The notes under the pieces: model-generated
Databases searched by the model: none
What the model was told of the DNA's origin: nothing
Seen by the model: the letters and a program-made list of their open reading frames with translations, nothing else
Program-made: the position numbers and the translations under genes
Shown here: positions 1 to 64,000 of the stretch, in pieces
How positions within the stretch are numbered: position 1 is the stretch's first letter
Layout of the letters: the number at the start of each line of letters is the position of its first letter
Source: Escherichia phage VerenaGrendelmeier_Bas101
Sequence record: PQ850631.1
DNA length: 64,000 nucleotides
Strand: one strand, 5' to 3'

Positions 1-1
1 C

Positions 2-781
2 CCATCCAACGCTATTGCGATGGCCTATCGTCGTGAGATGAAAGGTCTTTGCTATGCGATGATTGACGACTATCAAGCAGGAATTGCTGAGTGGCTTGAA
101 AAGAAGCAGGTGAAAAAGTTCTTTGCGCAAGACTCTGCTGATTCAACTTTTCAGACCTTGATGAAGCGCCTTCAACTGAAATGGGCAAAAGCATTCGCCC
201 GTGTTGGGTCAAAGATTGCTGCAGATTTCATCAAGTCAGTTGAAAAGGGTGCGACTTCTGCTACATTCGCAAGTCTTAAATCTGCAGGAATAGAAGCGCC
301 AAAAGCCACATATAATAAATTCGTTGAGAACACTCTTAAAACAAGCGAGACGTTCAACACGACTCTAGTGACTAAGGTTGGCGAGGATATTCACAACAGG
401 GTGTACGAAGCGGTGATGCTTTCGCTGACTTCGCCAGACCCAGCGCAGCAAGGCACATCCGGCATTCAGGCGGCACTAAGGAATGTAAAACAATTCTCTG
501 CAAAACGCGTAGACCTTATCGCCAAAGACCAAACGAGCAAACTTTATTGCGTATTAAGTGATGAAAGGATGCGACAGAATGGCGTTGAGGAATTTGAGTG
601 GGCGCATTCAGGAGCAGGCAAAGAGCCGCGAATATCACATGAGCACGTCGACGGCATGAGATTCAAGCTTGATGACAAACGCTTATGGGAAGTAGGTGGA
701 GAACTTAAGTTCAAAAAGGGTGACATCGGTCCTCCTGGATGGGCAATACACTGCAAGTGCAGAAAAATACCAATTATCTGA
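2..781 (+). CDS. head morphogenesis protein, MuF/SPP1 gp7-like (5'-partial at window edge)
   Basis: Frame is open from the window start. C-terminal motif HSGAGKEPRISHEHVDGMRF...PPGWAIHCKCR is typical of the Mu F head morphogenesis domain. Confidence 0.65.
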   Translation, partial: PSNAIAMAYRREMKGLCYAMIDDYQAGIAEWLEKKQVKKFFAQDSADSTFQTLMKRLQLKWAKAFARVGSKIAADFIKSVEKGATSATFASLKSAGIEAPKATYNKFVENTLKTSETFNTTLVTKVGEDIHNRVYEAVMLSLTSPDPAQQGTSGIQAALRNVKQFSAKRVDLIAKDQTSKLYCVLSDERMRQNGVEEFEWAHSGAGKEPRISHEHVDGMRFKLDDKRLWEVGGELKFKKGDIGPPGWAIHCKCRKIPII

Positions 782-788
782 GGTCATT

Positions 789-1709
789 ATGACGATACCA
801 ATCAACACATTCCCTCTATCTGGACAAACTCCAGTCTTGCCTGCGGTGTATGCTAATGGCTTGGCAATTGTCTCAGAATTCACTTCTGATAAAAACTTGA
901 TTGTTCCACTGAGCCCGCCGCTTGCATCAGGGTATAACTCAGTAGGTCAATTCTTTATGATTGGCAATGATGGCGATTCGACCAGCAAGCCTAACCTGAC
1001 ATTGTCTGTGCCTAAGATGAACATCACAGACGTTCAAACTGGCTTGACTGCATCAACAATCACCATTGCTTTTGGTGAAGCAGTGATCATAGGTATGGAG
1101 TCTGGAGGGTCGAAAAACGCTGTCGCAGTCAAAGTTGTGAAAACCAGCGGCAACCAATACACGTTACCAGCGGCAACAGCTTCCGTTCTTGGTGGCGTCA
1201 AAATAGGCACCGGAATAAGCGTAGCAGGTGATGGTACAATCAGCGTCACCCAATACTCATTGCCGATTGCCTCAGCATCTACTTTAGGCGGCGTAAAGGT
1301 CGGTACAACTCTATCAATTGATGGGTCTGGTGTGCTTAATGCAGCAGCAAGTACCGTCCAGAATGCCACTAATAGCGTCAGCAATCCTCCAACAACTTTG
1401 GTCAATCTGGCAACCTTAAACCTTCCTGCAGGGAAATGGCTTGTAACAGCAAGTCAGTTGACTGTCGCGACAGCAGGCGTTCAAGCGAATACCGGAATTA
1501 CAGTCAAATTGTCAACAAGCAATTCAGATATTACGGATGATGCATTTGCCATGTCAGCTGGAATTCGGGCTGCAGGTCGCTTCGGCGGCAACATCCCAAC
1601 AAAAGTAATTACTCTTGCCGCGCCTGGTAATGTGTATTTAAACTATCAGTGCACCGACGCGTTGACATCTACCGTTTACGGACAGATCACCGCAATTAAG
1701 CTGAACTAA
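789..1709 (+). CDS. structural protein with tandem fiber-like repeats
   Basis: GAGG RBS 5 nt upstream of ATG. Internal ~32-aa repeats (PAATASVLGGVKIGTGISVAGDGTISV / PIASASTLGGVKVGTTLSIDGSGVL) resemble fiber-type repeats. Confidence 0.55.
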   Translation: MTIPINTFPLSGQTPVLPAVYANGLAIVSEFTSDKNLIVPLSPPLASGYNSVGQFFMIGNDGDSTSKPNLTLSVPKMNITDVQTGLTASTITIAFGEAVIIGMESGGSKNAVAVKVVKTSGNQYTLPAATASVLGGVKIGTGISVAGDGTISVTQYSLPIASASTLGGVKVGTTLSIDGSGVLNAAASTVQNATNSVSNPPTTLVNLATLNLPAGKWLVTASQLTVATAGVQANTGITVKLSTSNSDITDDAFAMSAGIRAAGRFGGNIPTKVITLAAPGNVYLNYQCTDALTSTVYGQITAIKLN

Positions 1710-1719
1710 AGAGGAAGTT

Positions 1720-1857
1720 ATGCAAAAGATTATTCAGTCACGTTATGTTAAAGTGCGAAATATTAATTGCAACTCTTTGCTTTCTTGGAAATGGGCTGTT
1801 TATGACTCGATGTTGATTGGCGTTTTAGTGGCAGGAGTGCTATTTAATATTCACTGA
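1720..1857 (+). CDS. small hydrophobic protein (45 aa)
   Basis: ATG preceded by GAGGAAG RBS; C-terminal hydrophobic stretch MLIGVLVAGVLF. Below the ORF-track size cut-off. Confidence 0.3.
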   Translation: MQKIIQSRYVKVRNINCNSLLSWKWAVYDSMLIGVLVAGVLFNIH

Positions 1858-1890
1858 ATTCATCGGCAAAGGATTGCCGCGAGTTTTATA

Positions 1891-2160
1891 CGTATAATGA
1901 CGTATCATCCGTATCAAGTAAGTTGTTGTTTTCAAAAGAATCTTACGGATGATACGCGTTGCCGCCGTACCATATAGGAATTCAAATAAATTAATTTAAA
2001 ATTATATATCTAATTTAATTTTATTTTTTTATAAACTCTTATATATGAAAAGTATCCGTATCATCCGTATCATCCGTAGCACACCAGTGATAGCGCGACT
2101 TATACACCGATACGGATAAAAATACGCCTCATTTTATCCGTATCATCCGTATCACACTAA
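1891..2160. repeat. iteron-like region: at least 8 copies of the 9-10-mer TCATCCGTA(TCA), both orientations, flanking an AT-rich tract (1981-2050)
   Basis: Copies at 1905-1916, 1943-1953 (rc), 2052-2078 (three tandem), 2109-2118 (rc), 2135-2154. Shares blocks with 54327-54615. Confidence 0.7.
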
Positions 2161-2211
2161 TAAAGGCGCGGCTATATCGGTTGTTATACATATTCAAACC
2201 ATAATTATTGT

Positions 2212-2240
2212 TTGCCTAAGTTTTTTTCATTAGATATAAT
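2212..2240 (+). promoter_or_regulatory. sigma70-like promoter TTGCCT-17-TATAAT for the structural operon
   Basis: -35 at 2212-2217, 17-bp spacer, -10 at 2235-2240, about 25 nt upstream of the 2264 start. Confidence 0.4.
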
Positions 2241-2263
2241 ACACAATACTTATTTGAGGGTGG

Positions 2264-3685
2264 ATGCGAATGCAAACGGCACGCGAAATTGACAAAAATG
2301 GATTCTTGACGATTATGGGTTGTCCAATTTCGTCATTTGGCATTTTTGATTATTCTGCTGGTCAAGTTGGTCTTGATGGTGATCCGAATCGCATCGTAAA
2401 AGTCTATCGCCCTGAGTCAGCGGTGAAAGACCCCGAAGCGATAGATTCATTCAAAAATATCCCTTTCATCGACAATCACGAAATGCTTTCTGGATTTGAA
2501 GGTGATGAGGATAACACGGCACCCGAAGAGTATGGTGTCGATGGCGTTCTAACTGGCAATGTTTATTATGACAAGCCATGGATGCGCGGCGACCTTAAAG
2601 TGTTCAGCCGTCGTCTTAAGAAGGCCATTGATTCTGGAAAGGTTGACTTGTCTTTGGGCTATGACTGTGAATTCATCATACAGTCTGGAGAGTTTGACGG
2701 GCAGCCGTATGAAGTGGTGCAGACAACTCTTCGCGGCAACCACATTGCTCTCGTGGACGTTGGTCGAGTACCAGGTGCACGGGTGCTGGATGGTCGTTGC
2801 TTTGACCATCTTTGTTTGACGACTGTAACACCATCCAACGAGGATTTAGACATGCCAAAACCGTTAAAAGGTAAAGCGCGTGATAATGCTGTTGAACAGC
2901 TGAAATCACTGATCCCTGCGCTCGAACAATTTCTGAATGAAGAGAGTGCTGAAGCTGCTCATCAGGACGAAGTTGAAGTGAAAGCAGAAGAGAAGGACTC
3001 AACCGAAAATCGTGAAGAAGTAATGGTTGATCCAGAAGTCAAGGCAGAAGCAGAAGAAACCCCAGAAGGTGAAGAGAAGTTTGAAGTTGAAACTGAATCT
3101 CACGCTGACGGCGAACTTCCGCAATTGATCAGCCAAATCGAAGCACTTATTGCAAAACTGAAAGGTGGCGCGGTAGGTGATGAAGAAGAAGTTGAAGCCG
3201 AAGTCAAAGACGAAGAAGAAGTTGAAGTCAAGGCTGAAGATGTATCACCTTGCGACAAAGCTGAAGATGTGGTTAGCGGCCTGCAAAACAGCAACGTAAA
3301 GGGGGCTTCGGTCGAAAAAGATGACAAACCGACAAAAGCGGCGAAAGCGTCGCCAGGTCCAGCAAAAGGGGAACACTCAATGGCATCTGATTCAGCAGTT
3401 GCTGCTTTCTACGCTGATTCTGCTCGTAAGAATAGCCTCTACCAGCGCCTGTCTAAAGTTGTTGGTGCCTTTGATCATGCAACTATGGACTCCAAGTCCG
3501 TAGCGAAATATGGCGCTAAAAAGTTAGGCTTGAAGTGCGTTGATGGTGCTGAGTTTGACGTGGTGGATAATTATCTGCGCGGCGTTGAGCACGGTCAAAA
3601 ACAGCGTGTAGTCGCAAAACAAAAGGCCGCTGCGGATTCTGCAGCAACTGACGAAGCATTTGAAGCTTGGTTGAAAGGGGAATAA
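2264..3685 (+). CDS. capsid maturation protease / scaffolding-like protein (DUF2213-like N-terminal domain, acidic repeat C-terminal half)
   Basis: N-terminal 200 aa resemble phage prohead protease-like domains. C-terminal half is highly acidic with tandem EEEVEAEVKDEEEVEVKAED repeats. An in-frame ATG at 2270 has better RBS spacing. Confidence 0.5.
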   Translation: MRMQTAREIDKNGFLTIMGCPISSFGIFDYSAGQVGLDGDPNRIVKVYRPESAVKDPEAIDSFKNIPFIDNHEMLSGFEGDEDNTAPEEYGVDGVLTGNVYYDKPWMRGDLKVFSRRLKKAIDSGKVDLSLGYDCEFIIQSGEFDGQPYEVVQTTLRGNHIALVDVGRVPGARVLDGRCFDHLCLTTVTPSNEDLDMPKPLKGKARDNAVEQLKSLIPALEQFLNEESAEAAHQDEVEVKAEEKDSTENREEVMVDPEVKAEAEETPEGEEKFEVETESHADGELPQLISQIEALIAKLKGGAVGDEEEVEAEVKDEEEVEVKAEDVSPCDKAEDVVSGLQNSNVKGASVEKDDKPTKAAKASPGPAKGEHSMASDSAVAAFYADSARKNSLYQRLSKVVGAFDHATMDSKSVAKYGAKKLGLKCVDGAEFDVVDNYLRGVEHGQKQRVVAKQKAAADSAATDEAFEAWLKGE

Positions 3686-3687
3686 AC

Positions 3688-4305
3688 ATGATTTTCCAAA
3701 CTAGTGTAGGCCGTCAATATACAACTGGCTTTCCTGGCGACATCGTTCGCGACGGCCCACAGCGTGGGAAGCCAGGCCGAATCGTTAGCGCCAACGACGG
3801 TGCAAACGTAAACGCCATCAGCCGTGTGTTTGGTTTTAAGGCTGACGTGTCATTAATGGGTACTGGCCAAACCAAAACCTTGGGCGCGCAGGACTTTGAA
3901 GTTGAACTGGGCGGCACCAATTACTATGGCATCCTTGGCAACAGCAAGCGTTACGCTCTGTATGGCAACTCTACTGGTCCTTTGGGTGCCAGCATGGTTC
4001 TGCCTCAATATAGCGAAGGCGAGTTCTATGATATGTGCACGGGCCTCGTAGTTGAAGTATTCAACCCAAGCACCAGTCCGCAGACGCTGAACTACGGCGA
4101 CCTGCTCGCTTATGTACCTAAAGGCATTTCCAGCGGTAACAACCCGAACAACTTGCCTATCGGTGCAATTATCGCCTATACTGGCTCACTGCCAACTGGC
4201 ATGGTTGCCATTCCAGGCGGTATCGTGATTGACCCGACTGCTATTGCCCTTTCCGGCCCAAGCGTCCAGTCTTCCACTTATACCATTGTACAATTGACTC
4301 GTTAA
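3688..4305 (+). CDS. head protein of unknown function (possible decoration/cement protein)
   Basis: AAGGGG RBS then ATG at 3688; lies between protease/scaffold and major capsid genes. Confidence 0.4.
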   Translation: MIFQTSVGRQYTTGFPGDIVRDGPQRGKPGRIVSANDGANVNAISRVFGFKADVSLMGTGQTKTLGAQDFEVELGGTNYYGILGNSKRYALYGNSTGPLGASMVLPQYSEGEFYDMCTGLVVEVFNPSTSPQTLNYGDLLAYVPKGISSGNNPNNLPIGAIIAYTGSLPTGMVAIPGGIVIDPTAIALSGPSVQSSTYTIVQLTR

Positions 4306-4319
4306 TAGGCAGGTGAATA

Positions 4320-5459
4320 ATGACTCGCATTAGCCAAACACACTCTCGCCTCCCAGCGAGCAAGGTGCGCCCTTTTGATATGCAATCCGTTACTGACGCG
4401 GCTGTTTCCCAGCTTGCTCGTATCGGTATTGTGTTTGATTCCGCGATTGTGCGTGATCAGATTGAGCACTTAAACCGTGCAGGCGCTTTCCGCGTAGGTG
4501 ACGCCGCGTTTACTGCGCCGCAGACTACTCCGTCAATCCCGACCCCGTTGCAATTCCTGCAGCAGTGGCTGCCTGGCTTCGTCAAAATCATGACCGCTGC
4601 TCGTAAAATCGACGAGCTGGTTGGTATTGATACCGTTGGTCAGTGGGAAGATGCAGAAATCGTTCAGGGCATCGTTGAACCAGCTGGCACCGCAGTTGAA
4701 TATGGTGATTTCACATCTATTCCTCTGGCAAGCTGGAACGTAAACTTTGAACGTCGTTCTATCGTTCGTGGCGAAATGGGCATGGCAGTTGGTATGCTGG
4801 AAGAAGGCCGCGCATCCGCTATGCGTCTGAACTCCGCAGAAACCAAGCGCCAGCAGGCTGCTGTATCTCTGGAAATCATGCGTAACGCAATCGGCTTCTA
4901 TGGTTGGTACAACGGGAACAACCGCACATTCGGCTTCCTGAATGATCCAAACCTGCCAGCAGCGATGACTTCCAACACCACTTCCGGCTGGGCTACTGCG
5001 ACTTTCCAACAGGTAACTGCAGACATCCGTTTGATGGTTCGTCAAATTCGTGTGAACTCTCAGGACCAGATTGATCCAGAGAAAGTTGACATGACTCTGG
5101 CGCTGCCGACTAACTCTATCGATTGGCTGTCCAACACCACTGACTTCGGTATTTCTGTACGTGACTGGATCACCCAGACTTATCCGAAGATGAAGATCAA
5201 ATCTGCACCGGAACTCAACGGCGCACTTGGCAGTGACCCGACTTTCTTGAACGTGGCATACCTGTACGCCGATCACATCGATTCCTCAATCGATGGTTCA
5301 AGCGATGATGGTTCCGTATTCAGTCAGCTGGTTCAAACCAAGTTCATGACTCTGGGCGTTGAAAAGCGTGCTAAGAGCTACGTTGAAGACTACGCAAACG
5401 CAACAGCAGGCGTTCTGCTCAAGCGTCCGTTCGCAGTCGTCCGTATGACTGGTATTTAA
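4320..5459 (+). CDS. major capsid protein
   Basis: 379 aa, position after scaffold, strongly optimised codon usage, followed by a hairpin; resembles the DUF2184-type capsid family. Confidence 0.7.
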
Positions 5460-5486
5460 TTGCTGTGATTACACAGTAAAACACAT

Positions 5487-5512
5487 GGGGCGTGGTCGAA
5501 AGGCTTCGCCCC
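5487..5512 (+). terminator. GC-rich hairpin after capsid gene (attenuator/terminator)
   Basis: GGGGCG...CGCCCC stem at 5487-5512; weak U-tract. Confidence 0.4.
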
Positions 5513-5574
5513 ATATCAATAGACCTCAAGGGCTGTAGGGGCTTATCTGAGGCTTATATAAATAGGACTACAAA

Positions 5575-6039
5575 ATGTCAAAATACATCGTTTCAACTAT
5601 GTCTATGTCAGTTAACTACACTTTCTATACGGAAGTGAAAGAAAACCCGAATGCAAAAGCTGGTTCAGGCGCTCTTCCAAATATTCGCAAACAGATTCTA
5701 ATCAAGGGCGGCGCTGGTCTTACTTCAGCAACTTCCGGCTTTGGTGAAATGGCAAAAGGCGCTGACGGTGCACCTTTGTGGACTCCTGAAGGAATCGTCA
5801 CCGTTGTAAGCGATGCAGATTTTGAGCATCTGAAAGATCATCACGTGTTTAAGCAGCATCTTGAAAAAGGTTTGGTGAAAGTCGTAAATCACGACATTGT
5901 TGGCAACCACAAAGCCGTCGCTAAAGAAGTTCGCAGCATGTCAGACGACCCGTTTGCGCCTATGACGCGCGAAACTGCTGACAAGCGCATCAAGGTAAAA
6001 TTGAGCGGCGACCAAGAAGATGATTTGTTCCGCGTTTAA
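5575..6039 (+). CDS. hypothetical structural protein
   Basis: ORF with ATG start in the structural operon. Confidence 0.45.
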   Translation: MSKYIVSTMSMSVNYTFYTEVKENPNAKAGSGALPNIRKQILIKGGAGLTSATSGFGEMAKGADGAPLWTPEGIVTVVSDADFEHLKDHHVFKQHLEKGLVKVVNHDIVGNHKAVAKEVRSMSDDPFAPMTRETADKRIKVKLSGDQEDDLFRV

Positions 6040-6053
6040 ATAAGGTGAATGCC

Positions 6054-6509
6054 ATGTCATTAGATTACGAAAAGTTCAGAATTAAATTTCCACAGTTTGC
6101 TGATCAGGTTAAATTCCCTGACACAACACTTCAAGTATTCTATGACATGGCATGTGAATTTATTGAATCACAAGACAGTCCTTGTCGTGTTTTAAATGGC
6201 AGTAAATTGGAGCTGGCATTGGAATATATGACGGCTCATCTTTTATGCATAGCCGCAGACCAACAAGTGTCTGTGTCTTCTGGTGACGGAGTTGAACAAG
6301 GCGGCTTCGTGACTGGCGCAACAATTGGTGACATCACAGTGAACAAAGTCGCGCCGCCTGCGAGTGATGGCTGGGAATACTGGCTATCAAGCACTCCATA
6401 TGGCATGGCGCTGTGGGCGCTTCTTCAAGCACTGGCCGTTGGCGGCTTGTCATTCGGCGGTCTTCCAGAGCGTGAAGGATTCCGTAAAATTGGTGGGGTA
6501 TTCTGGTGA
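6054..6509 (+). CDS. head-tail connector-like protein (DUF4054-like)
   Basis: AAGGTG RBS 6 nt before ATG at 6054; size and position fit. Confidence 0.4.
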   Translation: MSLDYEKFRIKFPQFADQVKFPDTTLQVFYDMACEFIESQDSPCRVLNGSKLELALEYMTAHLLCIAADQQVSVSSGDGVEQGGFVTGATIGDITVNKVAPPASDGWEYWLSSTPYGMALWALLQALAVGGLSFGGLPEREGFRKIGGVFW

Positions 6510-6892
6510 GGATTCCTGGCGTAAACTTATATCGAGTTGCGACAAAGGTTATCGGTCGCCAACCGATTCAATATTACATGTACAAGGGGCGCACCCTTGA
6601 TAAGATGCGCAACTATGTCACTACATATGAAGAACCAATCACTTTACTTGCTTCGGTGCAGGCTGTACTTCGAAACCAATACGTTGAGCTTGGATTAGAG
6701 CTTCAAAAGAACTATGTCAAAATCTGGGTGGACAAAGACATTGTTGACCTTGACCGCGACGCTTCCGGCGACTATTTTGTGTTTGGTGGCAAAACGTACA
6801 AGATGGAAGATGAAACGACATGGTTTGACCAAGATGGTTGGACGTCTTGCCTTGCCGTGGAAGTAAAACAAAGCTTTCCAGTGTCTACTTGA
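6506..6892 (+). CDS. hypothetical structural protein
   Basis: GTG start overlapping upstream stop (GTGA), suggesting translational coupling. Confidence 0.4.
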   Translation: MRIPGVNLYRVATKVIGRQPIQYYMYKGRTLDKMRNYVTTYEEPITLLASVQAVLRNQYVELGLELQKNYVKIWVDKDIVDLDRDASGDYFVFGGKTYKMEDETTWFDQDGWTSCLAVEVKQSFPVST

Positions 6893-6899
6893 GGTGTAT

Positions 6900-7475
6900 A
6901 TGACAGATGTCGACCTGATTGACATGCTGGCAACGCGAATTGAAGAAGGTCTGGCGGCGTATAGTCGTGCAGACCTTTCTGCTGTTCCGGTCCAGAAAAA
7001 ATACCAACCGACTCAACAGGGCATTCCGACTGGTGATCAGATTTGGTTTAACCTTTTATTCTCAGTTCCATTTGGTTGGTCGATGAGAAAGAATGAATTT
7101 GTCAATGATGAATCTCAATTCGTTAATGGCAAATTTAAAGATATTGAAGATCAGATATACGCAACACGTTTTCAAATTAGCGGTTTATTTCCAGAAGTCC
7201 CTGGCGATCCAGAAAAGCCTACGGCTAATGACGTTTTGACTTATTTAGCAAGATTCATAACCCACAAGGCTAATTTGAGAGATTGGTTTAAAAAGCATCA
7301 AGCTTCAGTATATAGAGTCGACATGAACAACAATGAAAAGTTCTATGACGACATGTCGCAATTTGAATCGTTTCCTTCTTTTGATTTGGTAATCCTTCAC
7401 AGAAACGCAATTTCAATTGACACGCCTGCTGTTGCAAGAGCTGTTAATAACGATTTAGGCGATATTCCGGTGTGA
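6900..7475 (+). CDS. hypothetical structural protein
   Basis: GAGG RBS then ATG at 6900. Confidence 0.45.
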   Translation: MTDVDLIDMLATRIEEGLAAYSRADLSAVPVQKKYQPTQQGIPTGDQIWFNLLFSVPFGWSMRKNEFVNDESQFVNGKFKDIEDQIYATRFQISGLFPEVPGDPEKPTANDVLTYLARFITHKANLRDWFKKHQASVYRVDMNNNEKFYDDMSQFESFPSFDLVILHRNAISIDTPAVARAVNNDLGDIPV

Positions 7476-7476
7476 T

Positions 7477-7962
7477 ATGACAAAATCAAAAATGATAGAA
7501 AAACAGATAAAGGCGCTTCAATCGATGAAGGGTCTTACTGTAGAGGCAGGATGGTTTGATTCTACCAGATACCCTTCAGAAACTGGTGGAGAAGGGATGT
7601 TGGTGTCAGAAGTCGCGCGGCTTAATGAATTTGGTCACATAGCCGTTTTGAACTTTGGACAAGGTCCAGTCAGGGTAGAAGTGCCACCCAGACCATTCAT
7701 GAGATATGCCTATGAATTATTCGTTAGTGAGCGCAGTGAAATAGAGAATAAAATTGCTAAAAAGATTTTTTCCGGTAAAATAGACGCTAGACAGGCATTA
7801 GGTCAGATTGGGCTTGCGATGGAAGCAAAGATTGTCGAATCAATTAAAAACGGACCGTGGCAGCCAAACGCCAGATATACTGTACGTGTGAAGGGATTCG
7901 ACAAACCTTTGATTCACACCAGCCTCATGTGGCAATCTGTCAGCAGCCAAGTCATTAAATAA
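7477..7962 (+). CDS. hypothetical structural protein (possible tail completion/neck)
   Basis: ATG start, tight packing. Confidence 0.4.
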   Translation: MTKSKMIEKQIKALQSMKGLTVEAGWFDSTRYPSETGGEGMLVSEVARLNEFGHIAVLNFGQGPVRVEVPPRPFMRYAYELFVSERSEIENKIAKKIFSGKIDARQALGQIGLAMEAKIVESIKNGPWQPNARYTVRVKGFDKPLIHTSLMWQSVSSQVIK

Positions 7963-7974
7963 GAGGACACCGAC

Positions 7975-9513
7975 GTGATCAGTCAATCTCGTTATATTAA
8001 AATTGTATCAGGGGTCGGAGCAGGCGCGGCTGTTGCAGTTCGCAAACTGTCGCTTCGCATCATGACTTCCAATACAGTCCTGCCGCCGGGCATTGTAGCA
8101 GAATTTTCAACTGCTGATGCCGTTGGATCATATTTCGGTTTTTCTTCCGAAGAATACAAGCGTGCAGCATTGTATTTTGGATTCATCAGCAAGCAAATCA
8201 ACTCGCCTGATTCAATCAGCTTTTCTCGCGTTGTATCCACGGCGATTCCTGCAATGGTTATCGGCGATACTGAGCCTAAAACGCTTGCTACTTTTCAGGC
8301 ATTCACTGGCGCTATCTTAAGCATCACTTATGACGGCACAGACTACCTGACTGACGCCATCAACCTTTCAGCGGCAACAAGCCTTGCCAACGTAGCGGAA
8401 CTTTTGGAAACGGCAATCAACACCAAGTTTGCAGCCGAAGGTGGCACGTCGGTGCCTGCACTTGCTGATGCAGAAGTGTATTGGAATGCCAACACCCAGC
8501 AGTTCACTTTGGAAGCCGCTACGTCGACCGCTGGTGCTGGAAACCTTTCGATTAACGTCACAGGTCAACCGACAGACCCATCTCAGGCGCTTGGTTGGAC
8601 GACTACTGGCACCGTTACGGTTGCTGGCCAGGGTGTAGCAAGTCCGGTAGAAGCCATCGCGGCATCTGTGGAGATTTCCAACAACTTTGGCTCATTCCTT
8701 TTCGCTGGAGCAGACCGAACGCTGGAAGAAATCACAGCCGTTGCAGCTTGGACTCACTCGCAGAACAATATGTACATGTATCTGTTCTCGACTGCATTCG
8801 CCAACATTGGCTCATACTATACCGCACTGAAAGGTTACTCAGGCGTTGGTATGATGATCCGTGCAACCAACCTTGCGAATGATTACATCGACCAGGCACC
8901 TGCTGAAATTCTCGCGGCGACAAACTATAATACTGTAAATGCAACTCAAAACTACATGTACTATCAGTTTGACACGCGAAATGTTACTGTATCGACTGAT
9001 TCACGCGCAGATACTGCTGATCAAAACCGTGCAAACTATATCGGCGCTACTCAGCAAGCTGGTCAAACGCTCGCGTTCTTCCAGCGTGGTGTTCTGATGG
9101 GCGGGTCTACCGCAGCAGTTGACATGAACACTTATGCCAACGAGATGTGGCTTAAATCTGCTATTACTTCTCAGCTGTTCAGCATGTTCTTGAATCTTGG
9201 TCGCGTGCCTGCAAACGAAGAAGGCAAAGCGACTGTCCAAGCCATGATTCAAGTTGCTGTTGACAATGCGAAGGTTAACGGCACCATCTCTGTCGGTAAG
9301 GCGCTGACGGAAATTCAGAAACAGTACATCACGCAAACCTCCGGTGACAACACTGCTTGGCGGCAGGTTGAGACTATCGGTTATTGGTTGACTGTCGATT
9401 TTGACACTGAAACCACTTCCGATAACCGCACCGAATACTATGCAACATACACGCTAATCTACTCTAAAGATGATGCTGTGCGTCGCGTTGAAGGTCGTGA
9501 CGTTCTTATTTAA
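7975..9513 (+). CDS. tail sheath-like protein (DUF3383-like)
   Basis: 512 aa, immediately upstream of tube-like gene; AAGAGGA RBS then GTG. Confidence 0.5.
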   Translation: MISQSRYIKIVSGVGAGAAVAVRKLSLRIMTSNTVLPPGIVAEFSTADAVGSYFGFSSEEYKRAALYFGFISKQINSPDSISFSRVVSTAIPAMVIGDTEPKTLATFQAFTGAILSITYDGTDYLTDAINLSAATSLANVAELLETAINTKFAAEGGTSVPALADAEVYWNANTQQFTLEAATSTAGAGNLSINVTGQPTDPSQALGWTTTGTVTVAGQGVASPVEAIAASVEISNNFGSFLFAGADRTLEEITAVAAWTHSQNNMYMYLFSTAFANIGSYYTALKGYSGVGMMIRATNLANDYIDQAPAEILAATNYNTVNATQNYMYYQFDTRNVTVSTDSRADTADQNRANYIGATQQAGQTLAFFQRGVLMGGSTAAVDMNTYANEMWLKSAITSQLFSMFLNLGRVPANEEGKATVQAMIQVAVDNAKVNGTISVGKALTEIQKQYITQTSGDNTAWRQVETIGYWLTVDFDTETTSDNRTEYYATYTLIYSKDDAVRRVEGRDVLI

Positions 9514-9560
9514 ATAATTGCCGCCGTAACTGGCGGCCATCTCTCTGAGAGGAATCTGTA

Positions 9561-10028
9561 ATGATTAACGTTTCCGGTTTTGGCGCTTCGATTCGTTTGG
9601 TAGCATCAAACACTTTCCCTAATGGTGTGACCCTTTCTGATTTTGCAGATGATGCTGATCCGATTGACGCGCCGGACCTGCAAATCTCTGAGGCTGCAAT
9701 GGGCCTTAACGGTGACTTAGTAGTGTGGAACCGTGCAAACCCGCTTGAAGTAGGTGTGAACATCATCCCTACTTCTGAAAGTGATGTTAACTTGGACGTT
9801 CTTGCAGCTGCAAACCGCGTAGGCAAGCGCAAGAACTCCGCAAAAGACGTGATCACACTTGTGCTGACTTATCCTTCTGGAATGGTTATCACGCTAAACA
9901 AAGGCACCTTGACAACTGGTTCAGTAATTCCTGGCATCCAGTCTCAAGGTCGTGTGAAAACACGTCAATATCGCTTCAAGTTTGAGAACGTAGTCAAAAC
10001 TGGCGTGAGCAACCAAGAGATTTTATAA
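9561..10028 (+). CDS. tail tube-like protein
   Basis: 155 aa directly after sheath-like gene; N-terminus MINVSGFGASIRLVA; paralog of 10979-11476. Confidence 0.5.
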   Translation: MINVSGFGASIRLVASNTFPNGVTLSDFADDADPIDAPDLQISEAAMGLNGDLVVWNRANPLEVGVNIIPTSESDVNLDVLAAANRVGKRKNSAKDVITLVLTYPSGMVITLNKGTLTTGSVIPGIQSQGRVKTRQYRFKFENVVKTGVSNQEIL

Positions 10029-10357
10029 TGTATCAAATACCACTTGACAGCGTACCTAACCAGAATATCAGCTTTAACGTTGACGGTGCATATTGGCAGT
10101 TGCACATTTTTGCCGCTATCGAGCATATGTGTGCCGACGTATATCGCAATGGTGAACTTTTGATTCAAGGGGTGCGCTGTTTTGGTGGTATCCCAATGGT
10201 GCCTTATAAGTATCTCATGATTGGGTACGGTAATTTCATTTTCGACAGCGTACCTGATTATGAAAGGTTTAACTCAGGCGGCTGTAATCTATATTACATG
10301 TCAGAATCTGAGTTGGCTGAATTCCAGGCCACTGCTGAAGCGGAGTTTGCAATTTGA
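10028..10357 (+). CDS. hypothetical protein
   Basis: ATG overlaps upstream stop (TAATG). Confidence 0.4.
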   Translation: MYQIPLDSVPNQNISFNVDGAYWQLHIFAAIEHMCADVYRNGELLIQGVRCFGGIPMVPYKYLMIGYGNFIFDSVPDYERFNSGGCNLYYMSESELAEFQATAEAEFAI

Positions 10358-10710
10358 CAACTCTAACCATTGAAGTGAACGAAAATAATGACCTTTTTCT
10401 ACCTGATGGAAGAAACTTAAATATTCTTTCAGGAGAAAAAGCGATGGTGCAAGTAATCAAGGCCGCGCATCAGATGCGACTTGGTGAAGACTTGTACGAT
10501 ATAGAAAACGGGGTCGATTATTTGGGGACCGTTTTCAAGTCGCCCGTTGACGAAGACGGTGCGCGAAAGTCGATTGCAGATGCTATTCTGAAGAAAGCAG
10601 ACGTTGCCGGAATCGACTCATTGACTGTCACCATCCAAAACGGTATCCTTGGATTCACTGCAGAAGTGGTGACTATTTATGGCGAACGTATAAAGGTGAG
10701 TAATCAATAA
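10354..10710 (+). CDS. hypothetical protein
   Basis: TTG start overlapping upstream stop; start uncertain. Confidence 0.35.
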   Translation: MTTLTIEVNENNDLFLPDGRNLNILSGEKAMVQVIKAAHQMRLGEDLYDIENGVDYLGTVFKSPVDEDGARKSIADAILKKADVAGIDSLTVTIQNGILGFTAEVVTIYGERIKVSNQ

Positions 10711-10976
10711 TGGCACAAGTAATTCATTTTGCAAATGGCGTCATGAAATTTGGCGAAAAATTTGAAGACGCATCAGAGCTGTTTAATAAGAAGGTTGAGC
10801 CTGTTACAGAAATCAAAGAGCAGGTCGAAGAAAAGTCCGTTGAACAAAAACTCGATTTTGATTCCATGAGCGTTTCAGAATTGAAGTCTTATGCCAAAGA
10901 AAATGGCATAGACATCAAGGGTCTTTCTTATAAGGATGAAATTCTTGCTGCAGTTAAATCTGCATCTGCGGAGTAA
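10710..10976 (+). CDS. hypothetical protein
   Basis: AAGGTGAG RBS then ATG at 10710. Confidence 0.4.
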   Translation: MAQVIHFANGVMKFGEKFEDASELFNKKVEPVTEIKEQVEEKSVEQKLDFDSMSVSELKSYAKENGIDIKGLSYKDEILAAVKSASAE

Positions 10977-10978
10977 AC

Positions 10979-11476
10979 ATGGTCAATATTAGTGGATTTG
11001 GCACAAGCATTAGAATTGTCGCTCTTCAATCTTTTCCTGTTGGGCTGAATATCAGTTCTTTGTCTGATGACCAGGATTCGCTAATTATTGAGGAAGTTGA
11101 ATCAGTAGGTTATCAACTTACTTACGACGGCGGCATTTGCATATACGACAAAGCCGCCGTCGTTCGCGTATCCATTGCGGTCATTCCAAACACTGAAGAT
11201 GACATAAATCTTAAGCTTTTATTATCTGCCCGTAAAGGTGGATTCAAGTGGTTGCCAATTCAGGATGTGACATCAATGCTTATTACATATCCTGACGGTG
11301 GAAGGGTGGCATTCTCTAACGGAACAATAATCAGCGGTCCGCTTGGTGACTCCATAGAGCAATCAGGCCGTCGCAAGACAAACCGATACACATTTGTGTT
11401 TGCCAGCTACGGCGGCGCGCAGAGCACGTCTCAAATTGCCAAGGGCGTGGTGCAGAGCATATTGGGGTCCATTTAA
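10979..11476 (+). CDS. tail tube-like protein, paralog
   Basis: N-terminus MVNISGFGTSIRIVALQSFP parallels MINVSGFGASIRLVASNTFP of 9561-10028; similarity continues along the protein. Confidence 0.45.
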   Translation: MVNISGFGTSIRIVALQSFPVGLNISSLSDDQDSLIIEEVESVGYQLTYDGGICIYDKAAVVRVSIAVIPNTEDDINLKLLLSARKGGFKWLPIQDVTSMLITYPDGGRVAFSNGTIISGPLGDSIEQSGRRKTNRYTFVFASYGGAQSTSQIAKGVVQSILGSI

Positions 11477-12009
11477 TGGCTATCGATTTACTGTCATATA
11501 GTCTATCAAACAGAAGCTTCACGATAAAGAGCTTCAACCTTGGAGAAGTATCCACGCTTGGATGGGCCATAGTCAACGTCAAAATAAGACTCCAAGCGAA
11601 GATATTCAAAAACCAAAGGGAAGACGGCAGCTATATTGTCGATGGCAGAGTAAAGATGCCGCGAATACTCACTGTCACCGTGATAGCGCAAACGAAAAGT
11701 GCATCAGATGCAATAGCTAAAATGCTGCAAAACAGGTCGACTATATACACAATTAATTCCCGTGGTCTAATATTCGAACGTATGGTGCTGCAAAATAACA
11801 ACTTCAGCCAGGACGCTGACAATATAACGTCTCAGCCCATACAATTGGTCTTCCATGAGATATTAACACAGCAGGATGTGTCTATTCAAACAGCGCAGGC
11901 AGGCGACTCAACAGTAATAGAGCGCGGCATTGCATACATAAAAGAAACTTCTGCCAGCGTCACTGGCGTCGCTACAAAGGTGATGAATGGTATCAAGGGG
12001 ATGTTCTGA
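11476..12009 (+). CDS. hypothetical tail protein
   Basis: ATG overlapping upstream stop. Confidence 0.4.
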   Translation: MAIDLLSYSLSNRSFTIKSFNLGEVSTLGWAIVNVKIRLQAKIFKNQREDGSYIVDGRVKMPRILTVTVIAQTKSASDAIAKMLQNRSTIYTINSRGLIFERMVLQNNNFSQDADNITSQPIQLVFHEILTQQDVSIQTAQAGDSTVIERGIAYIKETSASVTGVATKVMNGIKGMF

Positions 12010-12569
12010 TGGACTTCGTTTCGATTCTGCTTTCTGGTCAATCTTTGACCATAACGAATGAGTCAACAGGTCTTCCTGTCTGGACAAGGCTTTCACCTGT
12101 TTCTGCAGAAATAACATCCCCAGCAGAAACAACTCAATTCCCTCTTGCTGGTACAGCCATGCAGGTTGTCGAAGTATCAAGCACGTCATCAGTAAGCAAT
12201 TTACAGGCGGCAAAGGTTGTAATGCCAGCCCATATGGCGTTAAACGTAATTTGCAATGACCAGTCTACAATTGAAAATATCATAAATTCATTTGATGATG
12301 ACGAAGTCACATTTTCAATAACTTCACGAAGCATCATTGCCAGTAAAATGTCGATGTCCGACGTTGAAATAACCCAGTCAGAAGAAAACTTGAATGGAGT
12401 CTCAATAGTAATAACCTTCGAGCAAACGTCATTTAGCATTCAAGGAAGCTTCGACCCTAAACAATCTGCAGACGAATCATCAAATGGTGTTGCTATTAAA
12501 GAACCAGTCAGTTTGACTACAACTGTGAGTTCGTTATATAATAAAATAAAATCAACAGTAGGAATATAA
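12009..12569 (+). CDS. hypothetical tail protein
   Basis: ATG overlapping upstream stop. Confidence 0.4.
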   Translation: MDFVSILLSGQSLTITNESTGLPVWTRLSPVSAEITSPAETTQFPLAGTAMQVVEVSSTSSVSNLQAAKVVMPAHMALNVICNDQSTIENIINSFDDDEVTFSITSRSIIASKMSMSDVEITQSEENLNGVSIVITFEQTSFSIQGSFDPKQSADESSNGVAIKEPVSLTTTVSSLYNKIKSTVGI

Positions 12570-12570
12570 A

Positions 12571-12987
12571 ATGAAGATCACCAACAAACAAACTGGTCGT
12601 ACAGTAGAAATTAAAATCAGCAAAATGACTGCGATGGAAGGCTGGAATATTCAGCGTCGCTTTGTCGAATTTGCAATGTCGAAAGACCCTGCTTTTCGTT
12701 CAGAGTATACGATGGAAGTGTTGAGCTTCGCAAAAGTCGAGCTTGATGTGGGCCAAGAAATCCCATTAAGTACTGGTGCACTAATTGACAACCATCTTGG
12801 TGACTGGGAAAACCTTAAAGAAGTCTTCGAAGCAGTCCTCATGGAGAACGGTATAAACCCAGATACTCACGCCGAGCGTGAAGGCTACTGGGAACAAGCT
12901 GGCGGCGAAATGGCTGCAGCATTCATCGGCGAATCGATGCGATTAATCGCGCCATTCCTCAGCGGCGAGACTCCAAACAAGGGGTAA
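12571..12987 (+). CDS. putative tail assembly chaperone
   Basis: Small acidic protein immediately upstream of tape measure gene. Confidence 0.3.
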   Translation: MKITNKQTGRTVEIKISKMTAMEGWNIQRRFVEFAMSKDPAFRSEYTMEVLSFAKVELDVGQEIPLSTGALIDNHLGDWENLKEVFEAVLMENGINPDTHAEREGYWEQAGGEMAAAFIGESMRLIAPFLSGETPNKG

Positions 12988-12990
12988 ACT

Positions 12991-15171
12991 GTGTCTGACT
13001 CATTAGAAAAATTTGTGCTTCAATATACGGTGGACTTGAAAGAGTCCATCAATCGTCTTGAGCAATTGCAAGATAAGGTTGATCAGACAAACAAAAAGGC
13101 GAAATCCGCTGGCAAAGATTTCTCTGGAGCATTCAAAGATGTTTTTGGCGAGCTAAAGCCGCTTACTGGTGAGCTAGGGTCAATTGACGGAATACTTGCG
13201 CGGCTGACATATCGTTTTGCCGCGCTCGTTCCTGTTGTCGCAGGATTGGCCGTCGTCGTCAAATCCATCGTTGATGTTCGAAAAGAATACGAAGCGCAAA
13301 GAAAGCTTGGTTTTGAAGCCGGACTCTCTCCAATGGGCGTCGAACAACTACAACGACAGTTGAATGAAAGTTCAGGTGGCATCCTTGGCGCACAGGGGTC
13401 GCGCGATTTAATCAGCAAAGCTTCTAATCTGGCATTCAATGCATACACCAACCCCGATGTGATGAACAAGGACAACTTGTTGTTGAACAAGATGGGGACA
13501 AGTCCTTTCAACAGTAACGGCGGCATCAAAGACACGAATCAGCTGCTTGATGAAATTGGAACAAAGCTGAGAAGTGTGAATGAGCAAACCGCTCGTGCTA
13601 TTGGTGCTCTGGCAGGTTTTACCGCCGATGAAGTCCGCGCCCTTCGCGAGCGCAACCAGTCTGTGAAAGAAAGCACACGCATAAGCGATGAGGAAACGGC
13701 AAAGCTGCAGCGCCAACAAGCTGCTCTTGAGACTATACGAAATAGTATGGGGCAAATTCAAGAAGATTGGCGGCGTATTGAACTGGTTATCGGTGAAAAC
13801 GTTATGCCTGCATTCTCGACGCTTGTCAGCAAGACCGCCGATACAGTCGAAGGATTCCAGATGATGTTCCAAAGAATGTCTGACGGATGGAGCGAATTTG
13901 TCGACAATTTCATCGCTGACTTGAAACACCCGTTTGATAAACAGGCGGCTGTTAACGAGCGTCACGAGCGTGCCGTTGATAGATGGATCACGCAGATGGC
14001 CGAAGGCGATGTGAAACGCCAGAGGAACCAGGAGCAAAACGCTGCTGAACAACGCTCTGCACAGGCTCTTTTTACTCGCGATATCAACCTGTTTTCAAGT
14101 GCCGTTTCAACCTTTGCTGGCGTGATTGATGAGCGTCAAGCTTGGGCGGCATGGGCAGGTGAAATCGGGCGCAGCGCAGGGCAATCCGCGATGCCTGGAA
14201 CACCAGCATTGAATACTGGCGCGACCGTAGGGAATAATCTTGGGTCAGGGAATCCGACAGCATATGACTCAATATATGAGGAAGCTTCAAAACGCTATGG
14301 CATACCTGTAGCGATGATGAAGGCTGTAACTGAAGTCGAATCTGGATTCAATCCAAATGCTGTGAGCGGAGCAGGCGCGACTGGTTTGATGCAAATCATG
14401 CCTTCTAACTTCAAGGGTCTTGGAATAACAGATGGTAATGATCCTCGACAAAACATTATGGGCGGCGCTCAACTTTTGAAAGAGTATCTGAACGCCGCCA
14501 ACGGCGATTGGAATCTTGCGCTGACGATGTATCACGGCGGCTACGACCGAAGCGGCTGGGGCAAGAACACACGCGCGTATCCTGGAAAGGTGATGGCCGC
14601 TCTCGCCCGACAATCCAATGGCGAGTATGCCACGACAGCGCCGCAAGGTGCACCAGTTACTCCAGTACTTAGCGGTAGCGGAGCGGAAGCGCCAAAGGGC
14701 CGTTATGCACCAGTACAAGGTCAATCGCGCCAAACGGTGCAATACAGGCAATTGCAAGAAGCCATTGCAGGATACCTGAACGTACCAGTTGAGCAGTTGA
14801 TGCAGGGACAAGTCAACAAAGGTGATATTGACTTTGCTCAAACTTACCTTAAGCTTGGCACGCAAAGGGATTATATTAAAAACATGCAACTGGCTTCAAC
14901 TCCAGGTGTAAGACCGAACATTCAAGCCGAAGCTATGAAAAACGCTCGTCTTGCTGCATTCCAACTTGAAGCATTCCAGAAATACGGCGGCGACCTTTCC
15001 GCGAATAGTCGACCTGGTGGGCGTGATATTACTATGGGTCAGAAAAACGTTGTCATCAACATCAACGGCGCTCAAGACCCACGCAGCACGGCATTCGAAA
15101 CGAAACGAGTGCTTGAACAAGATGATATCAACGACATAAACAACCTTACTGCTACACCTTTGAAGTGGTGA
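12991..15171 (+). CDS. tape measure protein with C-terminal lytic transglycosylase (SLT) domain
   Basis: 726 aa; coiled-coil N-terminal part, hydrophobic segment, SLT signature EVESGFNPNAVSGAGATGLMQIM...YHGGYD. Confidence 0.7.
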   Translation: MSDSLEKFVLQYTVDLKESINRLEQLQDKVDQTNKKAKSAGKDFSGAFKDVFGELKPLTGELGSIDGILARLTYRFAALVPVVAGLAVVVKSIVDVRKEYEAQRKLGFEAGLSPMGVEQLQRQLNESSGGILGAQGSRDLISKASNLAFNAYTNPDVMNKDNLLLNKMGTSPFNSNGGIKDTNQLLDEIGTKLRSVNEQTARAIGALAGFTADEVRALRERNQSVKESTRISDEETAKLQRQQAALETIRNSMGQIQEDWRRIELVIGENVMPAFSTLVSKTADTVEGFQMMFQRMSDGWSEFVDNFIADLKHPFDKQAAVNERHERAVDRWITQMAEGDVKRQRNQEQNAAEQRSAQALFTRDINLFSSAVSTFAGVIDERQAWAAWAGEIGRSAGQSAMPGTPALNTGATVGNNLGSGNPTAYDSIYEEASKRYGIPVAMMKAVTEVESGFNPNAVSGAGATGLMQIMPSNFKGLGITDGNDPRQNIMGGAQLLKEYLNAANGDWNLALTMYHGGYDRSGWGKNTRAYPGKVMAALARQSNGEYATTAPQGAPVTPVLSGSGAEAPKGRYAPVQGQSRQTVQYRQLQEAIAGYLNVPVEQLMQGQVNKGDIDFAQTYLKLGTQRDYIKNMQLASTPGVRPNIQAEAMKNARLAAFQLEAFQKYGGDLSANSRPGGRDITMGQKNVVININGAQDPRSTAFETKRVLEQDDINDINNLTATPLKW

Positions 15172-15175
15172 TAAT

Positions 15176-16048
15176 TTGAAAAAGAGAATCCTTAAAGTCA
15201 CCTTATCTATGCCGGATGGCACAAGCCAAGTGCTTGATGAAGGATTGATGCTTAGATGCCGAATCAAAAAGGCAGCACTTTCCGTGCAAAATAAGGCCAC
15301 AATCGAAGTCGCAGGATTGACAGGGTACTTAAGAGAGTACCTGCTTTCCAACTTCACCGCATTCAACAAACGTCTGCGTGATCAAGGCCAATTGGCGGCG
15401 AATTATGTCAACGTAACAATTGAAGCTGGATATAGAGAAGGCAACGTTGTTAGTAGCAACTTAGTCTACAAGGGGCAAGTCACAACGGTCGAGATAACAG
15501 CGCCGCCGCCGAACATCGTCATACGCATCACTTGCTACACCAACCAGATAAACAGGACTAAGTTTATCACTCAAGCTGCACCGTCAAACCCAACATTCAA
15601 AGAGTTTGTGGAGTGGTCGGCAAAGCAAATGGATATTGATACTGTTATATGCGATACTTCGATTAACAATCAGCGCCTTGTTAACCCAGGCCGCACAACA
15701 TATGTTGCAGCCGCCTTGTTGCTTGAGATTCAGAACTATCAAAGGAACTCTATTGCGGCATATATCGATGATGATACGCTCATCGTCAAGGATAAAGACA
15801 AAATTCTGAATCCAGAACAGATAACGGTGATTGAGGAATTTGTCGGAATACCGATGTGGAACGAGTGGGGTGCTGACTTCACTTGCATGTATAACGCGGA
15901 TTTGAAGCTTGCCCAAGGTGTGAAATTCAAATCAGTCTTAAACCCAAGCTTGAACGACACCACATTTGTCATCATGCAACTTGAATATGATTTAGCAAGT
16001 CGTGATGATATATTTACGGTGACGGGCGGCGTTGCACCATCGGCCTAA
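15176..16048 (+). CDS. hypothetical tail/baseplate protein
   Basis: TTG start after RBS-like GTGGTG; position after tape measure. Confidence 0.4.
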   Translation: MKKRILKVTLSMPDGTSQVLDEGLMLRCRIKKAALSVQNKATIEVAGLTGYLREYLLSNFTAFNKRLRDQGQLAANYVNVTIEAGYREGNVVSSNLVYKGQVTTVEITAPPPNIVIRITCYTNQINRTKFITQAAPSNPTFKEFVEWSAKQMDIDTVICDTSINNQRLVNPGRTTYVAAALLLEIQNYQRNSIAAYIDDDTLIVKDKDKILNPEQITVIEEFVGIPMWNEWGADFTCMYNADLKLAQGVKFKSVLNPSLNDTTFVIMQLEYDLASRDDIFTVTGGVAPSA

Positions 16049-16050
16049 AT

Positions 16051-16572
16051 ATGAGAAAGAATAAAGTAATTGAGCTGTTTGGAGTTACTTATGAAATACA
16101 TCAATTCAGCGCAATAGACGCGTTTGAAATGGTTGATGCGATAAGCATATTAACTCCACTTGAATTATTAAGTGAATGTCATGTTATTAAATATGACGGA
16201 ACTAAAGTCAGATTAAACTCTGAGAAGGCCATCAGTGAAGAAGTGAAAAGTGTGCCAAATCACTTGCCGCCCAACCTTGTATTGAAAGTTCTAATGGAAG
16301 CGGTAAAGAAGCACAATTTTGGATTCCTCAGTGATTGGAAAGGCACTAAGATTCCAAATAGATTCTTGGCTGACGTCCCGACCGTAGAGCCTAATTATCT
16401 TGAGCCGATGGTTGCAAGCCTAATAAACAATGGTCTTGCTTCGTTAAAAGAATTGGAAGAATATTATTCATTGCGTGATGCATTCGCTATGTTTGATGGA
16501 CTAATAGCAAAATCACTTAATGAAGCCTACTCAAACGAAGCTGCCATTAAAGAATCAAAGTCAAATCGCTAA
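16051..16572 (+). CDS. hypothetical baseplate protein
   Basis: ATG start. Confidence 0.4.
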   Translation: MRKNKVIELFGVTYEIHQFSAIDAFEMVDAISILTPLELLSECHVIKYDGTKVRLNSEKAISEEVKSVPNHLPPNLVLKVLMEAVKKHNFGFLSDWKGTKIPNRFLADVPTVEPNYLEPMVASLINNGLASLKELEEYYSLRDAFAMFDGLIAKSLNEAYSNEAAIKESKSNR

Positions 16573-16582
16573 AATATTGCTT

Positions 16583-16631
16583 ATAGACTCCTTATAGATT
16601 ATAATTTGTTGATCAGATATAAGGAGTCTAT
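16583..16631 (+). repeat. perfect 14-bp inverted repeat (ATAGACTCCTTATA / TATAAGGAGTCTAT) enclosing the RBS of the spike gene
   Basis: Arms at 16583-16596 and 16618-16631, 21-nt loop; right arm contains AAGGAG and abuts the start codon. Confidence 0.6.
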
Positions 16632-16632
16632 G

Positions 16633-17358
16633 ATGGCAGAGAAGTTAACTCAACTTACAAGCCCCAACCAAACTGACAAATCAAGTATGTTTGCCGCGCT
16701 GCAGGGAATGCTGGATCGTGGCAAGTATACCACTGACGGCATGATTCCTGCACAAGTAATATCTTATGACCGCAAACAGAATTTAGCAGTCATAAAGCCT
16801 GTTATTCATTTCGTAAGTCTTGATGATAAACCAGTGGAGCGTCAACCTCTGGTGTCAATTCCTGTATTGGCAATCGGCGGCGGCGGCTTTGTAATCAACT
16901 TTCCTTTGAAAGAAGGTGATTTGGGCTGGATATTCGCTGGCGACCGCGAGTTGTCGACATTCCTTGAAGAATTGAAGCCGACCGCGCCTACCAATGGTCG
17001 CGTGAAAACTTTCGCTGATGGACTGTTCATACCGGATGTATTCCGAAAATACACCATAAGCGGAGAGGATGCAGGCTCAATGGTAATTCAGTCACTCAGC
17101 GGCGCTGTACGAATTGCATTAAGTGATGACTCGATAAACATAACCGCATCAGCTGGGGTAAACGTGAAAACACCAATCACCACTATCGACCAACAACTGA
17201 TAGTGAATGGAAAGGCAACATTCAATGGTGGTATAGAAGGGAAAGAAGGAACGACGGCAACGCTTCCGACTGGCACCACAATCGGCGGCACAAATGTATC
17301 CACTCACGGGCACATAGGTAACGGACCTGGAAACAGAACTGGGGACATGATAGAATGA
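16633..17358 (+). CDS. baseplate central spike protein (gpV / Mu gp45-like)
   Basis: OB-fold-like region PVLAIGGGGFVINFPLKEGDLGWIFAGD; C-terminal GTNVSTHGHIGNGPGNRTG. Start chosen at ATG with AAGGAG spacing. Confidence 0.55.
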   Translation: MAEKLTQLTSPNQTDKSSMFAALQGMLDRGKYTTDGMIPAQVISYDRKQNLAVIKPVIHFVSLDDKPVERQPLVSIPVLAIGGGGFVINFPLKEGDLGWIFAGDRELSTFLEELKPTAPTNGRVKTFADGLFIPDVFRKYTISGEDAGSMVIQSLSGAVRIALSDDSINITASAGVNVKTPITTIDQQLIVNGKATFNGGIEGKEGTTATLPTGTTIGGTNVSTHGHIGNGPGNRTGDMIE

Positions 17359-18626
17359 GTGCACAATATTCTTACATAGTAAGCACTGGTGTAATAACCA
17401 TCGACACAGCCGATTTGCTGGCTGACGTTCAGAATGAATGGATTGAGTCATTAGGGGTCGGGCTTGACGTTGATGCATCGACACCGCAAGGCACCCTAAT
17501 CGCGACAGAGACTTTGGCAAGAACTTCAGTCATGAAGAACAACGCCGAGCTGGGAAGTCTCATCAACCCTAATTATTCATATGGCGTATACCTTGATGCC
17601 ATCGCGGCACTGCTTGGTATTGAGCGAACGAAAAACATCAGCACGATGTTGAAAGGAATTACCGCAGAAGGAACGCCGCTGTTGGAAATTCCTGCTGGAA
17701 GTTTGCTGACGGATTCAAACGGCACATACTGGTATGTTCTTGAAGACGTTCAAATCACTTCGACTGGCAAGACAAGCAACATGACTCTTGCATCAAAAGA
17801 TTATGGCTCATTTACGGTTGCCCCTGATGAAGAGTTTACAGTGGTGCAAGGTTATGACGTCATCGGATGGTCAAGAACGTATTCAACATCAGCAACGACG
17901 ACTGTGCCAGGAACGCAATACATGGGCGACGGAGCGTTAAAGGCCGCTCGCGTTAAGCGTCTTTACCAGCAGGGCATTGCATCGCTTGGTGCCATTCGCG
18001 CTCGCGCCATGTCGGTCGACGGCGTGGAATCTGTGATGGTCGTGGAGAACGACACGGGATTGCCTGGAACGGTACGCGGCATCACCTTTTCAACGCCTAA
18101 CGGTGTTTGGGTGTGCGCAAGCGGAACTTTCGATAAGCAAGTTTTTGCTGAGACTATTTTCAAAGCGAAAATGGGCGGCCAGCCGTGGGACTTTGGTGCT
18201 GCCAACCAGGGCAATCCAGTCAACTCTCCTGATGGAATAGAAGTTGTCGACGAAGAATCACAACTGTCTTATTTCGTGAAGTTCAACACTGCAGTAATAT
18301 ATGACTTGTATGTCGATATTACTGTTTCAAGAGGCACCGCAACCGCCGATGCGGAATCTATTATTGCCGCTGTGTTGAATTACGGCAATGGCAATTTTAA
18401 CGGTGAGCAAGGGTATACAGTAGGTCAATCTCAATCTTCTTTTGAAATTGCTTCAGCAGTGTCTTGCGAGTATCCAGGCTTGTATATTAAAGATTGCAAA
18501 ATTGCAGCAGTTAAAAGCGGACAGGCAGCGCCAAATTATCCATCCGATTACGGCAGCGAGTGGATTGCCAATCCTTGGGATAAGGCGAATACTATGCGCG
18601 GCTTCATCAACGTTAAATTTGTGTGA
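17355..18626 (+). CDS. baseplate J-like protein
   Basis: 423 aa, position after spike; ATGA overlap with upstream gene. Confidence 0.55.
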   Translation: MSAQYSYIVSTGVITIDTADLLADVQNEWIESLGVGLDVDASTPQGTLIATETLARTSVMKNNAELGSLINPNYSYGVYLDAIAALLGIERTKNISTMLKGITAEGTPLLEIPAGSLLTDSNGTYWYVLEDVQITSTGKTSNMTLASKDYGSFTVAPDEEFTVVQGYDVIGWSRTYSTSATTTVPGTQYMGDGALKAARVKRLYQQGIASLGAIRARAMSVDGVESVMVVENDTGLPGTVRGITFSTPNGVWVCASGTFDKQVFAETIFKAKMGGQPWDFGAANQGNPVNSPDGIEVVDEESQLSYFVKFNTAVIYDLYVDITVSRGTATADAESIIAAVLNYGNGNFNGEQGYTVGQSQSSFEIASAVSCEYPGLYIKDCKIAAVKSGQAAPNYPSDYGSEWIANPWDKANTMRGFINVKFV

Positions 18627-18632
18627 GGAACT

Positions 18633-21371
18633 ATGCAAAAGTTTGACACAAACCTGTTGCAAAACCTTAAGTGGATGCAGAACAATGCACCAAACATTAC
18701 ATCTTTGGTGCAAAAGAAAAGTGACTGGTATGAAAGATACCAAGATCAGTTTTGGACTGACTGGTACAATAACATTTTTAACATTGACACTTGTGATGCA
18801 ATGGGCATTTATATTTGGTGCGACATTCTTTGCATACCAAGAGACTTTGTGGACTTAAGCAATTATGAGCACAACTGGGCGTTTGGACCGACGCGCGACA
18901 ACTTTGAAGGTGCGGACAACATCGGCGGCAACTTCTTTGGTGCTGGCGGGAAGGTTGTAAAGAATATCGAAGAAGCGCGCATACTTCTTAAGCTTCGTTA
19001 TCTGACGCTTACAAGTGATGGCCGCATCGAAAGTATCAACCGCATGCTTAAGTGGATTTTTAACCGTGGAGAGGCTTGGGATTACTCTTCATCACGCTAC
19101 GCATATGTGACCGACAATACTCAAGGTGCGGTGTCTTCATCTGAATCAACAAATGGCTCATTCCTTCTGTACGACTGGCAAGGGTCAACTGAGATTCAGC
19201 ATGATTATAAGCAGATACTTTTAAGCCATGGCAACAACGCCGGGCTGACCATCAGCGGAGTGTCAGGCGCCGTGTCACGGATGGCGCACCCAGATTGGTA
19301 CTCATGGGGGAATGGCTCCGGCACAGGTCTTGTCGGCGGCGACACCAGACAGTATGGCGGCCCTGATTACTATGGACAGTTGTGTGGTGATTACCCAGGC
19401 GAGGCCATAGAGAATTTTGCCAACGCAGTAAGGGTAGTCAAGACTGCTTCAAGCGGTGAGCCTGTGTATTCTTTGGCAAATAATCCAAGCGCCCAATCCA
19501 TTGCGCTTCCTTCGCAGGCTGGCGTTAACGTTTGTTATAGCTTCTACATAAAGGTGCTTTCTGAAAATGTCGCTTCTGTTTCGGTTACAGAGAATAGTGA
19601 TGCATCGAGTAATGGAAAGCTGTTTGACCCCGTCACTGGCCAGTTCAACTTGGACCCGTCATTGAGCTATTTCATCAAAGGCAAATTCGATGGAGTAAGA
19701 AGGGAATCAAACCGTGGTGGCATAAAAGCAATTGGCGGCGATTGGTATCGAATCTGGATTGTAGAGCAGACGGCAACCGCTGCTTCTGGAGTAAGTACCA
19801 GCTTTTCAATAGAGTTGAAGGCGACTGCCGCTGGATCAACTCAAACTCGTGAATTGCCTGAAGGGTCTGATGCTCTTTTGTTTGGATACTCGATTTGCGT
19901 CTGCGACCCTGTTCAGAATCCAAATGGACCTGAGCCTTATTTTTATGGAACGCAAAACCCTCCTTCTGACGGAACAGCAATCCTGTCTGTAACGGCGGGA
20001 ACACTCAATAACATCTCCTGTGCAAACGGACCGCTGACGACAAGAAACGGTGTAGTTGGCGAGTCATTCATGCAACCTGGCTCATCACTTGCATACTCTG
20101 GCTCAATCGGCGGCTACCCGTACCCAGGGAACGCCACGCTGATTGCAGAGACTGATGGAATCAGACGCTCATGGAACGTTAGCAGGCTGGATGGAGTACC
20201 GCCGCCGCCGACCGCCGACTATTACATGGAATACGTCATCGGACCTTATTTCGCCAACAACCTGTCTGACAACTTTAAGACGCTAGTTGGTGACAGGAAT
20301 GAAGGATTCTTGCCAGCAAATGCCGGAATACGCTGGCAGCTTTACCAAGAAGTCGCAGACTTATCTGATATTGATTTGACTGTCAGCGACATAACAGACA
20401 CGCGCGTAGGATTTGAAACGGAAGGTGTTGCGTGGATTAACACTGACGGTATCATCAGAGTTGGCGGCATCAACGAGTGGCCGCTGAACAACTTCAACGG
20501 TGTGATACGCCAGCTTGAATCTTTGAAAGGTGTAAACCAGGTCGTCGACGGCGCGCTTGTCAACGACTATTCAATCTCAAAAGCATCAAGAGATGACTTT
20601 GGTCGTGAAATACCACGCGCGGCAATCACTAACTATTGGCGCTACACACAGCCAAATGACGGTACATCTTTTGGCAATATCATTGAGGATGGCGCAAACA
20701 CTGTCACAGCGATGCCAATCAGCGGTGTGCCCAACCAGTTCCCATCATTCAAGCTTTCCGCTACAATAGGGACTGTGCCAACGTCCGGTTATGCACGCGC
20801 TGTACTTGCTACTAAATACACTGGCACCCTGACTGGCCCTTTGTCATTTATCGCAATAGTCAAAAACAACACGGTTAACGGTCAAAAACTTTTTGTAACT
20901 GTACCGGATGGGATGGGCGGCTATATCCCTAAATTCTACAACATAGGCGCAGGTGATTTGCAACGTATCGAAATTGACCTTGCCGCTGAGATTGTTGAAG
21001 GCGCTACCTGGGATGGATCAACAGGCGGCATCAGCATCGGTTTGATATCAGGGAAAGACTTGCCGACCGAAGTTGGTACTACTCTTGAACTTGATATTTT
21101 AAGCTTGATGCTTGTGTCTGGTAGTACGATGAATGCGCTTGCAATTTCAACAAGCGAAGATTTCGCAAAGAAAACTGCGACTTCTATATACATCAAAAAC
21201 CCAGGATCACTTGCCACTGGAGTTCAATTGATTGCTTCTAATGGTGATGTTGTAGCAACAGTAAACTTTCCGAGAAGTGCTGCTGGTGGTTATGTTTCAA
21301 GCATGAACATAACTGACTTAACTGGTGATTGGGCATCGACCCTTTTATCAAAAATTAAATACATCGTGTAG
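18633..21371 (+). CDS. large baseplate wedge / tail fiber-associated protein
   Basis: 912 aa, GAGGA RBS, position between baseplate J and fiber. Confidence 0.45.
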   Translation: MQKFDTNLLQNLKWMQNNAPNITSLVQKKSDWYERYQDQFWTDWYNNIFNIDTCDAMGIYIWCDILCIPRDFVDLSNYEHNWAFGPTRDNFEGADNIGGNFFGAGGKVVKNIEEARILLKLRYLTLTSDGRIESINRMLKWIFNRGEAWDYSSSRYAYVTDNTQGAVSSSESTNGSFLLYDWQGSTEIQHDYKQILLSHGNNAGLTISGVSGAVSRMAHPDWYSWGNGSGTGLVGGDTRQYGGPDYYGQLCGDYPGEAIENFANAVRVVKTASSGEPVYSLANNPSAQSIALPSQAGVNVCYSFYIKVLSENVASVSVTENSDASSNGKLFDPVTGQFNLDPSLSYFIKGKFDGVRRESNRGGIKAIGGDWYRIWIVEQTATAASGVSTSFSIELKATAAGSTQTRELPEGSDALLFGYSICVCDPVQNPNGPEPYFYGTQNPPSDGTAILSVTAGTLNNISCANGPLTTRNGVVGESFMQPGSSLAYSGSIGGYPYPGNATLIAETDGIRRSWNVSRLDGVPPPPTADYYMEYVIGPYFANNLSDNFKTLVGDRNEGFLPANAGIRWQLYQEVADLSDIDLTVSDITDTRVGFETEGVAWINTDGIIRVGGINEWPLNNFNGVIRQLESLKGVNQVVDGALVNDYSISKASRDDFGREIPRAAITNYWRYTQPNDGTSFGNIIEDGANTVTAMPISGVPNQFPSFKLSATIGTVPTSGYARAVLATKYTGTLTGPLSFIAIVKNNTVNGQKLFVTVPDGMGGYIPKFYNIGAGDLQRIEIDLAAEIVEGATWDGSTGGISIGLISGKDLPTEVGTTLELDILSLMLVSGSTMNALAISTSEDFAKKTATSIYIKNPGSLATGVQLIASNGDVVATVNFPRSAAGGYVSSMNITDLTGDWASTLLSKIKYIV

Positions 21372-21381
21372 AGGAACGGCA

Positions 21382-23169
21382 ATGCCAACACTTATTAACA
21401 GACCTTTCGCGCAAAGCGGTGATGTATCCGTGGTGCCGGATGCAAGTCCAAGCGGTTATGTGAACTTCCAGCGCGGCTACACCCCTGACTATGCACTTGC
21501 GCTGGAAGCCGGAAACGTAGCCGCGAAAGCAGTTGAACGTGAGTCGATGAACTGGTTGCTGAATCTGATCACCGACAACCTTATGTTCATACAGGACCAC
21601 GGCGCTCAACAGTATTTCTCGTCTGACTTGAAGCCAGATGGATACCCGAAAAATGCCATCGTTGTCAGCAACTCTGGCACCCCTTCAGCGCCTGAATGGC
21701 GCATTTTCCAGAGTGTGGTAGACGGCAACACCAGCGCAGTCCCAGCTAACGGCGAAACGGAATCTTGGCAGGAATTGACGCTGCCTAGCGAAGCGAGAAA
21801 ATATATTCCTATGCCTGCTGGCGGCGATGCGCAAAACCCGTATTTTGTTCGCGGACTGATTTCAAACTTTGTGGACTTTGATAATATCACGACTTCCACA
21901 ACTATTGTCATTCAATCTGATGCCGTTGCCGCTCTCTGCTCTAACATCCCGAATGCGGTTGGTGCGACGAAGGTTGCAGGACGTCTCCAGGTTTGCGCTT
22001 GGCAGGTTGATGCGCAGACTTTCGCCCTGCAACAATACACGTCAATGAACGGATATGTTTTCACCCGCTCTTATACGTCTGGTGCTTGGAGTGCTTGGAT
22101 TCAAAATGCAACTGTTCAAGACGTGCAAATCGGCACGCCGAATCTTGCATCAGGTAAAGGCGCACAAGATATAATCCTTACCGTTCCGGCAGGTTATGCA
22201 TGGCCGCCGTCAGCAGGTAGTCGCCTGACAATTGTCAATGATGTAACGACTACCGGACCTGTTACCGTGACCATTGGTGCAAACAAGGTTGCCGTCCTTG
22301 GATTCGACGGCGGCGAGTTGCCAGCAGGGTCCATCGTCGGTCTGCTGCCTTTCACCATTATTTATGACGGAACAGTCTGGCGTCTTCTTCAAGCATTCGG
22401 CGCGGCGCAAATCGGTGTTGATGCTAGTGAGCCGCAACAGTTTGTGACAAAGCGTCAACTCGATGATTTGGCTTCTAAGTTGATCACTATGGGTGATGTA
22501 TTCGAAGTCGGTGAGACTCGATTCTTGACTAATGGCACCAACCCAAACACCAAGCTTGGCGCTTATGGACAGGTGTGGACCAGATTGCCTGATAACATGG
22601 TCATCAGAACATCCGGCACGGCACGAAACGGTCTTGCCACTGGCGGCGCGGACTCCGTCACCCTTACCGCCGCCATGCTTCCTCTGCACAATCACAGCGT
22701 GAACATTACTACGCGACAAAGCGGTCCATGGTCAAATACCACTGGAGATGCGGGCAACCATAACCACACAGGCGATACCAGTCAAAACGGTGCTCACGTG
22801 CACGGAATGGATTCGGCAGGCAACCACCACCATGACAGTAGCTGGGGTGAGGCGAATACGAATGATGCGCGGTATGGCGTGTATGACAATACGCACAACA
22901 ACTTCGGCAGTCGAAAGGGCGGCGACTGGGATAACTACAAATACAACACCTCGACTAACGGCAACCACGTCCACAATATCCAATCTTCTGGGTCACACAC
23001 CCATGGGTTGAATATAAATTACGCTGGCAATCACAGCCATAGCTATACCCTTCCCGCTCACACTCACGATGTGGTCGGTAACACTGGCAACGCAGGGCAG
23101 TCTGTTCCAACGGCTGTCTCAACCCTGCCGCGATATGTCGTCTTGAACGGCTGGTACAGAAGCGCATAA
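21382..23169 (+). CDS. tail fiber protein with C-terminal His-rich HxH repeats
   Basis: GAGGA RBS; C-terminal GNHNHTGDT...AHVHGMD...NHHHD...NHVHNIQ...SHTHGL...NHSHSY...AHTHDV. Confidence 0.65.
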   Translation: MPTLINRPFAQSGDVSVVPDASPSGYVNFQRGYTPDYALALEAGNVAAKAVERESMNWLLNLITDNLMFIQDHGAQQYFSSDLKPDGYPKNAIVVSNSGTPSAPEWRIFQSVVDGNTSAVPANGETESWQELTLPSEARKYIPMPAGGDAQNPYFVRGLISNFVDFDNITTSTTIVIQSDAVAALCSNIPNAVGATKVAGRLQVCAWQVDAQTFALQQYTSMNGYVFTRSYTSGAWSAWIQNATVQDVQIGTPNLASGKGAQDIILTVPAGYAWPPSAGSRLTIVNDVTTTGPVTVTIGANKVAVLGFDGGELPAGSIVGLLPFTIIYDGTVWRLLQAFGAAQIGVDASEPQQFVTKRQLDDLASKLITMGDVFEVGETRFLTNGTNPNTKLGAYGQVWTRLPDNMVIRTSGTARNGLATGGADSVTLTAAMLPLHNHSVNITTRQSGPWSNTTGDAGNHNHTGDTSQNGAHVHGMDSAGNHHHDSSWGEANTNDARYGVYDNTHNNFGSRKGGDWDNYKYNTSTNGNHVHNIQSSGSHTHGLNINYAGNHSHSYTLPAHTHDVVGNTGNAGQSVPTAVSTLPRYVVLNGWYRSA

Positions 23170-23177
23170 GGTGATTT

Positions 23178-23822
23178 ATGATTAATGCAAACGTGATATC
23201 TAAAGGGACCGGATGCAGCATGGATGTCGCAGAGAAATGGGTGGACCCTTTCAAGCAGGCTTGTGAGCACTACGGAATCAAAAGCAAGAACGCCATCGCG
23301 GCGTTGCTTGCAAACGTAGGAGTGGAAACAGGCAGTCTGAAGACATTTGTGGAAAACTTGAATTATTCCGCTCAAGGTCTTGCTAATACATGGCCTAGCC
23401 GTTACAGCGCCAGCGGTCGTTTCGGCGGTGCACCCAACTCCTTGGCATTGTCGATTGCCCGTAAACCAATGGAAATCGCCAATAATACATATGCAAACCG
23501 CATGGGCAACGGTTCGGTAGCATCGGGAGACGGTTGGAAGTACCGTGGCCGTGGTGCCATTCAGCTGACTGGAAAGGATAACTATGCAGATTATTCAAAG
23601 CAATCAGGCTATGACGCATTGAACAATCCTGATATTCTGACTGAACCAAAATACATCGCTGACAGCGCGGCATGGTTCTTTAAGAATAGCGGCTGTATTC
23701 CTCTTGCCGATGCGGGTGCATTTGATTCGACTGTTAAGCGGATTAACGGGGCCGCGCCGAATACGGCTAACCATGGGGATTTGCGACGGAAGCGTTACAA
23801 GGATGCACTAGCAGTTATGTAA
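23178..23822 (+). CDS. endolysin, glycoside hydrolase family 19-like
   Basis: Motif YRGRGAIQLTGKDNYADY and AAWFFKNSG consistent with GH19. Confidence 0.75.
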   Translation: MINANVISKGTGCSMDVAEKWVDPFKQACEHYGIKSKNAIAALLANVGVETGSLKTFVENLNYSAQGLANTWPSRYSASGRFGGAPNSLALSIARKPMEIANNTYANRMGNGSVASGDGWKYRGRGAIQLTGKDNYADYSKQSGYDALNNPDILTEPKYIADSAAWFFKNSGCIPLADAGAFDSTVKRINGAAPNTANHGDLRRKRYKDALAVM

Positions 23823-23823
23823 G

Positions 23824-23854
23824 AAAAAGGCCCATATGGGCCTTTGTTTATTTT
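23824..23854. terminator. bidirectional rho-independent terminator
   Basis: Palindrome GGCCCATATGGGCC flanked by A-tract upstream and T-tract downstream, between convergent genes. Confidence 0.7.
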
Positions 23855-24078
23855 ACGGCTTCAACCTGGACGGGCGGCGCGGAGCTTGTATCAATGTCTG
23901 GCAAGTCGAAGTAATACCCCGCCATGCCAATCACGCCAACAATCGCGGCCCGTGCCACCTTGTTGCTAATTGACTCCCCAATAAGCTTTACCAACAGGGA
24001 CAAGATTTGAGACGTCAAAGCCTTTTTCAGCCTTTTGTTTTCTTCCAAATCTTTCTGCATAACTACCACCCATGTCAA
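23848..24078 (-). CDS. small membrane protein (one TM)
   Basis: Hydrophobic segment AAIVGVIGMAGYYF. Confidence 0.4.
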   Translation of the reverse strand: MTWVVVMQKDLEENKRLKKALTSQILSLLVKLIGESISNKVARAAIVGVIGMAGYYFDLPDIDTSSAPPVQVEAVK

Positions 24079-24617
24079 CGCACATCCTGTGTCTTAACAT
24101 TACCTGAAGCATCTCTTAAGGGCAGTGGATAGTAGGCCATTTGGTAGTCTGATACGCCTTCAACATGATAAAACACGATTACGTCTTTGCTGTTGATGAG
24201 CATGTTAACGACATCTGATTTATCTTCTGGAGTAAGTATGAGTGCGCCGCCTGTCCTGCTGTCTACTGCAACAGGGTATGTCTTGTCGACAAGGCCGCTG
24301 TCCAATGTATTATACCTGACAACGATTTCAGGGGCATCAACTTTTGCAATTGACATTCCGAACACAAACGACACGACTTGGCGACCGCGATCATTCATTA
24401 CGCACATCTTTTCCTTGTCAAACCTTTCCTTTATCACATCGTATTTGTTCCAGCAAAATTCGAACGATTGGCCGTTGTTAAAATATCGAGTTAATACTTT
24501 TGCATTGCTGTTTGGCGGCGTAAACATACTTTCAGCCGCAGCACTTTTGGTGAAGAACAAAACTGTCAGCATAGCCATGATGATGATCAAAACAATCTTT
24601 AAATTTTTTGATTTCAT
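24075..24617 (-). CDS. secreted protein with N-terminal signal peptide
   Basis: MKSKNLKIVLIIIMAMLTVLFFTKSAAAES resembles a Sec signal peptide. Confidence 0.5.
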   Translation of the reverse strand: MKSKNLKIVLIIIMAMLTVLFFTKSAAAESMFTPPNSNAKVLTRYFNNGQSFEFCWNKYDVIKERFDKEKMCVMNDRGRQVVSFVFGMSIAKVDAPEIVVRYNTLDSGLVDKTYPVAVDSRTGGALILTPEDKSDVVNMLINSKDVIVFYHVEGVSDYQMAYYPLPLRDASGNVKTQDVR

Positions 24618-24793
24618 TATAATTCACCTTTTGATTACGAATATTAATAGTATAGGCCGAAGGTTTTGAAAGTAAATAAGGCGAAAGGTAAATAAAAGAA
24701 AAGCCGGAGATTTCCGGCTTTATGTATACACTGCAGATTTAATTCTATAAAACGGCGCGATAGATTATCCGCACCAATTATTTATCCAGTGTC

Positions 24794-25771
24794 TTAAAAA
24801 TACTCCATATCGGTAATATCACGGAAGCATTTATACAAAGCAGAGCGCGGCACATCGACAATGCCAAAGTTAAAGAATTTATATGTAAGATACTTGTTGC
24901 GATAATTCTCGCGATTCTCCCAAAGCATTTTTCTCTCTGCCATAGGCATTGAACCAGCGGAGACGCGGAAAGGAATCATTTCGCCTTTCTCATCAACATA
25001 TTTTGGATTGACGACTACGAATGAGCCAAGGTATCCTTTTGCGACTAATCCTTCAGCCTCTTTTGAACGCTTAGTGCGACCCAACTCATCAATGAATGCT
25101 TCGTTGTTGTTCTCCATCATCTCAACGAAGTCTATGATCAGTCCTTCTTCATCGGTCCACGGCTTGTCCTTCCACACATCACGTGACTTTGGCGTCGCGC
25201 GGCCATGCTTGTATTTACCCGTCCAAGACTTGCCATACAAGCCTTCATAGCCAAGCTGGTCTGCTTCGATTTGCATTGCCGCGTACTGCTCCATATTTTC
25301 GATGTTGCGATATTCGAGAGCGCGAAGGAATGGGCGTCGACCATGGTTGATGAGGTGCTGATTGACTTCAGCAACTCTAGCGCGATAGTTTGCATAACGC
25401 TTTTCAAAAGGCAAATCAGGGTCGCTGAAATCATCAAACACCCACCATGTAAAGTTAGTGATTGCATCAGTATTCATGCATGCAGTATAGGCCTGTTGCA
25501 TGACGTTCTTATCATTTGGATTGCCGTCGATTAGCTCTCCATCAAGTCCGTGAATTAATTCACCCAAGAAGAGGAACTCTTTTTTGATTTGAATGTTTCG
25601 CAGTGCCATGCCGGACGTGCCCATTGGCAAGTTGTCATACGCCATTGCGCGTATGCCATCGACCTTGAATGACAATCCGCAAGGCAGCGGCACGTCTTCG
25701 CCGCGCTCGATTATTTGCTTACGCTGGCAACCCTTCATTGGTTTTAATGCTTTGATTTCTCCTGCCATCAC
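24794..25771 (-). CDS. ATP-dependent DNA ligase
   Basis: Nucleotidyltransferase motif I KVDGIRA; also GELIDG and EGLVAKG. Confidence 0.65.
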   Translation of the reverse strand: MMAGEIKALKPMKGCQRKQIIERGEDVPLPCGLSFKVDGIRAMAYDNLPMGTSGMALRNIQIKKEFLFLGELIHGLDGELIDGNPNDKNVMQQAYTACMNTDAITNFTWWVFDDFSDPDLPFEKRYANYRARVAEVNQHLINHGRRPFLRALEYRNIENMEQYAAMQIEADQLGYEGLYGKSWTGKYKHGRATPKSRDVWKDKPWTDEEGLIIDFVEMMENNNEAFIDELGRTKRSKEAEGLVAKGYLGSFVVVNPKYVDEKGEMIPFRVSAGSMPMAERKMLWENRENYRNKYLTYKFFNFGIVDVPRSALYKCFRDITDMEYF

Positions 25772-26361
25772 TCAAACTCCTTATTCATCACTTGTTCCAG
25801 CGCATAGGCGTAAGCCTGATCAGTCGATTTGATGAATGTGCCGTTGTACATGACACCTTTTCGGTCTTTAATGTCTTCGTAGGCCGCTTGCGCACAGTCG
25901 GATAAGCGAAGGCCATAATCATGAGCTACGCCGGAAAGGTAATCGGATGCGGCCATGATGGTCACGTCAATATCCATGGTCTGATTCTTAGCGATTGCAT
26001 CACCAAGTCGTCCAAGGGTCTTTGCCAGGCGAAGGATAAATGAATGAGGGTGAGCACCTTTATCAGCGCAACCGCCGCCATTAATGTTTTCGATTTCAGT
26101 ACCGTTTTGCGCTGCCAGGATGGTCAACACAACAAGGCAATCGCCGATGTCGTCCTTAATTGCTGCCTGCAAGTCACAGATGGCTTGCTCTGTATATCCA
26201 ATTTCAGGGTCGAAGAACACAAGGTCATGGAGTTGATCAACGTGGTCGGTTAACTCCCCGAACTCGCTGATAAGCTTCGGGTATTGGTCCTTAAGGTCGC
26301 AACCTTGGATGATGTTACGGTCAGAAGCCCACTGGCGAATGTTTGCATAAATCTGTTTCAT
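25768..26361 (-). CDS. MazG-like nucleotide pyrophosphohydrolase
   Basis: IRQWASDRNI, LISEFGELTDHV and IGDCLVVLTILAAQNG match the MazG-type EExxE helical pattern. Confidence 0.5.
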   Translation of the reverse strand: MKQIYANIRQWASDRNIIQGCDLKDQYPKLISEFGELTDHVDQLHDLVFFDPEIGYTEQAICDLQAAIKDDIGDCLVVLTILAAQNGTEIENINGGGCADKGAHPHSFILRLAKTLGRLGDAIAKNQTMDIDVTIMAASDYLSGVAHDYGLRLSDCAQAAYEDIKDRKGVMYNGTFIKSTDQAYAYALEQVMNKEFE

Positions 26362-26876
26362 TTATTTTCCTTTGATGCATTGAATTGATCGATTTTTATT
26401 TTAGCCTGATTATAAGTATCAATCAAGCTATTAACTTTCTCTTTTAATCGATTTGTTTCTGCGGCGAACTGAACAAGAAAACTGACATCTTCTTCTGATA
26501 GTCCACAGTTTCCTTCTGGGATAGAGAGGCGTCCAGTGGTCGCAGAGTCGGGCATACTCCTGAGTAACTCACGGGAGCAGCTGAGTTGCGCGCGCAACTT
26601 GATATTCCCAGACTTGTAACGAGCAATAGTGTCATCAGCAACCAGTTGCGCTTCCTGGCGACCCTTCTCATATGCCGATGCCGATTCAACCTGTAAAGAT
26701 GCAATTTGCTCTTCGAGTGCATTTATCTTGTCCTTACGCTCATTAAGCGATGTCAGATATTGATTATCCTTGACCAGTGATGCGTTGGTTTGCTGCAGGT
26801 CTTCAACGTATGATCCAGCGGCAAACGCGCCAACAAGGGCCAGAATCTTCAGGAGCGGTACAATTCTTTCTATCAT
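26358..26876 (-). CDS. Rz: i-spanin (Rz-like)
   Basis: N-terminal TM (ILALVGAFAAGSYV) followed by coiled-coil periplasmic domain; contains an embedded lipoprotein ORF. Confidence 0.65.
   Translation of the reverse strand: MIERIVPLLKILALVGAFAAGSYVEDLQQTNASLVKDNQYLTSLNERKDKINALEEQIASLQVESASAYEKGRQEAQLVADDTIARYKSGNIKLRAQLSCSRELLRSMPDSATTGRLSIPEGNCGLSEEDVSFLVQFAAETNRLKEKVNSLIDTYNQAKIKIDQFNASKENK
26444..26671 (-). CDS. Rz1: o-spanin (Rz1-like) lipoprotein, embedded in the Rz frame
   Basis: Alternative frame inside 26358-26876: MRRVARKRNWLLMTLLLVTSLGISSC with lipobox Cys; Pro-containing mature part. Confidence 0.55.
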   Translation of the reverse strand: MRRVARKRNWLLMTLLLVTSLGISSCARNSAAPVSYSGVCPTLRPLDASLSQKETVDYQKKMSVFLFSSPQKQID

Positions 26877-26894
26877 GATGCACCAGATAAATAA

Positions 26895-26916
26895 AAGGCC
26901 GCCAATCGGCAGCCTT
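26895..26916 (-). terminator. rho-independent terminator (minus strand)
   Basis: 9-bp stem with one mismatch; minus-strand transcript followed by UUUUAUUUAU. Confidence 0.5.
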
Positions 26917-26933
26917 GTTGATTTGATTGTCGA

Positions 26934-27794
26934 TTAAAACTCTTCTGCGTCGGTCGGAGTTTCATTGACAGGACCAGCGGCACCGCTTGCTTCTTCCTGC
27001 TTGCTGCGGTCAATGTTAACGTTGCCGCCAACTACGTCATTGTGGAATGCCTTGGCGACTTCGTACAGACCTTTATCCTGCACCAGACCTTCCAGCTCAA
27101 ACTTAAGAACTGACCAGGTGTTGCCGTCTTTGGACTGAGATGCAGTGCCCATGCGAACAATGTTCATAAAGGTCGGCGGCGTTTTCAGACCCTGCGGAGT
27201 CTGAACTTTCTTCTGCTGCAGAGCGGTCATCAGCATGCGAGACGGCTTGATCATGGAAGAAGTCAGAGACAGCATTGCGCTACCAAATTCACCAGTTTCT
27301 TCGTTCAACAGAATTACGAAGTGGTTGCGTGTATCTGCGTAGTAAGGCGATTTCTTCTCGTGCACCTTGCCGTTTTCGTCCGGCACGAATACCTTACCGT
27401 TGATCTCAACAGCGCGGCCTGCCGCGACTTCTGCATCAACGTGCTCTTTGGTGAATTCACCTTTAAAGCCTTTATCATCGGACTCGCGACCGCCCCAAAG
27501 GATGAAGGTGCGTTTGAATGCGCAAGGGATGATCTGCACGCCTTTCTTGCCGTCATACAACTCACCAGTAACGGTGTTGTAAAGCATGCCAGCTTTTGCG
27601 CCAGGAACGTGTTTTGGATCATCTTCGTCGACCATAGGAGACATCTTCTGCAGTACGACGATAAAAGGAATGGCATACGCATCGGCATCGGCACCTTCAA
27701 AACCAGCGCCAAAATCGGTCATGTCGACAAAATCAGCCATAGCGGACATCTGGGTGTTTTTCACTGCAACTTCGGTGGTTTCTTTCTTAGACAT
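26934..27794 (-). CDS. putative single-stranded DNA-binding protein (acidic C-terminal tail ending in Phe)
   Basis: 286 aa; C-terminus ...NETPTDAEEF resembles the T7 gp2.5-type acidic tail with terminal aromatic residue. Confidence 0.4.
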   Translation of the reverse strand: MSKKETTEVAVKNTQMSAMADFVDMTDFGAGFEGADADAYAIPFIVVLQKMSPMVDEDDPKHVPGAKAGMLYNTVTGELYDGKKGVQIIPCAFKRTFILWGGRESDDKGFKGEFTKEHVDAEVAAGRAVEINGKVFVPDENGKVHEKKSPYYADTRNHFVILLNEETGEFGSAMLSLTSSMIKPSRMLMTALQQKKVQTPQGLKTPPTFMNIVRMGTASQSKDGNTWSVLKFELEGLVQDKGLYEVAKAFHNDVVGGNVNIDRSKQEEASGAAGPVNETPTDAEEF

Positions 27795-27853
27795 TTGATA
27801 TTTTCCTATAGTATCAAGTTTCGTGGCAACCTGATTTCAAGATAAAGGTTAAA

Positions 27854-28411
27854 TTACTTTTTGCTTTTAGGCAAGGTTATTTTAGCTTCTTTGTATTCAA
27901 AAACGCTAATATCTTCACTAACTGGATTGCCCGCTTCCAGCTGTTCTTTTACAAACGACTTCAGTGTAGCAGAATGAACGCCTTGTTTCAACGTGGCTTC
28001 AACACCATCTTCACGCAGTGCGGCAACAATCTCTTGCGCCTGTTCGATTTCTTCGCGACCGAACTCAGCCGTGACGCTGGACTTGATCAAGCCGCCGTAA
28101 CCGTTGTTGACAAGCCAATCGAAAACTTTTAATTCGTTTTCTTTCTTGATTGAAGCATTCACCTTGGACTCGACTTTGATTTTGGTCTTGTCCTCAAGCT
28201 TGATTTCAGACACACCAAGCTCATCCATTACGCCAGGAAGCAGAACAGTTTTGATTTCACTGATGCGCTGCTTTTGCATATCAGCTTCATCTTCAAGCTC
28301 TGTCAAAGCTTCTTGGCGTTCTGCCAGTTCAGATACTAAGCGCGCAAGGCGCTCTTGAATGCTCTCAGGAGCGACCTGCGGCAAATCATCTTCCCAATTA
28401 ATATTGCTCAT
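27854..28411 (-). CDS. hypothetical protein with N-terminal coiled coil
   Basis: 185 aa, acidic, coiled-coil N-terminus. Confidence 0.4.
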   Translation of the reverse strand: MSNINWEDDLPQVAPESIQERLARLVSELAERQEALTELEDEADMQKQRISEIKTVLLPGVMDELGVSEIKLEDKTKIKVESKVNASIKKENELKVFDWLVNNGYGGLIKSSVTAEFGREEIEQAQEIVAALREDGVEATLKQGVHSATLKSFVKEQLEAGNPVSEDISVFEYKEAKITLPKSKK

Positions 28412-28671
28412 ATTTTACCTTCTTGCATTAGCCCTTCAACACGGGTCATTTGATAACGTTCAGGTTTCCAAGCCGCCAAAGCCTTCTCAGCGCCTTTTAA
28501 GGTTTTATATGCCTTGATGCCAGGCATAATAACGGTATTCACCCCAGCACCGTTGCCATAATCAAACTCTTTAACAACGCGGAACATTCCGTCAATTTCT
28601 TTGACCAAAAGACGTTTGAAAGCGATTGCGCCAGTAGCTTCATTTTTGTAACGTTCAAGGATGCGTACCAT
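28408..28671 (-). CDS. hypothetical protein
   Basis: 87 aa ORF, overlapping stop/start with neighbour. Confidence 0.4.
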   Translation of the reverse strand: MVRILERYKNEATGAIAFKRLLVKEIDGMFRVVKEFDYGNGAGVNTVIMPGIKAYKTLKGAEKALAAWKPERYQMTRVEGLMQEGKI

Positions 28672-28747
28672 TTTGTATTCCTCTGTTTCGTTTCTATGAA
28701 TTAATTATGACTCATCTTCCGTGACAAGTCAAATTATTTTTTTGATA

Positions 28748-30271
28748 TTAATTCATCTTTTTGCCGTCGAGGATGTGATCAGCAAGCATAGACTTCATAC
28801 TTAGTGATCGCTGAATTTCTTCGTCGATGGTATCAACACCAATAAAATCAACATACAACACGCTTGATTTGGTGCCGATGCGGTGATTTCGGTCTTCGGA
28901 TTGCTTGCGCAGCTCGTTGTCATAGTTGCAAGAATAATAGATTGCCAAGTCGGCAGCGGTAAGCGTGATTCCGATGCCTGCCGCTGCAGCGTGGCAAACC
29001 AACACCTGTGTTCCACCATTCGCGACTGTGTTCTTCTGGAAGTCATCAATTAAGAACTCGCGCTGCTCTTTGGACGTTTCACCGTTGTATACACCAGTGA
29101 CCACGCCTTCAGACCCAAGCCAGTCCTTAATCTGGTTCATCTCTTCCTTAAAGATGGCCCAAACGATGAATTTGCGCTCTGGGTCGTCTTCCAGCACCCC
29201 TTCCACATAGTCCTTAAAGGCCGTGAATCGTGGGTTGTCTTCCATGTAGACCATCTCATCATACACCTTAACAAAGCCTGATGTCACCTGCTTCATCTTA
29301 GTGCGAGATGCGATCATCTCAAACTTAACGTTTTCTTCTTCGCCTTTGTACTCCATCAGATAGTTGTACTCATTCTTGAGTTCATCGTATACATCGCGCT
29401 GCTTAGGAGACAACTCGAAGTCGATAAACTTGTACACCTTCTCTGGAAGGTCCGGCAAGTATTCCGCTTTTGTCGCACGGAAATAGTGCGGCTCCATCAG
29501 CCGGATAAGCTTGTCAAGGTTTTTATACATCGGTCGGCCAAACTGGTCTTTGCGCGGCACTTGCGGAATGCCATAACCGTTGCCGCCGATTTTCTTGAGA
29601 ATGGCCTGCATCTCTGGGTCGTGCGCTTCAAGCAGCACTGTGAATTCAGAGTTGAATGCACGGAACGATTTGGTGCCGAGCAAGCCAGCTTCAAGGAAGT
29701 GATACTGCATGTAAATATCAGCAGGCGAGCGCGGCAGCGGCGTGCCGGAAAGTATGCGACGGGCCTTTGCCAGCCGTCCCAATTCTACAACCTTGATGGA
29801 GCGTTTGGCTGTGTTATTTTTGATACGCGTCGATTCGTCAATGATCATCAAACAGCGGTACTTCTTCAGGACAGACTCGATGTGTTGATAACCGACTGGT
29901 GTGTTGACAGTATCGATGTTGAATGAGAAGATGCGCGCAGGCACTTCACCTTCAGGATAGTGATCAGCAAACATCTTCTCCCAAATGGCTTTACCCTTTT
30001 TAGTTTTCATCTTGTCATTTCCGCGCCAGTAATGACCAATCCATTTAATGGAAAGGTGTTCTGGTGCTTCACGACGAATCCAGTTCGAGTGGACACCGTT
30101 AGGAGCGATGACAACCATGGCATCAAATGCGCCAGCGGCGAAGTGTTTTTCAAACTCTGCCAAAGCAGTCCAGGTTTTACCAAGACCCTGTTCCATAAAA
30201 TAAGCAAAGTATTTTCTGCGGCCTGCTTTATCAAGCGCCAATAATTGGTGGCGCATCCCTTGTGTTTTCAT
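28748..30271 (-). CDS. SNF2-family helicase
   Basis: Walker A QGLGKT, DExx-like IIDESTRIKN, LSGTPLP, motif VI EDRNHRIG. Confidence 0.7.
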   Translation of the reverse strand: MKTQGMRHQLLALDKAGRRKYFAYFMEQGLGKTWTALAEFEKHFAAGAFDAMVVIAPNGVHSNWIRREAPEHLSIKWIGHYWRGNDKMKTKKGKAIWEKMFADHYPEGEVPARIFSFNIDTVNTPVGYQHIESVLKKYRCLMIIDESTRIKNNTAKRSIKVVELGRLAKARRILSGTPLPRSPADIYMQYHFLEAGLLGTKSFRAFNSEFTVLLEAHDPEMQAILKKIGGNGYGIPQVPRKDQFGRPMYKNLDKLIRLMEPHYFRATKAEYLPDLPEKVYKFIDFELSPKQRDVYDELKNEYNYLMEYKGEEENVKFEMIASRTKMKQVTSGFVKVYDEMVYMEDNPRFTAFKDYVEGVLEDDPERKFIVWAIFKEEMNQIKDWLGSEGVVTGVYNGETSKEQREFLIDDFQKNTVANGGTQVLVCHAAAAGIGITLTAADLAIYYSCNYDNELRKQSEDRNHRIGTKSSVLYVDFIGVDTIDEEIQRSLSMKSMLADHILDGKKMN

Positions 30272-30690
30272 GACAATTCCTCTAAATACTTGATGATGTG
30301 ATGAATAGTTCCCTTCACGATTATCTCACGTTGAACGTCTGCAATATTATAACGCTTTAATTCAATAGAAGGGTGGACTAAATAAAACATCTTCTCAGAA
30401 TCAACCTTAAGCAGAACAAATGATGGGTATTTCCAATCATTCCACGAAGAAAGAAAGCTGCATTGGCCTTTCTCAAATGCATTTCTGAAAGGTGCAGTGG
30501 TGGCCCTTGCAGGCCACGATTCAAAGAACTTCATTTCAAGCCAAAAGCCGCGCCCTTTCCGGTTTGTGCCGATTACGTCCGGCACGCCATCACCAGTCAT
30601 CGACTCGATTCTTTGAAGCTTCAATACCGATTCTGAATGCTTCTTCAAAGGCACGAATATGTATTTCTGCTCACGGTTATTTGTTGCCAT
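30268..30690 (-). CDS. VRR-NUC domain nuclease
   Basis: GVPDVIG...GFWLEMKF matches the PD-(D/E)xK VRR-NUC pattern. Confidence 0.6.
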   Translation of the reverse strand: MATNNREQKYIFVPLKKHSESVLKLQRIESMTGDGVPDVIGTNRKGRGFWLEMKFFESWPARATTAPFRNAFEKGQCSFLSSWNDWKYPSFVLLKVDSEKMFYLVHPSIELKRYNIADVQREIIVKGTIHHIIKYLEELS

Positions 30691-33574
30691 CTGGATACAC
30701 CTGTTTGATCACATCAACGATGAACATGTCAATGCCTTCAAGCTTACGACCTTTCATCAGGAAGAATGCGCCGTTCCCGACGTTTTCAGCAATGTACTTC
30801 CCGTACTTCTGGAACTTCTCTGGACGAATCCTGAAGCGCATTGGCGAGTCGGTCGAGTCGTCTTTGCACATAAGGTCGATGAACTGAGTCTCAAGCTTGT
30901 TCCCGTACTGGTCAAACTCTGCGTAGCGGCCATCAGCTTGAAGACCCTTTTTAAGCTTTCCGTGCTTTGTATAAATGCCGCGCTCAAGACGTTTACGGAT
31001 GCGTGTTGCTTCGTTCTCGTCTGCAAGCACTTTCTTTGTCAACTTGCCGATTACTATTGCGCGCTCGTCATCACCGACTTCCTTCATCTGGCGTATTGAA
31101 GCACCGGAAGTAACGCCAATCAGATAGGGGTCATTATACGCCCAGCCGAACTTGGTGTGCATCTCTGTAAGGTCGCCGTATTTAACTTCAGCATTGGCCA
31201 ATGCACCCTTTTGCTTTTGCGTTAAGGTTCCGGCTTCACGTGCTTCGATATACTTCATCGCCTTCACCATTCCGTACCCTTTCGCGTTCATGATGCCGCC
31301 GATTAGCTTTCCGTTCGCGATGGTCCAGTTCATCGAAGAGTGATCAGGGTCGATTGGAACGTAATCCACGCCTTCCTTCGCAAGTTCACGTAATATCGCA
31401 ATCGTCTGGTCTTCGTCCTTAGCAGCGCGTAAGCAGGCAGCGGCAAATTCCAACGGGTAGTGTCGCTTAAGCCACAAGGTCCAGTAGGTCACGACCGCGT
31501 ATGACACGGAGTGTGACTTGTTAAAGCCCCATGACCCGAACGTAGCCATCGCTTGCCAAAGCTTTCTTGCATCCGCTTCCGGTACGCCGTTATTGATTGC
31601 GCCTGCAACAAAGTCCTCGCCAAGCTTGTTAAAGTATTCTTCACCCTTACGGCCTGACATCGCCTTACGTACAGCGGACGTTTTCGCCCAGTCAAATGAA
31701 CCAATCTCTTTAACAACGGCCATGATTTGCTCTTGGTAAAGAAACACGCCGTAAGTCTCTTTTAAGTATGGCTCAAGCTGCGGCACGTCGTATTCAATCG
31801 GCGCACGCCCTGCCGCGCGTTCAATGTATTTCTGGGCCATACCGGATGACAACGGGCCAGGTCGACCCAAAGCTGTCAGGTTGTCGATTTTGTTAAAGTT
31901 ATCGACGTGAACAAAGTTTGTTACTGAACGTACAGCATCACCTTCAAACTGGAAGATGCCTGACATCTTGTTTTCGTTAAGAATGTCAAGGACGCTTTGA
32001 TCATCAAGCTTGATTCCGTAGAGCGTTTCAGCATCAATAACGCCTGTATCAGAAATAATGCCGAGAGTACGAAGGCCCAACGCATCAAGCTTCAAAAGGT
32101 TAAGGTATTCGCTGTCAGGCTTATCGATTTGCGCAATCCCTTCTGCAGTTACAGTACAGTAATCAGAGATTGGGTCATTACACACAATGATTCCCGCTGC
32201 GTGAACACCTGTGTGAGACGGGTGAATCTCAAGGTCACCCATGCAACGCGCGGCGTCAGGATATTTCGCCACGAACTCTTGACCCGTGGTCGTTGTTGCA
32301 AAGGTATCCTCCAGGCCGTGACCATAACGGGCGTCACCGGATGAGTATTCAAGCAGTGCGTTTTTAATGTTGGCCGTTTCGTGGTATCCAATGTTGAACT
32401 TCTTACCAACCTGCGCCATTACTGAGTTGGCCTTAAGCGTGTTGATGTTGCCAAGCTTTGCAACGTTCATTTCGCCGTATTTCTCTTTAAGATAATCAAA
32501 CACCATATAGCGTTTGGTATCTTCAAAGTCGATGTCGATGTCAGGAAGGTCGGCGCGGCTTACGTCGATGAATCGGGCAAACAGTAGCTTATACGGGATT
32601 GGGTCCACTTCCGTGATGCCGAGGCAATAGCAAACAAGTGAACCAGCCGATGAGCCGCGCGCAGGACCGACGAGCATTTTTGTTTTTGCGAATCGCACAA
32701 GGTCCGCTACCACCAGAAAGTATGAGTCGAAATCTTTCAGCTGAATCTGGTGAATCTCTTCGTTGAAGCGGTCCTCATATTCCTGAGTCCATTCTTTGAT
32801 GTGACCTGCTTTTAGACGGTACTCCATCCCCTCACGAGCAAGCTTTACCATGTCACCAGCAAGGTGAATAATCGGTGCCTTACGCAATTTCAAGTCAAGT
32901 CCGACTATGCCGTTTGCTATGTCAACAGCATTGGCCGTTGCCTGATCAAGTTCATCTTCAGTCAAGATGCCTTTAAGCTGTTTGCGCAAGTCTTCCGCGT
33001 CAACGATGCAATGCGGCTTGACCGTGTCGCGCACTTCCCAAGCATAAGCAAAGTCAACGTGCTCAGGTGAAGGCATGTGGTTGTATCCGGTTAAAACCAG
33101 CGGCCTTCCACCGCTACGATGAGCCAATGCCTGGCGCTTTGCCAAAAGGAACGATGATGGGTTGACGTCTATATAGTCGTAGTCCTCTGGCCGCAGCAAC
33201 TCCACGGCACCGCCACAGAATTTAACGACGCCATCGAGCGCACCGAACTCTGCACGGGTAAGCCCACCGCGCTGCGTTGAAAGTGTTGTAGCATTGTAAA
33301 AAGATTTTAAGTCAAGGGCCAATATCCAAGCCTTCGGTTTGAATCCCTTTTTAGGGTCCGCATCAGGGTCGATGATTGGAATCTCCATCCCAAACATAGG
33401 CTTAATATCATTTTTCTGGCATTCCTTTTCCCAGCGAACGTGACCCCATGTGTTGTTATCAACTAATGCCGCGACTTCGCAGCCCAACTCTTTGAGCCGT
33501 GCTATAATTTCAGGATGCCGTCCATAAACTTCTTTGAACGTGTAACCGCTGCGAACTCTCAATTGTGGAAACAT
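30677..33574 (-). CDS. dnaE: DNA polymerase III alpha subunit-like (DnaE family)
   Basis: 965 aa; PHP-like N-terminus; catalytic block GPARGSSAGSLVCYCLGITEVDP...DLPDIDIDFE parallels E. coli DnaE. Confidence 0.8.
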   Translation of the reverse strand: MFPQLRVRSGYTFKEVYGRHPEIIARLKELGCEVAALVDNNTWGHVRWEKECQKNDIKPMFGMEIPIIDPDADPKKGFKPKAWILALDLKSFYNATTLSTQRGGLTRAEFGALDGVVKFCGGAVELLRPEDYDYIDVNPSSFLLAKRQALAHRSGGRPLVLTGYNHMPSPEHVDFAYAWEVRDTVKPHCIVDAEDLRKQLKGILTEDELDQATANAVDIANGIVGLDLKLRKAPIIHLAGDMVKLAREGMEYRLKAGHIKEWTQEYEDRFNEEIHQIQLKDFDSYFLVVADLVRFAKTKMLVGPARGSSAGSLVCYCLGITEVDPIPYKLLFARFIDVSRADLPDIDIDFEDTKRYMVFDYLKEKYGEMNVAKLGNINTLKANSVMAQVGKKFNIGYHETANIKNALLEYSSGDARYGHGLEDTFATTTTGQEFVAKYPDAARCMGDLEIHPSHTGVHAAGIIVCNDPISDYCTVTAEGIAQIDKPDSEYLNLLKLDALGLRTLGIISDTGVIDAETLYGIKLDDQSVLDILNENKMSGIFQFEGDAVRSVTNFVHVDNFNKIDNLTALGRPGPLSSGMAQKYIERAAGRAPIEYDVPQLEPYLKETYGVFLYQEQIMAVVKEIGSFDWAKTSAVRKAMSGRKGEEYFNKLGEDFVAGAINNGVPEADARKLWQAMATFGSWGFNKSHSVSYAVVTYWTLWLKRHYPLEFAAACLRAAKDEDQTIAILRELAKEGVDYVPIDPDHSSMNWTIANGKLIGGIMNAKGYGMVKAMKYIEAREAGTLTQKQKGALANAEVKYGDLTEMHTKFGWAYNDPYLIGVTSGASIRQMKEVGDDERAIVIGKLTKKVLADENEATRIRKRLERGIYTKHGKLKKGLQADGRYAEFDQYGNKLETQFIDLMCKDDSTDSPMRFRIRPEKFQKYGKYIAENVGNGAFFLMKGRKLEGIDMFIVDVIKQVYPDGNK

Positions 33575-34116
33575 TATTTACTCCAGATGTCATATACGCC
33601 AATTTGTTGGCAGACTTTGTGCAGTAATATTACGTCGTCTAATGCACGGTGTTTCTGTTCATATTTTCCGAAATATAATTCATACAGCTCTTGAAGCTTA
33701 ACTCTTCGGCCAAAAATAGGCAAGGTTTGCTCAACTGTACAAATGTTTATTTCTGGAAAATTAACATCATCAAGCGTAAGTCCTTCGCGCTGTAGTGCAT
33801 AATCAAGAATGTTTTTATCGAACGCATGGTTGTGCGCGATAGTGGCATCCGTCTTCTTGAAGATTTCTTTTAGCTGCGGGACAAAATTGATGAATGGTGG
33901 ATTGCACTCAAGGTCTTCATTTGTTAATCCGGTAATCTTTGTGATAATTTCTTCAATCACGATTTCAGGATTAATTATGAATTCAAACGTTTCAAGAATC
34001 TCTTTGCCGTCTGTCAACAGACCTGCAAATTCAATAGGGCGCGGCTGCATCCCAAGCGGCGCTTTCGGGTGCACGGTCAATCCGGTTGTTTCGAAGTCAT
34101 AAGGGAGAAATAACAC
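33574..34116 (-). CDS. dnaQ: DnaQ-like 3'-5' proofreading exonuclease
   Basis: Exo motifs DFETTGL, AHNHAFD, HRALDD. Confidence 0.75.
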   Translation of the reverse strand: MLFLPYDFETTGLTVHPKAPLGMQPRPIEFAGLLTDGKEILETFEFIINPEIVIEEIITKITGLTNEDLECNPPFINFVPQLKEIFKKTDATIAHNHAFDKNILDYALQREGLTLDDVNFPEINICTVEQTLPIFGRRVKLQELYELYFGKYEQKHRALDDVILLHKVCQQIGVYDIWSK

Positions 34117-34139
34117 ATTAGCCTCCTACAAAAAGGCCG

Positions 34140-34159
34140 CCCATTAGGACGGCCACATA
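34140..34159 (-). terminator. rho-independent terminator (minus strand)
   Basis: 8-bp stem with one GU wobble; minus-strand transcript followed by UUUUUG, then AGGAGG RBS of the exonuclease gene. Confidence 0.55.
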
Positions 34160-34170
34160 TTCACGATTTG

Positions 34171-34722
34171 TTATACAGTGTACGGAGTACCGTCTTGATT
34201 CAACCGCACGATGAACTTAAGGTCAACACCAATGATTTCACGCGTATCAAAGATCACATAGTTGTAACGACGCTGACCAGCAATGTTTGGGTTGGTGTGA
34301 GAGTCGGTCACAACTTCCTGTGCAACCTGAATGCCTTCTTCGCTAAAGAACTTACGCCATTCAGCAAGTTCAGCGGCAGTCACGTGCATGCCAAGGTGGC
34401 TGACCTGATTGTCATGCGCATCGATATATTCGATGTTTTCGTTAATCCAGTTGCAGCCCATTGTGTAGTCAAGGATTTCAAGCTCAAGAGGCTTACCAGC
34501 GCCGCCATCAGTACCGTTGCCAGCCTGATAGTTGAAGCGCAAGTCAGCTTCATTGGTACAATCGTCGCGACGACCTTTAAAGTCATCAGCTTCAAATACG
34601 CGACCAGTAGCAACAACATGATCATGGAACCATTCTGTCAGGCCGATTTTAGCCAAGAAATCCTGTGCGCGCTGAGCATCTGGAATTGACAGGGCGATTT
34701 GTTCAATTTTAAAATGTGGCAT
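34171..34722 (-). CDS. VOC (glyoxalase/bleomycin-resistance)-like protein
   Basis: 183 aa; N-terminal HFKIEQIALSIPDAQRAQDFLAKIGL resembles VOC beta-alpha-beta modules. Confidence 0.3.
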   Translation of the reverse strand: MPHFKIEQIALSIPDAQRAQDFLAKIGLTEWFHDHVVATGRVFEADDFKGRRDDCTNEADLRFNYQAGNGTDGGAGKPLELEILDYTMGCNWINENIEYIDAHDNQVSHLGMHVTAAELAEWRKFFSEEGIQVAQEVVTDSHTNPNIAGQRRYNYVIFDTREIIGVDLKFIVRLNQDGTPYTV

Positions 34723-34818
34723 TTTGTTTCCTTAATTAAATATTATTGATTAATTACTGTGTTGTCTTCGTCCTGTTTCTTTTCAGGAGCGGGTGTGACA
34801 ACTTCAAATGTTCGTGAT

Positions 34819-35502
34819 TTATTTACCGAATGGAATATCAGTACCAGACATAAAGCGCCATGCGCCCGTAATTAAGATATGGCGAATGAAGTCAGCAATT
34901 ACTTGCGGCTCAGTCTCCAATCCGTTCATCAATGCCTTTTTCTGGTATTCAGCAGCATACTCAGGAGTCCAGCCGCGAGTCGCGCAAACAGCATCTTCAA
35001 TCTGTTTGGACATGCCAGTACCACGTAGCTTGTTAGGACTAATAGAAAATACCGTGATCCCGTATTTAGGCGTAAGCTCGTGAGCCATCTGCTTGCTAAT
35101 CATAAGCGCAGCGGCCTTGGAAGCATTATAACACAAGCTGGACGTCATAGGAATATGCGCAGCGTTGGAAACGATATTGATCACAAAACCTTTGTTGTCG
35201 ATAAGACTTTTCAGCGCGGCTTGAGTCGTGTTGACGAAAGAGAAGGCGTTGGTGTGCATAACGCGATTGAACTCTTCGTAGTTAACATCTTCAAACCAGT
35301 TGTTGGAGTTGACGCCAGCACAGTTGATCAAGCCTTCTACATCATATGGGCTTAAAATTTCTTTCATCTGTTTCGCGTCGCGGACGTCATATCCGTATGC
35401 TGAATCGATTCCAAGCACGTTATGACCGTAAGCGCCAAGGGTGTCAAAAATAGATTTACCAAGACCGGAATTGGAACCTGTTACAACAATTACTTTTTTC
35501 AT
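34819..35502 (-). CDS. short-chain dehydrogenase/reductase (SDR)
   Basis: Cofactor motif VTGSNSGLGKS and catalytic YNASK. Confidence 0.7.
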   Translation of the reverse strand: MKKVIVVTGSNSGLGKSIFDTLGAYGHNVLGIDSAYGYDVRDAKQMKEILSPYDVEGLINCAGVNSNNWFEDVNYEEFNRVMHTNAFSFVNTTQAALKSLIDNKGFVINIVSNAAHIPMTSSLCYNASKAAALMISKQMAHELTPKYGITVFSISPNKLRGTGMSKQIEDAVCATRGWTPEYAAEYQKKALMNGLETEPQVIADFIRHILITGAWRFMSGTDIPFGK

Positions 35503-35567
35503 TTATTTATCCTTTTTGGACTTCATTTCGATGAGATAAATATAACTCATCGAAACGCACAAGTAAA

Positions 35568-36440
35568 CTATTTATTGAAATTAATATTGTGGGTGTTGAC
35601 GAGACGTTCACACATGGCGCTGTAAACACCATCATCGTGTATAGAGTCTTCGTGCTTCAGGCCGCTGATTGCAAAGCGTGTAAGCTTGACAATCTTAAGC
35701 TCGAACAGATGCCACATGTGGTAGTCTTCCGGCGTTTTCAACGTTACGCCATTAGGGAAAAGCACCTGCATAACCTGGCCTACCATCACAGCGTTATCGC
35801 CATAGACAGCGTTACGCTCACGGAAAGTCGCGGCCATCGCATCAAGAATATCGGCGGCGGTTGCCGGAGATTGTTTGATTTCCACTGCTTTAGTCTCTTC
35901 TTGCCCCGTTGCGCTTGGATCAACTGCTAATCGTTGCACTACTTCACCTGCCTTGCAAAGATTAAATGTAAAAGCGATTTTATTTTGAGCAACGGAATTA
36001 TAATCCATAGCTTCTTTACGCATCGCCGCGAGTACGTCTTGTCTGTCGTCAAACACATTAATGATTCGATAATCGCCGTGACGCAATGCGTAATATAGCC
36101 ATTCAGACTTCATAATAGTTGATGGACGTTTGTCGCCATAGTCTCTCATCTTGATTGTAAATTCATCAAAAGGGAAAACATTGTCCAGACGTTCAAAAGT
36201 CACTTGTCTGTATTTTTCTGGCCTTGCAGTCCAATATTCAACCGCCTCACCGCGAAGAGATGCCGACTCTACTGCTGATGCAATGTGAGGATAGAACTGA
36301 TCATAACCAATACCGCTGTAATAATCATCATAGTCTGACAACGGACCTGCCACCTTGATGCGGTCTAAGCGCCAACGGTCATCAAACAGCGTTCCGTCAA
36401 GGTCGAATACGTTTAAAATTTCGCTGTTTTTAATGCTCAT
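35568..36440 (-). CDS. HAD-family phosphatase fused to a C-terminal domain of unknown function
   Basis: Motif I FDLDGTLFDD, later NVFDDRQDV; ~140-aa C-terminal extension. Confidence 0.55.
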   Translation of the reverse strand: MSIKNSEILNVFDLDGTLFDDRWRLDRIKVAGPLSDYDDYYSGIGYDQFYPHIASAVESASLRGEAVEYWTARPEKYRQVTFERLDNVFPFDEFTIKMRDYGDKRPSTIMKSEWLYYALRHGDYRIINVFDDRQDVLAAMRKEAMDYNSVAQNKIAFTFNLCKAGEVVQRLAVDPSATGQEETKAVEIKQSPATAADILDAMAATFRERNAVYGDNAVMVGQVMQVLFPNGVTLKTPEDYHMWHLFELKIVKLTRFAISGLKHEDSIHDDGVYSAMCERLVNTHNINFNK

Positions 36441-37240
36441 CCTTTTGATACTCCATCTTTAGCAACTGGATTGTTGGTGATTGGCATCGCACTCCAAAAC
36501 TGGATGCGTAACTCTTCTTGCTGTGCCGTGGTATCCATCCAATCACGATACCAAGGGCAATGGGCTTTGCCATGACGAGGAAACGCGCATTTACCCATAC
36601 CGATGCATTGCGGCTGTAATAATGGATTTGCCCACGGGTGCACCTTGAGGACTTCCGCAACCATTGCTCGGAATACTTCTTGATACTCGCCTTGTGTGCG
36701 CGTGCACAAGCGGTTGGAAGCCATCTGTTGCAGCGTTCGCAAGTTGAACTTTGCCATGATATGCGTTTGCATATTAGAAGGCAACACGGCACGTGCATCT
36801 TGAATCTCTGCGCCAGCCGCGCGAAGCTCTTGATACAAAGCATCGATAGTCGCCATCGCATCATCCCACTTCTCTGCCAGTTCAGCGGCCTTCTCGTCAT
36901 GACGAGTCCATCCCTTTGGATCATCCTCTGGGTAAGTAAACTTAGCAGGGCGAATCGCATCAAATGCAGACGACTCCTGAGCGCGGCTGGTGCGTTCTTG
37001 ATATGCGCCTGTGCGTGTGCGCACCATCTGATGGGTCATATTCTTTGATACATCAGTGATGTCAAAGATATAGTCCACAAAGTCAAAAGGCGACTTGATT
37101 GTATCAAGCATGTAGCGCCAGTGCTCTTGCTTCTCTGATTCTGTCATCTCAGAGACTGGCTTACCAGTCATGCGCGTGTTCTTTGTTTCCAGCAAAAGGT
37201 CAAGTGCATCTTGGGTGTATCGAATTAATTCAACTTTCAT
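36437..37240 (-). CDS. thyX: ThyX-like flavin-dependent thymidylate synthase (variant RTR motif, C-terminal Cys/His extension)
   Basis: RTRTGAYQERTSR aligns with the ThyX RHR-X7-8-S motif; ARAVLPSNMQTHIMAKFNLRTLQQM aligns with the ThyX LP/N.R.L block; extra C-terminus QCIGMGKCAFPRHGKAHC. Confidence 0.55.
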   Translation of the reverse strand: MKVELIRYTQDALDLLLETKNTRMTGKPVSEMTESEKQEHWRYMLDTIKSPFDFVDYIFDITDVSKNMTHQMVRTRTGAYQERTSRAQESSAFDAIRPAKFTYPEDDPKGWTRHDEKAAELAEKWDDAMATIDALYQELRAAGAEIQDARAVLPSNMQTHIMAKFNLRTLQQMASNRLCTRTQGEYQEVFRAMVAEVLKVHPWANPLLQPQCIGMGKCAFPRHGKAHCPWYRDWMDTTAQQEELRIQFWSAMPITNNPVAKDGVSKG

Positions 37241-37253
37241 TTTAATTATCCTA

Positions 37254-37700
37254 TTAACGGTAATTCACTAGTTGCTGATCACCAGAGAAGGTGCAATGAT
37301 AAACGAATTGTGCGTTATAAAGCAACTGAAAACTTTTCTTTGGTTCATTATTAGAACTCATTGATGTAAAGATTTCTGCACCAGAACGGTTTTCACCAAT
37401 CAGGTTAATAAAGCCGCCAGTTGAACGAGGCTGAACGAAAGTGAAACGCTGCATCCACGGAGTCCGGTTGGCACCTTTTCCGGTGAATCCCTGAATCTGA
37501 ATATTCAGACCTTCTTGCTCGTTCACACCGATGTAAGTGGTAATTGTTGCGCCAGTCGTCGCTGCGGTCTTGCCGTCCATCGCTTCGCAATCGTAAACAG
37601 CGATTGAATCGGAAGTACGGACAGCGGCTTCAGTCGCTTCCATATACATGGTTCCGAGAATAGCAGTCGCGGCAAGCGCGATTCCAGTGATGCGTTTCAT
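37254..37700 (-). CDS. secreted protein with signal peptide, unknown function
   Basis: MKRITGIALAATAILGTMYMEATEAA signal-like N-terminus; two Cys. Confidence 0.5.
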   Translation of the reverse strand: MKRITGIALAATAILGTMYMEATEAAVRTSDSIAVYDCEAMDGKTAATTGATITTYIGVNEQEGLNIQIQGFTGKGANRTPWMQRFTFVQPRSTGGFINLIGENRSGAEIFTSMSSNNEPKKSFQLLYNAQFVYHCTFSGDQQLVNYR

Positions 37701-37720
37701 TTTCGTTTCCTCTATGAGTT

Positions 37721-37757
37721 CTGCTTCAATGATTAAAGTATACGCCCATTGAAGCAG
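37721..37757. promoter_or_regulatory. 11-bp-stem hairpin in intergenic region
   Basis: CTGCTTCAATG ... CATTGAAGCAG, 15-nt loop, directly upstream of the RBS of the 37254-37700 gene on the minus strand. Confidence 0.5.
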
Positions 37758-37765
37758 AAAGCAAA

Positions 37766-38761
37766 TTATTTATTAGCAATATAAGCAAATTTTTGATAGT
37801 TATTTGCTTTGATGAGTTTTTCAACTTCAGCAAGGTCATGAGCGACGTCATCAAGCAAAATGTTTCGCCAAGTAGCGAATCGACCGACACTGAATACGTT
37901 CAAATCCATAGTCAACTGGAGCAGTAAGGCGTGGCGCAAGTCTTTCGGAATGTCGACAATTTTGCCATACTTCTGGTCAACCTTTTCAACTTCTTCCAAA
38001 GAGATGTCATTCCATGAAAGACCAAAAGCGGTAAGAACTTCATCCACTTCTGCACGCAGCTTCATGTCGCGATAACGTGTAATGCCGCCAGCGGCTTCAA
38101 CTGCTGCCGCGCTGACGCTTACCAATGGAATTGTTTCAATGATCAGCGTGTCACCAGTGATTGATGCGCGGTAAGTCCTTACAGAATAGTCAGGGAAGTA
38201 AATTGTTTGATACAACTCACACTTGCGCTTAATCTTAAAACGATAAACGCGAATATTTGCCTTATCAAACGAGAAGTCGAGCTTTTGATCAATACCAGCA
38301 AGCTTCATCATGACTGGCAGCGGCGATGTGTTGATGATTGGCGTCTCGCTATAGCCGCAAAGCGTGTCGACCGGAGTATTAAAGAATATACGGTCACCCA
38401 GTTTATCGACAAGTTGATCATAAAAGTCATCCGGCGCTATGTAGCGCGTAGCAGTTTGAAGCTTCATGATTGAGCGGCTGCCAAACTGGTTGGTGACTTT
38501 CATAGAGTACATATTGGCAAGGTTGATTGGGCAATGGTCGTGATAGTAGTTACCGCGAAAATACACGGCCTTGTCAACTGTCACTGCCTTAAAAGGGATT
38601 CCGGTAATACGGCTTACTTCTTCGCCGCGAAAGCGTAGCAGCGCCTTGTGCTGTGGCGCTCGCTCCCCTGCTTCGTACACAATAGAGTTCGGGAAGTGAC
38701 ACGCGGTAATAAGTCCTGCCAAACCGCCGCCGATAATCATTACAGGTTGTTTCATGTTCAT
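37766..38761 (-). CDS. FAD/NAD(P)-binding flavoprotein, UDP-galactopyranose mutase-like
   Basis: Rossmann motif IIGGGLAGL then acidic residue; C-terminal VGRFATWRNILLDDVAHD resembles the Glf-type C-terminus. Confidence 0.4.
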   Translation of the reverse strand: MNMKQPVMIIGGGLAGLITACHFPNSIVYEAGERAPQHKALLRFRGEEVSRITGIPFKAVTVDKAVYFRGNYYHDHCPINLANMYSMKVTNQFGSRSIMKLQTATRYIAPDDFYDQLVDKLGDRIFFNTPVDTLCGYSETPIINTSPLPVMMKLAGIDQKLDFSFDKANIRVYRFKIKRKCELYQTIYFPDYSVRTYRASITGDTLIIETIPLVSVSAAAVEAAGGITRYRDMKLRAEVDEVLTAFGLSWNDISLEEVEKVDQKYGKIVDIPKDLRHALLLQLTMDLNVFSVGRFATWRNILLDDVAHDLAEVEKLIKANNYQKFAYIANK

Positions 38762-38840
38762 TTGTCCTTTGTGGGTGATATGAGAAGTATAATAGCTAAA
38801 TTATTTTACAGCAACAAGTCATTTCTATTTAGTACAGACG

Positions 38841-38868
38841 AAAAAAAGACCCACAACAAGTGTGGGTC
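38841..38868 (-). terminator. rho-independent terminator (minus strand)
   Basis: GACCCACA...TGTGGGTC stem; minus-strand transcript followed by seven U. Confidence 0.65.
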
Positions 38869-38896
38869 AATTACCGCTATATAACCGTCCTACAGG

Positions 38897-39742
38897 TTAT
38901 TCCGCTTGATCACCGTCTTCAGCATCGTCGTTGGATTCAACATCGACAAACTCGATGTGGCCCATCTCTTCCAGCTTGCTCAGGTAGGAGCGAACGGAAG
39001 CGCCAAACAGTTGATCTTTAACTTTCTCGCCCAGCTCATCGATAGACTGTGCCACGCCAACTTCGCCTTCTTTGATCGCAGCCAGAACGCGTCCACGGGT
39101 GGAATGCTCTTGCGGCTGGCTCAGGCCATTACCAGTGTAGATGAAGTGAGTAGCTTTTGCACGACGCTGACCGTTTGCCTTTTTAGCAGCCTTACGTTCT
39201 GCGATGGCTTTGCGACGTTCTTCAGCTTCTTTCTTACGCTGTTCTTTCTGCTGTTCTGCAGCTTCTTTCGCCGCAATCTTAGCAGCTTCACGCTCTGCCT
39301 TGCGTTTCGCTTTAGCTTCTTCTTTGGCCTTCTCTTTTTCGGCCTTCGCTGCAGCACGGGCTTGATCACGCTCTGCTTTCTTAGCAGCAGCTTGTTCAGC
39401 TTTCAGGCGCTTGGCTTCTTCTTTAGCCTTTGCCTTTTCGATTTCTTTCGCTGCTTTAGCGGCTTCACGCTCTGCTTTCTTAGCAGCGGCCTTTTCTGCA
39501 CGCTCTTTAGCTTTCTTGGCTGCTTCTTCAGCACGCTTCTGAGCCTTCTCATCAGCAGCCTGCTTGCGTTTCAGCGCAGCTTCTTCACGCTTGGCTTGTT
39601 TTTCCTGCTCACGCTTCTGGCGTTTTTCTTCGGCTTCTTTCTTTTTAGCCAGGCGTTTTTCTTCAGCCACGCGACGACGTTCTGCTGCAGCTGCTTGTTT
39701 TTCTTCTTTAGATAATACTTTGATTGCTTCGGCCATGTTCAC
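38897..39742 (-). CDS. Lys/Glu/Ala-rich protein (long predicted single alpha-helix) with small C-terminal globular domain
   Basis: About 200 aa of KEEKQAAAAERRRVAEEKRLAKKKEAEEKR-type low complexity, then an ~80-aa C-terminal domain. Confidence 0.5.
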   Translation of the reverse strand: MNMAEAIKVLSKEEKQAAAAERRRVAEEKRLAKKKEAEEKRQKREQEKQAKREEAALKRKQAADEKAQKRAEEAAKKAKERAEKAAAKKAEREAAKAAKEIEKAKAKEEAKRLKAEQAAAKKAERDQARAAAKAEKEKAKEEAKAKRKAEREAAKIAAKEAAEQQKEQRKKEAEERRKAIAERKAAKKANGQRRAKATHFIYTGNGLSQPQEHSTRGRVLAAIKEGEVGVAQSIDELGEKVKDQLFGASVRSYLSKLEEMGHIEFVDVESNDDAEDGDQAE

Positions 39743-39895
39743 AGTCCTTAAATAAATTAGTTTATTTTATATTCCCCGTTTGGGATAACTTAATTATGCC
39801 TTCAGTCGCCGCCAGTAGCAACTAAAAACTATGGCGGCGATGCCACTTTAATTAAACTGATTTTCAGTTTTATTTTTCGTAAATTTACGTCAACA

Positions 39896-41080
39896 TTAAC
39901 GCGCTTTCAAATCACGGTACACGGTCAGATTCTTCTTAGCACGGGTGATTGCGGTGTACATCATCTTGGAGTACGGAACGCCGCGCAAGATTTCTTCCAG
40001 CACGCACACATTATCCCACTCGCTGCCTTGCGATTTGTGCACCGTGATGACATAGCCATAGTCCATCCCGCCAACAGCGCGTTGCGCTTCTTTGCGCACT
40101 TCCTGATCAGTAGAGAAGGAAAGAGGATTAATCTTAACCTTTATATCTTTACCATCAGTCAATGAACGCAAGTTGACATACATTATTTCATTCGACTCAT
40201 CTTCATCCCTTTCAAAGTCCGGCACTGGCTCATAGCCAATAACAATCCCTTGCTCGCCATTACAGAATCCTGGCCCGTGTTGGTTGAAGGTGCAAATAAC
40301 CTTCTCGCCGATTCCTGGCATTGGTGTTATACGTCCGCTCACTTGCCGTAATAATGAATTCCATTTATCTTTGGTGCTATTATAGGAGCAAATAATTTGA
40401 TCATCTTCGCCCATGAATTTCTTCAATGCAGTAACGCGCGGCGATTCTGCCAATACTTTGACGTCATCGTATTCACGCGGAGGAAGGCGGTTGCCTTGGC
40501 GAACGAAGAAGGAAGCACGGATGATGTTGGACTCTTTCCCTTGCCGCATGATTTCTGTTAACAGTACGTCAACGGCTTCTTCGGTAAAGTAGGCGGCGGC
40601 TTTTACCGGAGGGACTTGTCCAATGTCGCCTAATGCCAGCACAGGGATGCGGTGATCAAGAAGGCGCTCTGTGTCCCACTCGCCAACCATTGAAGCTTCA
40701 TCAAGGACTACAAGATGCGGCTTTTCGTCCAGCTTTGACTTTCTCGAGAATATTGGCTCATTGTCGTCATTTACGCCGCGCACGTTATAGATGAACTGGT
40801 GAAGGGTCTTAGCGCCACGACAACCTTTTTGCTTTAATCTGCTTGCAGCCTTTCCGGTCGGCGCAATATAGATAGCGCCGTACTCACCGACACAACGGCG
40901 CACAATCTCGCGAGCAATAGAGGTTTTACCAGTCCCTGCATAGCCAGCGATGAAAAACACGCGCTTCGTCGTTTTACCGTCTTGCAATCGCTTGTACCAT
41001 GCAACGGCCTTTTCGATGGCGTCAATTTGTTGCGCGTTAAACTGAATCACTGGCTCATCATTAAATTCTGGAATGTTCAT
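39896..41080 (-). CDS. SF1 helicase, Dda/RecD-like
   Basis: Walker A GYAGTGKTS, Walker B VVLDEASMV, C-terminal VITVHKSQGSEWDNV and YTAITRAKKNL. Confidence 0.7.
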   Translation of the reverse strand: MNIPEFNDEPVIQFNAQQIDAIEKAVAWYKRLQDGKTTKRVFFIAGYAGTGKTSIAREIVRRCVGEYGAIYIAPTGKAASRLKQKGCRGAKTLHQFIYNVRGVNDDNEPIFSRKSKLDEKPHLVVLDEASMVGEWDTERLLDHRIPVLALGDIGQVPPVKAAAYFTEEAVDVLLTEIMRQGKESNIIRASFFVRQGNRLPPREYDDVKVLAESPRVTALKKFMGEDDQIICSYNSTKDKWNSLLRQVSGRITPMPGIGEKVICTFNQHGPGFCNGEQGIVIGYEPVPDFERDEDESNEIMYVNLRSLTDGKDIKVKINPLSFSTDQEVRKEAQRAVGGMDYGYVITVHKSQGSEWDNVCVLEEILRGVPYSKMMYTAITRAKKNLTVYRDLKAR

Positions 41081-41406
41081 TATAACTCCACTACGCTGTC
41101 AAGGTCCAGATATACTGGAATAAAATGGCAATCTTCTTTTCGTTCAAACATCTCACCATCAACATGGCTGAAGAAAACAGTTGTATTTGGTATCTTCCAT
41201 CCTTTCTCGTCGCGCACTAAGTACGCCATGGATTCAACAGGGATGTGCAGCGATACCGGATTTGCGGCAAAAATAAATTTGATTCTGTCTGGTTGACCCA
41301 GGAATCGCATGATTGTTAGGCTTGAATTCAATCTTGTATTAAGGAAGGACTCAACGATTCCGACGTGTGTTGCACGTTCGCGTTGCTTCGTCTCTTTTTC
41401 GTTCAT
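41080..41406 (-). CDS. hypothetical protein
   Basis: First gene of the leftward block; ATGA overlap with helicase gene. Confidence 0.4.
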   Translation of the reverse strand: MNEKETKQRERATHVGIVESFLNTRLNSSLTIMRFLGQPDRIKFIFAANPVSLHIPVESMAYLVRDEKGWKIPNTTVFFSHVDGEMFERKEDCHFIPVYLDLDSVVEL

Positions 41407-41444
41407 TTCAGGCGACCTTTGTTAGTGCGGAAATATTTTCTGAT

Positions 41445-41473
41445 AGTATAATTGCAGATATAGTATAAAGCAA
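41445..41473 (-). promoter_or_regulatory. sigma70-like promoter for the leftward block (TTGCTT-17-TATACT on minus strand)
   Basis: -10 complement at 41445-41450, -35 complement at 41468-41473. Confidence 0.4.
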
Positions 41474-41509
41474 AGTAAATCGAAATTGTGAACTAAATGG
41501 TAAATATTG

Positions 41510-41537
41510 TTGACTTTGTATCACTCAATATTATACT
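41510..41537 (+). promoter_or_regulatory. sigma70-like promoter for the rightward early block (TTGACT-16-TATACT)
   Basis: -35 at 41510-41515, -10 at 41532-41537, about 30 nt upstream of the primase gene. Confidence 0.45.
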
Positions 41538-41566
41538 GCAGGTATTGATCACCGAAGGAAAGAAAG

Positions 41567-42649
41567 ATGGCTAGTTTAAGAGAAGAAGCAAAAATAATTG
41601 AAGAGTTTTTAACAGAACTCCAAAGAGGCATCCCAGAAGATGAGCGCGTCATGACGGTGTTTGCTCCTGAAGCAACGGTACAGACCGACGAGCGCGGCAA
41701 GAAGATCAACAGCAGCTTCTGGCCTAAGCCTTGGAAGTTGGGCAAGCCGCTCATGCAGCACCAAAACGGCTATGCTTGCATCAGTTCAATGCGTAAGTCT
41801 CCCAACCCAAAGACGGGTGAGATGCGATACTGGCGTACAGAGTCGGCCTTTGGTCACGGCATGGCGATGATGGTCGACGACATCGGTCACGGTAAAGGGT
41901 CCAAAGGCGATTTAGATTTGGAGTTCTTTTTCGAGCGACTGAAGCCGACTGTCATAGTCGAGACGTCACCGAACAACCACCAGCTTTGGTACTTCTTTAA
42001 AGAACCGATTGACCATCTTATTCAGTTCAAAGCATTTCTTGGGTCTTTCGTTAACATGGTACTCAAGAAGGGCGGCGACAACACGATTAAAGACGTAACG
42101 CGCGTTGGCCGTGTTCCTGGGTGCATCAACAACAAGCGTGTGACTCACGACGGCCCCTATAAATATGTCGATGAGAACGGCGACCCGTTCCGCTGCCGAC
42201 TTGTCCATGCAGACTACTCCTTGCGCTACACCATCGAAGACATCTGTCAGGCATTCGGCTTTCACGTCGTTATGCCGCAAAAGCGTGAGATTCAAATTGA
42301 CGTAGATGAATACAAGTACGATGCTGTTTGGTATAAAATAGCCCAGCAGATTCTAGCGCGCAACAAGATGGGTGAAGGGTCTGATGGCGACGTCATCGAG
42401 AATATGTCAGGCAAGTGCCGCATAATCTGCCCTTGGGGTGAAGAACACACCAACGGCGACCCGTATGGCGCTTACTTTCGCGGCCCTATCCCTGGTGCAG
42501 AACATGAGTTTGTGTTCGGTTGCGCCCACGACTGTCACCGGAAAGGGGAAGGCAAGAAAGGTTGGACTGCTTTTGTTGAAGCAATCGTCATGCCTTATAT
42601 TGAGAATCAACTTGACATGATAAATCGTCGTGCAGGTGGCATAAAATAG
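41567..42649 (+). CDS. AEP-family primase-polymerase with C-terminal zinc-binding motif
   Basis: AEP motifs MMVDDIG, SPNNHQLWYFF and RVGRVPGCINNK (R.PG..N.K); C-terminal CPWGEEH...CAHDCH. Confidence 0.55.
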   Translation: MASLREEAKIIEEFLTELQRGIPEDERVMTVFAPEATVQTDERGKKINSSFWPKPWKLGKPLMQHQNGYACISSMRKSPNPKTGEMRYWRTESAFGHGMAMMVDDIGHGKGSKGDLDLEFFFERLKPTVIVETSPNNHQLWYFFKEPIDHLIQFKAFLGSFVNMVLKKGGDNTIKDVTRVGRVPGCINNKRVTHDGPYKYVDENGDPFRCRLVHADYSLRYTIEDICQAFGFHVVMPQKREIQIDVDEYKYDAVWYKIAQQILARNKMGEGSDGDVIENMSGKCRIICPWGEEHTNGDPYGAYFRGPIPGAEHEFVFGCAHDCHRKGEGKKGWTAFVEAIVMPYIENQLDMINRRAGGIK

Positions 42650-42707
42650 TTTGCTTTTATTTTCATAGCAACTATAATCATTTTATGAACTGAAGCAGAG
42701 GTGATTC

Positions 42708-42854
42708 ATGCAAAGCGAAGAATTGAACATCGAGGTTGAATGTCTGTTAAAGTCGTTAGAACCTAAACCAGCAGAGCTTCCGACCCTTCAAGGAGTCACG
42801 GCTCACCATCAAGCGGCTGCGGCCAAACACTACTCTGAATTTGTTAAGGAATAA
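42708..42854 (+). CDS. small hypothetical protein (48 aa)
   Basis: GAGGTG RBS, ATG at 42708, fills the gap between flanking genes. Confidence 0.3.
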   Translation: MQSEELNIEVECLLKSLEPKPAELPTLQGVTAHHQAAAAKHYSEFVKE

Positions 42855-42856
42855 AA

Positions 42857-43147
42857 ATGAACGAACCAAAAATGATGACCGTTGAAGAAGCACAAAAGCT
42901 TCGTGTTGAAAACGAGCTTAAGCTTGTCAACCAGATTCTCCCCTTGTTTGCAGGCTACGCAGTGGAGGAAGTTGTTGGTGCAATCCTTAACGTATCAACG
43001 CATGTCGCTATGAATCTTCAGGCCGAACGATTCAATACGCTGCTGACTATTAAAAACCTTACGGTCAGTGCAACGTTCACCGTTGAGCCAGTCAATTTTG
43101 ACGAAGCTTCAGCCGCAATTCAACAGCAAAGAGATCAAGAGGTGTAG
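42857..43147 (+). CDS. hypothetical protein
   Basis: ATG start. Confidence 0.4.
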   Translation: MNEPKMMTVEEAQKLRVENELKLVNQILPLFAGYAVEEVVGAILNVSTHVAMNLQAERFNTLLTIKNLTVSATFTVEPVNFDEASAAIQQQRDQEV

Positions 43148-43148
43148 C

Positions 43149-43412
43149 ATGGGTGCTTTCCGTAATGAGTTCACCTGGAACGTTACCAGCAATCTCTCGA
43201 CTTGTCCTAACTGTGCAAGCGATGTTATCAAGGTGCGGCAGCATCGCAACGCGGAGGAAGGTGCCTGGGAGGATGGCGACCTTGTAGAATGCCAGTGCTG
43301 CTCTCATGAAGGTGTTGTGGAGCTTTACGCTGGCGAAGGTTGCCCACCAGCAGAACGCACAGCACGCGTTGAATGGGATGCAACAGACTCCATTGGTGAT
43401 CCTCAACAGTAA
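43149..43412 (+). CDS. small zinc-ribbon-like protein
   Basis: CPNC...CQCC cysteine pairs; start at ATG after the upstream stop. Confidence 0.4.
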   Translation: MGAFRNEFTWNVTSNLSTCPNCASDVIKVRQHRNAEEGAWEDGDLVECQCCSHEGVVELYAGEGCPPAERTARVEWDATDSIGDPQQ

Positions 43413-43430
43413 ATTTAGGTATAGATACTT

Positions 43431-43535
43431 ATGAAAGCCGTAAAGAAATACACATTAATCATTTCCCTTGTTATCATCCTGGGGCTATTATATGTATTGG
43501 ATATGGCATATTATTTGGCAGGGGTGAGTAAATGA
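43431..43535 (+). CDS. very small membrane peptide (34 aa)
   Basis: MKAVKKYTLIISLVIILGLLYVLDMAYYLAGVSK; ATGA overlap with next gene. Confidence 0.25.
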   Translation: MKAVKKYTLIISLVIILGLLYVLDMAYYLAGVSK

Positions 43536-43822
43536 ATATTGTAATTCTTTATGGTGAAAATATCAGCGATGACGACATCGAAGTTGCCGTTGATGTTTAC
43601 GGTATCGATGAGGTGAAACGTGTTGAAGAAATTAGTGGCGCAAATCTCAATGAGATTGTCAAAGAAGCTGGTTGCCCTTCGGAAGAGATTCTGGTGGTTA
43701 CTAACGATGACCTGTCTTCTATGGATCATTTGCGCCGCATCTTCACCGATTGCCAATACCTTCATGCTGTTCAATCAGTAAACAAATTGAGAAAGGCATA
43801 CGCCAACCAATTTCCTTGCTGA
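43532..43822 (+). CDS. hypothetical protein
   Basis: ATG start. Confidence 0.4.
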   Translation: MNIVILYGENISDDDIEVAVDVYGIDEVKRVEEISGANLNEIVKEAGCPSEEILVVTNDDLSSMDHLRRIFTDCQYLHAVQSVNKLRKAYANQFPC

Positions 43823-43872
43823 TAGTTCACCAGTTATATTGCTTTAAATTGAGTTTTACTATATTAATATAC

Positions 43873-43897
43873 AACGCCAGATTTCTGGCGTTTATTT
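43873..43897 (+). terminator. rho-independent terminator
   Basis: CGCCAG...CTGGCG stem followed by TTTATTT. Confidence 0.6.
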
Positions 43898-43958
43898 ACC
43901 GCACCCTGAAAGGATATATCCATGCAACAATATAACAAAGCCGTATCAGGAGGATTAA

Positions 43959-45629
43959 ATGTCAATTAATAATGACAATCTTCCAGAGGATACAGGTGAT
44001 GAATTTGGTGCAATCTTTGACGAAATTCAAGATGCAGGCGTTTCGGAAGAAATGCAGGCAGCAGAGCAGCAAGGCACCAGAGCTAAAATCAGCCTTCAAC
44101 ACAAAGCCGTTGAAAAAGATTCAGAGCGCATGGAGTGTTACGGTGAAGAAGACTTGGTTGAAAGAGCACGCTTGCTCGCCTCACTTCAGGTAATCAAGTT
44201 CCCTCACTACAAGCCGACCAAAGATGACTTCGTTCTACAGGCAGACCGGACGAGTGACATGAACCGCTATGCGGTGTTCGACGCGTTGTTTGATAAGGGA
44301 AGTGGCATTGTTCCATTCCCTCACAAAGATACTTTTCGTGGGCGCTTAGTCGACCATCGCGGCGAAACATTCACTGACCGTACCTTGGAAGTCACAGAGA
44401 TAGTTGCCGCTGTCGACGCAGCAGGGCTGTCTAACCCAAACTCACGTCAGGTTGCTCAATCCTATAAGGAATGGGCCATGCGTTATCAGCGCGACGACCT
44501 GATGGACTTCTTCTACAAGAAGCTGCCTGAATGGGACGGTACTGCGCGCATCGAGAAATACCTTATCGAGCTATTCCGACCGTTCGATACAGAGTTAAAC
44601 CGACAAATCGGTGTGTATTTTTGGCTATCGCTCTACAACCGCCTGACCAACCCTGGCTGTCAAGCGCCAATCTCCATCGCGCTCATCGGCGGCCAGAACG
44701 CAGGGAAGAGTTATTTTAGCAAGCTGCTTTGCGAAGCTATTATGAACGACCGCCACGCAACACCGATTCCGTTGAACTTAGCCGCGCAAAACTTCAACCC
44801 GTTCTTGCGAGCTATTACGGGTCGCTCGATTATCGCGAACGTCGGCGAGATGACAGGCTTTAAAAAGGCCGACATCGAAAACATGAAAGCATTCCTGACT
44901 AAGACGGAAGATGACCTGGACTTCAAATTTGAAGATACGCAGGTTAAACCACGCCAGTGGATTGCTATCATGGACGGCAACGAATACGCAGGCATGCAGC
45001 GTGATGACACGGGCAACCGTCGTGTGTATCCTATCTTTGTTGGCCAACTCGCCGACAAGGACGGGCAACCGAACTGGTCGAAAGATTTCCAAGCTGACCT
45101 TTCCACTTTGAAAGAAGACGTTTGGCAGCTTATGGCTGAGTGCGCTGCGTGGATGGAGAAGCACGGCGAAGCAGGCTATAACGCGTTTGTTGGTGAAACA
45201 TCTCGCATGCTTACTGAGTTCAGTAAAAACGAGATGGAACGCGCTCGCGGCGTTATCCGTGATGAGATGGTTGACAACGACCTTGTTGAAGTCGTCATCA
45301 CCGCGCCTTATGATCGACATCACAGCGGACGCTGGCACATCACCAGTGGTGCTATTGCTATGGGATTCAGAGCGAAGTGCGGCAAGTCGCCTTTCTCTCG
45401 TACCCTTGCGCCGCACATGTCGAAGCTTGGTTTTGAGCCTGCAACCTATCGCAACCAGCGCGGTTACTTTACGCCGCTGATTAAGAATGAAGCAGGGGAA
45501 TACATTTCTGATTTGATGACCATCTTAGCGTATCTTATCCGCGATGAGTCTGACCCTGAAGATATTGAATTCTTGAAGAAGGTTATCGAGCGTAAACGTT
45601 CTTTGGGAAGAGATAAGGATGAATTCTGA
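43959..45629 (+). CDS. P-loop NTPase, VirE/D5-like primase-associated helicase
   Basis: 556 aa; Walker A IALIGGQNAGKSY; AGGAGGA RBS. Confidence 0.5.
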   Translation: MSINNDNLPEDTGDEFGAIFDEIQDAGVSEEMQAAEQQGTRAKISLQHKAVEKDSERMECYGEEDLVERARLLASLQVIKFPHYKPTKDDFVLQADRTSDMNRYAVFDALFDKGSGIVPFPHKDTFRGRLVDHRGETFTDRTLEVTEIVAAVDAAGLSNPNSRQVAQSYKEWAMRYQRDDLMDFFYKKLPEWDGTARIEKYLIELFRPFDTELNRQIGVYFWLSLYNRLTNPGCQAPISIALIGGQNAGKSYFSKLLCEAIMNDRHATPIPLNLAAQNFNPFLRAITGRSIIANVGEMTGFKKADIENMKAFLTKTEDDLDFKFEDTQVKPRQWIAIMDGNEYAGMQRDDTGNRRVYPIFVGQLADKDGQPNWSKDFQADLSTLKEDVWQLMAECAAWMEKHGEAGYNAFVGETSRMLTEFSKNEMERARGVIRDEMVDNDLVEVVITAPYDRHHSGRWHITSGAIAMGFRAKCGKSPFSRTLAPHMSKLGFEPATYRNQRGYFTPLIKNEAGEYISDLMTILAYLIRDESDPEDIEFLKKVIERKRSLGRDKDEF

Positions 45630-46276
45630 TGAATAAAGCAATCAACATCGCTAAATTCTTTCAACATCTTGGTGAACTGAACAAAGAAAGTGACGTTCAC
45701 GGCGAAGAAATGAACCGGATGATCTCAACCGTGTTGCGTGGCTTTGGTTATGATAAGGACTCAATCACTTGCAAGCGTACAAAGCTTGTTGATGAGTCTT
45801 ATCTTTACTACGTAGAGTTGCGCATCGGGAAAGATGTGATGATCATTGACCCTAAACTGGAAGGGGCGCACTGTTTTGGCGCTCACCCTCGTGCGAGTGA
45901 ATTCAAGGGTCGCGGTCGCAACCGAATCCAGAAGCTTGATGACGCAGGTGACTTGAACATTGCCATGTTCCTTAAAGAGTTCCTTGCGCTACCGAAGGTT
46001 GCATCATCCACTGGTCGTGATGACCCTTGCAAGATTGGATTCCGAACTAAAGATTTGCGCAATGCGCTACGCAAGAAGGGATTTGTGCCTTCTTATGACA
46101 ACGTCGCCGCGCTGATGGCTTCAATGGAGGAAGCTGAAGCGATGGACAAGGTGCGCGGCTATTTCCTGAATACAGGCTTCACCATGTATGAATGGCACAC
46201 GAAGGGATTGACTGTCGCCGACTTCATCTATTCATTAGAGCAGAAGTATGTACGCAATATGCAGGCCACAGGATAA
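45629..46276 (+). CDS. hypothetical protein
   Basis: ATGA overlap with upstream gene. Confidence 0.45.
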   Translation: MNKAINIAKFFQHLGELNKESDVHGEEMNRMISTVLRGFGYDKDSITCKRTKLVDESYLYYVELRIGKDVMIIDPKLEGAHCFGAHPRASEFKGRGRNRIQKLDDAGDLNIAMFLKEFLALPKVASSTGRDDPCKIGFRTKDLRNALRKKGFVPSYDNVAALMASMEEAEAMDKVRGYFLNTGFTMYEWHTKGLTVADFIYSLEQKYVRNMQATG

Positions 46277-46315
46277 TTATCATCAAAATATTTGCTTTTC
46301 TGACGAGGTGATATT

Positions 46316-46540
46316 ATGATTAATTTAGACAGGATTGAGTTAGCACTTAGTACCTTAATCAAATATTACCAGTTTGCTTTTAAGGCTAGTTTGTTCGGCT
46401 TGTTCAATCCTCATCAAGCAGCAAAGGCGCGAAGCAATGCTAACCGCCTGCGCTGTACTGGTATAGTTATCCACGACCGGATATTGACAGAGGGTAGATT
46501 CAGCCATGAATACACAAGGGAGAATAACAAAGCAACGTAG
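46316..46540 (+). CDS. hypothetical protein
   Basis: GAGGTG RBS, ATG start. Confidence 0.4.
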   Translation: MINLDRIELALSTLIKYYQFAFKASLFGLFNPHQAAKARSNANRLRCTGIVIHDRILTEGRFSHEYTRENNKAT

Positions 46541-46715
46541 GGCTTTACAAGTCCTCATCCACTACCTGTCACGCCTTTATCCAACGGCGCACGAGCAGAA
46601 TCCATCAACGGGTCACCTGTTTAAGCGCCGTAACCTTTCGTTGAAAACATTCGCTTTAATCCAATACGACCGCTACCTGGACGGGCGCTACTGCGGCCCG
46701 AAGGATTCTCTATGA
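46506..46715 (+). CDS. hypothetical protein
   Basis: Fills the gap; overlaps neighbours at both ends. Confidence 0.3.
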   Translation: MNTQGRITKQRRALQVLIHYLSRLYPTAHEQNPSTGHLFKRRNLSLKTFALIQYDRYLDGRYCGPKDSL

Positions 46716-46990
46716 TTACTACATACAAAGTATTCTTTGTCAAGTGCACATCATCTATTGATGACCAATTTACTGCTGACAAGAATTATCCCGTGATTTC
46801 TGAGTCAAGGCTAGATATAATCTTGAATGATCATGAGATCTATGAGCCGATGCCAGCGACTGCGTTTGATGTTATCGGTCACGTTCGGATTAAGACGAAT
46901 GTTGAGACGATGCATGACCCGTTGTTCAAGAAGCAAATCAAGAATGCTATGCAAGACTTTTGCGCGGCTATGTTTAAATATTATAAGTGA
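46712..46990 (+). CDS. hypothetical protein
   Basis: ATG start. Confidence 0.4.
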   Translation: MITTYKVFFVKCTSSIDDQFTADKNYPVISESRLDIILNDHEIYEPMPATAFDVIGHVRIKTNVETMHDPLFKKQIKNAMQDFCAAMFKYYK

Positions 46991-46997
46991 GTTGAAG

Positions 46998-47219
46998 ATG
47001 AGCAAGAAAACCCTTAAGGCTGGCGACCGTATCCGTTGGGTATCAGGACAACATGTGCGAGCAGGAACCATCCTTGAGCTGGATGAATACCTTACCGATT
47101 CTCGCGGTCGCAATCATTACCGTGTAAGAATCGATACAGTAAAAGAAGATGACAAATCAATGGTTGGTGAAGTGGTCATCGTTACTCCACGTCAAATTAA
47201 GGCGGCTTGTGAAGCATGA
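46998..47219 (+). CDS. hypothetical protein
   Basis: ATG at 46998. Confidence 0.4.
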   Translation: MSKKTLKAGDRIRWVSGQHVRAGTILELDEYLTDSRGRNHYRVRIDTVKEDDKSMVGEVVIVTPRQIKAACEA

Positions 47220-47371
47220 ATAAATATCAATTTAGCGATAATAAAATCAGTAAGGCAGATGCAATCAAGCAGCTTCGCCGCGTACTTGAAGCCAGCGGAC
47301 ATACGAAAGAGCGTGCACGCGTCCTGGCCAAAGAGCATTATAAACGTTTTGTGTCACAAATCAGAGGTTAA
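47216..47371 (+). CDS. small hypothetical protein (51 aa)
   Basis: ATG overlapping upstream stop; fills the gap to 47374. Confidence 0.35.
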   Translation: MNKYQFSDNKISKADAIKQLRRVLEASGHTKERARVLAKEHYKRFVSQIRG

Positions 47372-47373
47372 TT

Positions 47374-47865
47374 ATGATCATTCATCGCCCTTTAATGTTA
47401 AACAAAGAAGAGTGTGAAGAAATTTTACACGCATTGAGACGTGCAGAGGCAGATGTCAACATTCGTGTAAAGGTAAGAAACTTTATCATGAATGAGTTTA
47501 AAGGTTATGATGTTGACTATGCCATCGATAAATTACTGAATCGAAACGTCAAGGGTGCAACAAGACCTATTCACCATCAATCACGTTGCGTAAGAGTTCC
47601 TATTAAAACTTATGTTGATAAAAAGCCGCGCCTTAAGCCAATTGACATATTTGACATAAAGAACGGCTACTCAATCATAAGCAAGGACGCGGAAGAGGGT
47701 GCAATTCCTGTCAATGGCCGAGTGATTCACGTGTCGCACGATGCTGATCAGACTTTAATTCAATGGGTAAGGTTTGATAACACTGGCGGCGGCAAATATC
47801 GCTACTATGGCGACGAGCGATTCACCACTAAATTCTATAAGGTACTCGACCATGGCTCATGTTAA
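47374..47865 (+). CDS. hypothetical protein
   Basis: ATG start. Confidence 0.45.
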   Translation: MIIHRPLMLNKEECEEILHALRRAEADVNIRVKVRNFIMNEFKGYDVDYAIDKLLNRNVKGATRPIHHQSRCVRVPIKTYVDKKPRLKPIDIFDIKNGYSIISKDAEEGAIPVNGRVIHVSHDADQTLIQWVRFDNTGGGKYRYYGDERFTTKFYKVLDHGSC

Positions 47866-48199
47866 AGACGAAGTGCTGTTTGGCGCAGAGATTAAGAAAC
47901 GTGTCAGAGAAATGGCAGGAGAAGAAAGAATGAAGTCGCTGCGAAAAGGTTTTGATCACATCAATGGCGTATCCGGCACGAAGGAGATGGGCGTGTTGGT
48001 AAAAGACATTCGCATTGGCGATGTCATGGTCATCGACCGACAAGCGCGCGTCGTTATCCAGGTACAGCCGAACGATGATGAAGGTTGTGTCCTATTGAAG
48101 CTGAAGAAGCTTTCATCCAGCCCAGCGAAAGCCGTCATCAAGAAGGTATGGCCCGAAGGATTACGCAAACTCATTCGTCGACCCGTGGAGAATGTTTAA
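47852..48199 (+). CDS. hypothetical protein
   Basis: Internal ATG chosen to minimise overlap with upstream gene. Confidence 0.4.
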   Translation: MAHVKDEVLFGAEIKKRVREMAGEERMKSLRKGFDHINGVSGTKEMGVLVKDIRIGDVMVIDRQARVVIQVQPNDDEGCVLLKLKKLSSSPAKAVIKKVWPEGLRKLIRRPVENV

Positions 48200-48435
48200 T
48201 GGAAGATTATATCAACGCTATGTATATGGCATTCTATGTCGTGCAACTTCCCAATGGCGCGGTATTTTATGGCGAGTATACCTTTGACGTTCAATATGAC
48301 GTTTCAGAGCGTACAGTGTTAACAAGGGAGTTGATTGCGGACCTTAAGGACGACATCAAACGCGTCGCGCGGCAGCAGTTCAATTTGGATGACACAGTCA
48401 TCGTTCGAATTACCGGAATAACAGAGGTGCAGTGA
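48199..48435 (+). CDS. hypothetical protein
   Basis: TAATG overlap. Confidence 0.4.
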   Translation: MEDYINAMYMAFYVVQLPNGAVFYGEYTFDVQYDVSERTVLTRELIADLKDDIKRVARQQFNLDDTVIVRITGITEVQ

Positions 48436-48764
48436 TGACCCGTGATCAGATACTCGCCGCGCATGAGCGTGGACTGATAAAGGAAGTGTGGAAGAAGGCC
48501 AATGCATTTGCTGATTCTTATTACTTCTTAAAGAAGTGCATAAAAGAAAATGCAAGAATGGGCAACACAGTATTGACTTTCAATCTTCTGTCTTATGGCG
48601 AAAGGCTTAATGCAATATATGCTTGTAGACTAGCCAGCATGAAGTTTGATAGAGGAAATGACGGAGAGTTGACCATCTATCGATTCTCTCACCGGACGGG
48701 TGATACAAAGATAACAAGGACACGTGAACAGATAGAGATTGACCTACTCCACTATGTAAAATGA
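48435..48764 (+). CDS. hypothetical protein
   Basis: AGAGGTG RBS, ATG at 48435. Confidence 0.4.
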   Translation: MTRDQILAAHERGLIKEVWKKANAFADSYYFLKKCIKENARMGNTVLTFNLLSYGERLNAIYACRLASMKFDRGNDGELTIYRFSHRTGDTKITRTREQIEIDLLHYVK

Positions 48765-48769
48765 ATATC

Positions 48770-48849
48770 AAAAAGGTGAGCTAAATGCTTGCCTTTTCTT
48801 TTATCAATACCTATACTCTTTTCATCAAGACGAACAATTGAGGTGAATT
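48770..48849 (+). promoter_or_regulatory. terminator-promoter cassette, copy A (hairpin overlapping -35, TTGCCT-17-TATACT)
   Basis: AAAAGGTGAGCTAAATGCTTGCCTTTT hairpin plus T-tract; -35 at 48789-48794, -10 at 48812-48817; homologous to 50021-50097. Confidence 0.5.
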
Positions 48850-49167
48850 ATGATTTACTTAGGAATGGACCAGGAACAAAACGAGTTGCTAGGAAGCGTG
48901 TTAAACGTAGACTTGAACACAGCTGTACACATCAAGCCTTGGCCAGAGGACCACGGCGACGTAGTTGTACCCGTTGCGCCTTGGACGCGTTACGTGGCCA
49001 TTGACAATGACGGCCTCGTACATTGTTATTCAGAAAAGCCGACTTACTTCGAAAAGTATCACCAATGGCTGATGACTGGATGGGCAAAGGTGCGCTGTTG
49101 CGGCGAAGTCAGTCTGGAAGGCTGGAGCTTCGAGGCTAGTGAATCGTGTGTCGAGGTGAAATTATGA
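48850..49167 (+). CDS. hypothetical protein (shares a domain with 52644-53135)
   Basis: RYVAIDNDGLVHCYSEKPTYFEKYHQWL parallels RFVARDSNGTIWAYEEKPVWEERRGQWL. Confidence 0.45.
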   Translation: MIYLGMDQEQNELLGSVLNVDLNTAVHIKPWPEDHGDVVVPVAPWTRYVAIDNDGLVHCYSEKPTYFEKYHQWLMTGWAKVRCCGEVSLEGWSFEASESCVEVKL

Positions 49168-49382
49168 ATGCCGCGCTGGGTAAGTTGTCGTTCAATAAGC
49201 GTAACGAATTGCGCATGGTGTCGCGCTTTCAACAAACGCATTTATCACTAATCAAGATTGCAAACAAGGCCTACTCTCTAAATTGTCCTGAAGAAGAATG
49301 GAAAGAATTGAATGAGCGTCATAAACAATTACAAAAGGCTGCATTTAAGCTGCAGCAATATGCTATGGAGTATGCAAAATGA
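49164..49382 (+). CDS. hypothetical protein
   Basis: ATGA overlap. Confidence 0.4.
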   Translation: MNAALGKLSFNKRNELRMVSRFQQTHLSLIKIANKAYSLNCPEEEWKELNERHKQLQKAAFKLQQYAMEYAK

Positions 49383-49762
49383 GAATGAAGCGTTGCCCTT
49401 ACTGCCACGATGTGATGCATCTTCCACACGAAGAGTTTGTGCAGCACATGACTAACTGTGATAAGAATCCTAAGAGCGAAAGCCAACTTGAAGAAAGAAT
49501 GTTCTTGGTGTCATTCAAAGCTTCTGCTTATGAAGTGCAACGTTCTTACGGCGCACCAAGTACGATTTACTGTCCAACAACGTTGAGAAGCGACATCGAC
49601 TCAATTCAGCTTTCGACTTGGATTAACGTTAAGGAAGGAGTCACGCCTCACTTTATTGCGCGCATTCAATCTCAGATTCTACAAATCAAGCGCGAATACA
49701 ACCGTGACATCACTGAAGTGAAGGTGTTGTCTATCACGCCGATGAATAAGGAGATGCCGTGA
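49379..49762 (+). CDS. hypothetical protein with N-terminal Cys/His motif
   Basis: CPYCH...H...C near the N-terminus. Confidence 0.4.
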   Translation: MRMKRCPYCHDVMHLPHEEFVQHMTNCDKNPKSESQLEERMFLVSFKASAYEVQRSYGAPSTIYCPTTLRSDIDSIQLSTWINVKEGVTPHFIARIQSQILQIKREYNRDITEVKVLSITPMNKEMP

Positions 49763-50019
49763 ACAAGGGTCCGATGACGAAGTTGGCCGTTGCCGCGCGG
49801 AAGCTTCGACAAGCCGTTAATGGGTCGCGGCCCGTGGCATTAACACTCGACGACGCAAAGGCACTGGTAGAGCTACTCGACGAGCACAACCGACGCAAGA
49901 ATCTGGAGAACACATTACGCTGGCGCGTTACTCCGAAAGGGCGGGAGAGTGAAAAGAAAGCTTACTTGCGACGCAAACTAAGGTCAGTCGGCCTCCACGA
50001 AGAAGCAAAGAATATTTAA
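49759..50019 (+). CDS. hypothetical protein
   Basis: GTG start after AAGGAG. Confidence 0.35.
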   Translation: MNKGPMTKLAVAARKLRQAVNGSRPVALTLDDAKALVELLDEHNRRKNLENTLRWRVTPKGRESEKKAYLRRKLRSVGLHEEAKNI

Positions 50020-50020
50020 T

Positions 50021-50097
50021 TCAAAAAGGTGAGCTATATGCTTGCCTTTTTATTTGACTGTATTATACTTAGTTCATCAAGCAAAGGAGATTTGATT
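50021..50097 (+). promoter_or_regulatory. terminator-promoter cassette, copy B (TTGCCT-17-TATACT)
   Basis: AAAAGGTGAGCTATATGCTTGCCTTTTT; -35 at 50044-50049, -10 at 50067-50072; then AAGGAGA RBS of next gene. Confidence 0.5.
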
Positions 50098-50349
50098 ATG
50101 CGTATCAAACCAGCAACCCATCGAGTCCAAGACCTAAGTGGCTTTCTTGAGAAGCAAATTAACATTAATGAATTGAAAGGTGATATTTCAGCGTATTTTT
50201 CAATTAAGCAGATGCAGTTGGATGCGCAAGAAGATGGTGATATGGAAATGGCTGCTGCATTTGGATCAAGTATGAGACAGATTCGTGAGAAGTATGACGA
50301 AAGAGTTTGGAAAAAAGAGATTGGATTGATTCAAGCAAAGGAGAAATGA
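50098..50349 (+). CDS. hypothetical protein
   Basis: AAGGAGA RBS, ATG at 50098. Confidence 0.45.
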   Translation: MRIKPATHRVQDLSGFLEKQININELKGDISAYFSIKQMQLDAQEDGDMEMAAAFGSSMRQIREKYDERVWKKEIGLIQAKEK

Positions 50350-50657
50350 TTATGAGTTACGACGAAAGGTTTGGCAGAAGCGTATTGTTTCATGATGCTG
50401 TTTGGATGGACAGCCAAGATGTTGTCTGCGTAGCGTTGAATGAATCTTATAACGGTGTGCTCAAGCCGTTCAAAATCGGTGAGACATACGAGCTGTTTCA
50501 CGGATGGTTGACGCGTCGCAACAACCTTCCTGATATGGAAGTCTGGTGGATAGAATACAAGGGTCAGGCTCATCGGTGCAAGGTTGTAGAGATGCACGGC
50601 GTCAAATACTATCAATCGATTATCAGCGGCTTTGTTTTTAAAGAGGGTGAGATATGA
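50346..50657 (+). CDS. hypothetical protein
   Basis: ATG overlapping upstream stop. Confidence 0.4.
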   Translation: MIMSYDERFGRSVLFHDAVWMDSQDVVCVALNESYNGVLKPFKIGETYELFHGWLTRRNNLPDMEVWWIEYKGQAHRCKVVEMHGVKYYQSIISGFVFKEGEI

Positions 50658-50959
50658 GCACCGAAGCGATGAAGAGCAAGTTGTTGAAGGTGATGCAGGC
50701 CGCTGTCGAGTGCGGCGCTATTCAGGATTTCAAAGAGACGCAAGAAGGCGGTGAGCCAGTATTCTTCTTCAAGAACAAGAAAGGTGCGGCGGCTGCGGTG
50801 ATGCTCTTGAAGAACAGCGACACGACCTTTATCCTTTGCGCAGGCGGTTATGACCTTGTTGCCGATGACTCTTACATCACCTGCGCGACGGGTATTAATC
50901 CTATGTTAACGTTCGAGCGTCGCGGTATTCGTGTTGCGACATTTGGAGGCTGTTTATGA
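50654..50959 (+). CDS. hypothetical protein
   Basis: ATG start with RBS. Confidence 0.4.
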   Translation: MSTEAMKSKLLKVMQAAVECGAIQDFKETQEGGEPVFFFKNKKGAAAAVMLLKNSDTTFILCAGGYDLVADDSYITCATGINPMLTFERRGIRVATFGGCL

Positions 50960-51252
50960 AACTAAGTTTAGCACAAGTCCAAACATTATACCGTATGGAA
51001 GACGGGACGCGATATATGTTGCGTGGCGATTGCAAGAAGGCTCATGAGAAGCGCCCATCGCTGTTTCATGACGTCAATGCACCATCAATCCCTGTCTTGT
51101 TTCGCCTTGGGCTTGTTGATTGGGCGGTTCAAGGAGAAAAAGACCCAAGGCTATATTCATTTGTGGTGATGACAAAGAAGGGTCGCGAGGCATTACAAGG
51201 AATTAAAGAGAATATGAGAAGAGGAAAATACTATTATGACATCCAACCTTAA
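50956..51252 (+). CDS. hypothetical protein
   Basis: ATG start with GGAGG RBS. Confidence 0.4.
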   Translation: MKLSLAQVQTLYRMEDGTRYMLRGDCKKAHEKRPSLFHDVNAPSIPVLFRLGLVDWAVQGEKDPRLYSFVVMTKKGREALQGIKENMRRGKYYYDIQP

Positions 51253-51472
51253 AGCCCGTTTATTATTCATCAAGCCGCATGTGCCGTATAAGATTAGTAA
51301 GCGCACCTGGCTTAACATTTACAACCGCAGCGGCAACCGTTGTTTGTACAAGGCAAAGCGGCGCAAGAAGGTATATTTAAAGGCTGTGATGTCGCAACCC
51401 GTTGATGCATTCAACATCGGCGAAAATGAATTGTCAATCGGCTATCAAATTGAACTAGGAGTAAAGAAATGA
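51236..51472 (+). CDS. hypothetical basic protein
   Basis: ATG start; Lys/Arg-rich. Confidence 0.35.
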   Translation: MTSNLKARLLFIKPHVPYKISKRTWLNIYNRSGNRCLYKAKRRKKVYLKAVMSQPVDAFNIGENELSIGYQIELGVKK

Positions 51473-51978
51473 AAATCGAACAACTCGAAGCAGTATTGGC
51501 AATGGCTGTTAAAGCAGGCGCAATCAAAAGCTGGCATCGCGAGAAGTCGGATGATGGCGCGCATTTTTGTCGCAACTTCTATATCGTCGGCAACCTTAAC
51601 GACCACTACACCATCGAGTGGTATATTAACATGATGACGCTTAAGTCGCGCACCATGGAGCTTTGGTTTGATGACGTTTGCCTTTCTCATAGCCACCCGT
51701 GCTACGACGTTGCGCTTGGATTCTTTTACAAAAGCAACCAACCAATCGCCCACATCGGTGAGAAGCATGAGCATTTGAAGGATAAGCAAAAGACTGCTGA
51801 CGGCTGGATTGATTGGGACGGCAGCGACTCGAATCCAGTACCAGGTAAGAAAGTTATGTATAAGCTTCGAGACGGTTATGAATCAAGAAGGCCTGTACTT
51901 TCGGATAGTATGACATGGGAAATTGTCGGTAGACCTTTTGGCGACGACATCATCGCTTATCGCGTCGTGGAGGAATAA
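51469..51978 (+). CDS. hypothetical protein (C-terminal domain shared with 53132-53551)
   Basis: C-terminus NPVPGKKVMYKLRDG...DIIAYRVVEE parallels NPVPGEIVEYKLRNG...DIIAYRVVKEG. Confidence 0.45.
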   Translation: MKIEQLEAVLAMAVKAGAIKSWHREKSDDGAHFCRNFYIVGNLNDHYTIEWYINMMTLKSRTMELWFDDVCLSHSHPCYDVALGFFYKSNQPIAHIGEKHEHLKDKQKTADGWIDWDGSDSNPVPGKKVMYKLRDGYESRRPVLSDSMTWEIVGRPFGDDIIAYRVVEE

Positions 51979-52319
51979 TGGAAGAGCAAGAAGGACGTGA
52001 GCTAACGTTCGACGAGCAGATGCAAGAGCTTCAGCGCACATCGCCGCTGCGCGGTAAGGTTGTTGACATCGAGGCGAGCAAGTCCAATCTCACTCAGTGG
52101 CGGCTCAAGTGCACCAGCACAAGCAAAGAACTGTCGAGCTTCAAAGTCGGTCAGACCTATTTGCTTTATGAGGCAAAAGGACTTATTATTGATGGAAGGC
52201 AAATTGTCTTCACGGTAGTCAGCGGAATGCGTTGGTTCGTGAAGCGTGATGTCGAGGGCCGTGACATGTTTGTCGCAGGCTTTCCAGAAACAAGATTCCA
52301 ATTGGAGAAGGTTAAATGA
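51978..52319 (+). CDS. hypothetical protein
   Basis: ATG start. Confidence 0.4.
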   Translation: MEEQEGRELTFDEQMQELQRTSPLRGKVVDIEASKSNLTQWRLKCTSTSKELSSFKVGQTYLLYEAKGLIIDGRQIVFTVVSGMRWFVKRDVEGRDMFVAGFPETRFQLEKVK

Positions 52320-52651
52320 AATTGAAATGGTACGTGGACCCTGAGCCGACAGGCTCATACAGGTCATTCCAACGTCGCGGCTGGCCGATTTGTTACAGCG
52401 GTAATCCCGATAAAGAAGACTGCGAGATGCTCGCCGCGATAGTAAGTCTTAATCATGACGGCTATGAAGGCCACTACGCGAGAGCAACCAACCTTCGGCT
52501 CAAGGTGCGCATCCATTTCAAGGTCGCAGGCGAGGACCGCACAGGACTCTCCAAGGAAGAGTTCAGCAGCATTGCCGAAGCAAAGGCATGGCTCAAGGCA
52601 TTCTATAAGAACAACCTAAATTTTATCCAACTAAGGACGCATCATGACTAA
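52316..52651 (+). CDS. hypothetical protein
   Basis: ATG start. Confidence 0.4.
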   Translation: MKLKWYVDPEPTGSYRSFQRRGWPICYSGNPDKEDCEMLAAIVSLNHDGYEGHYARATNLRLKVRIHFKVAGEDRTGLSKEEFSSIAEAKAWLKAFYKNNLNFIQLRTHHD

Positions 52652-53135
52652 CAAAACGCAACGCATCAATTTTGAAGGTAAAGAATACGAAATAGACGCT
52701 CGTGCAAGATTCGTCGCGCGTGACTCTAACGGAACCATCTGGGCGTACGAGGAAAAACCTGTATGGGAAGAGCGGCGCGGCCAGTGGTTGTATGAAACAT
52801 GCGGTTCAGTTTGGTGCGAGCGCATCGACCAAGTGAAGACGTTTGAAAAGAACAGGCCATCATCACGTGATTCATTGAAGGAAGTCGAATCAATCAAAAT
52901 CAAAGACCCAGCGCCGTCGACCGATAAACAATACGCAGTCGGGCAACGTGACATCGAGCAACTCGACGAGGGCGGCTATTATACGCGCCACATCCATGCC
53001 ATGACTCAAGAAGGACTTTACAGCAAGTCGGACATCGCCGCTGAACTGGCCCATCGTGACTTACAAATCGACCTTCTCAAGATAGAAGTGCAGAACTTAC
53101 GAAACACCCTGTTAAATACTTGGAGCTTAAAATGA
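52644..53135 (+). CDS. hypothetical protein (shares a domain with 48850-49167)
   Basis: See 48850-49167. Confidence 0.45.
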   Translation: MTNKTQRINFEGKEYEIDARARFVARDSNGTIWAYEEKPVWEERRGQWLYETCGSVWCERIDQVKTFEKNRPSSRDSLKEVESIKIKDPAPSTDKQYAVGQRDIEQLDEGGYYTRHIHAMTQEGLYSKSDIAAELAHRDLQIDLLKIEVQNLRNTLLNTWSLK

Positions 53136-53551
53136 TACAGCGTTACGATGTTGATTATTGCACGCAGCACGCTTGCACTTGTGAAGTTGTAAAGGATGAT
53201 GAAGGCGGCTATGTTGAATATGAGGACTATGAATCACTACTCAAGCTTAATGAGTCGCTAACAAAAGAGATTGAGCAATACCGCGAGCGCATCAAAGTCG
53301 CTGAAGATATTATCAAGCTTTTTAGCGAGGCTGTTGAGAAATACAAGGAGCGCAACGTACCGATTAAGGAGGAAGCGTGGACCGTGTGGCGTGGTGGCGA
53401 TAATCCGGTGCCTGGTGAGATTGTTGAATACAAGCTGCGCAATGGAGGTGATAAAGTTCTGTCGAGACTTTCTGATCATCTTCACTGGGGTCATATAGGC
53501 GCGTTAAAGGGCAGCGACATCATTGCTTATCGGGTCGTTAAGGAGGGGTGA
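53132..53551 (+). CDS. hypothetical protein (C-terminal domain shared with 51469-51978)
   Basis: ATGA overlap; Cys-rich N-terminus CTQHACTC. Confidence 0.45.
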   Translation: MIQRYDVDYCTQHACTCEVVKDDEGGYVEYEDYESLLKLNESLTKEIEQYRERIKVAEDIIKLFSEAVEKYKERNVPIKEEAWTVWRGGDNPVPGEIVEYKLRNGGDKVLSRLSDHLHWGHIGALKGSDIIAYRVVKEG

Positions 53552-54000
53552 TGGGCAAACGGCTTATCGCCGCTGGTTGGGCCATACCGAAGTGGGGCCA
53601 TCGTGCGCATTACTTTGACGAAGGAGAAGGGCAAAGCCTTTGTGGTCGCGCAACATATTTCGGTGATGAGCGCGTCAGCGGCGATTATATCGATTCGCTT
53701 TTAGGTAAAGGTGATTGCAAGAAGTGCCAAAATATATTAAGAGATATTCTTACGCAAAAAGGATTGCTTGAGCTTGATGAATCGGAAGAAGTAATTGATC
53801 TTAAGCTGGAAGCCAATCACCTTATTAATATGTTCAAGAATTATTACTTAACTAATATGCGCTCAAAGATGCGTAAGGAAGTAATAGAAGAGGTACTCAC
53901 TTACAATCCTTTAAGGATGAATAAAACTAAATTGAAGAAGTTTAATATAATGATAAGGAAGGAATTTAAAAGGCTTGGAGTGAAGAATTTTATATTTTAA
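53551..54000 (+). CDS. hypothetical protein
   Basis: AGGAGG RBS; CxxC...CxxC-like cysteines; last gene before terminator. Confidence 0.4.
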   Translation: MGKRLIAAGWAIPKWGHRAHYFDEGEGQSLCGRATYFGDERVSGDYIDSLLGKGDCKKCQNILRDILTQKGLLELDESEEVIDLKLEANHLINMFKNYYLTNMRSKMRKEVIEEVLTYNPLRMNKTKLKKFNIMIRKEFKRLGVKNFIF

Positions 54001-54016
54001 TAGTGATTAATGTTAA

Positions 54017-54038
54017 GAGGGCCGATTGGCCCTTTTTG
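54017..54038 (+). terminator. rho-independent terminator ending the early block
   Basis: GGGCCGATTGGCCC followed by TTTTT. Confidence 0.65.
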
Positions 54039-54039
54039 T

Positions 54040-54290
54040 TTGCCTGTGGTATGTGAGGATTTATTATCGGATAAAGCGATTGATTTGTGCAAATCTATTA
54101 GAGGGTCATGGGTAGTGAGGATTGTGACGTGAATTTTGTGTCTTGAATATGTGTGCGAATCTGGAAGATTATTGTACTGTGGTGCTGTGGGATTGTAGAG
54201 GGAATCACTAGGAATTGGAGCGTGTACCGTGGTGTGTGGTCCTGTAGGCTGCGCCGTCTATGGGATTGTCGCTTGAAATTAAAAAGGAGA
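54040..54290. repeat. non-coding GT-rich tract with GGGATTGT / GAGGATTGT repeats
   Basis: Strong G+T skew on plus strand; no ORF; repeats near 54118, 54192, 54262. Confidence 0.5.
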
Positions 54291-54326
54291 TATAGTTAGC
54301 TGGCTAACCTTACGCATAGAATTTAA

Positions 54327-54615
54327 GCGTATAATGACGTAAGATTTGGACCTATCCGTAGTTCACTCCACACACTTCTATGGTGCGCCGCGACTGGGTT
54401 CAGTGGTACATCTTACGGATGATACGGATGATACGCGTCGCCGCTATACTTTATACAACTTTGAAAAAAACAATTAACTCCATTTTGAATTAATTTAAAT
54501 TAATTTTTTTCTACATCCTCATACTTATACTAAACTTATATTTATACGTATTATCCGTAAGATATAAGTAAAAACAAAGACTTGCGGCAATACGGATGAT
54601 ACGTCACGATACGCT
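54327..54615. repeat. second iteron-like region homologous to 1891-2160
   Basis: Shared blocks GCGTATAATGACGTA, ATCTTACGGATGATACG...GCCGC, AT-rich AATTAATTTAAA tract, TATCCGTA copies. Confidence 0.65.
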
Positions 54616-54778
54616 TCAACCAGCCAGCAGCGGCTAAGTCATTGATTTGCATAACAAGCGACGAAAGGGATGGATTTCTTTTATACGTATCAAACAGTAC
54701 ACCACGCACCACGGTCCGTTATCCATCCAGCACTATGATTTGTGTACGTTTATAGCCATAATGAACATCAATCTGCAC

Positions 54779-54807
54779 TTGAATATAATGTCCATCCATT
54801 GTATAAT
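54779..54807 (+). promoter_or_regulatory. sigma70-like promoter TTGAAT-17-TATAAT
   Basis: -35 at 54779-54784, -10 at 54802-54807, upstream of the TerS-like ORF. Confidence 0.35.
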
Positions 54808-54817
54808 TCACACTATT

Positions 54818-56298
54818 AATTTGCACTATGGGATTTTGCACTATGAGTCAAGATTATGTAGCGATGCCTGAAGACTTTGAAGACCCGCGATTCGCAGAGC
54901 ACAATCAGGCTTTATTCGATGAGTTCATTGACCTTGTTATTCAGGGCCATGACATGCGCGCAGCTTTTGCACTAGTATTTGGAATGGAAGTTGCAACGGA
55001 TAACTACACTGGCCAGCGAATCCTTTGCACGCAACGCAATCCATACTACAAGATGCGCTTCAAAAAGCGTATGGAAGAGATGCCACTCAAGGATTTGTGG
55101 AGCGTAAAAGGTGCAATTCACAATTTGGTCAAGCTTGTGCGTGATCCAGAAGTCGCGGCGTCAGCCAAGCTTAATGCTATTCGTGAACTGAATATCATCT
55201 ATGGCATCACGATGATTGATGAAAACGGCAATAGTAAAATGGGCCGTTCTATGGACGATTTCTACAAGGATTTTGGAGAGGCGGCCAAAGAAGGCGAGCA
55301 ATTCTCCCGCCACTAGCCAATTTGCACTATAAAACGGCCCTAGAACACATTGTCTCCACTTCTAGGGCCATCGGTAATACGACGGGGAAGGTTGCAACCG
55401 TAAACGCGTTAGAAAGTGTATTATTATAAGTCATCTTTTAGTCACCTTACGTAACAATTTACGACCTTCAACCGTCCAATCGAACGACTCCACCAGCAGA
55501 TTCGCACTATAACCTAAGATGATGCGCCCTTTCTCGTTATCGACCCGCCAACAAGTCTCGAATAGCATTCGATTTGCACTATTAACTATCGCCGCAACGC
55601 GCGTTGGGTAAACGCAATTTGCACTATGGTCGTAAAGGGATAAGGTGCGACCACTTCCGATGGACAATGTAGCGATGAGAATAAGCGTATTCATAAGCCA
55701 CCAATTTGCACTATGAAAAGCGACCCCGAAGGGCCGCCATTCGATTAGATAATCTGGAATGTGTAGGACTTGTTGCCGAACTCAAAGTTCAAGCGTCCAG
55801 CTTCTTTAAGCTTCATGCGGAAGCGAATGTGCTTACTATCCGGTAAGCCCAGCGCGGCGAACGCCACGCGGACCGATTTGAACTCGCCTACACCCTCGAC
55901 CATAACGCCGTTACGCGTGAGACGCTTTTGCGCCACTTCCTTGTTATCCCAACTTTTTGCAATACCTTCGCTATTCGAACGGCGATGGGAAGGAGTTCCA
56001 TTTTGCACTACGCAATTTGCACTATCGTTTAGGCCGCTTTTAACGAAGGCTTCATACTCTTCGTCGGTCATCGCGTCGAGTTCTTCCTGGGTCGGCTCGG
56101 CCTTTTTAACGACCGCACGCGCCTTATGCGTTTTTACATCGCTGGACACTTCCTCGCGCGGCTTCGCGTCGGGAATGGGCGATTCGTTGGACGGCTCATC
56201 GAGCGCGTTTAAGGACTCGATTAACGCGATTACGCGAGTCTCGGCGGTACGGCGGTCCGCAAATTTCTTAATCGGCTTCGAACCGGAATTTGCATTAT
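54818..56298 (+). repeat. strand-specific array of about 10 copies of the 12-mer AATTTGCACTAT (and one-mismatch variants)
   Basis: Copies at 54818, 54833, 55319, 55499, 55571, 55616, 55703, 55999, 56014, 56287, all in the same orientation, irregular spacing, crossing coding and non-coding DNA. Confidence 0.75.
54828..55316 (+). CDS. terminase small subunit-like DNA-binding protein (orphan; start ambiguous 54828/54843)
   Basis: HTH-like GHDMRAAFALVFG followed by LKDLWSVKGAIHNLVKLVRDPEVAASAKLNAIRELNIIYGIT; no large terminase gene adjacent. Confidence 0.35.
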   Translation: MGFCTMSQDYVAMPEDFEDPRFAEHNQALFDEFIDLVIQGHDMRAAFALVFGMEVATDNYTGQRILCTQRNPYYKMRFKKRMEEMPLKDLWSVKGAIHNLVKLVRDPEVAASAKLNAIRELNIIYGITMIDENGNSKMGRSMDDFYKDFGEAAKEGEQFSRH

Positions 56299-56371
56299 AA
56301 AATGCAACGAGGTCGGCGGTCTTAGTTGCGATAACGTCGCCGCTAGTCGAGAAACGATTTAAGCTAACCAT
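55745..56371 (-). CDS. hypothetical protein (208 aa)
   Basis: Long ORF with codon usage distinct from the structural genes (AAG, CGC, TCG-rich); contains embedded 12-mer copies. Confidence 0.4.
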   Translation of the reverse strand: MVSLNRFSTSGDVIATKTADLVAFYNANSGSKPIKKFADRRTAETRVIALIESLNALDEPSNESPIPDAKPREEVSSDVKTHKARAVVKKAEPTQEELDAMTDEEYEAFVKSGLNDSANCVVQNGTPSHRRSNSEGIAKSWDNKEVAQKRLTRNGVMVEGVGEFKSVRVAFAALGLPDSKHIRFRMKLKEAGRLNFEFGNKSYTFQII

Positions 56372-56451
56372 AATGAACTCCTATTTGTTAGGGCGCTAGG
56401 CGCGAAAGAATTTTATTAAAGCGCCGCGCGCGACGCTCTAAAAATCCTCTC

Positions 56452-56766
56452 TTACTCTTCGTCGTCTTCGATTAATTCGAGGGCGAAGGCGTAAGCTTTG
56501 CTATCGTAATTAACTAAAACGGCGAGTTCGAACTCGTTAATAAACGCCGTTTTACCGCATAAATTTAATTCCGCATCGACTTCGAAGAATCCGTTTTCGT
56601 CGCGCTCTAAGCGAGAAGCAGCGAGTTGCTCGATTACCGTCGCGTCGTTAATTTCTTCGCCTAAGCGAACGCCGGAGAATTTCGCGAGAATTTCGCCGTA
56701 AGTAAGCGTAACGCCCTGGACTTCGGCGGTTGCGTTTTCGAGGGTAAAGCGGGTAACGATAGCCAT
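56452..56766 (-). CDS. small acidic protein (104 aa)
   Basis: Strongly acidic, ends ...LIEDDEE. Confidence 0.45.
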   Translation of the reverse strand: MAIVTRFTLENATAEVQGVTLTYGEILAKFSGVRLGEEINDATVIEQLAASRLERDENGFFEVDAELNLCGKTAFINEFELAVLVNYDSKAYAFALELIEDDEE

Positions 56767-56906
56767 AATAAACTCCTAGTTGGGAGAGGCGTTAACGACC
56801 TATTCGTTAACTCATCCCGTCCCGATATGAGTACATTATAATATAGTGTAGAAAAAAGTAAAGCACTTTTTCGATAAAAATGCGATAAATTATTTTATCT
56901 TTTTTC

Positions 56907-56934
56907 TTTACTTCTTCGTACACTCGCGTATACT
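56907..56934 (+). promoter_or_regulatory. sigma70-like promoter TTTACT-16-TATACT with conserved GTACACT spacer and TTGTTTATATCGAGA leader
   Basis: Near-identical architecture to 57305-57333. Confidence 0.45.
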
Positions 56935-56988
56935 TGTTTATATCGAGACGGGCGATGGCCCTTCCTTCTACTAGCATCGGGAGTTTTA

Positions 56989-57293
56989 TTATGACCACTT
57001 TAATCTCTTCTATCCTTACTTACGACGAAGACCGTTTAACCGTTCGCTCTCTTATCGCCGCCGTTAACGCGGAACTAGAATCCACCATTATTAAGGTCCG
57101 CGCGGTCGCTTTCGTCGGCCTTTCCTTCGACGATATTAAGTACGCCGAACGTAGCGCCATCCGCTTCGCGAAGACCGACGACGAAGCCGTTACCCTTATC
57201 GAGACGGTTACGCCGCGCGGCGAAGCGTTAATTATCGTCGAGTATATCGACGTAGAAGGCGATAAGGCTTATAAATATTTTATTGCAGAATAA
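56989..57293 (+). CDS. small acidic protein (101 aa)
   Basis: ATG at 56989; acidic. Confidence 0.45.
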
Positions 57294-57304
57294 CGAAAAA
57301 GTGC

Positions 57305-57333
57305 TTTACTTCTTCGTACACTAAGACTATAAT
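57305..57333 (+). promoter_or_regulatory. sigma70-like promoter TTTACT-17-TATAAT, paralog of 56907-56934
   Basis: Shares CTTTACTTCTTCGTACACT and the GTTTTATATCGAGAG leader. Confidence 0.45.
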
Positions 57334-57400
57334 GTTTTATATCGAGAGGGGATGAGGTAGCGAATAGGTCGCTACCCGCCCGACCAACTAGGAGATTATT

Positions 57401-57691
57401 ATGATTACTTTAGCCGCTATCCGTTCCGCTCGCGTCGAGACTTCCGAAAACTCTAACGTATTTGGCGAAACCTTAGAGAGCGTTTATCTCTCTAACGTAG
57501 ACGCAACTATCGAACCTATTTATGAGCCGATCAACTTCCTCGACCTTTACAAGTATCGCGACGAGGACATCGTATCATCCCGCGTAACGATTAACGGCTT
57601 CGTCTATACGATTACCGAAATCGGCGGCGAATATCTCGCTGTACCGCAACTCGGCGGCGAAGTAACTTATTTTAAAATTGTCTCCTTATAA
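57401..57691 (+). CDS. small acidic protein (96 aa)
   Basis: GGAG RBS, ATG at 57401. Confidence 0.45.
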   Translation: MITLAAIRSARVETSENSNVFGETLESVYLSNVDATIEPIYEPINFLDLYKYRDEDIVSSRVTINGFVYTITEIGGEYLAVPQLGGEVTYFKIVSL

Positions 57692-57710
57692 TATCCTTCC
57701 GTTACTAATA

Positions 57711-57736
57711 GGCCGCGCTTAGTCGCGGCTTTTCTT
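57711..57736 (+). terminator. rho-independent terminator
   Basis: GCCGCG...CGCGGC stem followed by TTTTCTT. Confidence 0.6.
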
Positions 57737-57854
57737 CGTCCCTATCTCGATGCGCTTCTCCGCGAAAACTCCTTTATCCTTCCCTTCGTCGTCGCATAAT
57801 CTTCGTCGAGATGCGCCTTAGTTCGCATAACAGGTATTACGTTAAATGGAGAAC

Positions 57855-57931
57855 ATCGCGTAAGTCCTTGTTTTATATAGACACCTATATCGGACCGTTA
57901 GGGCGGGTCGCGTAAGTCGTTGTTTTATAAA
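57855..57931 (+). repeat. direct repeat pair TCGCGTAAGTC(C/G)TTGTTTTATA
   Basis: Copies at 57855-57879 and 57907-57931; shares TTGTTTTATA with the leaders of the two promoters upstream. Confidence 0.55.
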
Positions 57932-58055
57932 GGCGCAAAACTTTCCCTTCGTTCCGAACTAAAACGAGGAATATGCCGACCCTTCGCCCGAAAATAGTAC
58001 GCATGCGAAATCACATGCATCTCGAATAATCCCCACCGATATTATCCTACACGCA

Positions 58056-58118
58056 ATCATTCGCTTTCGAATCATTATGCTTCATATTATTATGCGTCGA
58101 ATCATTCGCTTTCGAATT
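58056..58118 (+). repeat. direct repeat pair AATCATTCGCTTTCGAAT
   Basis: Copies at 58056-58073 and 58101-58118, each with a TTCGAA palindrome. Confidence 0.55.
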
Positions 58119-58205
58119 GTAACGCTGGAAACTGTAACGGCGATTGATTATTGCGTTCGTGTGGTTTTTAGGGCATGGGTCTTTTGGTGCGTTTTGGTGC
58201 TTGAT

Positions 58206-58318
58206 GGAATTTGCGGTACACTAATCAAAATACGACACATTTGGTCCACTAACTTTTCAAAGAAAAAGTCCTAGACAGTACCGTACTATTTTGTACCCAC
58301 AGGAATTTGCAGTACACT
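58206..58318 (+). repeat. direct repeat pair GGAATTTGC(G/A)GTACACT
   Basis: Copies at 58206-58222 and 58302-58318; combines the AATTTGC core with the GTACACT promoter-spacer motif. Confidence 0.5.
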
Positions 58319-58388
58319 CCTGCGCGGCAGGCAAAATAAAGGGCCGCCCTAAGCGACCCACGATTCATGGTTAAATCAGCAACACCCA

Positions 58389-58769
58389 CTATTCACTCTT
58401 ATGGGCATCACCAAATCCATCAGCAATCTGGCTGATCAACGACTCAATGGACACAGTTTTACCAATTGATCGAGCGGTTATGGCGAGCATATTATCAATC
58501 AAACCACGATTGGCTTCACATGTTCCAGGCTTTAATTCATCTTTAGGACCACCAAAAAGCTGGTCGCGCAGACTTTCAAGAGAACGCTCAATATTTTCCA
58601 ACTTCTCTTCTAAATCGGATTGGCGACGTAAAACCCACGTCAAGTCACGGTTGCCAACTTCCAATCCATCAGAATAGCAAGGTGGAGCGTCAATTTTGAT
58701 GCTGGAACCAAAAGCAGTGCCGCTGCCTTTAGTATAAGTATGGCTCATAGAATCATTTTTATTTGACAT
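58389..58769 (-). CDS. hypothetical protein (126 aa)
   Basis: Start set at internal ATG with AAAGG RBS; the longer ORF-track N-terminus reads through a terminator hairpin. Confidence 0.4.
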   Translation of the reverse strand: MSNKNDSMSHTYTKGSGTAFGSSIKIDAPPCYSDGLEVGNRDLTWVLRRQSDLEEKLENIERSLESLRDQLFGGPKDELKPGTCEANRGLIDNMLAITARSIGKTVSIESLISQIADGFGDAHKSE

Positions 58770-58814
58770 ATCATTACCTTTAATATTTGGGTGATTAACA
58801 ATAACTATAATAAA

Positions 58815-58829
58815 GCCGCATAGCGCGGC
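58815..58829 (-). terminator. small GC hairpin plus U-tract (minus strand)
   Basis: GCCGC...GCGGC; minus-strand transcript followed by UUUAUUAU. Confidence 0.35.
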
Positions 58830-58831
58830 AT

Positions 58832-59092
58832 TCAAATCGATTTATTAATTGTGACGATTGGATTCATCAATCGATACCAATTGCGCAGGGTCGCCGGATA
58901 CCGTTGAGCCGATGATACCCATCTGAGAGAAAATTCTGAATAAACTTCTTTCCAGTACTTGCGCGCAGCTTTCTGGGCTTGCCCTTTGCGCTTATAACTT
59001 TTGCCTTGAAAGATGAAGCGGTCTTTTGGAGCGTAATACTCCACCACACCTTCCAGCCATTGTAAGAATGCTACTGATTCATTTTGATTCAT
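58832..59092 (-). CDS. hypothetical protein (86 aa)
   Basis: GAGGT RBS upstream of ATG on minus strand. Confidence 0.4.
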   Translation of the reverse strand: MNQNESVAFLQWLEGVVEYYAPKDRFIFQGKSYKRKGQAQKAARKYWKEVYSEFSLRWVSSAQRYPATLRNWYRLMNPIVTINKSI

Positions 59093-59099
59093 GTTAACC

Positions 59100-59495
59100 T
59101 CAATATTTTAATAAGAAAGCACCCAACCAACTTTCCTCGACCTCGCGGCCAGTAGCCACACGGTCGGTCTTGGCTATGGGTCTGGATTCGCCGCAGGGCA
59201 ACCCGTCCTGTAGATGTGTACTATTGCCAATTCTCACCATGACCTTTCCATCAGGGTCGATATAAGCGCGACAACCCATGATTTCGAGTCGTTGTAGACA
59301 CTGGCGAATCGTTTTCAGCTTCTCACCGGACCGGATAGAGCGCGGTCGCGACCGCTGACCGTTTTTATTCACTGTACGCTTGACGACCGGAATCTCATTG
59401 GTGCGTTGCGGCTTGGGTCGGTAATAAGCCTCTTCGCCAGGAGTCGCACCTGGCGTTAATTCGCGCTTGAGAGCCTTTTCAATATCGATGATCAT
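59100..59495 (-). CDS. hypothetical basic protein (131 aa)
   Basis: Arg/Lys-rich ORF. Confidence 0.4.
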   Translation of the reverse strand: MIIDIEKALKRELTPGATPGEEAYYRPKPQRTNEIPVVKRTVNKNGQRSRPRSIRSGEKLKTIRQCLQRLEIMGCRAYIDPDGKVMVRIGNSTHLQDGLPCGESRPIAKTDRVATGREVEESWLGAFLLKY

Positions 59496-59589
59496 AATTC
59501 ATGCCGCAGCAGCGTGGATGATTGCGTAAACGATTCCAAACAGGGCGACAATACAAACCGTGCCCCAAAATGCAAAGCGTCGCGCCTCT

Positions 59590-59877
59590 TTATCCATTAG
59601 AGCCTTCTCCGCTGTTAATGTTGTCCAAAATCAAGGTTGGAATTTCATCTTGAGTCCTGACTTTGTAATGCGAAGGCATTTTGCTTTCTAACAATGCCTG
59701 TTCAGCTTCTCCCTTTGTCTCAAAGAGCGGGATGCACCAATCAACTGCATTGCCGTGTTCATCACCCTTGACGGCCTTCAAAAAGACAAGGCGCTTGTCC
59801 GCAGGGTCGATGCCGCAAATTAAGTATTTTGGAAGAGATTTTGCTTTCTGAGCTTTATCAATATCTTCAAATTTCAT
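59590..59877 (-). CDS. hypothetical protein (95 aa)
   Basis: Start at ATG with GAGGTG RBS. Confidence 0.4.
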   Translation of the reverse strand: MKFEDIDKAQKAKSLPKYLICGIDPADKRLVFLKAVKGDEHGNAVDWCIPLFETKGEAEQALLESKMPSHYKVRTQDEIPTLILDNINSGEGSNG

Positions 59878-59958
59878 AAAACACCTCACTTGTTAACGTA
59901 TAATGAGTATAACTTAATAGCGCATAAAGTAAAGGCGCTTTTCAGCGCCTTGAGTGAA

Positions 59959-62292
59959 TTATTTCGCTGCTTTTAGCGCGGCTATCTCTGCCTCTAGTGA
60001 CTCGACCTTTTTCATCAACTCCTGTACCACGTGCATCGTATCCAAAAGCATAGGTGTCGTATCAAGTTGTTTTTGTTCAACTTCGACACCTTCACTCGGA
60101 TAGAATTTAATCGTCTTAACATACAAAGGATCAATAATCTCTGCCTGTTGAGCGATAATACCCCTTCTTATCCTTTCCTTTTCATCATTGTTGTATATGA
60201 ACGTTACATACTCCAGCGATGAAAGGTTGCTCCATGCTTTTTCAACCGTTCCTGGTTTTATGTCATGCTTCAAATTCTCATCAGAGATGGCATTCTTCTG
60301 AAGCGTGTAAAAACTATCTGATCCAAGAATTGACACAGAGAAGAATACATCATGAGAGTTTGGCTGGATGTTCATCCTTGTTTGGTATTGCGCGTTATCG
60401 TCACCTACGACAAGCCAAGTCCCCTGAGCAAAACTTCCATTATTATTGTGGATCAAACCGTGATGAAGAGTGGTCGCATAGCCTGTATCTACTTGTTGAC
60501 CGCCGCTAAAAAGGCTGTTGAATGCATAGTTTTGACCTATTGACTGTCTCACCGTTGCATAAGTGCCGATTCTTGTGCCAGTCTCATTCCAAGACATGAG
60601 ACTTCCGTATCTTGCTGCGTATCGGTCGCTACTCAGGGTTCCTGAATCATCAAACGCAAGGTCTTTTGTAACTCCTTTTGTTTTGTTATATACAGATAAA
60701 ATTGCATAATAAAAGCCATCCATGTATGCATCGCACCGAAGCCCAGCATCAGCCTCAACGACGGTTCCGATTTTGTATTGAGCCCTTATCTGACCAGATG
60801 ATGCCTTGACTCCAGAACCTGGGCGAACGGAGTCAGCATTGATGACCTGCCATTGCGTATCCGCGGCAACGAATCCACCCGATGCACGAATCACCCAAAC
60901 TCCGACGAAGTTGCGCGGAACAATTTCCGCTGCTGAACGACCATAAACAGGACTGCAGCGAGAAGCGTCAAAGTTTGTTTGTATGAATCTTGACCCAGAG
61001 CCTGCTGCCGCAGGAGAGTCACCCGAAGTTATTGACTGAAAAGCACCATTAGTTGCCACCTGGCTTGGTGCAGAAGCCAGCGTCACCATTGTGTGCGGCG
61101 CTGAGTAAATTATATTTGGAGCGCCTGATTCAGACACAACCCCGTTGGATGATGAATTCCCACCGTCACCCCTGCCAAATAAGGCCTGTATGGAACCAGT
61201 TTGAACACCGTTCCTGTCAGGCACTCGAAACGTCGTCGTTCCGTTGCCCAGAGAATATTTGCCGCGTTTTGCTGGGTCTGCTAACCAATCTGCATCAGCA
61301 ATAGGTGAAAGCATTTGCGCATACGCCCAAAGCTCAGGCCAATCAGCACGATTGAGTAGTTGACCGTCAGCGACGACTTCATAAGGTTGAATATAAGCGC
61401 GGCTGTCGCGTAAGTGGAAGTCGCCGACGCCATAGTTCATCACGCCGTTCATACTTGGGCCAACGGTGCCTGTGTTCACCAAGTTCTCAACCCAACGCTT
61501 CGTAGTAGCATCATAGTCGTTAACTGGGTCGCCAGCGAGCGGCGTTGATCCTTGAGGGCGTATGTTCAACCAAGCCTGAGCATTATCTGCAGAGCCTGTG
61601 CCGCCCATGGAAGTTGGCACGATGTCTTGATCAGCGACTGCGCCAAATCCAAAGGCCGACTTCACACCATCAATAGTTGTCTGGCCTGTGCCGCCGTTAG
61701 CTACTGGGATTACGGTTGACTCGGAATAAATCATGACCCAAGAAGACCATGATTGAGTTTCCATGGTGAATCTTCTTTGATATGTATTGTTGGAATCGAA
61801 TGTCGTATATCGTTGAATGCAACTTTCTGATATAACGCCTGTCTGCAATACTTCTAATACTCCTGCTTGCTGCGCAGGGTAATTCAAAGCTGAAGATGCA
61901 CCACCGTTTGAATTTTGGAAGTACTGCCCAAACCAAGTCCCTGTAAGCGCATTAAGATTCATGCCGGATGGAACAATCCCAAAGTTTCGGACAGTGCCCG
62001 TCAAAGTCGCGGCAGTAGTTCGAATGGAAAGCATATCGCCCGCCGCCCATGCACGAGCTGCAGTACCTTCCTGCGCACGCTGCACGGTTAGAACGTTTCC
62101 AACAACGGCTGTTACTGTGACGATTTCGAACTGGAGGCCTGTTGCAGCGTCGACGATTGTCGCCACTACACGCTCGTTTGCGCCCAAGGTCGGAAAGCCC
62201 GACCCTGAGCGGATTGTGATTGTGGTGCCTGAAGTCGTCGTTGGCTGAGCGAGCGCGACCTCAAAGTTGTTTTTGAATATTAGCCTTGGCAT
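59959..62292 (-). CDS. tail fiber / tailspike protein with C-terminal intramolecular chaperone (peptidase S74-like) domain
   Basis: 777 aa; C-terminal SDENLKHDIKP...LEYVTFIYNND...RRGIIAQQAEIIDPLYV and terminal coiled coil. Confidence 0.65.
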   Translation of the reverse strand: MPRLIFKNNFEVALAQPTTTSGTTITIRSGSGFPTLGANERVVATIVDAATGLQFEIVTVTAVVGNVLTVQRAQEGTAARAWAAGDMLSIRTTAATLTGTVRNFGIVPSGMNLNALTGTWFGQYFQNSNGGASSALNYPAQQAGVLEVLQTGVISESCIQRYTTFDSNNTYQRRFTMETQSWSSWVMIYSESTVIPVANGGTGQTTIDGVKSAFGFGAVADQDIVPTSMGGTGSADNAQAWLNIRPQGSTPLAGDPVNDYDATTKRWVENLVNTGTVGPSMNGVMNYGVGDFHLRDSRAYIQPYEVVADGQLLNRADWPELWAYAQMLSPIADADWLADPAKRGKYSLGNGTTTFRVPDRNGVQTGSIQALFGRGDGGNSSSNGVVSESGAPNIIYSAPHTMVTLASAPSQVATNGAFQSITSGDSPAAAGSGSRFIQTNFDASRCSPVYGRSAAEIVPRNFVGVWVIRASGGFVAADTQWQVINADSVRPGSGVKASSGQIRAQYKIGTVVEADAGLRCDAYMDGFYYAILSVYNKTKGVTKDLAFDDSGTLSSDRYAARYGSLMSWNETGTRIGTYATVRQSIGQNYAFNSLFSGGQQVDTGYATTLHHGLIHNNNGSFAQGTWLVVGDDNAQYQTRMNIQPNSHDVFFSVSILGSDSFYTLQKNAISDENLKHDIKPGTVEKAWSNLSSLEYVTFIYNNDEKERIRRGIIAQQAEIIDPLYVKTIKFYPSEGVEVEQKQLDTTPMLLDTMHVVQELMKKVESLEAEIAALKAAK

Positions 62293-62330
62293 TTTACGGT
62301 CCTCGTTTTGTCGACAACCGTATTATAACC

Positions 62331-62672
62331 TTAATTTCTTTTGAGAGGAATATGACGGTGGCTGCCATTATTTGGTTTAATAATGAGCATAAAAACGATT
62401 AGAAAGATGATGGCTGATATACTTAATTCAATCAGCGCGGCTTGAGATATAGATTGATCTTCATGATACTGCTTTTGCATTTCTGCTTTCTTCTGAGCGC
62501 AAACTTCAGGTGATATGTAATCACCTTTTGAGTTGCCATAATAAATTTCGCCGTTTTCAGAAATCAGTCTGCCGCAAATATCCGTTTCAGCCTTTGCGCT
62601 CGACATCATAATAACGGTGCCGATGATAGCGGCGATAGTCCAGATTAACAGTTGTGATAAAGTGTTGTTCAT
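62331..62672 (-). CDS. membrane protein with N-terminal signal peptide and C-terminal TM anchor
   Basis: Start at ATG with AGAGG RBS; MNNTLSQLLIWTIAAIIGTVIMMSSAKA; C-terminal LIELSISAIIFLIVFMLII. Confidence 0.45.
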   Translation of the reverse strand: MNNTLSQLLIWTIAAIIGTVIMMSSAKAETDICGRLISENGEIYYGNSKGDYISPEVCAQKKAEMQKQYHEDQSISQAALIELSISAIIFLIVFMLIIKPNNGSHRHIPLKRN

Positions 62673-62868
62673 GATAACCTCTTTAAATTCCCTTCCCATA
62701 TCGGGAAGGGTGAATATTATTCTACTCGAAAGAACAGGCGCGTACCACACAGCGAGTCCCAACGGCCTTCACCATCCCATACCGACCCAACGCCAGCGGT
62801 GATAACCCCAGCAGAATTGGCGGCATTGGCCCAGGCGAGACGTTTCAGCTTCCAACTGCACCAACGAT

Positions 62869-63105
62869 TCACAGGTCATCTCCTAACTGTAAAATAGAGC
62901 CTGCATAAATGATCGCTAGAGCTAAAGGCGCACCGCTTCCAACTTCTCTATTCTCTTTAATTTGAAGAGTATCCTTAAGGAATTGAAGTTGCACGTTAAA
63001 TTCACTTTCGACTCCAAGAGATACGGCCAATCCCCTTATGGACTCAGCAAAAACTTTTGTCAAGACTTCTTGGGGGATATCAACTGTAATTTTTTCACTT
63101 GCCAT
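62869..63105 (-). CDS. hypothetical protein
   Basis: Start at ATG (alternative TTG at 63123). Confidence 0.35.
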   Translation of the reverse strand: MASEKITVDIPQEVLTKVFAESIRGLAVSLGVESEFNVQLQFLKDTLQIKENREVGSGAPLALAIIYAGSILQLGDDL

Positions 63106-63316
63106 TTTCTTTCCACTCCACAAATGTGCTATCGCTTGTTTCTCTATTTAGCAGGTATCTGCCGCGCATTCCATGAAGGCTAAACTCAACCGTCGATGGA
63201 TTAGATTTTGAAAGCCATATAGGTTGCCCGTCGAATGGACCGCCTATGCACGTGTATTTAGCTTTTGGCTCACTCCTTTTGGGCCGTTTCGCCCGCTCTT
63301 TGATTGATAGTCTCAT
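63095..63316 (-). CDS. hypothetical basic protein
   Basis: 73 aa ORF. Confidence 0.35.
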   Translation of the reverse strand: MRLSIKERAKRPKRSEPKAKYTCIGGPFDGQPIWLSKSNPSTVEFSLHGMRGRYLLNRETSDSTFVEWKENGK

Positions 63317-63531
63317 CAGTCTTCACCTTGAGATTCCAGACAAGTAAGGACAAGCCAAGTCATCGGAAGAATCAAAACCAGAGAAATGAGGGACCAGATA
63401 GACCAGCACAGGATGACAGACTTGAATGTGTGAACGTCGCCAAACGCAGCAGTAAAACAGAATCCCATTACAAATGCAATAGCTGTGGAATGGTTATCTA
63501 TGGCTTTGATGGCGCGGTCGATGAGTTTCAT
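63316..63531 (-). CDS. small two-TM membrane protein (holin-like candidate)
   Basis: 71 aa, two hydrophobic segments (AIAFVMGFCFTAAFG; ILCWSIWSLISLVLILPMTWLVL), charged C-terminus. Confidence 0.4.
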   Translation of the reverse strand: MKLIDRAIKAIDNHSTAIAFVMGFCFTAAFGDVHTFKSVILCWSIWSLISLVLILPMTWLVLTCLESQGED

Positions 63532-63619
63532 ATTACCTCCGATTTTGAGTTAATATGATTATAACGCAGAGTTTCAGAAAGGCAAACTTTTTGTGAATTA
63601 TGCCGTCCATGGCATCGTA

Positions 63620-63850
63620 TCAGTGTGAAGACGCAATTAATGTGCCACTTCCCTTTGCGAAAATCTCAACGCCTGGCGGGATTGTGACTGTACCAACAAC
63701 TGCGATTCCGATCAAATTGTCATCGGCCTTTTCCCCAAAACAAATCTCAGCGGCACCGCCGCGAACTTGAATAAGTGCTCCTGATACGTTTTCAGCAACA
63801 GAGATTACGGAAGTATAAGAGGGAGTGAGTTGAATGTTGACTAGGGCCAT
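63620..63850 (-). CDS. hypothetical protein
   Basis: AGGAG RBS upstream of ATG on minus strand. Confidence 0.4.
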   Translation of the reverse strand: MALVNIQLTPSYTSVISVAENVSGALIQVRGGAAEICFGEKADDNLIGIAVVGTVTIPPGVEIFAKGSGTLIASSH

Positions 63851-63871
63851 GGTTTACTCCTGATAAAAAAA

Positions 63872-63891
63872 TGGCCAGAAAGAATCTGGCC
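63872..63891 (-). terminator. hairpin plus U-tract immediately upstream of the 63850 gene (minus strand)
   Basis: GGCCAGA...TCTGGCC; minus-strand transcript followed by seven U. Confidence 0.45.
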
Positions 63892-64000
63892 GAAAGATCA
63901 CCCTTTATCCACTACTAAGCTGGAATCATAATTTTACTTGATATAGCTTGCACAAGCAAACTATAATATGAATAAAATATCAACACATAATTGGAAAGTC

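What the first reader, a model, noticed from the sequence alone, without database searches (positions are those of the whole stretch)
41407..41566. Divergent promoter hub separating the leftward replication block from the rightward early block
Within 160 bp there are back-to-back sigma70-like promoters (minus strand TTGCTT-17-TATACT; plus strand TTGACT-16-TATACT). This is the switch point of the genome and a likely site for regulator or host-factor binding; several TATA(G/A)T hexamers overlap.
Basis: seen in the sequence. Interest (0 to 1): 0.35.

Follow-up and report, generated by a model that had tools for sequence, protein, structure and literature searches.

The report
Divergent host-type promoters in a coliphage
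This 160-base gap between two oppositely oriented groups of DNA-replication genes in an E. coli phage (genus Wifcevirus) very probably holds ordinary host-type promoters firing in both directions, as already measured at the matching spot of the related Pseudomonas phage 14-1, so it is real but not surprising.

Summary
They lie in a 160-bp, 32% GC gap between a leftward 108-aa gene plus Dda-like helicase and a rightward RepB'-type primase. The window is a Wifcevirus, an E. coli myovirus.

Consensus matching alone is not significant, but four other lines of evidence support real sigma70-type promoters:
- **Genus conservation:** the gap is 98.8-100% identical in all 28 Wifcevirus records, while the flanking genes vary at 8-13% of sites.
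- **Distant footprint:** two Pantoea phages keep only the leftward -35 block, the -10 block and an 11-mer.
- **Independent matrix:** a matrix built from mapped promoters of Pseudomonas phage 14-1 ranks the two sites 10th and about 30th of 127,936 positions.
- **Measured start sites in a relative:** the matching gap in 14-1 has three mapped start sites, two of them reporter-validated in E. coli.

The leftward -10 sits in a symmetric 8-mer (AGTATAAT) that recurs across five phage groups, which suggests an old bidirectional promoter.

This is not "the" switch point, the rightward block starts with replication genes, and nothing shows regulator binding. The finding is an ordinary new member of a known kind.

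The parts
41407..41566 (.). Whole divergent intergenic hub (160 bp, 31.9% GC). It lies between the ATG of the leftward 108-aa gene and the ATG of the rightward RepB'-type primase gene.
   Evidence: It is 98.8-100% identical in 28 Wifcevirus records. In 7 genomes it has 2/160 variable sites against 8-13% in flanking CDS.
41468..41473 (-). P_L -35 hexamer TTGCTT, inside the invariant block CTTTGCTTTAT.
   Evidence: The block ATAAAGCAAAG is invariant in Pantoea phages Kyle and PA1.
41445..41450 (-). P_L -10 hexamer TATACT, 17 nt from the -35. The predicted start is near 41438 (an A on the minus strand), giving a 5'UTR of about 32 nt with AAGG about 9 nt before the ATG.
   Evidence: ATAGTATA is invariant in Kyle and PA1, always 38 bp from the leftward ATG. 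The site ranks 30-35 of 127,936 with the 14-1-derived matrix. The start-site position is inferred, not measured.
41445..41452 (.). Symmetric 8-bp core AGTATAAT. It reads as the minus-strand -10 TATACT (41450..41445) overlapping by 4 bp a plus-strand perfect TATAAT (41447-41452). The plus-strand reading is a candidate weak rightward promoter, P_R2, with a poor -35 (TAGTGC, 18-nt spacer) and a predicted start near 41459.
   Evidence: The same type of core lies 38-49 bp from the leftward ATG in Kyle, PA1, Serratia Spe5P4 and WR01, Salmonella PCSE1 and Pseudomonas 14-1. In 14-1 both directions have mapped start sites 24 bp apart. P_R2 ranks only 235 of 127,936, so this part is inferred.
41460..41468 (.). 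Second exact copy of ATAGTATAA, 17 bp from the first. It gives a second minus-strand TATACT (41467..41462), with TTCACA 19 nt upstream at 41492..41487.
   Evidence: 2 copies in the window against 0.29 expected. The copy is not conserved in Kyle or PA1 and scores poorly in the matrix. It is probably not an independent promoter.
41474..41509 (.). A+T-rich 36-bp spacer between the two -35 hexamers. It contains (G/C)TAAAT three times and could act as an UP-element-like region for both promoters.
   Evidence: Only one polymorphic site occurs in the genus (41493). The UP-element role is inferred from position and composition only.
41510..41537 (+). P_R1: TTGACT (41510-41515), 16-nt spacer, TATACT (41532-41537). 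The predicted start is near A41544, giving a 5'UTR of about 23 nt with AAGGA at 41555-41559, 7 nt before the primase ATG.
   Evidence: 10 of 12. It ranks 10 of 127,936 with the 14-1-derived matrix and its hexamers are invariant across the genus. It is the positional analogue of the reporter-validated 14-1 P038.
41421..41431 (.). Invariant 11-mer GTTAGTGCGGA, which is UCCGCACUAAC at about +8 to +18 of the leftward mRNA. Its role is unknown. It could be a 5'UTR element, an operator, or the upstream region of the plus-strand reading of the core.
   Evidence: It is identical in Kyle and PA1, although the adjacent protein is only 35% identical. It is unique in the window.
41080..41406 (-). First gene of the leftward operon: a 108-aa protein of unknown function, followed by a Dda-like helicase at 39896-41080.
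41567..42649 (+). First gene of the rightward operon: a RepB'-type DNA primase (PF16793, E 4.5e-36).

Best explanation
The gap holds host sigma70-type promoters that point away from each other and start the two halves of the phage's replication module.

**Leftward promoter, P_L.** TTGCTT-17-TATACT, with a start near 41438. It transcribes the 108-aa gene, the Dda-like helicase and genes further left.

**Rightward promoter, P_R1.** TTGACT-16-TATACT, with a start near 41544. It transcribes the RepB'-type primase, the VapE/D5-type helicase and the small genes beyond.

**Geometry.** The two -35 hexamers are 36 bp apart and the predicted starts are about 106 bp apart. Two RNA polymerases could therefore sit back to back on the A+T-rich spacer.

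**Symmetric core.** The P_L -10 lies in a symmetric core, AGTATAAT, that also reads as TATAAT on the other strand. In relatives with short gaps, this single core sits midway between the two start codons and is probably the only promoter for both directions. That would make it an ancestral bidirectional promoter. Wifcevirus, like Pbunavirus 14-1, has added a stronger downstream rightward promoter.

**Shown:** the motifs, their conservation, their membership in a genome-wide promoter family, and the mapped start sites and E. coli reporter activity at the syntenic hub of phage 14-1.

**Inferred:** the start sites and activity in this phage, and any activity of the plus-strand reading of the core.
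For: 1. **Identity of the window.** It is 98% identical to Wifcevirus genomes. The primase is 64% identical to Pbunavirus primases.
2. **Synteny.** A leftward helicase block and a rightward primase block flank a short gap in Wifcevirus, Kylevirus, Myosmarvirus, Salmonella PCSE1, BcepF1 and Pbunavirus.
3. **Measured start sites in 14-1.** The syntenic gap (53032-53199) has ONT-cappable-seq start sites P036 (53073, minus), P037 (53097, plus) and P038 (53163, plus). All three are classed sigma70. P036 and P038 drive a GFP reporter in E. coli and in P. aeruginosa.
4. **Conservation in the genus.** The gap has 2/160 variable sites against 8-13% in the adjacent CDS, Fisher p = 1.6e-6. It is 98.8-100% identical in 28 records.
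5. **Phylogenetic footprint.** In Pantoea phages Kyle and PA1 only three blocks are invariant: the 11-mer, ATAGTATA (the -10) and ATAAAGCAAAG (the -35). The spacer sequence varies and is 17-18 nt long. The neighbouring protein is only 35% identical.
6. **Promoter family.** The pattern TTKMYT-16/17-TATAMT occurs 14 times in the window against 0.29 in shuffles. The pattern was derived post hoc. Every site has an ATG ORF with a Shine-Dalgarno-like sequence 20-68 nt downstream on the same strand.
7. **Independent matrix.** A matrix built from 22 mapped 14-1 promoters, leaving out the hub homologues, ranks P_R1 10th and P_L 30-35th of 127,936 positions. By my own Poisson estimate, two top-35 sites in one 160-bp gap has a chance of about 0.004.
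8. **Symmetric core.** A symmetric 8-mer lies 38-49 bp from the leftward ATG in seven phages of five groups.
Against: - There are no transcription data for any Wifcevirus.
- The consensus matches alone are not significant, and P_L matches the E. coli consensus at only 8 of 12 positions.
- The near-total invariance of the gap within the genus means the hexamers cannot be distinguished from the rest of the gap. None of the six polymorphic sites hits a hexamer, but that has a chance probability of about 0.38.
- Other large gaps are equally conserved, so conservation is not specific to this function.
- P_R1 has no sequence counterpart outside the genus.
- The plus-strand reading of the core has a poor -35 and ranks only 235th.
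Confidence: 0.8

Rival explanations
1. The gap is, or also is, the phage's origin of replication. On this reading an A+T-rich unwinding region next to the primase gene is opened or primed by transcription from the divergent promoters, with RepB'-type primase starting DNA synthesis there.
For: - The gap is 32% GC.
- It lies directly upstream of a RepB'-type primase, inside the replication module.
- The local minimum of cumulative G-C lies at 41227, about 180 bp away.
- The gap is extremely conserved.
- A Pbunavirus paper proposes origins from GC-skew minima in the replication region (PMC12390725).
Against: - Every turning point of the skew in the window coincides with a change of gene orientation: 23911 is convergent, 41227 is divergent, and the third is at 54349. 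The skew is therefore not independent evidence.
- There are no iterons. The only direct repeats are the 9-mer present twice and short chance-level pairs.
- There is no significant hairpin or ssi-like structure. The DNA fold has z = -1.87, and 7 of 200 shuffles do as well.
- Relatives have gaps of only 79-92 bp that are fully used by promoter blocks and 5'UTRs.
- Other gaps are equally conserved.
Confidence: 0.1
2. The gap is mainly a regulatory switch. A phage-encoded or host DNA-binding protein would bind the invariant 11-mer (41421-41431) or the repeated ATAGTATAA to time or balance leftward against rightward transcription.
For: - The 11-mer is identical in three genera while the neighbouring protein is 35% identical.
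- The 11-mer lies at about +8 to +18 of P_L, a usual operator position.
- The whole 160 bp is invariant, not just the hexamers.
- ATAGTATAA is an exact direct repeat, with 2 copies against 0.29 expected.
Against: - No DNA-binding protein is identified nearby. The 108-aa protein has no Pfam or PHROG hit.
- The 11-mer is neither palindromic nor repeated, and it occurs once in the window.
- The second ATAGTATAA copy is absent in Kyle and PA1.
- By eye I saw no good CRP, IHF or DnaA site. This was a check by eye, not a tool result.
- The homologous 14-1 promoters work in uninfected E. coli without phage factors.
Confidence: 0.15
3. The hexamers are chance matches in A+T-rich DNA, and the real promoters for both operons lie elsewhere.
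For: Shuffles of the gap give an equal or better plus-strand match in 6.6% of cases and an equal or better minus-strand match in 86%. The region scan found fewer sites than expected.
Against: - Kyle and PA1 conserve exactly the -35 and -10 blocks.
- The two sites rank 10th and 30-35th with an independently derived matrix.
- 14 sites of the same flavour each sit in front of a gene.
- Start sites are mapped at the syntenic hub of 14-1.
Confidence: 0.05
4. The gap encodes a small protein. This is the 38-aa ORF at 41408-41524 (minus strand, GTG start) that some GenBank records annotate as a hypothetical protein.
For: The ORF is annotated in Bas98, Bas99, Bas100 and kaset. It is intact in all Wifcevirus because the gap is invariant.
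Against: - It has no PHROG hit.
- It starts at GTG with no spaced Shine-Dalgarno sequence.
- It would need a promoter inside P_R1.
- Kyle and PA1 have gaps of only 79-81 bp, with no room for an equivalent ORF.
- Most annotators do not call it.
Confidence: 0.02

Closest known systems
The P036/P037/P038 promoter hub of Pseudomonas phage 14-1 (Pbunavirus), mapped by ONT-cappable-seq (Putzeys et al., microLife 2024, PMC10914365; Table S3 in bioRxiv 10.1101/2023.10.13.562163)
   Same: - It occupies the same genomic position, between the small gene next to the Dda-like helicase (leftward) and the block containing the RepB'-type primase (rightward).
- The gap is of similar size, 168 against 160 bp.
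- The layout is the same: a leftward promoter whose -10 lies in a symmetric 8-mer (AGTATACT against AGTATAAT), a rightward reading of that core, and a second rightward promoter 66-85 bp further on.
- The -10 flavour is the same (TATACT), and the -35 is T-rich (cTTTACTTc against TTGCTTT and TTGACTTT).
   Different: - There is no alignable sequence outside the motifs.
- The first leftward proteins are not detectably similar.
- 14-1 has three extra genes between the hub and the primase.
- The host is Pseudomonas.
- Start sites are measured there and only predicted here.
Symmetric bidirectional bacterial promoters (Warman et al., Nat Microbiol 2021, as summarised in PMC12825309)
   Same: -10 elements on opposite strands overlap within one short pseudo-symmetric A+T-rich sequence. 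Divergent starts are expected about 21-24 bp apart, close to the commonly observed 23-bp class. One polymerase-binding event excludes the other.
   Different: - Here the plus-strand reading has a poor -35 and is unproven.
- The main rightward promoter (P_R1) is a separate, non-overlapping site about 85 bp away.
- The hub as a whole is therefore a mix of a bidirectional core and a classical back-to-back pair.
Classical back-to-back divergent sigma70 promoter regions of phages and bacteria, for example other divergent pairs in 14-1 such as P001/P002 (starts 115 bp apart)
   Same: There are two non-overlapping promoters with an A+T-rich spacer between the -35 elements. Each is followed by a short 5'UTR and a Shine-Dalgarno sequence. 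The window itself has a second such hub at 56767-56933.
   Different: Nothing essential differs. No regulator site is identified here.

Membership tests
Bacterial sigma70 (housekeeping) promoter | A -10 hexamer close to TATAAT, with A at position 2 and T at position 6 | tested here: met
   TATACT (5/6) is present for both P_L and P_R1.
Bacterial sigma70 (housekeeping) promoter | A -35 hexamer close to TTGACA, placed 16-18 bp upstream of the -10 | tested here: met
   P_R1 has TTGACT (5/6) with a 16-nt spacer. P_L has TTGCTT (3/6, weak) with a 17-nt spacer. The P_L -35 block is invariant in Kyle and PA1.
Bacterial sigma70 (housekeeping) promoter | Match stronger than expected by chance | tested here: inconclusive
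   The match is not significant by consensus count. It is significant with the independent 14-1-derived matrix, with ranks 10 and 30-35 of 127,936.
Bacterial sigma70 (housekeeping) promoter | Transcription start about 7 nt downstream of the -10, and activity with sigma70 holoenzyme | not testable with these tools
   This needs 5'-end mapping or in vitro transcription. It has been measured only for the 14-1 counterparts.
Symmetric bidirectional promoter (Warman type) | -10 elements on opposite strands overlapping in one pseudo-symmetric sequence | tested here: met
   AGTATAAT at 41445-41452 reads as minus-strand TATACT and plus-strand TATAAT with a 4-bp overlap. The same type of core is present in seven phages.
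Symmetric bidirectional promoter (Warman type) | Divergent start sites about 10, 18 or 23 bp apart, on either side of the shared -10 | not testable with these tools
   The predicted separation here is about 21 bp. The measured separation in 14-1 is 24 bp (53073 minus and 53097 plus). The distance classes come from PMC12825309.
Orthologue of the 14-1 P036-P038 hub | Same flanking genes and orientation | tested here: met
   The Dda-like helicase lies leftward. The RepB'-type primase (64% identical) and a second primase/helicase lie rightward.
Orthologue of the 14-1 P036-P038 hub | Alignable intergenic sequence | tested here: not met
   A sensitive blastn of the gap finds only the 28 Wifcevirus records. 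Only the motifs and the layout are shared.
Replication origin | A+T-rich unwinding region | tested here: met
   The gap is 31.9% GC against 46.2% for the window. This is equally expected for promoters.
Replication origin | Iterons or initiator-binding repeats, or ssi-type hairpins for a RepB'-type primase | tested here: not met
   The only repeat is a 9-mer present twice, and there is no repeat family. The DNA fold has z = -1.87 and no dominant hairpin.
Replication origin | A strand-composition switch independent of transcription | tested here: inconclusive
   The skew minimum at 41227 coincides with the change of gene orientation, as do the other turning points.

The most novel reading that the evidence does not exclude
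The hub would be more than a promoter region. It would be the transcription-activated origin of replication of this phage group. Divergent transcription from the conserved symmetric core would open the A+T-rich gap next to the RepB'-type primase gene, and the invariant 11-mer (41421-41431) would be the site where primase or a loader acts. That would locate the so far unmapped origin of Wifcevirus, Kylevirus and Pbunavirus phages.
Probability: 0.1. Interest if true: 0.45.

Novelty: new member of a known kind. Interest (0 to 1): 0.15.

Why it matters
The result gives a concrete, testable promoter map for the replication module of Wifcevirus phages. These phages are used against E. coli O157 and have recently joined the BASEL collection, yet none of the 28 GenBank records annotates a promoter here.

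It also shows that promoter flavour and hub layout are shared with Pbunavirus phages of Pseudomonas across a large evolutionary distance. Promoters of this family could serve as compact constitutive parts, including bidirectional ones. Beyond that, the hub is a routine regulatory region and opens no long-standing question.

Tried and rejected
- **Consensus counting as proof.** Rejected, because shuffles reproduce the matches.
- **Known RNA families.** Rfam finds no match in 41200-41800 at E up to 1.
- **Structured 5'UTRs or a DNA hairpin.** The RNA folds have z = -0.36 and +0.16 and the DNA fold has z = -1.87, so none is convincing.
- **The 38-aa ORF annotated in some records.** Rejected as spurious.
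- **The second minus-strand TATACT (41467..41462) as an independent promoter.** It is not conserved in Kyle or PA1 and scores poorly.
- **GC skew as evidence for an origin.** The skew is confounded with gene orientation.
- **Hexamer-specific purifying selection within the genus.** The test is uninformative, with only six polymorphic sites.
- **The 14-nt inverted repeat 41383-41396 / 41578-41591 as a regulatory pairing.** It is not conserved in Kyle, and one arm is polymorphic without compensation.
- **CRP, IHF and DnaA sites.** I checked these by eye only and saw nothing convincing.
- **Supplementary tables.** They are not held for the PMC version of the 14-1 paper. I obtained them from the bioRxiv version.
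- **Large protein-database and structure tools.** I did not use them, because the function of the 108-aa neighbour is tangential to the finding.

Full report
**What the window is.** The 1.4 kb around the finding is 98% identical to Escherichia phages AV128 and vB_EcoM_WFC and 94% identical to Mansfield, ECML-117, FEC19 and others. All are myoviruses of the genus Wifcevirus with genomes of 66-72 kb. The encoded primase is 64% identical to that of Pbunavirus phages of Pseudomonas and 50-71% identical to those of Pantoea, Serratia, Salmonella, Burkholderia and Xanthomonas phages.

**Checking the observation.** The interval 41407-41566 is exactly the gap between two start codons: that of a leftward 108-aa ORF (41080-41406) and that of a rightward 360-aa ORF (41567-42649). 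The quoted motifs are present at these coordinates:
- minus strand: TTGCTT at 41473..41468, a 17-nt spacer, then TATACT at 41450..41445;
- plus strand: TTGACT at 41510-41515, a 16-nt spacer, then TATACT at 41532-41537.

The gap is 31.9% GC against 46.2% for the window. Several TATA-type hexamers overlap, partly because ATAGTATAA occurs twice, 17 bp apart.

As consensus matches these sites are not beyond chance. The plus-strand 10/12 match appears in 6.6% of dinucleotide shuffles of the gap and the minus-strand 8/12 match in 86%. The tool's regional scan found 2 sites where 3.7 were expected.

**Gene context.** To the left lie the 108-aa protein (no family hit), a Dda/RecD-like helicase, two proteins of unknown function and, further on, a DNA polymerase III alpha-type polymerase. 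To the right lie a RepB'-type primase (PF16793, E 4.5e-36), small ORFs and a VapE/D5-type helicase-primase. Both arms therefore begin with replication genes.

The window also has several strand switches: plus to about 23.8 kb, minus to 41.4 kb, plus to about 55.3 kb, then short alternating blocks. This gap is one divergent junction among several.

**Conservation within the genus.** In an alignment of seven Wifcevirus genomes the gap has 2 variable sites in 160. The helicase has 11.6% variable sites, the 108-aa gene 8.3% and the primase 12.8% (Fisher p = 1.6e-6). All 28 GenBank records carry the gap at 98.8-100% identity, and 18 are identical.

The six polymorphic positions found (41414, 41440, 41493, 41519, 41541, 41554) all miss the hexamers. 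With so few changes this is not significant, at roughly 0.38 by my estimate. Other large gaps nearby (38762-38896, 39743-39895, 43823-43958) are equally conserved. Strong constraint on non-coding DNA is therefore general in this genus, not special to this gap.

**Footprint at greater distance.** Pantoea phages Kyle (L008) and PA1 (L013) have the same gene order but a gap of only 81 and 79 bp. Aligned with the left half of the window's gap, three blocks are invariant:
- GTTAGTGCGGA;
- ATAGTATA, the minus-strand -10;
- ATAAAGCAAAG, the minus-strand -35, which reads CTTTGCTTTAT.

The spacer between the last two blocks differs in sequence and is 17 or 18 nt long. The adjacent protein is only 35% identical. 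This is the pattern expected of a promoter, and it supports P_L much better than its modest consensus score does.

**A promoter family in the genome.** Sites of the form TT(G/T)(A/C)(C/T)T, 16-17 nt, TATA(A/C)T occur 14 times in the window against 0.29 in shuffles. The pattern was derived after looking at the data. Each site is followed, 20-68 nt downstream on the same strand, by an ATG ORF with a Shine-Dalgarno-like sequence. Both hub promoters belong to this family.

For an unbiased test I built a hexamer matrix from 22 experimentally mapped sigma70-type promoters of Pseudomonas phage 14-1, leaving out the three at the homologous hub. Scanning both strands of the window, P_R1 ranks 10th and P_L 30th-35th of 127,936 positions. 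The top ranks are otherwise filled by the same intergenic family. By my Poisson estimate, two top-35 sites in one 160-bp gap has a probability of about 0.004.

**Direct evidence from a relative.** In phage 14-1 the helicase (gp68) and a small gene (gp69) point left, and gp70-gp73 (primase) point right, separated by a 168-bp gap at 53032-53199. ONT-cappable-seq mapped three start sites in that gap: P036 at 53073 (minus), P037 at 53097 (plus) and P038 at 53163 (plus). All are classed as sigma70. [quoted passage not shown]

The -10 elements of P036 and P037 share the palindrome AGTATACT. The 14-1 promoters use TATACT-type -10s and cTTTACTTc-type -35s, the same flavour as in the window.

**The symmetric core.** The window's P_L -10 lies in AGTATAAT (41445-41452). 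This reads TATACT on the minus strand and a perfect TATAAT on the plus strand, with a 4-bp overlap. A core of the same type, A(G/T)TATA(A/C/T)(A/T), lies 38-49 bp from the leftward start codon in Kyle, PA1, Serratia phages Spe5P4 and WR01, Salmonella phage PCSE1 and 14-1.

In the five phages with short gaps, the core sits about midway, 31-44 bp from the rightward start codon. Nothing else there looks like a promoter, so it probably serves both directions. This corresponds to the pseudo-symmetric bidirectional promoters described for bacteria, where divergent starts lie 10, 18 or 23 bp apart (PMC12825309). The measured 24 bp in 14-1 fits.

In the window and in 14-1 the right side of the gap is longer (114 and 111 bp). 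It carries an additional, stronger rightward promoter: P_R1 here and P038 there.

Whether the plus-strand reading of the core still fires in Wifcevirus is uncertain. Its -35 is poor and it ranks 235th in the matrix scan.

**Proposed mechanism.** Host RNA polymerase with sigma70 binds P_L and P_R1 without phage factors.
- P_L should start near 41438, giving a 5'UTR of about 32 nt with AAGG about 9 nt before the ATG.
- P_R1 should start near A41544, giving a 5'UTR of about 23 nt with AAGGA 7 nt before the primase ATG.

The -35 elements are 36 bp apart and the predicted starts about 106 bp apart. The two enzymes can therefore bind back to back on an A+T-rich spacer that may act as an UP-like element for both. 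The start positions and activities are inferences.

**Rivals.**
- *Origin of replication.* This is suggested by low GC, the adjacent primase gene and a local skew minimum at 41227. A Pbunavirus paper uses skew minima in this way. However, every skew turning point in the window coincides with a change of gene direction. There are no iterons and no significant hairpin. Relatives manage with gaps of about 80 bp. I give it about 0.1, as an additional role.
- *Regulatory switch.* This is possible because the 11-mer at 41421-41431 is unexplained and unique in the window. No binding protein or repeat supports it.
- *Chance.* This is unlikely given the footprint and the matrix ranks.
- *The 38-aa ORF.* Some records annotate it inside the gap, but it has no family hit and no counterpart in Kyle or PA1.
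- *A structured RNA.* No Rfam family matches, and neither 5'UTR is unusually structured.

**Verdict.** The finding is real and the main interpretation is right. It is a routine divergent promoter region whose counterpart in a related phage has already been mapped. The modestly new points are the conserved symmetric core across five phage groups, the shared promoter flavour between Wifcevirus and Pbunavirus, and the invariant 11-mer. Interest is low.

Noticed in passing
window 56767-56933: This is a second divergent promoter hub with the same design. The minus strand has TTTACT-16-TATAAT (56862..56835), whose -10 lies in a symmetric ATTATAAT core (56835-56842). The plus strand has TTTACT-16-TATACT (56907-56934). 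The two -35 elements are 44 bp apart, across an A+T-rich spacer.
   Followed up: partly
window 2212, 16577, 24676, 37764, 41473, 41510, 42651, 48789, 50042, 56862, 56907, 57305, 59933, 63585 (first base of the -35): This is a family of 14 sites of the form TT(G/T)(A/C)(C/T)T-16/17-TATA(A/C)T, usually followed by TT, against 0.29 expected. Each sits 20-68 nt upstream of an ATG ORF with a Shine-Dalgarno-like sequence. The flavour matches the mapped sigma70-type promoters of Pseudomonas phage 14-1.
   Followed up: partly
window 41421-41431: GTTAGTGCGGA is identical in Wifcevirus and in Pantoea phages Kyle and PA1, although the adjacent protein is only 35% identical. It occurs once in the window and lies at about +8 to +18 of the predicted leftward mRNA. 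Its role is unknown.
   Followed up: partly
window 41383-41396 and 41578-41591: A 14-nt inverted repeat (13 of 14 complementary) places nearly the same sequence, AAGAGA(C/A)GAAGCAA, at codons 4-8 of both divergent mRNAs, in different reading frames. It is not conserved in phage Kyle, and position 41392 is polymorphic without compensation, so it is probably chance.
   Followed up: partly
window 41408-41524 (minus strand): A 38-aa GTG-start ORF lies entirely inside the promoter region. It is annotated as a hypothetical protein in Bas98-100 and kaset. It has no PHROG hit and no counterpart in Kyle or PA1, so it is likely an over-call.
   Followed up: yes
window 38762-38896, 39743-39895, 43823-43958: These gaps vary at only 0.7-2.3% of sites among seven Wifcevirus genomes, against 5-21% for neighbouring genes. 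Gap 39743-39895 has a G+C-rich inverted repeat (CGCCGCCA at 39839..39832 and TGGCGGCG at 39814..39807, minus strand) overlapping a TTGCTA-17-CATAAT site. Gap 43823-43958 has a terminator-like hairpin, AACGCCAGATTTCTGGCGTTT.
   Followed up: no
window 41567-42649, 43532-43822, 43959-45629: The rightward arm carries three primase-related genes. They are a 360-aa RepB'-type primase (PF16793), a 96-aa protein that the Mansfield record annotates as similar to RSF1010 RepB (PDB 3H25), and a 556-aa VapE/D5-type protein. How the three divide the work is unclear.
   Followed up: no
window 38897-39742 (minus strand): This gene encodes a 281-aa protein that is extremely rich in Lys, Glu and Ala (phrog_4765, unknown function). 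Its composition creates a long spurious ORF on the opposite strand (38906-39715). In 14-1 a mapped start site of unclassified type (P033) has an upstream sequence of similar composition.
   Followed up: no
L012 (Xanthomonas phage FoX6) 4001-4072: The tblastn match to the primase starts about 70 nt upstream of the annotated start of gp76. The annotated gap of 63 bp is therefore probably coding, and the start codon there is probably mis-set.
   Followed up: no

What the first reader, a model, noticed from the sequence alone, without database searches (positions are those of the whole stretch)
41567..45629. AEP primase and VirE/D5-like helicase encoded alongside a DnaE/DnaQ polymerase, SNF2 and Dda-like helicases
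The phage carries a bacterial-type replicative polymerase (DnaE plus separate DnaQ) but primes with an archaeo-eukaryotic-type primase-polymerase and has three different helicase families plus a VRR-NUC nuclease and a ligase. This mosaic replisome is noteworthy; no clamp or clamp-loader gene was recognised in the window.
Basis: partly seen in the sequence, partly recalled or inferred. Interest (0 to 1): 0.4.

Follow-up and report, generated by a model that had tools for sequence, protein, structure and literature searches.

The report
Known Wifcevirus phage replication gene set
The flagged genes are a real primase and helicase, but they belong to the already annotated replication module of a published E. 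coli phage genus, so the finding is ordinary, apart from an unannotated DNA-binding protein and shared tail motifs that hint at how the machine holds together without a sliding clamp.

Summary

The window is 98% identical to Escherichia phage WFC (genus Wifcevirus), and public records already name these genes. The same module occurs in Pbunavirus and related phages; 370 phage records carry the gene that lies between DnaE and SNF2. Published surveys show that mixed bacterial/archaeo-eukaryotic replisomes are the rule in phages.

No clamp or clamp loader was found in the window or in the 4.7 kb of the genome outside it.

New here:
- The primase carries a C-terminal Cys/His zinc domain instead of RepB's helix bundle.
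- The "hypothetical" gene 26934-27794 (-) is an OB-fold single-strand-binding protein.
- This SSB and the helicase both end in an almost invariant C-terminal Phe (119/119 and 114/119 homologues), as in T7 gp2.5.
- The polymerase lacks a recognisable clamp-binding motif.

Verdict: already known gene set, low interest, with one testable clamp-independent hypothesis.

The parts
41510..41537 (+). Sigma-70-like promoter (TTGACT, 16 nt spacer, TATACT) just upstream of the primase gene, in the divergent intergenic region 41407-41566
   Evidence: 10 of 12 consensus matches. The number of such sites in the region is not above chance (9 found, 7.9 expected), so this is only suggestive. Sequence read.
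41567..42649 (+). AEP primase of the RepB'/PrimPol-PV1 type, 360 aa. The catalytic domain spans about aa 25-237: motif I D104-D105, motif II ETSPxNxQ with Q139, motif III D171, Arg R179/R182. A helical linker and a C-terminal Cys/His zinc domain follow.
42404..42556 (+). Zinc-binding domain of the primase (about aa 280-330). Invariant C288, H294, C319 and H321; position 324 is Cys or His in every homologue.
42708..43935 (+). Six small ORFs of unknown function inserted between the primase and helicase genes. This insertion is Wifcevirus-specific.
   Evidence: Annotated as hypothetical proteins in Bas98. No Pfam hits. In Pbunavirus and Carpasinavirus the two genes are adjacent or separated by one 61-aa ORF. 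No repeats above chance.
43959..45629 (+). VapE/VirE-family SF3 helicase, 556 aa. It has a poorly conserved N-terminus and a conserved N-domain (about aa 60-188). The P-loop core spans aa 189-407: Walker A GGQNAGKS 244-251, E297, N341, R354/R355. A C-terminal domain and a tail ending in F556 follow.
   Evidence: Pfam PF05272, E 1.6e-28. PHROG 4630. Profile against PDB 7pds, E 2e-23. Invariant residues in 20 homologues. The last residue is F in 114 of 119 homologues.
39896..41080 (-). Dda/RecD2-like SF1B helicase
   Evidence: Pfam AAA_30, AAA_19 and UvrD_C_2. NCBIfam RecD2, E 1e-34, below the equivalog cut-off. Conserved in relatives.
33574..34116 (-). DnaQ-like DEDD 3'-5' exonuclease, 180 aa (exonuclease domain only). 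Its stop overlaps the DnaE start.
   Evidence: Pfam RNase_T PF00929, E 1e-21. NCBIfam epsilon and PolC exonuclease matches. ORF coordinates.
30677..33574 (-). C-family DNA polymerase (Pol III alpha/DnaE type), 965 aa. It has PHP, palm, thumb, fingers and an HhH motif, then a C-terminal OB-like domain. It has no tau-binding domain and no recognisable clamp-binding motif.
   Evidence: Pfam. TIGR00594 475 bits against 434. Profile against E. coli alpha residues 7-859, E 6e-161. C-terminal alignment and motif scan of 25 orthologues.
30268..30690 (-). 140-aa protein with an invariant E29, D38, E52-x-K54, Q76 pattern (candidate PD-(D/E)xK nuclease). Its gene overlaps both the DnaE and SNF2 genes.
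   Evidence: Sequence. Alignment of six orthologues. No Pfam, NCBIfam or PDB match. PHROG 2165, labelled 'DNA helicase'. Present in 370 phage records.
28748..30271 (-). SNF2-family SF2 helicase/translocase
   Evidence: Pfam SNF2-rel_dom and Helicase_C.
26934..27794 (-). Single-strand DNA-binding protein candidate (Pam3 gp34-like, PF23977), 286 aa. It has an OB-fold core (about aa 42-257) and a disordered acidic tail ending in invariant F286. Public records annotate it as hypothetical.
24794..25771 (-). Minimal ATP-dependent DNA ligase (Chlorella-virus type)
   Evidence: KVDG adenylation motif. PDB 7obn E 8e-32 and PBCV-1 ligase E 2e-23. Pfam hits are below threshold.
35568..37240 (-). PNKP-like phosphatase (35568-36440) and ThyX thymidylate synthase (36437-37240). 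These are nucleotide and end-processing genes within the same leftward operon.
   Evidence: Pfam PF25109 and PF02511. Conserved in relatives.

Best explanation
The flagged region is the two-gene primosome of a Wifcevirus (WFC-like E. coli myovirus). It is a split version of the 'AEP primase, zinc or PriCT domain, VirE helicase, DNA-binding domain' proteins of mobile elements.

Shown here:
- Gene 1 encodes an AEP primase with an intact RepB'-type active site (Asp-Asp, Gln in motif II, Asp, Arg). It has a C-terminal Cys/His domain where plasmid RepB' has a helix bundle.
- Gene 2 encodes a VapE-family SF3 ATPase with all helicase motifs intact.
- Both genes are transcribed rightward, away from the leftward operon. 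That operon holds the Dda-like helicase, ThyX, a PNKP-like phosphatase, the DnaQ-like exonuclease, the DnaE polymerase, a small nuclease-like protein, SNF2, an OB-fold SSB and a ligase.

Inferred by analogy with characterised relatives:
- The helicase forms a hexamer that moves 3'-to-5' on the leading-strand template, as the SaPI Rep helicases do.
- The primase uses its zinc domain to pick start sites on the displaced lagging-strand template and makes primers.
- The phage DnaE, proofread by the translationally coupled DnaQ-like subunit, extends those primers.
- The SSB coats the single strands, and the ligase seals the fragments; how primers are removed is not known.

More speculative: the polymerase has no recognisable clamp-binding motif or tau-binding domain, and no clamp or loader is encoded. 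The helicase and the SSB also share a conserved C-terminal Phe after a flexible, partly acidic tail. Replisome cohesion and processivity may therefore come from tail-mediated contacts of the T7 kind rather than from a sliding clamp.
For: - Identity of the phage and its existing annotation.
- Primase.
- Helicase.
- The structure behind 7pds comes from the study of SaPI Rep helicases. That study shows hexamers, 3'-to-5' polarity and a pri-rep-ori gene order (PMC9371898).
- Fused AEP, zinc domain, VirE and winged-helix architectures are described in PMC5862659.
- Primase and helicase genes are adjacent in Pbunavirus and Carpasinavirus.
- Polymerase and exonuclease.
- No clamp-binding motif in 25 orthologues.
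- SSB.
- C-terminal Phe in 114/119 helicase and 119/119 SSB homologues. The primase and DnaE controls show no such bias.
- T7 precedent for tail-mediated helicase/SSB-polymerase contacts: PMC8472574, and Ghosh et al. 2009 as cited in PMC9917605.
- Ligase.
Against: - No biochemistry exists for any of these proteins, so every functional step is by analogy.
- The helicase tail is less acidic than T7 gp4's. In the last 12 residues it averages 2.4 acidic against 1.4 basic, and here it reads RSLGRDKDEF.
- Clamp-binding motifs are short and degenerate, so their absence is weak evidence. The host beta clamp and loader could be used through an unrecognised motif.
- Sliding clamps are hard to detect by sequence, and many small ORFs in the window have no assignment.
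- The origin of replication was not located.
Confidence: 0.7

Rival explanations
1. The phage DnaE works with the host's beta sliding clamp and clamp loader, as cellular Pol III does. On this reading the phage lacks clamp genes simply because it borrows them, and the conserved C-terminal Phe tails serve other contacts, such as SSB-helicase or SSB-primase.
For: The polymerase is homologous to E. coli Pol III alpha through the HhH motif of the beta-binding domain, up to residue 859. Clamps and loaders are generally absent from phage genomes of this size (PMC4889955). A semi-conserved [FY]-x-[DE]-[LI]-[FY]-P segment follows the HhH motif in many orthologues.
Against: No match to QL[SD]LF, Qxx[LMI]xF or QLxLxL in the window's protein, and no such motif at a conserved position in 25 orthologues. 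In the window that segment reads YGDLT and lacks the terminal aromatic. The tau-binding C-terminal domain that links alpha to the clamp loader is missing. The DnaQ-like subunit is only the 180-aa exonuclease domain, too short for a counterpart of the C-terminal extension that, in E. coli epsilon, carries the clamp- and alpha-binding parts (for the length; the role of that extension is from my own knowledge).
Confidence: 0.3
2. The AEP protein is an origin-specific initiator primase like RSF1010 RepB'. It would recognise a few hairpin (ssi) sites to start leading strands only, and would not act as a general lagging-strand primase.
Against: The RepB' C-terminal helix-bundle (PriCT-1) domain is replaced by a Cys/His domain. 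No conserved hairpins or iterons were found in or around the locus. The phage encodes a ligase and an SSB, which fits discontinuous synthesis. An SF3 helicase on the leading-strand template would not recruit host DnaG, which needs DnaB (established knowledge).
Confidence: 0.12
3. The AEP protein is mainly a primase-polymerase for repair or restart, or a second DNA polymerase, as in cyanophage S-2L where a PrimPol is the best structural match. On this reading another enzyme primes replication.
Against: The phage has its own proofread C-family polymerase. No other primase (DnaG/Toprim) was found in the window. The gene is strictly conserved and linked to the SF3 helicase gene across the whole clade.
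Confidence: 0.08

Closest known systems
Replication module of Wifcevirus / Pbunavirus-like myoviruses (e.g. Escherichia phage vB_EcoM_WFC NC_048195, HermannAdler Bas98 PQ850608, Pseudomonas PB1-like phages, Burkholderia BcepF1)
   Same: Nucleotide identity is 98% to WFC over 41000-46500. Gene order is the same, and public annotation already gives 'DNA primase' twice, 'Dda-like helicase', 'DNA polymerase', 'exonuclease subunit' and ligase. Primase and helicase are 45-64% identical to their Pbunavirus orthologues.
   Different: Nothing of substance differs; this is the same entity. Compared with Pbunavirus, Wifcevirus has six small ORFs between primase and helicase. It also has about 8.4 kb of small ORFs between the helicase and the next conserved gene.
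RSF1010 RepB' primase (PDB 3H20/3H25; Pfam PF16793)
   Different: RepB' has a C-terminal helix-bundle (PriCT-1) domain and primes only at ssiA/ssiB hairpins. The phage protein has a Cys/His zinc domain instead, and no ssi-like sites were found. Sequence similarity to RepB' itself is marginal (E 0.05 with a profile).
PrimQH / PrimPol-PV1 primase-helicase fusions of mobile elements, and the SaPI pri-rep-ori modules (SaPI1 Rep, SaPI5 PriRep; PDB 7PDS)
   Same: The domain order is the same: AEP, then a zinc or PriCT domain, then a VirE-type SF3 ATPase, then a C-terminal DNA-binding region. The primase lies upstream of the helicase.
   Different: Here the system is split into two genes about 1.3 kb apart and serves a 68-kb virulent phage with its own polymerase. 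No iteron origin lies immediately downstream of the helicase gene in this window, although related phages have iteron or AT-rich gaps there.
Bacteriophage T7 replisome (gp4 helicase-primase, gp2.5 SSB, gp5 polymerase)
   Same: No phage-encoded sliding clamp or clamp loader. In T7, negatively charged tails of the helicase contact the polymerase, and the SSB's C-terminal Phe is essential. The primase uses a zinc domain.
   Different: The protein families are entirely different: SF3 not SF4 helicase, so opposite polarity; AEP not Toprim primase; C-family not A-family polymerase; a gp32/RDF-like rather than a gp2.5-like SSB. No thioredoxin-type processivity factor was identified. The tail-polymerase contact is untested here.
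TG1 gp25 / phiC31 gp3 recombination directionality factors (moonlighting SSBs) and T4 gp32
   Different: There are no conserved Cys/His for the zinc site seen in gp32 and TG1 RDF. The interaction tail is C-terminal and ends in Phe, whereas the TG1 RDF uses an N-terminal peptide. The phage has no serine integrase.

Membership tests
AEP superfamily, RepB'-like / PrimPol-PV1 supergroup | Match to the family profile above its curated threshold | tested here: met
   PF16793, 124.9 bits against a cut-off of 24.3, aa 40-237.
AEP superfamily, RepB'-like / PrimPol-PV1 supergroup | AEP catalytic fold | tested here: met
AEP superfamily, RepB'-like / PrimPol-PV1 supergroup | Catalytic motifs: acidic pair (motif I), Gln replacing His in motif II, Asp in motif III, Arg in motif IV | tested here: met
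   D104, D105, Q139, D171, R179 and R182 are invariant in 22 homologues. Motif II aligns with the RepB' sequence ETSPKNYQAW. The family hallmarks are taken from PMC5862659. Equivalence of the individual Asp/Arg residues to RepB' residues is inferred, not superposed.
AEP superfamily, RepB'-like / PrimPol-PV1 supergroup | PriCT-1 helix-bundle domain after the catalytic domain, as in the prototype RepB' | tested here: not met
AEP superfamily, RepB'-like / PrimPol-PV1 supergroup | De novo primer synthesis | not testable with these tools
   Needs purified protein.
VapE/VirE-family SF3 helicase | Family profile above threshold, and homology to a solved member | tested here: met
   PF05272, 100.1 bits against 25. 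Profile against 7pds, E 2e-23 over positions 173-403.
VapE/VirE-family SF3 helicase | Walker A, Walker B, sensor-1 Asn and Arg finger conserved | tested here: met
   G244, Q246, G249-K250-S251, E297, N341 and R354/R355 are invariant in 20 homologues.
VapE/VirE-family SF3 helicase | Hexamer with 3'-to-5' unwinding | not testable with these tools
   Shown for SaPI Rep1 and PriRep5 (PMC9371898); inferred here.
   DUF5906 PF19263 scores 22.1 bits, below its cut-off of 27.6.
Self-loading initiator-helicase module (SaPI pri-rep-ori) | Iteron and AT-rich origin immediately downstream of the helicase gene | tested here: not met
   Window 45560-46330 has no enriched k-mers and no AT-rich tract, and is occupied by a 215-aa ORF. 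Carpasina has an 11-bp iteron array and Pbunavirus has an AT-rich gap with inverted repeats at that position.
Pol III alpha (C-family polymerase, DnaE type) | Family profiles above threshold, with PHP, palm, thumb and fingers | tested here: met
   PF07733, PF17657 and PF02811. TIGR00594 475 bits against 434. E. coli alpha residues 7-859, E 6e-161.
Pol III alpha (C-family polymerase, DnaE type) | Beta-clamp-binding motif and tau-binding C-terminal domain, as in cellular DnaE | tested here: not met
   No consensus motif in the window protein, and none at a conserved position in 25 orthologues. The protein ends after an OB-like domain at aa 965. Short motifs can escape this test.
VRR-NUC nuclease | Match to the VRR_NUC profile | tested here: not met
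   No Pfam family at E up to 5 for the protein, or at E up to 1 for six orthologues. No NCBIfam or PDB hit.
VRR-NUC nuclease | PD-(D/E)xK catalytic residues | tested here: inconclusive
   E29, D38, E52, K54 and Q76 are invariant in six orthologues at 30-41% identity. This is compatible with the fold, but no structural test was done.
Sliding clamp / clamp loader | Any DnaN, PCNA, gp45 or AAA+ clamp-loader profile match in the genome | tested here: not met
   None in 48 window proteins scanned. The region outside the window holds the terminase, 79-aa and 138-aa ORFs and the portal. Divergent clamps can escape sequence profiles.
OB-fold phage SSB (gp32 / TG1-RDF-like) | OB-fold core resembling known SSBs | tested here: met
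OB-fold phage SSB (gp32 / TG1-RDF-like) | Disordered acidic C-terminal interaction tail | tested here: met
   pLDDT is below 50 from residue 265. The tail reads ...TDAEEF. The last residue is F in 119/119 homologues, with on average 3.3 acidic and 0.6 basic residues in the last 12.
OB-fold phage SSB (gp32 / TG1-RDF-like) | Zinc site as in gp32 and TG1 RDF; ssDNA binding | tested here: not met
   No set of conserved Cys/His in alignment A3. ssDNA binding itself cannot be tested here.

The most novel reading that the evidence does not exclude
This phage clade may run a clamp-independent C-family (DnaE-type) replisome built around a 3'-to-5' SF3 helicase. The hexameric VapE helicase and the OB-fold SSB would both use a conserved C-terminal ...x-F tail to dock onto the phage Pol III alpha/epsilon pair or onto the primase. 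That would supply the cohesion and processivity that cellular Pol III gets from the beta clamp and tau. It would be a bacterial-type polymerase working in a eukaryote-like fork geometry, with helicase and leading-strand polymerase on the same strand. It might also relate to the very short latent period reported for Wifcevirus phages (PMC11990801).
Probability: 0.25. Interest if true: 0.6.

Novelty: already known. Interest (0 to 1): 0.2.

Why it matters
As stated, the finding adds nothing. The gene set is annotated in GenBank and RefSeq for this genus and its relatives, and mixed-origin phage replisomes are a published generalisation.

The follow-up does give three modest, usable points:
1. A widespread 'hypothetical' phage protein family (PF23977), labelled 'putative holin' in one record, is very likely the SSB of these phages.
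2. The SSB and the SF3 helicase share a nearly invariant C-terminal Phe, which gives a concrete interaction hypothesis.
3. The DnaE of this clade lacks the features that tie cellular Pol III to its clamp and loader.

[quoted passage not shown] A compact DnaE replisome of about eight proteins that could be reconstituted would be a useful comparative system for replication biochemistry.

Tried and rejected
1. I looked for ssi-like hairpins, iterons or other repeats in and around the primase-helicase locus (40900-46400) that could mark an origin. There were only short two-copy matches, and k-mer counts were within shuffle expectation.
2. Promoter and terminator scan of 40500-46500. Counts were not above chance; only the 41510-41537 site is well placed.
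3. Rfam and tRNA scans of the whole window found nothing.
4. I considered the conserved unknown 331-aa protein (37766-38761 -) as a hidden clamp. I rejected it because it starts with a Rossmann-type dinucleotide-binding motif, MIIGGGLAGL.
5. I considered the 281-aa protein (38897-39742 -). It is a Lys/Glu/Ala-rich repeat protein with a small C-terminal domain, which does not look like a clamp.
6. Clamp-binding motif search in DnaE and 24 orthologues found no conserved motif.
7. VRR-NUC membership gave no profile or PDB support.
8. I took the composite iteron and AT-rich elements at about 1.9-2.2 kb and 54.3-54.6 kb as candidate origins. The second turned out to coincide with the physical left end of the WFC genome (window 54482). 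It may therefore serve packaging or terminal-repeat formation instead; this is left open.
9. GC skew is not usable for origin finding, because its turning points coincide with switches in gene orientation.
10. Sequence searches of the SSB candidate against PDB found nothing. Only the fold comparison was informative.

Full report
**What the window is.** The segment 41000-46500 is 98.3% identical over its full length to Escherichia phage vB_EcoM_WFC. It is 90-98% identical to 27 further records of the genus Wifcevirus. Mapping against the WFC RefSeq record gives these correspondences:
- window 54482 = WFC position 1
- window 64000 = WFC 9376
- window 1 = WFC 14071

The window is therefore a circularly joined copy of the genome that lacks only WFC 9377-14070. 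That stretch holds the large terminase, two ORFs of 79 and 138 aa, the portal/minor head protein, and the start of the head-morphogenesis gene. Korf et al. 2019 reported a terminal repeat of about 3.7 kb for WFC and WFH (PMC6563267). In window coordinates this is roughly 54482-58260.

The first, 41567-42649 (+), is an AEP primase:
- It matches Pfam RepB_primase at 124.9 bits (cut-off 24.3) and PHROG 4861 'DNA primase'.
- An AlphaFold model built on 22 homologues has mean pLDDT 84.
- D104, D105, Q139, D171, R179 and R182 are invariant.
- The segment ETSPNNHQLWY aligns with RepB' ETSPKNYQAW.
- Gln in place of the motif II His, together with a downstream conserved Arg, are the published hallmarks of the RepB'/PolpTN2-like branch of the 'PrimPol-PV1' supergroup (PMC5862659).

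The second, 43959-45629 (+), is an SF3 helicase:
- It matches VapE-like_dom at 100.1 bits (cut-off 25).
- A profile of 20 homologues matches PDB 7pds at E 2e-23. That entry comes from the structural study of staphylococcal SaPI Rep helicases.
- Walker A (GGQNAGKS, 244-251), E297, N341 and R354/R355 are invariant.

**The other replication genes.**
- DnaE is secure.
- The DnaQ-like exonuclease, whose stop overlaps the DnaE start, is secure.
- SNF2 is secure, as is the Dda/RecD2-like SF1 helicase.
- The ligase is secure once compared with solved structures: KVDG motif, 7obn at 8e-32, PBCV-1 ligase at 2e-23.
- The 'VRR-NUC' label for 30268-30690 (-) is the one assignment that profile searches do not support. 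There is no Pfam, NCBIfam or PDB hit for it or for five orthologues.
- Even so, E29, D38, E52-x-K54 and Q76 are invariant at 30-41% identity. A PD-(D/E)xK nuclease remains a reasonable but unproven reading.

**Why the finding is ordinary.**
- Public records already call these genes DNA primase (both), Dda-like helicase, DNA polymerase, polymerase exonuclease subunit, DNA helicase and ATP-dependent ligase.
- BcepF1 even carries the name 'archaeo-eukaryotic primase superfamily helicase'.
- Primase and helicase orthologues at 40-64% identity occur on 60-74 kb contigs of Pseudomonas, Pantoea, Erwinia, Serratia, Burkholderia, Xanthomonas and Luteibacter phages.
- The small gene between DnaE and SNF2 is found in 370 phage records.
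- Gene order is conserved in the relatives examined. It runs: DnaQ, DnaE, small protein, SNF2, two conserved proteins and so on; and on the other side, Dda, two unknowns, ThyX.
- Kazlauskas et al. [quoted passage not shown]
- Kazlauskas et al. 2018 describe AEPs followed by PriCT or a zinc-binding domain, then a VirE ATPase and a winged-helix domain.
- This locus is that architecture cut into two genes. In Pbunavirus and Carpasinavirus the two genes are adjacent. Wifcevirus has six extra small ORFs between them.

**What the follow-up added.**

1. *The primase C-terminus.* The primase does not share RepB's C-terminal helix bundle.
   - Residues C288, H294, C319 and H321 are invariant, and position 324 is always Cys or His.
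   - The model shows short strands and a helix there.
   - I read it as a zinc domain that helps select or hold the template, as in other primases. The evidence is suggestive only.

2. *An unannotated SSB.* The 286-aa product of 26934-27794 (-) belongs to Pfam PF23977 'Pam3 gp34-like'. It is hypothetical in the records, and 'putative holin' in one. It is very likely the phage's single-strand-binding protein.
   - BRCA2 OB domains, CTC1, mitochondrial Rim1, baculovirus LEF-3, T4/RB69 gp32 and bacterial SSB/PriB follow.
   - The protein ends in a disordered acidic tail, ...TDAEEF.

3. *A shared terminal Phe.* The last residue is Phe in 119 of 119 SSB homologues and in 114 of 119 helicase homologues. 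Primase and DnaE homologues show no such preference.
   - In T7, negatively charged C-terminal tails of the helicase contact basic patches on the polymerase, and removing them lowers processivity (PMC8472574).
   - The C-terminal Phe of the T7 SSB gp2.5 is essential (Ghosh et al. 2009, cited in PMC9917605).

4. *A stripped-down polymerase.*
   - The phage DnaE aligns with E. coli alpha only to residue 859.
   - It ends after an OB-like domain with an invariant Asp-Asp, so no tau-binding domain can be present.
   - It has no clamp-binding consensus, either in the window or at any conserved position in 25 orthologues.
   - No clamp or loader was found among 48 scanned proteins or in the missing 4.7 kb.

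**Most likely mechanism.**

*Shown:* an intact AEP primase with a Cys/His domain, an intact SF3 helicase, a proofread C-family polymerase, an OB-fold SSB, a ligase, and accessory SF1 and SF2 helicases, arranged in two divergent operons.

*Inferred from characterised relatives:*
- The helicase is a hexamer moving 3'-to-5' on the leading-strand template, as shown for SaPI Rep proteins.
- The primase works on the displaced strand.
- DnaE with its exonuclease extends the primers, the SSB coats the single strands, and the ligase seals the fragments. How primers are removed is not known.

*Speculative (about one chance in four):* the tails of helicase and SSB tether the polymerase and replace the clamp. 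The main rival is that the host beta clamp and loader are borrowed through an unrecognised motif.

**Origin of replication.** It was not found.
- SaPI elements place an iteron origin directly after the rep gene.
- Carpasina has an 11-bp iteron array plus an AT-rich tract at that position. A Pbunavirus has an AT-rich gap flanked by 25-nt inverted repeats.
- In this window the position is occupied by a 215-aa ORF with no repeat signal.
- The genes that follow the Pbunavirus gap are homologous to window 54828-55316 and 55745-56371. The positional equivalent in Wifcevirus is therefore the 54.0-54.83 kb gap.
- That gap carries iterons (ATCCGTATC), an AT-rich tract and a 30-nt box, all repeated at 1.87-2.17 kb. 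It also contains the physical genome end. Its role in replication, packaging or regulation stays open.

**Verdict.** The gene set is already known. Interest is low (0.2). The residual value lies in the SSB assignment and the shared C-terminal Phe, which make a clamp-independent DnaE replisome directly testable.

Noticed in passing
window 1870-2170 and 54310-54640: Two intergenic regions share a composite element. It consists of tandem 9-mers ATCCGTATC (three at 2054-2080, two at 2136-2153, and inverted copies at 54414-54435), a box TACGGATGATACGCGT(T/C)GCCGC, the sequence CGTATAATGACGTA, and an AT-rich tract. The second copy contains the physical left end of the WFC genome (window 54482). The element could therefore serve terminal-repeat formation or packaging, replication initiation, or regulation.
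   Followed up: partly
window about 54482-58260; repeats at 58039-58126 and 58182-58200: The roughly 3.7-kb direct terminal repeat reported for WFC and WFH maps here. Tandem 45-nt and 15-nt repeats lie just inside its predicted right boundary.
   Followed up: partly
window 56844-56876 and 57291-57323: A 33-nt inverted repeat (88% complementary) brackets the small ORF 56934-57293 inside the terminal-repeat region.
   Followed up: no
window 37766-38761 (-): This conserved 331-aa protein of the replication operon, next to ThyX, begins with a Rossmann-type dinucleotide-binding motif (MIIGGGLAGL). It has no Pfam, NCBIfam or named PHROG match. It may be a flavin- or NAD-dependent enzyme of nucleotide or DNA-modification metabolism. 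It is 41-44% identical in Pbunavirus and Carpasinavirus.
   Followed up: partly
window 38897-39742 (-): This 281-aa protein has about 190 residues of Lys/Glu/Ala-rich repeats (DNA repeats with 96-198 nt spacing), then a small C-terminal domain and an acidic tail. It is conserved next to the Dda-like helicase across the clade. Function unknown.
   Followed up: no
window 27854-28411 (-): A coiled-coil protein (PF23984, 'Pam3 gp33-like') always sits next to the SSB candidate (PF23977). The pair may work together, for example as an SSB plus a mediator or annealing factor.
   Followed up: no
window 34819-35502 (-): A FabG-like short-chain dehydrogenase gene lies inside the replication operon between the DnaQ-like and PNKP-like genes. 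No gene at all lies between these two in the Pbunavirus locus L003, and Bas98 annotates it as a moron.
   Followed up: no
window 45629-54000 (+): About 8.4 kb of small rightward ORFs lie between the helicase and the next conserved gene (54828-55316). Apart from one marginal 38-residue match (53548-54000, E 3e-4) they have no counterpart in the Pbunavirus locus, where a 1-kb non-coding gap follows the helicase directly. This is a Wifcevirus-specific accessory block.
   Followed up: partly
L004 13371-13481 (Xanthomonas phage Carpasina); L003 13173-14138 (Pbunavirus): Carpasina has an array of about nine 11-bp repeats (CACCAACCCAG / CAACCCCAG), four copies of CGCGGCGTA and an AT-rich tract in the non-coding kilobase right after its VapE helicase gene. 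The Pbunavirus gap has an AT-rich core flanked by 25-nt inverted repeats. Both are origin-like, in the position where SaPI elements have their origin.
   Followed up: partly
proteins P0361, P0364, P0365, P0370 and others: Many DnaE orthologues are 1190-1260 aa long, and their match to the 965-aa query breaks at about residue 680-690. This looks like an intein or other insertion in the polymerase of related phages. The window's gene has none.
   Followed up: no
protein P0324: The Pseudomonas phage orthologue of the SSB candidate is named 'putative holin' in one GenBank record. This is probably a misannotation that may have spread.
   Followed up: no

What the first reader, a model, noticed from the sequence alone, without database searches (positions are those of the whole stretch)
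48770..50097. Duplicated terminator-promoter cassette within the early gene block
Two ~80-bp elements (48770-48849 and 50021-50097) share AAAAGGTGAGCTA(A/T)ATGCTTGCCTTTT (imperfect hairpin plus T-run) overlapping a TTGCCT -35, then a TATACT -10 at 17-bp spacing, a conserved TTCATCAAG and an RBS. The same TTGCCT -35 occurs in the late promoter at 2212. These look like re-initiation points that split the early block into sub-operons.
Basis: seen in the sequence. Interest (0 to 1): 0.4.

Follow-up and report, generated by a model that had tools for sequence, protein, structure and literature searches.

The report
Duplicated terminator-promoter cassette in a coliphage
Two copies of an ~80-base non-coding unit, a transcription stop hairpin fused to a restart promoter and ribosome-binding site, punctuate a long run of small genes in a Wifcevirus-type E. 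coli phage; they are very strongly conserved, but this is an ordinary, already recognised way for phages to organise their genes.

Summary
The window is a Wifcevirus-like E. coli myovirus. The 27-nt core AAAAGGTGAGCTAWATGCTTGCCTTTT occurs exactly twice (48771-48797, 50024-50050; 0 expected by chance). Each copy is followed by TTGCCT-N17/N16-TATACT, TTCATCAAG, a Shine-Dalgarno sequence and ATG. One correction: the spacer in copy B is 16 nt, not 17.

Each copy fills one of the two main intergenic gaps in the packed gene array 45.6-54.0 kb. The hairpin contains two G·U pairs, so it folds better as + strand RNA (-13.7/-14.7 kcal/mol) than as - strand RNA (-11.0/-9.7).

All 28 GenBank Wifcevirus records carry exactly two copies. 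In 15-17 aligned genomes the flanking genes vary at 26-44% of sites. Both stems, both -10 boxes and both TTCATCAAG motifs (74 nt in all) show no variable site.

WFC and WFH records already annotate the two hairpins as predicted terminators. At least four analogous composites with unrelated hairpins occur elsewhere in the window.

The closest known concept is the PeSL cassette of T4-type phages. The cassette edges are gene insertion/deletion junctions, including a window-specific gene at 50098-50349. So are most other junctions in the block, and no genome has lost the A-B interval.

No transcript data exist. Low novelty.

The parts
48432..48764 (+). Last gene of the upstream operon (110 aa, unknown function). 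Its TGA stop (48762-48764) lies 6 nt before hairpin A.
   Evidence: ORF list; no PHROG or Pfam match.
48771..48797 (+). Hairpin A: AAAAGGTGAGC-TAAAT-GCTTGCCTTTT. It has 11 pairs, including U·G and G·U wobbles. The core GGTGAGC/GCTTGCC forms the terminator stem.
   Evidence: RNA fold -13.7 kcal/mol, z -4.0; the - strand folds at only -11.0 with an internal loop. The 9-bp core folds at -11.2, z -5.0. The scanner calls it a terminator. No variable site in 15 aligned genomes. WFC annotates the homologue as a putative terminator, -10.10.
48794..48802 (+). T-run TTTTCTTTT (the U-tract of terminator A). It overlaps the end of the stem and of the -35.
   Evidence: Sequence; terminator scan.
48789..48817 (+). 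Promoter A: -35 TTGCCT (inside the 3' arm of the hairpin), 17-nt spacer, -10 TATACT.
   Evidence: 9 of 12 consensus matches. Both hexamers are invariant in the aligned relatives.
48821..48829 (+). Conserved TTCATCAAG. The predicted start point is the A at 48824, 7 nt after the -10.
   Evidence: Identical in both paralogues and invariant in the 15 aligned genomes. One unverified record, PQ604604.1, which was left out of that alignment, has TTCATCAAT. The start position is inferred from standard sigma-70 geometry.
48830..48852 (+). Leader A with SD GAGGTG (48840-48845) and ATG (48850).
   Evidence: The leader is variable at 40% of sites, but the SD and ATG are kept.
48850..50019 (+). Four-gene sub-operon between the cassettes: 48850-49167, ~49164-49382, 49379-49762, 49759-50019. 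All are of unknown function.
   Evidence: Only phrog_1972 (unknown function) matches the first gene. The spacing between the two hairpin cores (start to start) is 1252-1253, 1262, 1513, 1539-1540 or 2700 bp in relatives.
50024..50050 (+). Hairpin B: AAAAGGTGAGC-TATAT-GCTTGCCTTTT. It starts 4 nt after the TAA stop at 50017-50019.
   Evidence: RNA fold -14.7 kcal/mol, z -4.8; the - strand folds at -9.7. The stems are invariant and only the loop varies (TAAAT, TATAT, TAAGT) among relatives.
50047..50055 (+). T-run TTTTTATTT (the U-tract of terminator B).
50042..50069 (+). Promoter B: -35 TTGCCT, 16-nt spacer, -10 TATACT.
   Evidence: Both hexamers are invariant.
50073..50081 (+). Conserved TTCATCAAG. 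The predicted start point is the A at 50076.
50082..50100 (+). Leader B with SD AAGGAG (50084-50089) and ATG (50098).
50098..50349 (+). Window-specific 83-aa gene inserted at the 3' edge of cassette B.
   Evidence: Window 50104-50330 has no homologue in any of the 18 relatives compared. tblastn finds homologues only in two Kagunavirus-type E. coli phages and three Cronobacter phage records.
50331..50357 (+). Third, partial copy of the cassette-B leader (TCAAGCAAAGGAGAAATGATTATGAGT). With 50077-50103 it forms a direct repeat that brackets the inserted gene. It carries the ancestral SD and ATG of the gene that follows B in most relatives.
   Evidence: the repeat finder family D14, 89% over 27 nt. 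Sequence. Relatives have TTCATCAAGCAAAGGAGAAATGATTATGAGTTACGACG directly after B.

Best explanation
Each unit is a compact composite regulatory cassette read on the + strand by the host RNA polymerase. Transcripts arriving from the upstream operon form the hairpin GGUGAGC-loop-GCUUGCC, which A·U pairs extend. They reach the U-run directly behind it, and a fraction of them terminate there (intrinsic termination or attenuation). The same DNA that encodes the 3' arm and the U-run is the -35 hexamer (TTGCCT) of a sigma-70-type promoter. Its -10 (TATACT) lies 17 or 16 nt further on. Transcription restarts at an A about 27-30 nt past the termination zone, giving a 22-26-nt leader with a Shine-Dalgarno sequence for the next gene. 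The two paralogous copies therefore cut the gene array downstream of the helicase-primase gene into three transcription units: ~43.96-48.76 kb, 48.85-50.02 kb and 50.10-54.0 kb. They insulate each unit from read-through and re-set its expression level.

Shown: the sequence anatomy, the strand-specific fold, the position, and extreme purifying selection. Inferred: actual termination, actual initiation, the start point and the efficiency. The invariant TTCATCAAG most likely reflects constraint on the start site and the first transcribed bases. From my memory of the phage T5 N25 promoter, TTCAT also spans its start site; I did not check this here.
For: - Exact duplicate core, 2 matches against 0 expected; promoter pattern, 3 matches against 0.02 expected.
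- The + strand RNA folds at -13.7 and -14.7 kcal/mol (z -4.0 and -4.8). The - strand is weaker, because two G·U pairs become A·C mismatches.
- The hairpins start 4-6 nt after stop codons and are followed by T-runs. The two units are the main non-coding gaps in the packed array 45.6-54.0 kb.
- All 28 Wifcevirus records have exactly two copies. IMG/VR and metagenome copies are identical as well.
- No variable site in the stems (44 nt), the -10 boxes (12 nt) or TTCATCAAG (18 nt). The flanking genes vary at 26-44% of all sites and 49-64% of third codon positions. With the 41-44% background seen around copy A, 74 invariant sites would have a probability of about 1e-19 (my calculation).
- In hairpin B only the loop varies.
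- ARNold predicted terminators at both homologous sites in WFC and WFH.
- No phage RNA polymerase was found among the large ORFs tested, which fits host sigma-70 promoters.
- The same design, a hairpin plus T-run overlapping or abutting a -35, recurs with unrelated hairpins at 54019-54067 (+), 59951-59906 (-), 24721-24649 (-) and 39846-39793 (-).
Against: - No experimental 5' or 3' end data exist for any Wifcevirus.
- There is no covariation. The stems never vary, so the pairing is supported only by thermodynamics and context. The invariance of the 3' arm could be due to the -35 alone.
- The -35 matches only 4 of 6 consensus positions. Overall the promoters are 9 of 12, the scanner's minimum score; it lists 39 such sites in 18 kb against 29 expected.
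- The stem is short and has two wobble pairs, so termination may be weak.
- The scanner's own T-run rule does not call copy B a terminator.
Confidence: 0.75

Rival explanations
1. Besides regulating transcription, the cassettes act as PeSL-like recombination and gene-capture platforms. Their conserved ~35-85 nt serve as short homology for exchange between co-infecting relatives, or with foreign DNA. Genes are then inserted, deleted or swapped at the cassette edges and are automatically supplied with a stop/terminator, promoter and RBS.
For: - All four cassette edges are indel junctions in at least one relative.
- WFC and Bas100 carry a 195-bp ORF 5' of A, bracketed by a 22-nt direct repeat AAATGAATATCAAAAAGGTGA. 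The ORF appears to use the 5' arm of the hairpin as its RBS.
- CWP003 carries an extra ORF 3' of A, bracketed by RBS-like repeats GAGGTGAATTATG and GAGGTGTGATTATG.
- RCIP0319 has 1.45 kb inserted 5' of B.
- The window has a foreign 83-aa gene 3' of B, bracketed by a 27-nt repeat of the leader.
- Four different genes follow B in 19 genomes.
- The gene after A exists as two alleles, 81-92% and 67-70% amino-acid identity to the window's copy, behind a cassette that is at least 93% identical in nucleotides.
- PeSLs are described with exactly this anatomy, including stems overlapping the -35 and G-T pairs (PMC2839356).
Against: - Indels are also seen at about 7 of 15 other gene junctions in the same stretch. 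My rough count gives 4 of 4 against 7 of 15, hypergeometric p about 0.09, so enrichment is not demonstrated.
- No genome among the 28 records, nor any fully covered IMG/VR or metagenome contig, has lost or circularly permuted the A-B interval, as A x B recombination would predict.
- Only two sequence-related copies exist per genome, against about 50 in phi1 and RB49.
- Selection for viable junctions alone would also place surviving indels at gene and cassette borders.
Confidence: 0.25
2. The hairpin is not a terminator. It is an RNA 3'-end stabiliser or processing barrier, or a protein-binding stem-loop, on a transcript that reads through. Only the promoter half is regulatory.
For: - The stem is short (7 G/C-containing pairs, two of them wobble; about -10 to -11 kcal/mol).
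- The T-run is interrupted by a C in copy A and an A in copy B.
- Hairpins without T-runs occur after other genes in the window, for example 5485-5515 after the gene ending at 5459.
Against: - The hairpin is followed directly by 8 T in 9 nt in both copies and preceded by an A-run. This is the canonical intrinsic-terminator arrangement.
- A near-identical hairpin plus T-run lies between convergent genes in Asteriusvirus JNE01, a classical terminator position.
- No Rfam family matches.
Confidence: 0.1
3. TTCATCAAG is an operator for a phage or host regulator that co-ordinately switches the two promoters, rather than a passive start-site context.
For: - It is as invariant as the -10 hexamer in both paralogues and in all aligned orthologues, while the 3 nt before it and the leader after it vary.
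- It occurs exactly, together with TATACT, only at these two places in the window.
Against: - It is 9 nt long, non-palindromic and present once per promoter.
- It spans the predicted start point, where sigma-70 promoters are sequence-sensitive anyway.
- The same TATACT-NNN-TTCATCAAG-N-AAAGG string turns up in unrelated low-GC viral contigs. That argues for a generic promoter/leader optimum rather than a phage-specific operator.
- No candidate regulator was identified.
Confidence: 0.12
4. The similarity is a neutral remnant of a tandem duplication, or a chance resemblance, without function.
For: Only two copies exist, and both lie in a region full of indels.
Against: - Chance is excluded.
- Neutrality is excluded by 74 invariant functional positions inside a background of 26-44% variable sites.
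- The paralogues keep only the functional sub-elements, while the spacer and leader have diverged.
Confidence: 0.02

Closest known systems
PeSLs (promoter-early stem-loops) of T4-type phages: Arbiol et al. 2010 (PMC2839356) and Comeau et al. 2014 (PMC4122927)
   Same: Both are intergenic cassettes of about 100 bp or less. Each is bounded by the stop codon of the upstream gene and the SD and start codon of the downstream gene. Each contains a sigma-70-like promoter and a terminator-like stem-loop. The papers describe the stem overlapping the -35 as one of five subclasses, and they note G-T pairs in the stems. PeSLs sit in front of small ORFs of unknown function in a hyperplastic region, and differential ORFs abut them.
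   Different: Here there are only two sequence-related copies per genome, plus roughly four or five analogous composites with unrelated hairpins, against about 50 PeSLs per genome. The promoters match 9 of 12 consensus positions rather than the full consensus. The stems are not polyG/polyC. No cassette-by-cassette deletion was seen in any of the 28 records. Mini-circles and reporter activity, which were shown for PeSLs, are untested here. The phage lineage is different: Wifcevirus, distantly related to Pbunavirus.
Canonical Rho-independent terminator followed by a re-initiation promoter in phage early operons and in bacterial operons (established knowledge, not tested here)
   Same: A hairpin plus U-run lies directly after a stop codon, and a sigma-70 promoter for the next unit lies within a few tens of nucleotides.
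   Different: The -35 hexamer is physically inside the 3' arm and U-run of the terminator, so the two functions share the same 9 nt. This sharing forces two G·U pairs into the stem.
ARNold-predicted terminators annotated in GenBank MK373777 (WFC) and MK373776 (WFH), Korf et al. 2019 (PMC6563267)
   Same: They are the same two hairpins at the homologous positions. In WFC they are annotated as 'putative transcriptional terminator, -10.10'; the WFH records list terminators at both sites.
   Different: Those records annotate only the 19-nt hairpins. The overlapping promoters, the paralogy of the two units, their invariance across the genus and their association with gene indels are not described there.
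Short conserved boundary sequences at mosaic junctions of lambdoid and other phages (established concept, from my own knowledge)
   Same: Conserved short non-coding or RBS-like sequences flank swapped genes. The insertions here are bracketed by 13-27-nt direct repeats.
   Different: The repeats here are parts of a transcription cassette rather than anonymous linkers. No preference over ordinary gene junctions has been demonstrated.

Membership tests
Rho-independent (intrinsic) terminator | Stable G/C-containing RNA hairpin on the transcribed strand | tested here: met
   Folds at -13.7 and -14.7 kcal/mol, z -4.0 and -4.8. The core alone folds at -11.2, z -5.0. The opposite strand is weaker.
Rho-independent (intrinsic) terminator | U-rich tract immediately 3' of the stem | tested here: met
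   TTTTCTTTT in copy A and TTTTTATTT in copy B. The scanner calls A but not B; I think its stem extension absorbs the T's in B, but I did not check this.
Rho-independent (intrinsic) terminator | Located just downstream of the stop codon of a co-directional gene | tested here: met
   The hairpin starts 6 nt after TGA 48762-48764 and 4 nt after TAA 50017-50019.
Rho-independent (intrinsic) terminator | Base pairing maintained by compensatory changes among homologues | tested here: inconclusive
   There are no substitutions in any stem position in the 19 aligned sequences per copy, nor in the IMG/VR and metagenome copies. Only the loop varies.
Rho-independent (intrinsic) terminator | Transcript 3' ends at the U-tract | not testable with these tools
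   No transcriptome for any Wifcevirus was found.
Sigma-70 (housekeeping) promoter | -35 and -10 hexamers with 16-18 nt spacing | tested here: met
   TTGCCT-17-TATACT and TTGCCT-16-TATACT, each matching 9 of 12 consensus positions.
Sigma-70 (housekeeping) promoter | Hexamers conserved among relatives, correctly placed before an SD and start codon | tested here: met
   No variable site in either hexamer of either copy. An A lies 7 nt after the -10, followed by a 22-26-nt leader with an SD.
Sigma-70 (housekeeping) promoter | Primary 5' ends or promoter activity | not testable with these tools
   Needs dRNA-seq or a reporter assay.
PeSL (T4-type mobile regulatory cassette) | Composite of a sigma-70-like promoter and a terminator-like stem-loop within one intergenic cassette, bounded by a stop codon and an SD/start | tested here: met
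   Anatomy; definition in PMC2839356.
PeSL (T4-type mobile regulatory cassette) | Large repeated family (about 50 per genome) concentrated in hyperplastic regions | tested here: not met
   There are two sequence-related copies per genome. About four or five further composites have unrelated hairpins.
PeSL (T4-type mobile regulatory cassette) | Differential ORFs between close relatives lie next to the cassettes | tested here: inconclusive
   Indels occur at 4 of 4 cassette edges, but also at about 7 of 15 other junctions, p about 0.09 (my count).
PeSL (T4-type mobile regulatory cassette) | Recombination between neighbouring cassettes deletes or excises the intervening ORFs (mini-circles) | tested here: not met
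   All 28 records keep both copies and an interval of 1.25-2.7 kb. Mini-circles themselves cannot be tested here.
PeSL (T4-type mobile regulatory cassette) | Membership of the T4-type phage lineage | tested here: not met
   The window is a Wifcevirus, distantly related to Pbunavirus.

The most novel reading that the evidence does not exclude
The two cassettes are gene-capture landing pads of a PeSL-like kind in a phage lineage unrelated to T4. Every sub-element doubles as short homology for insertion: the stop codon plus the SD-like 5' arm AAGGTGA on the left, and the leader, SD and ATG on the right. Foreign ORFs, such as the window-specific gene at 50098-50349 whose homologues are in Kagunavirus-type and Cronobacter phages, would then be acquired preferentially there and expressed at once. 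This would extend 'mobile regulatory cassette' evolution beyond T4-type phages. It would also explain why the cassettes are the most conserved sequence in the hypervariable block.
Probability: 0.2. Interest if true: 0.45.

Novelty: new member of a known kind. Interest (0 to 1): 0.2.

Why it matters
The result gives a concrete, testable transcription map for a little-studied phage genus, reported to replicate unusually fast. It proposes three sub-operons in the block of small unknown genes, with predicted 3' ends at ~48.80 and 50.05 kb and 5' ends at 48824 and 50076. It identifies the two most constrained non-coding elements of that block. It corrects a mis-annotation: cassette A is called as a 30-aa ORF in Bas98 and Bas99. 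It also offers a compact 80-bp insulator-plus-promoter part for engineering these phages. Conceptually it adds a non-T4 example to the PeSL-type architecture, but it does not change understanding.

Tried and rejected
- **Covariation in the stem.** I fetched 18 relatives and scanned IMG/VR and metagenomes for further copies. Every Wifcevirus copy has identical stems, so no compensatory change can be scored.
- **Host origin.** There is no match to the cassette in 5,426 complete E. coli genomes.
- **Known RNA family.** There is no Rfam hit in 48000-51000 at E ≤ 1.
- **Function of the genes in and around the sub-operon.** The only hit is phrog_1972, of unknown function. A Pfam DUF7501 hit is below threshold.
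- **Hidden small ORF in the cassette.** Bas98 and Bas99 annotate a 30-aa ORF there. In the window and most relatives the corresponding start reads ATG TAA, so I rejected it.
- **Homology of the hairpin to other phages.** The exact stem occurs in a low-GC 90-kb contig whose only database similarity is about 64% to recombinase genes of Enterococcus, Listeria and Staphylococcus phages. A Watson-Crick version lies between convergent genes in Asteriusvirus. I treat both as convergent generic terminators, not as homologues.
- **T4 MotA-box reading of TGCTT in the loop and 3' arm.** I rejected this by inspection, using my own knowledge of the MotA box. The motif lies about 22 nt from the -10 rather than about 12.
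- **IHF or DnaA boxes in the spacer.** By eye there is no consensus match.
- **Enrichment of indels at cassette edges.** It is not significant (p about 0.09, my count).
- **A x B deletion variants.** None was found.
Full report
**Identity of the window.** megablast places the window in the genus Wifcevirus, E. coli/Shigella myoviruses of 66-72 kb. The structural half is 92-97.5% identical to relatives. Region 47-52 kb is 87-93% identical with only 69-88% coverage, so it is a mosaic, indel-rich block. A greedy ORF map gives four parts:
- a + strand structural block (1-23.8 kb);
- a - strand replication block (23.8-41.4 kb; ligase, helicases, DNA polymerase);
- a + strand block (41.5-55.3 kb) that starts with primase and helicase-primase genes and continues with about 35 small ORFs;
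- a mixed region beyond that.

No phage RNA polymerase was seen among the large ORFs tested. The phage therefore presumably relies on host RNA polymerase. Wifceviruses are described as distant relatives of Pbunavirus and as very little studied.

**Check of the observation.**
- The 27-nt core AAAAGGTGAGCTAWATGCTTGCCTTTT is found at 48771-48797 and 50024-50050 and nowhere else, even with 3 mismatches. The shuffles gave a mean of 0.00 and none of 100 reached 2.
- TTGCCT-N-TATACT follows in both. The spacer is 17 nt in A and 16 nt in B, not 17 in both.
- TATACT-NNN-TTCATCAAG is exact only at these two sites.
- Both end in a Shine-Dalgarno sequence (GAGGTG, AAGGAG) and an ATG (48850, 50098).
- A pairwise alignment shows that the paralogues share only the hairpin/-35, the -10 and TTCATCAAG. 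The spacer and leader have diverged.
- TTGCCT-N17-TATAAT at 2212-2240 is also real.

**Anatomy and strand.** The arms AAAAGGUGAGC and GCUUGCCUUUU pair over 11 positions as RNA, with a U·G and a G·U in the middle.
- The + strand RNA folds at -13.7 (A) and -14.7 (B) kcal/mol, z -4.0 and -4.8.
- On the - strand the wobbles become A·C mismatches, and the fold drops to -11.0 and -9.7 with an internal loop.
- The 9-bp core alone folds at -11.2 kcal/mol, z -5.0.
- The hairpins start 6 and 4 nt after the stop codons of co-directional genes. They are preceded by an A-run and followed by TTTTCTTTT (A) or TTTTTATTT (B).
- The -35 hexamer TTGCCT lies inside the 3' arm and the start of the U-run. This explains the wobbles: a fully complementary 3' arm (GCTCACC) would destroy the -35.
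- The A located 7 nt after each -10 (48824, 50076) is the expected start point. It sits in the middle of TTCATCAAG.
- The two units are the main non-coding gaps in the packed, often overlapping gene array from 45.6 to 54.0 kb; the only other is a 39-nt gap at 46277-46315.

**Conservation.** blastn with either cassette finds exactly two places in each of the 28 Wifcevirus records, at 92-98% identity. I fetched 18 relatives and extracted both copies.
- In alignments of 15 (A) and 17 (B) genomes, the neighbouring genes have 26-44% variable sites. At third codon positions the figure is 49-64%.
- The four stem arms (44 nt), the two -10 hexamers (12 nt) and the two TTCATCAAG motifs (18 nt) have no variable site.
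- The loop of B varies (TAAAT, TATAT, TAAGT). The spacers are 14-31% variable and the leaders 25-40%.
- One unverified record, left out of those alignments, has TTCATCAAT in copy A.
- With the 41-44% background seen around copy A, 74 invariant sites have a probability of about 1e-19 (my calculation). Purifying selection on exactly the sub-elements of a terminator-promoter is therefore demonstrated.
- Because the stems never vary, covariation cannot be scored. IMG/VR and metagenome copies are equally invariant.

**Prior knowledge.** The GenBank record of WFC annotates both hairpins as 'putative transcriptional terminator, -10.10'. The WFH records also list terminators at both sites. The paper states that terminators were predicted with ARNold and gives no promoter or transcript analysis. 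The vB_Eco4M-7 paper mentions only generic prediction tools. Bas98 and Bas99 annotate cassette A as a 30-aa ORF. That reading frame is closed by ATG TAA in the window and in most relatives, so it is a mis-call. There is no Rfam match and no E. coli chromosomal match.

**Mechanism proposed.** Transcripts from upstream promoters run through the helicase-primase gene and the small ORFs. Candidate upstream promoters are TTGACT-N16-TATACT at 41510-41537 and, by my reading of the sequence, TTGCTT-N16-TATAAT near 42.65 kb. A terminator-like hairpin lies at about 43.87 kb.
- At each cassette a fraction of transcripts terminates in the U-run.
- RNA polymerase re-initiates 27-30 nt further on, from the promoter whose -35 is embedded in the terminator.
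- This yields units of ~43.96-48.76, 48.85-50.02 and 50.10-54.0 kb.
- A third unit, hairpin GAGGGCCGAUUGGCCCUUUUU at 54.02 kb followed by TTGCCT-N16-TATTAT, closes the block.
- The design is general in this genome. Unrelated hairpins plus T-runs overlap or abut promoters at 59951-59906 (-; the -35 TTTACT overlaps the stem end), 24721-24649 (-) and 39846-39793 (-).

Termination, initiation, the start point and the efficiency are all inferred. The short wobble-containing stem suggests attenuation rather than a full stop.

**TTCATCAAG.** It is as constrained as the -10. The most economical reading is constraint on the start site and the initial transcribed sequence. From memory, the strong T5 N25 promoter also has TTCAT across its start site; I did not check this here. 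The extended string TATACT-NNN-TTCATCAAG-N-AAAGG also occurs in at least three unrelated groups of low-GC viral contigs, in promoter-like contexts. That favours a generic optimum over a phage-specific operator, but the operator reading is not excluded.

**Relation to gene flux.** The start-to-start spacing of the two hairpin cores is 1252-1253, 1262, 1513, 1539-1540 or 2700 bp in different phages. Pairwise blastn against the window and direct reading show indels at all four cassette edges:
- WFC and Bas100 have a 195-bp ORF 5' of A. It is bracketed by a 22-nt direct repeat AAATGAATATCAAAAAGGTGA, and the 5' arm of the hairpin appears to serve as its RBS.
- CWP003 has an extra ORF 3' of A, bracketed by GAGGTGAATTATG and GAGGTGTGATTATG.
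- RCIP0319 has 1.45 kb inserted 5' of B.
- The window itself has an 83-aa gene (50098-50349) 3' of B that none of the 18 relatives has. It is bracketed by a 27-nt repeat of the B leader (50077-50103 and 50331-50357). Its only homologues are in two Kagunavirus-type E. coli phages and three Cronobacter phage records.
- Four different genes follow B among 19 genomes.
- The gene after A exists as two alleles, 81-92% and 67-70% amino-acid identity to the window's copy, behind a cassette that is at least 93% identical in nucleotides.

This resembles the PeSL cassettes of T4-type phages. PeSLs are composite sigma-70 promoter plus stem-loop units, in some subclasses with the stem over the -35 and with G-T pairs. 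They lie next to differential ORFans and are proposed to mediate modular shuffling. Three points argue against a special role here:
- About 7 of 15 ordinary gene junctions in the same stretch also carry indels (my count; hypergeometric p about 0.09).
- Only two sequence-related copies exist per genome.
- None of the 28 records has lost the A-B interval.

I therefore treat a recombination role as a plausible add-on (about 0.25), not as shown. I do not file the element as a PeSL family member.

**Matches outside the genus.** A near-identical hairpin with Watson-Crick pairs, AAAAGGAGAGC-TTAAT-GCTCTCCTTTT, lies between convergent genes in Asteriusvirus JNE01. The exact wobble stem occurs once in a low-GC 90-kb contig whose only database similarity is about 64% to recombinase genes of Enterococcus, Listeria and Staphylococcus phages. 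I regard both as convergent generic terminators. At most they illustrate that this sequence works as a terminator-type hairpin.

**Verdict.** The element is a conserved, duplicated terminator/attenuator-promoter-leader cassette. It is a new member of a well-known kind, and the terminator half is already annotated in two GenBank records. Interest is low (0.2). The most novel reading still open is a PeSL-like gene-capture role outside the T4 lineage (probability about 0.2).

Noticed in passing
window 50098-50357: A window-specific 83-aa gene is inserted directly behind cassette B. It is bracketed by a 27-nt direct repeat of the B leader (50077-50103 and 50331-50357). It is absent from all 18 relatives compared. 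Its homologues are only in two Kagunavirus-type E. coli phages and three Cronobacter phage records.
   Followed up: yes
window 56907-56952 and 57305-57351: Two paralogous promoters, TTTACT-N16/17-TATACT/TATAAT, have a conserved downstream sequence TTTATATCGAGA(C/G)GGG. The stretch ATCGAGAGGG in the second copy is identical to +1..+10 of the T7 A1 transcript, and that copy also shares GCGAATAG further on. The -10 plus this stretch also matches multiple intergenic sites per genome (up to 14 in the listed records) in Asteriusvirus/121Q-like jumbo phages. This may be a widely shared strong-promoter and initial-transcribed-sequence module.
   Followed up: partly
window 1858-2263 and 54300-54646: Two long non-coding regions contain arrays of ATCCGTATCATCCGTA / TACGGATGATACG repeats in both orientations, around very AT-rich cores. 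A 53-nt segment is shared at 75% identity (1944-1996 and 54423-54475). These are candidate regulator-binding sites, or origin- or packaging-related repeats. The second region lies near where the left boundary of the 3.7-kb terminal repeat of WFC would map.
   Followed up: no
window 58039-58126 and 57692-58080: A tandem 45-nt repeat (74% identity) sits at the end of a 389-bp non-coding region with further internal repeats (CGCGTAAGTC-TTGTTTTATA). This is roughly where the right end of the WFC record and its terminal repeat would map, so it is possibly related to the genome end.
   Followed up: no
window 54019-54067 (+), 59951-59906 (-), 24721-24649 (-), 39846-39793 (-): There are further composite units of the same design: a hairpin plus T-run overlapping or abutting the -35 of a sigma-70-like promoter. 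Their hairpins are unrelated to those of A and B. TATACT is a recurrent -10 in this genome.
   Followed up: partly
L004 3990-4082 (Bas98_0076) and L002 3262-3354 (Bas99_0075): Cassette A is annotated as a 30-aa hypothetical protein in the Bas98 and Bas99 records. The frame is closed (ATG TAA) in the window and in most relatives, so this is an annotation artefact.
   Followed up: yes
L020 357-381 (-) and L033 2490-2513 (-), both from IMGVR_UViG_3300044557_000281; also L146 and L063/L097/L130/L145: One unrelated low-GC 90-kb viral contig carries the exact wobble hairpin stem at one site. At another site it carries TTGACA-N17-TATACT-TAA-TTCATCAAG-TAAAGGGGG-ATG. Two other groups of low-GC contigs share TATACT-NNN-TTCATCAAG-N-AAAGG. 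This is probably convergence on a start-site/leader optimum, but the co-occurrence in a single contig is unexplained.
   Followed up: partly
L025 1201-1238 (Asteriusvirus JNE01, OR670491.1 117212-117249): A near-identical terminator hairpin with fully Watson-Crick pairs, AAAAGGAGAGC-TTAAT-GCTCTCCTTTTCTTTTAT, sits between convergent genes of a 355-kb jumbo coliphage.
   Followed up: partly
window ~47640-47836: There is a 200-nt stretch inside the gene 47374-47865 with no nucleotide match in most relatives, and the whole gene is absent from four of them. The GenBank records of vB_Eco4M-7 and F13 begin at about this point (window ~47740 and ~47836). This is either an arbitrary assembly start or a real discontinuity.
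   Followed up: no
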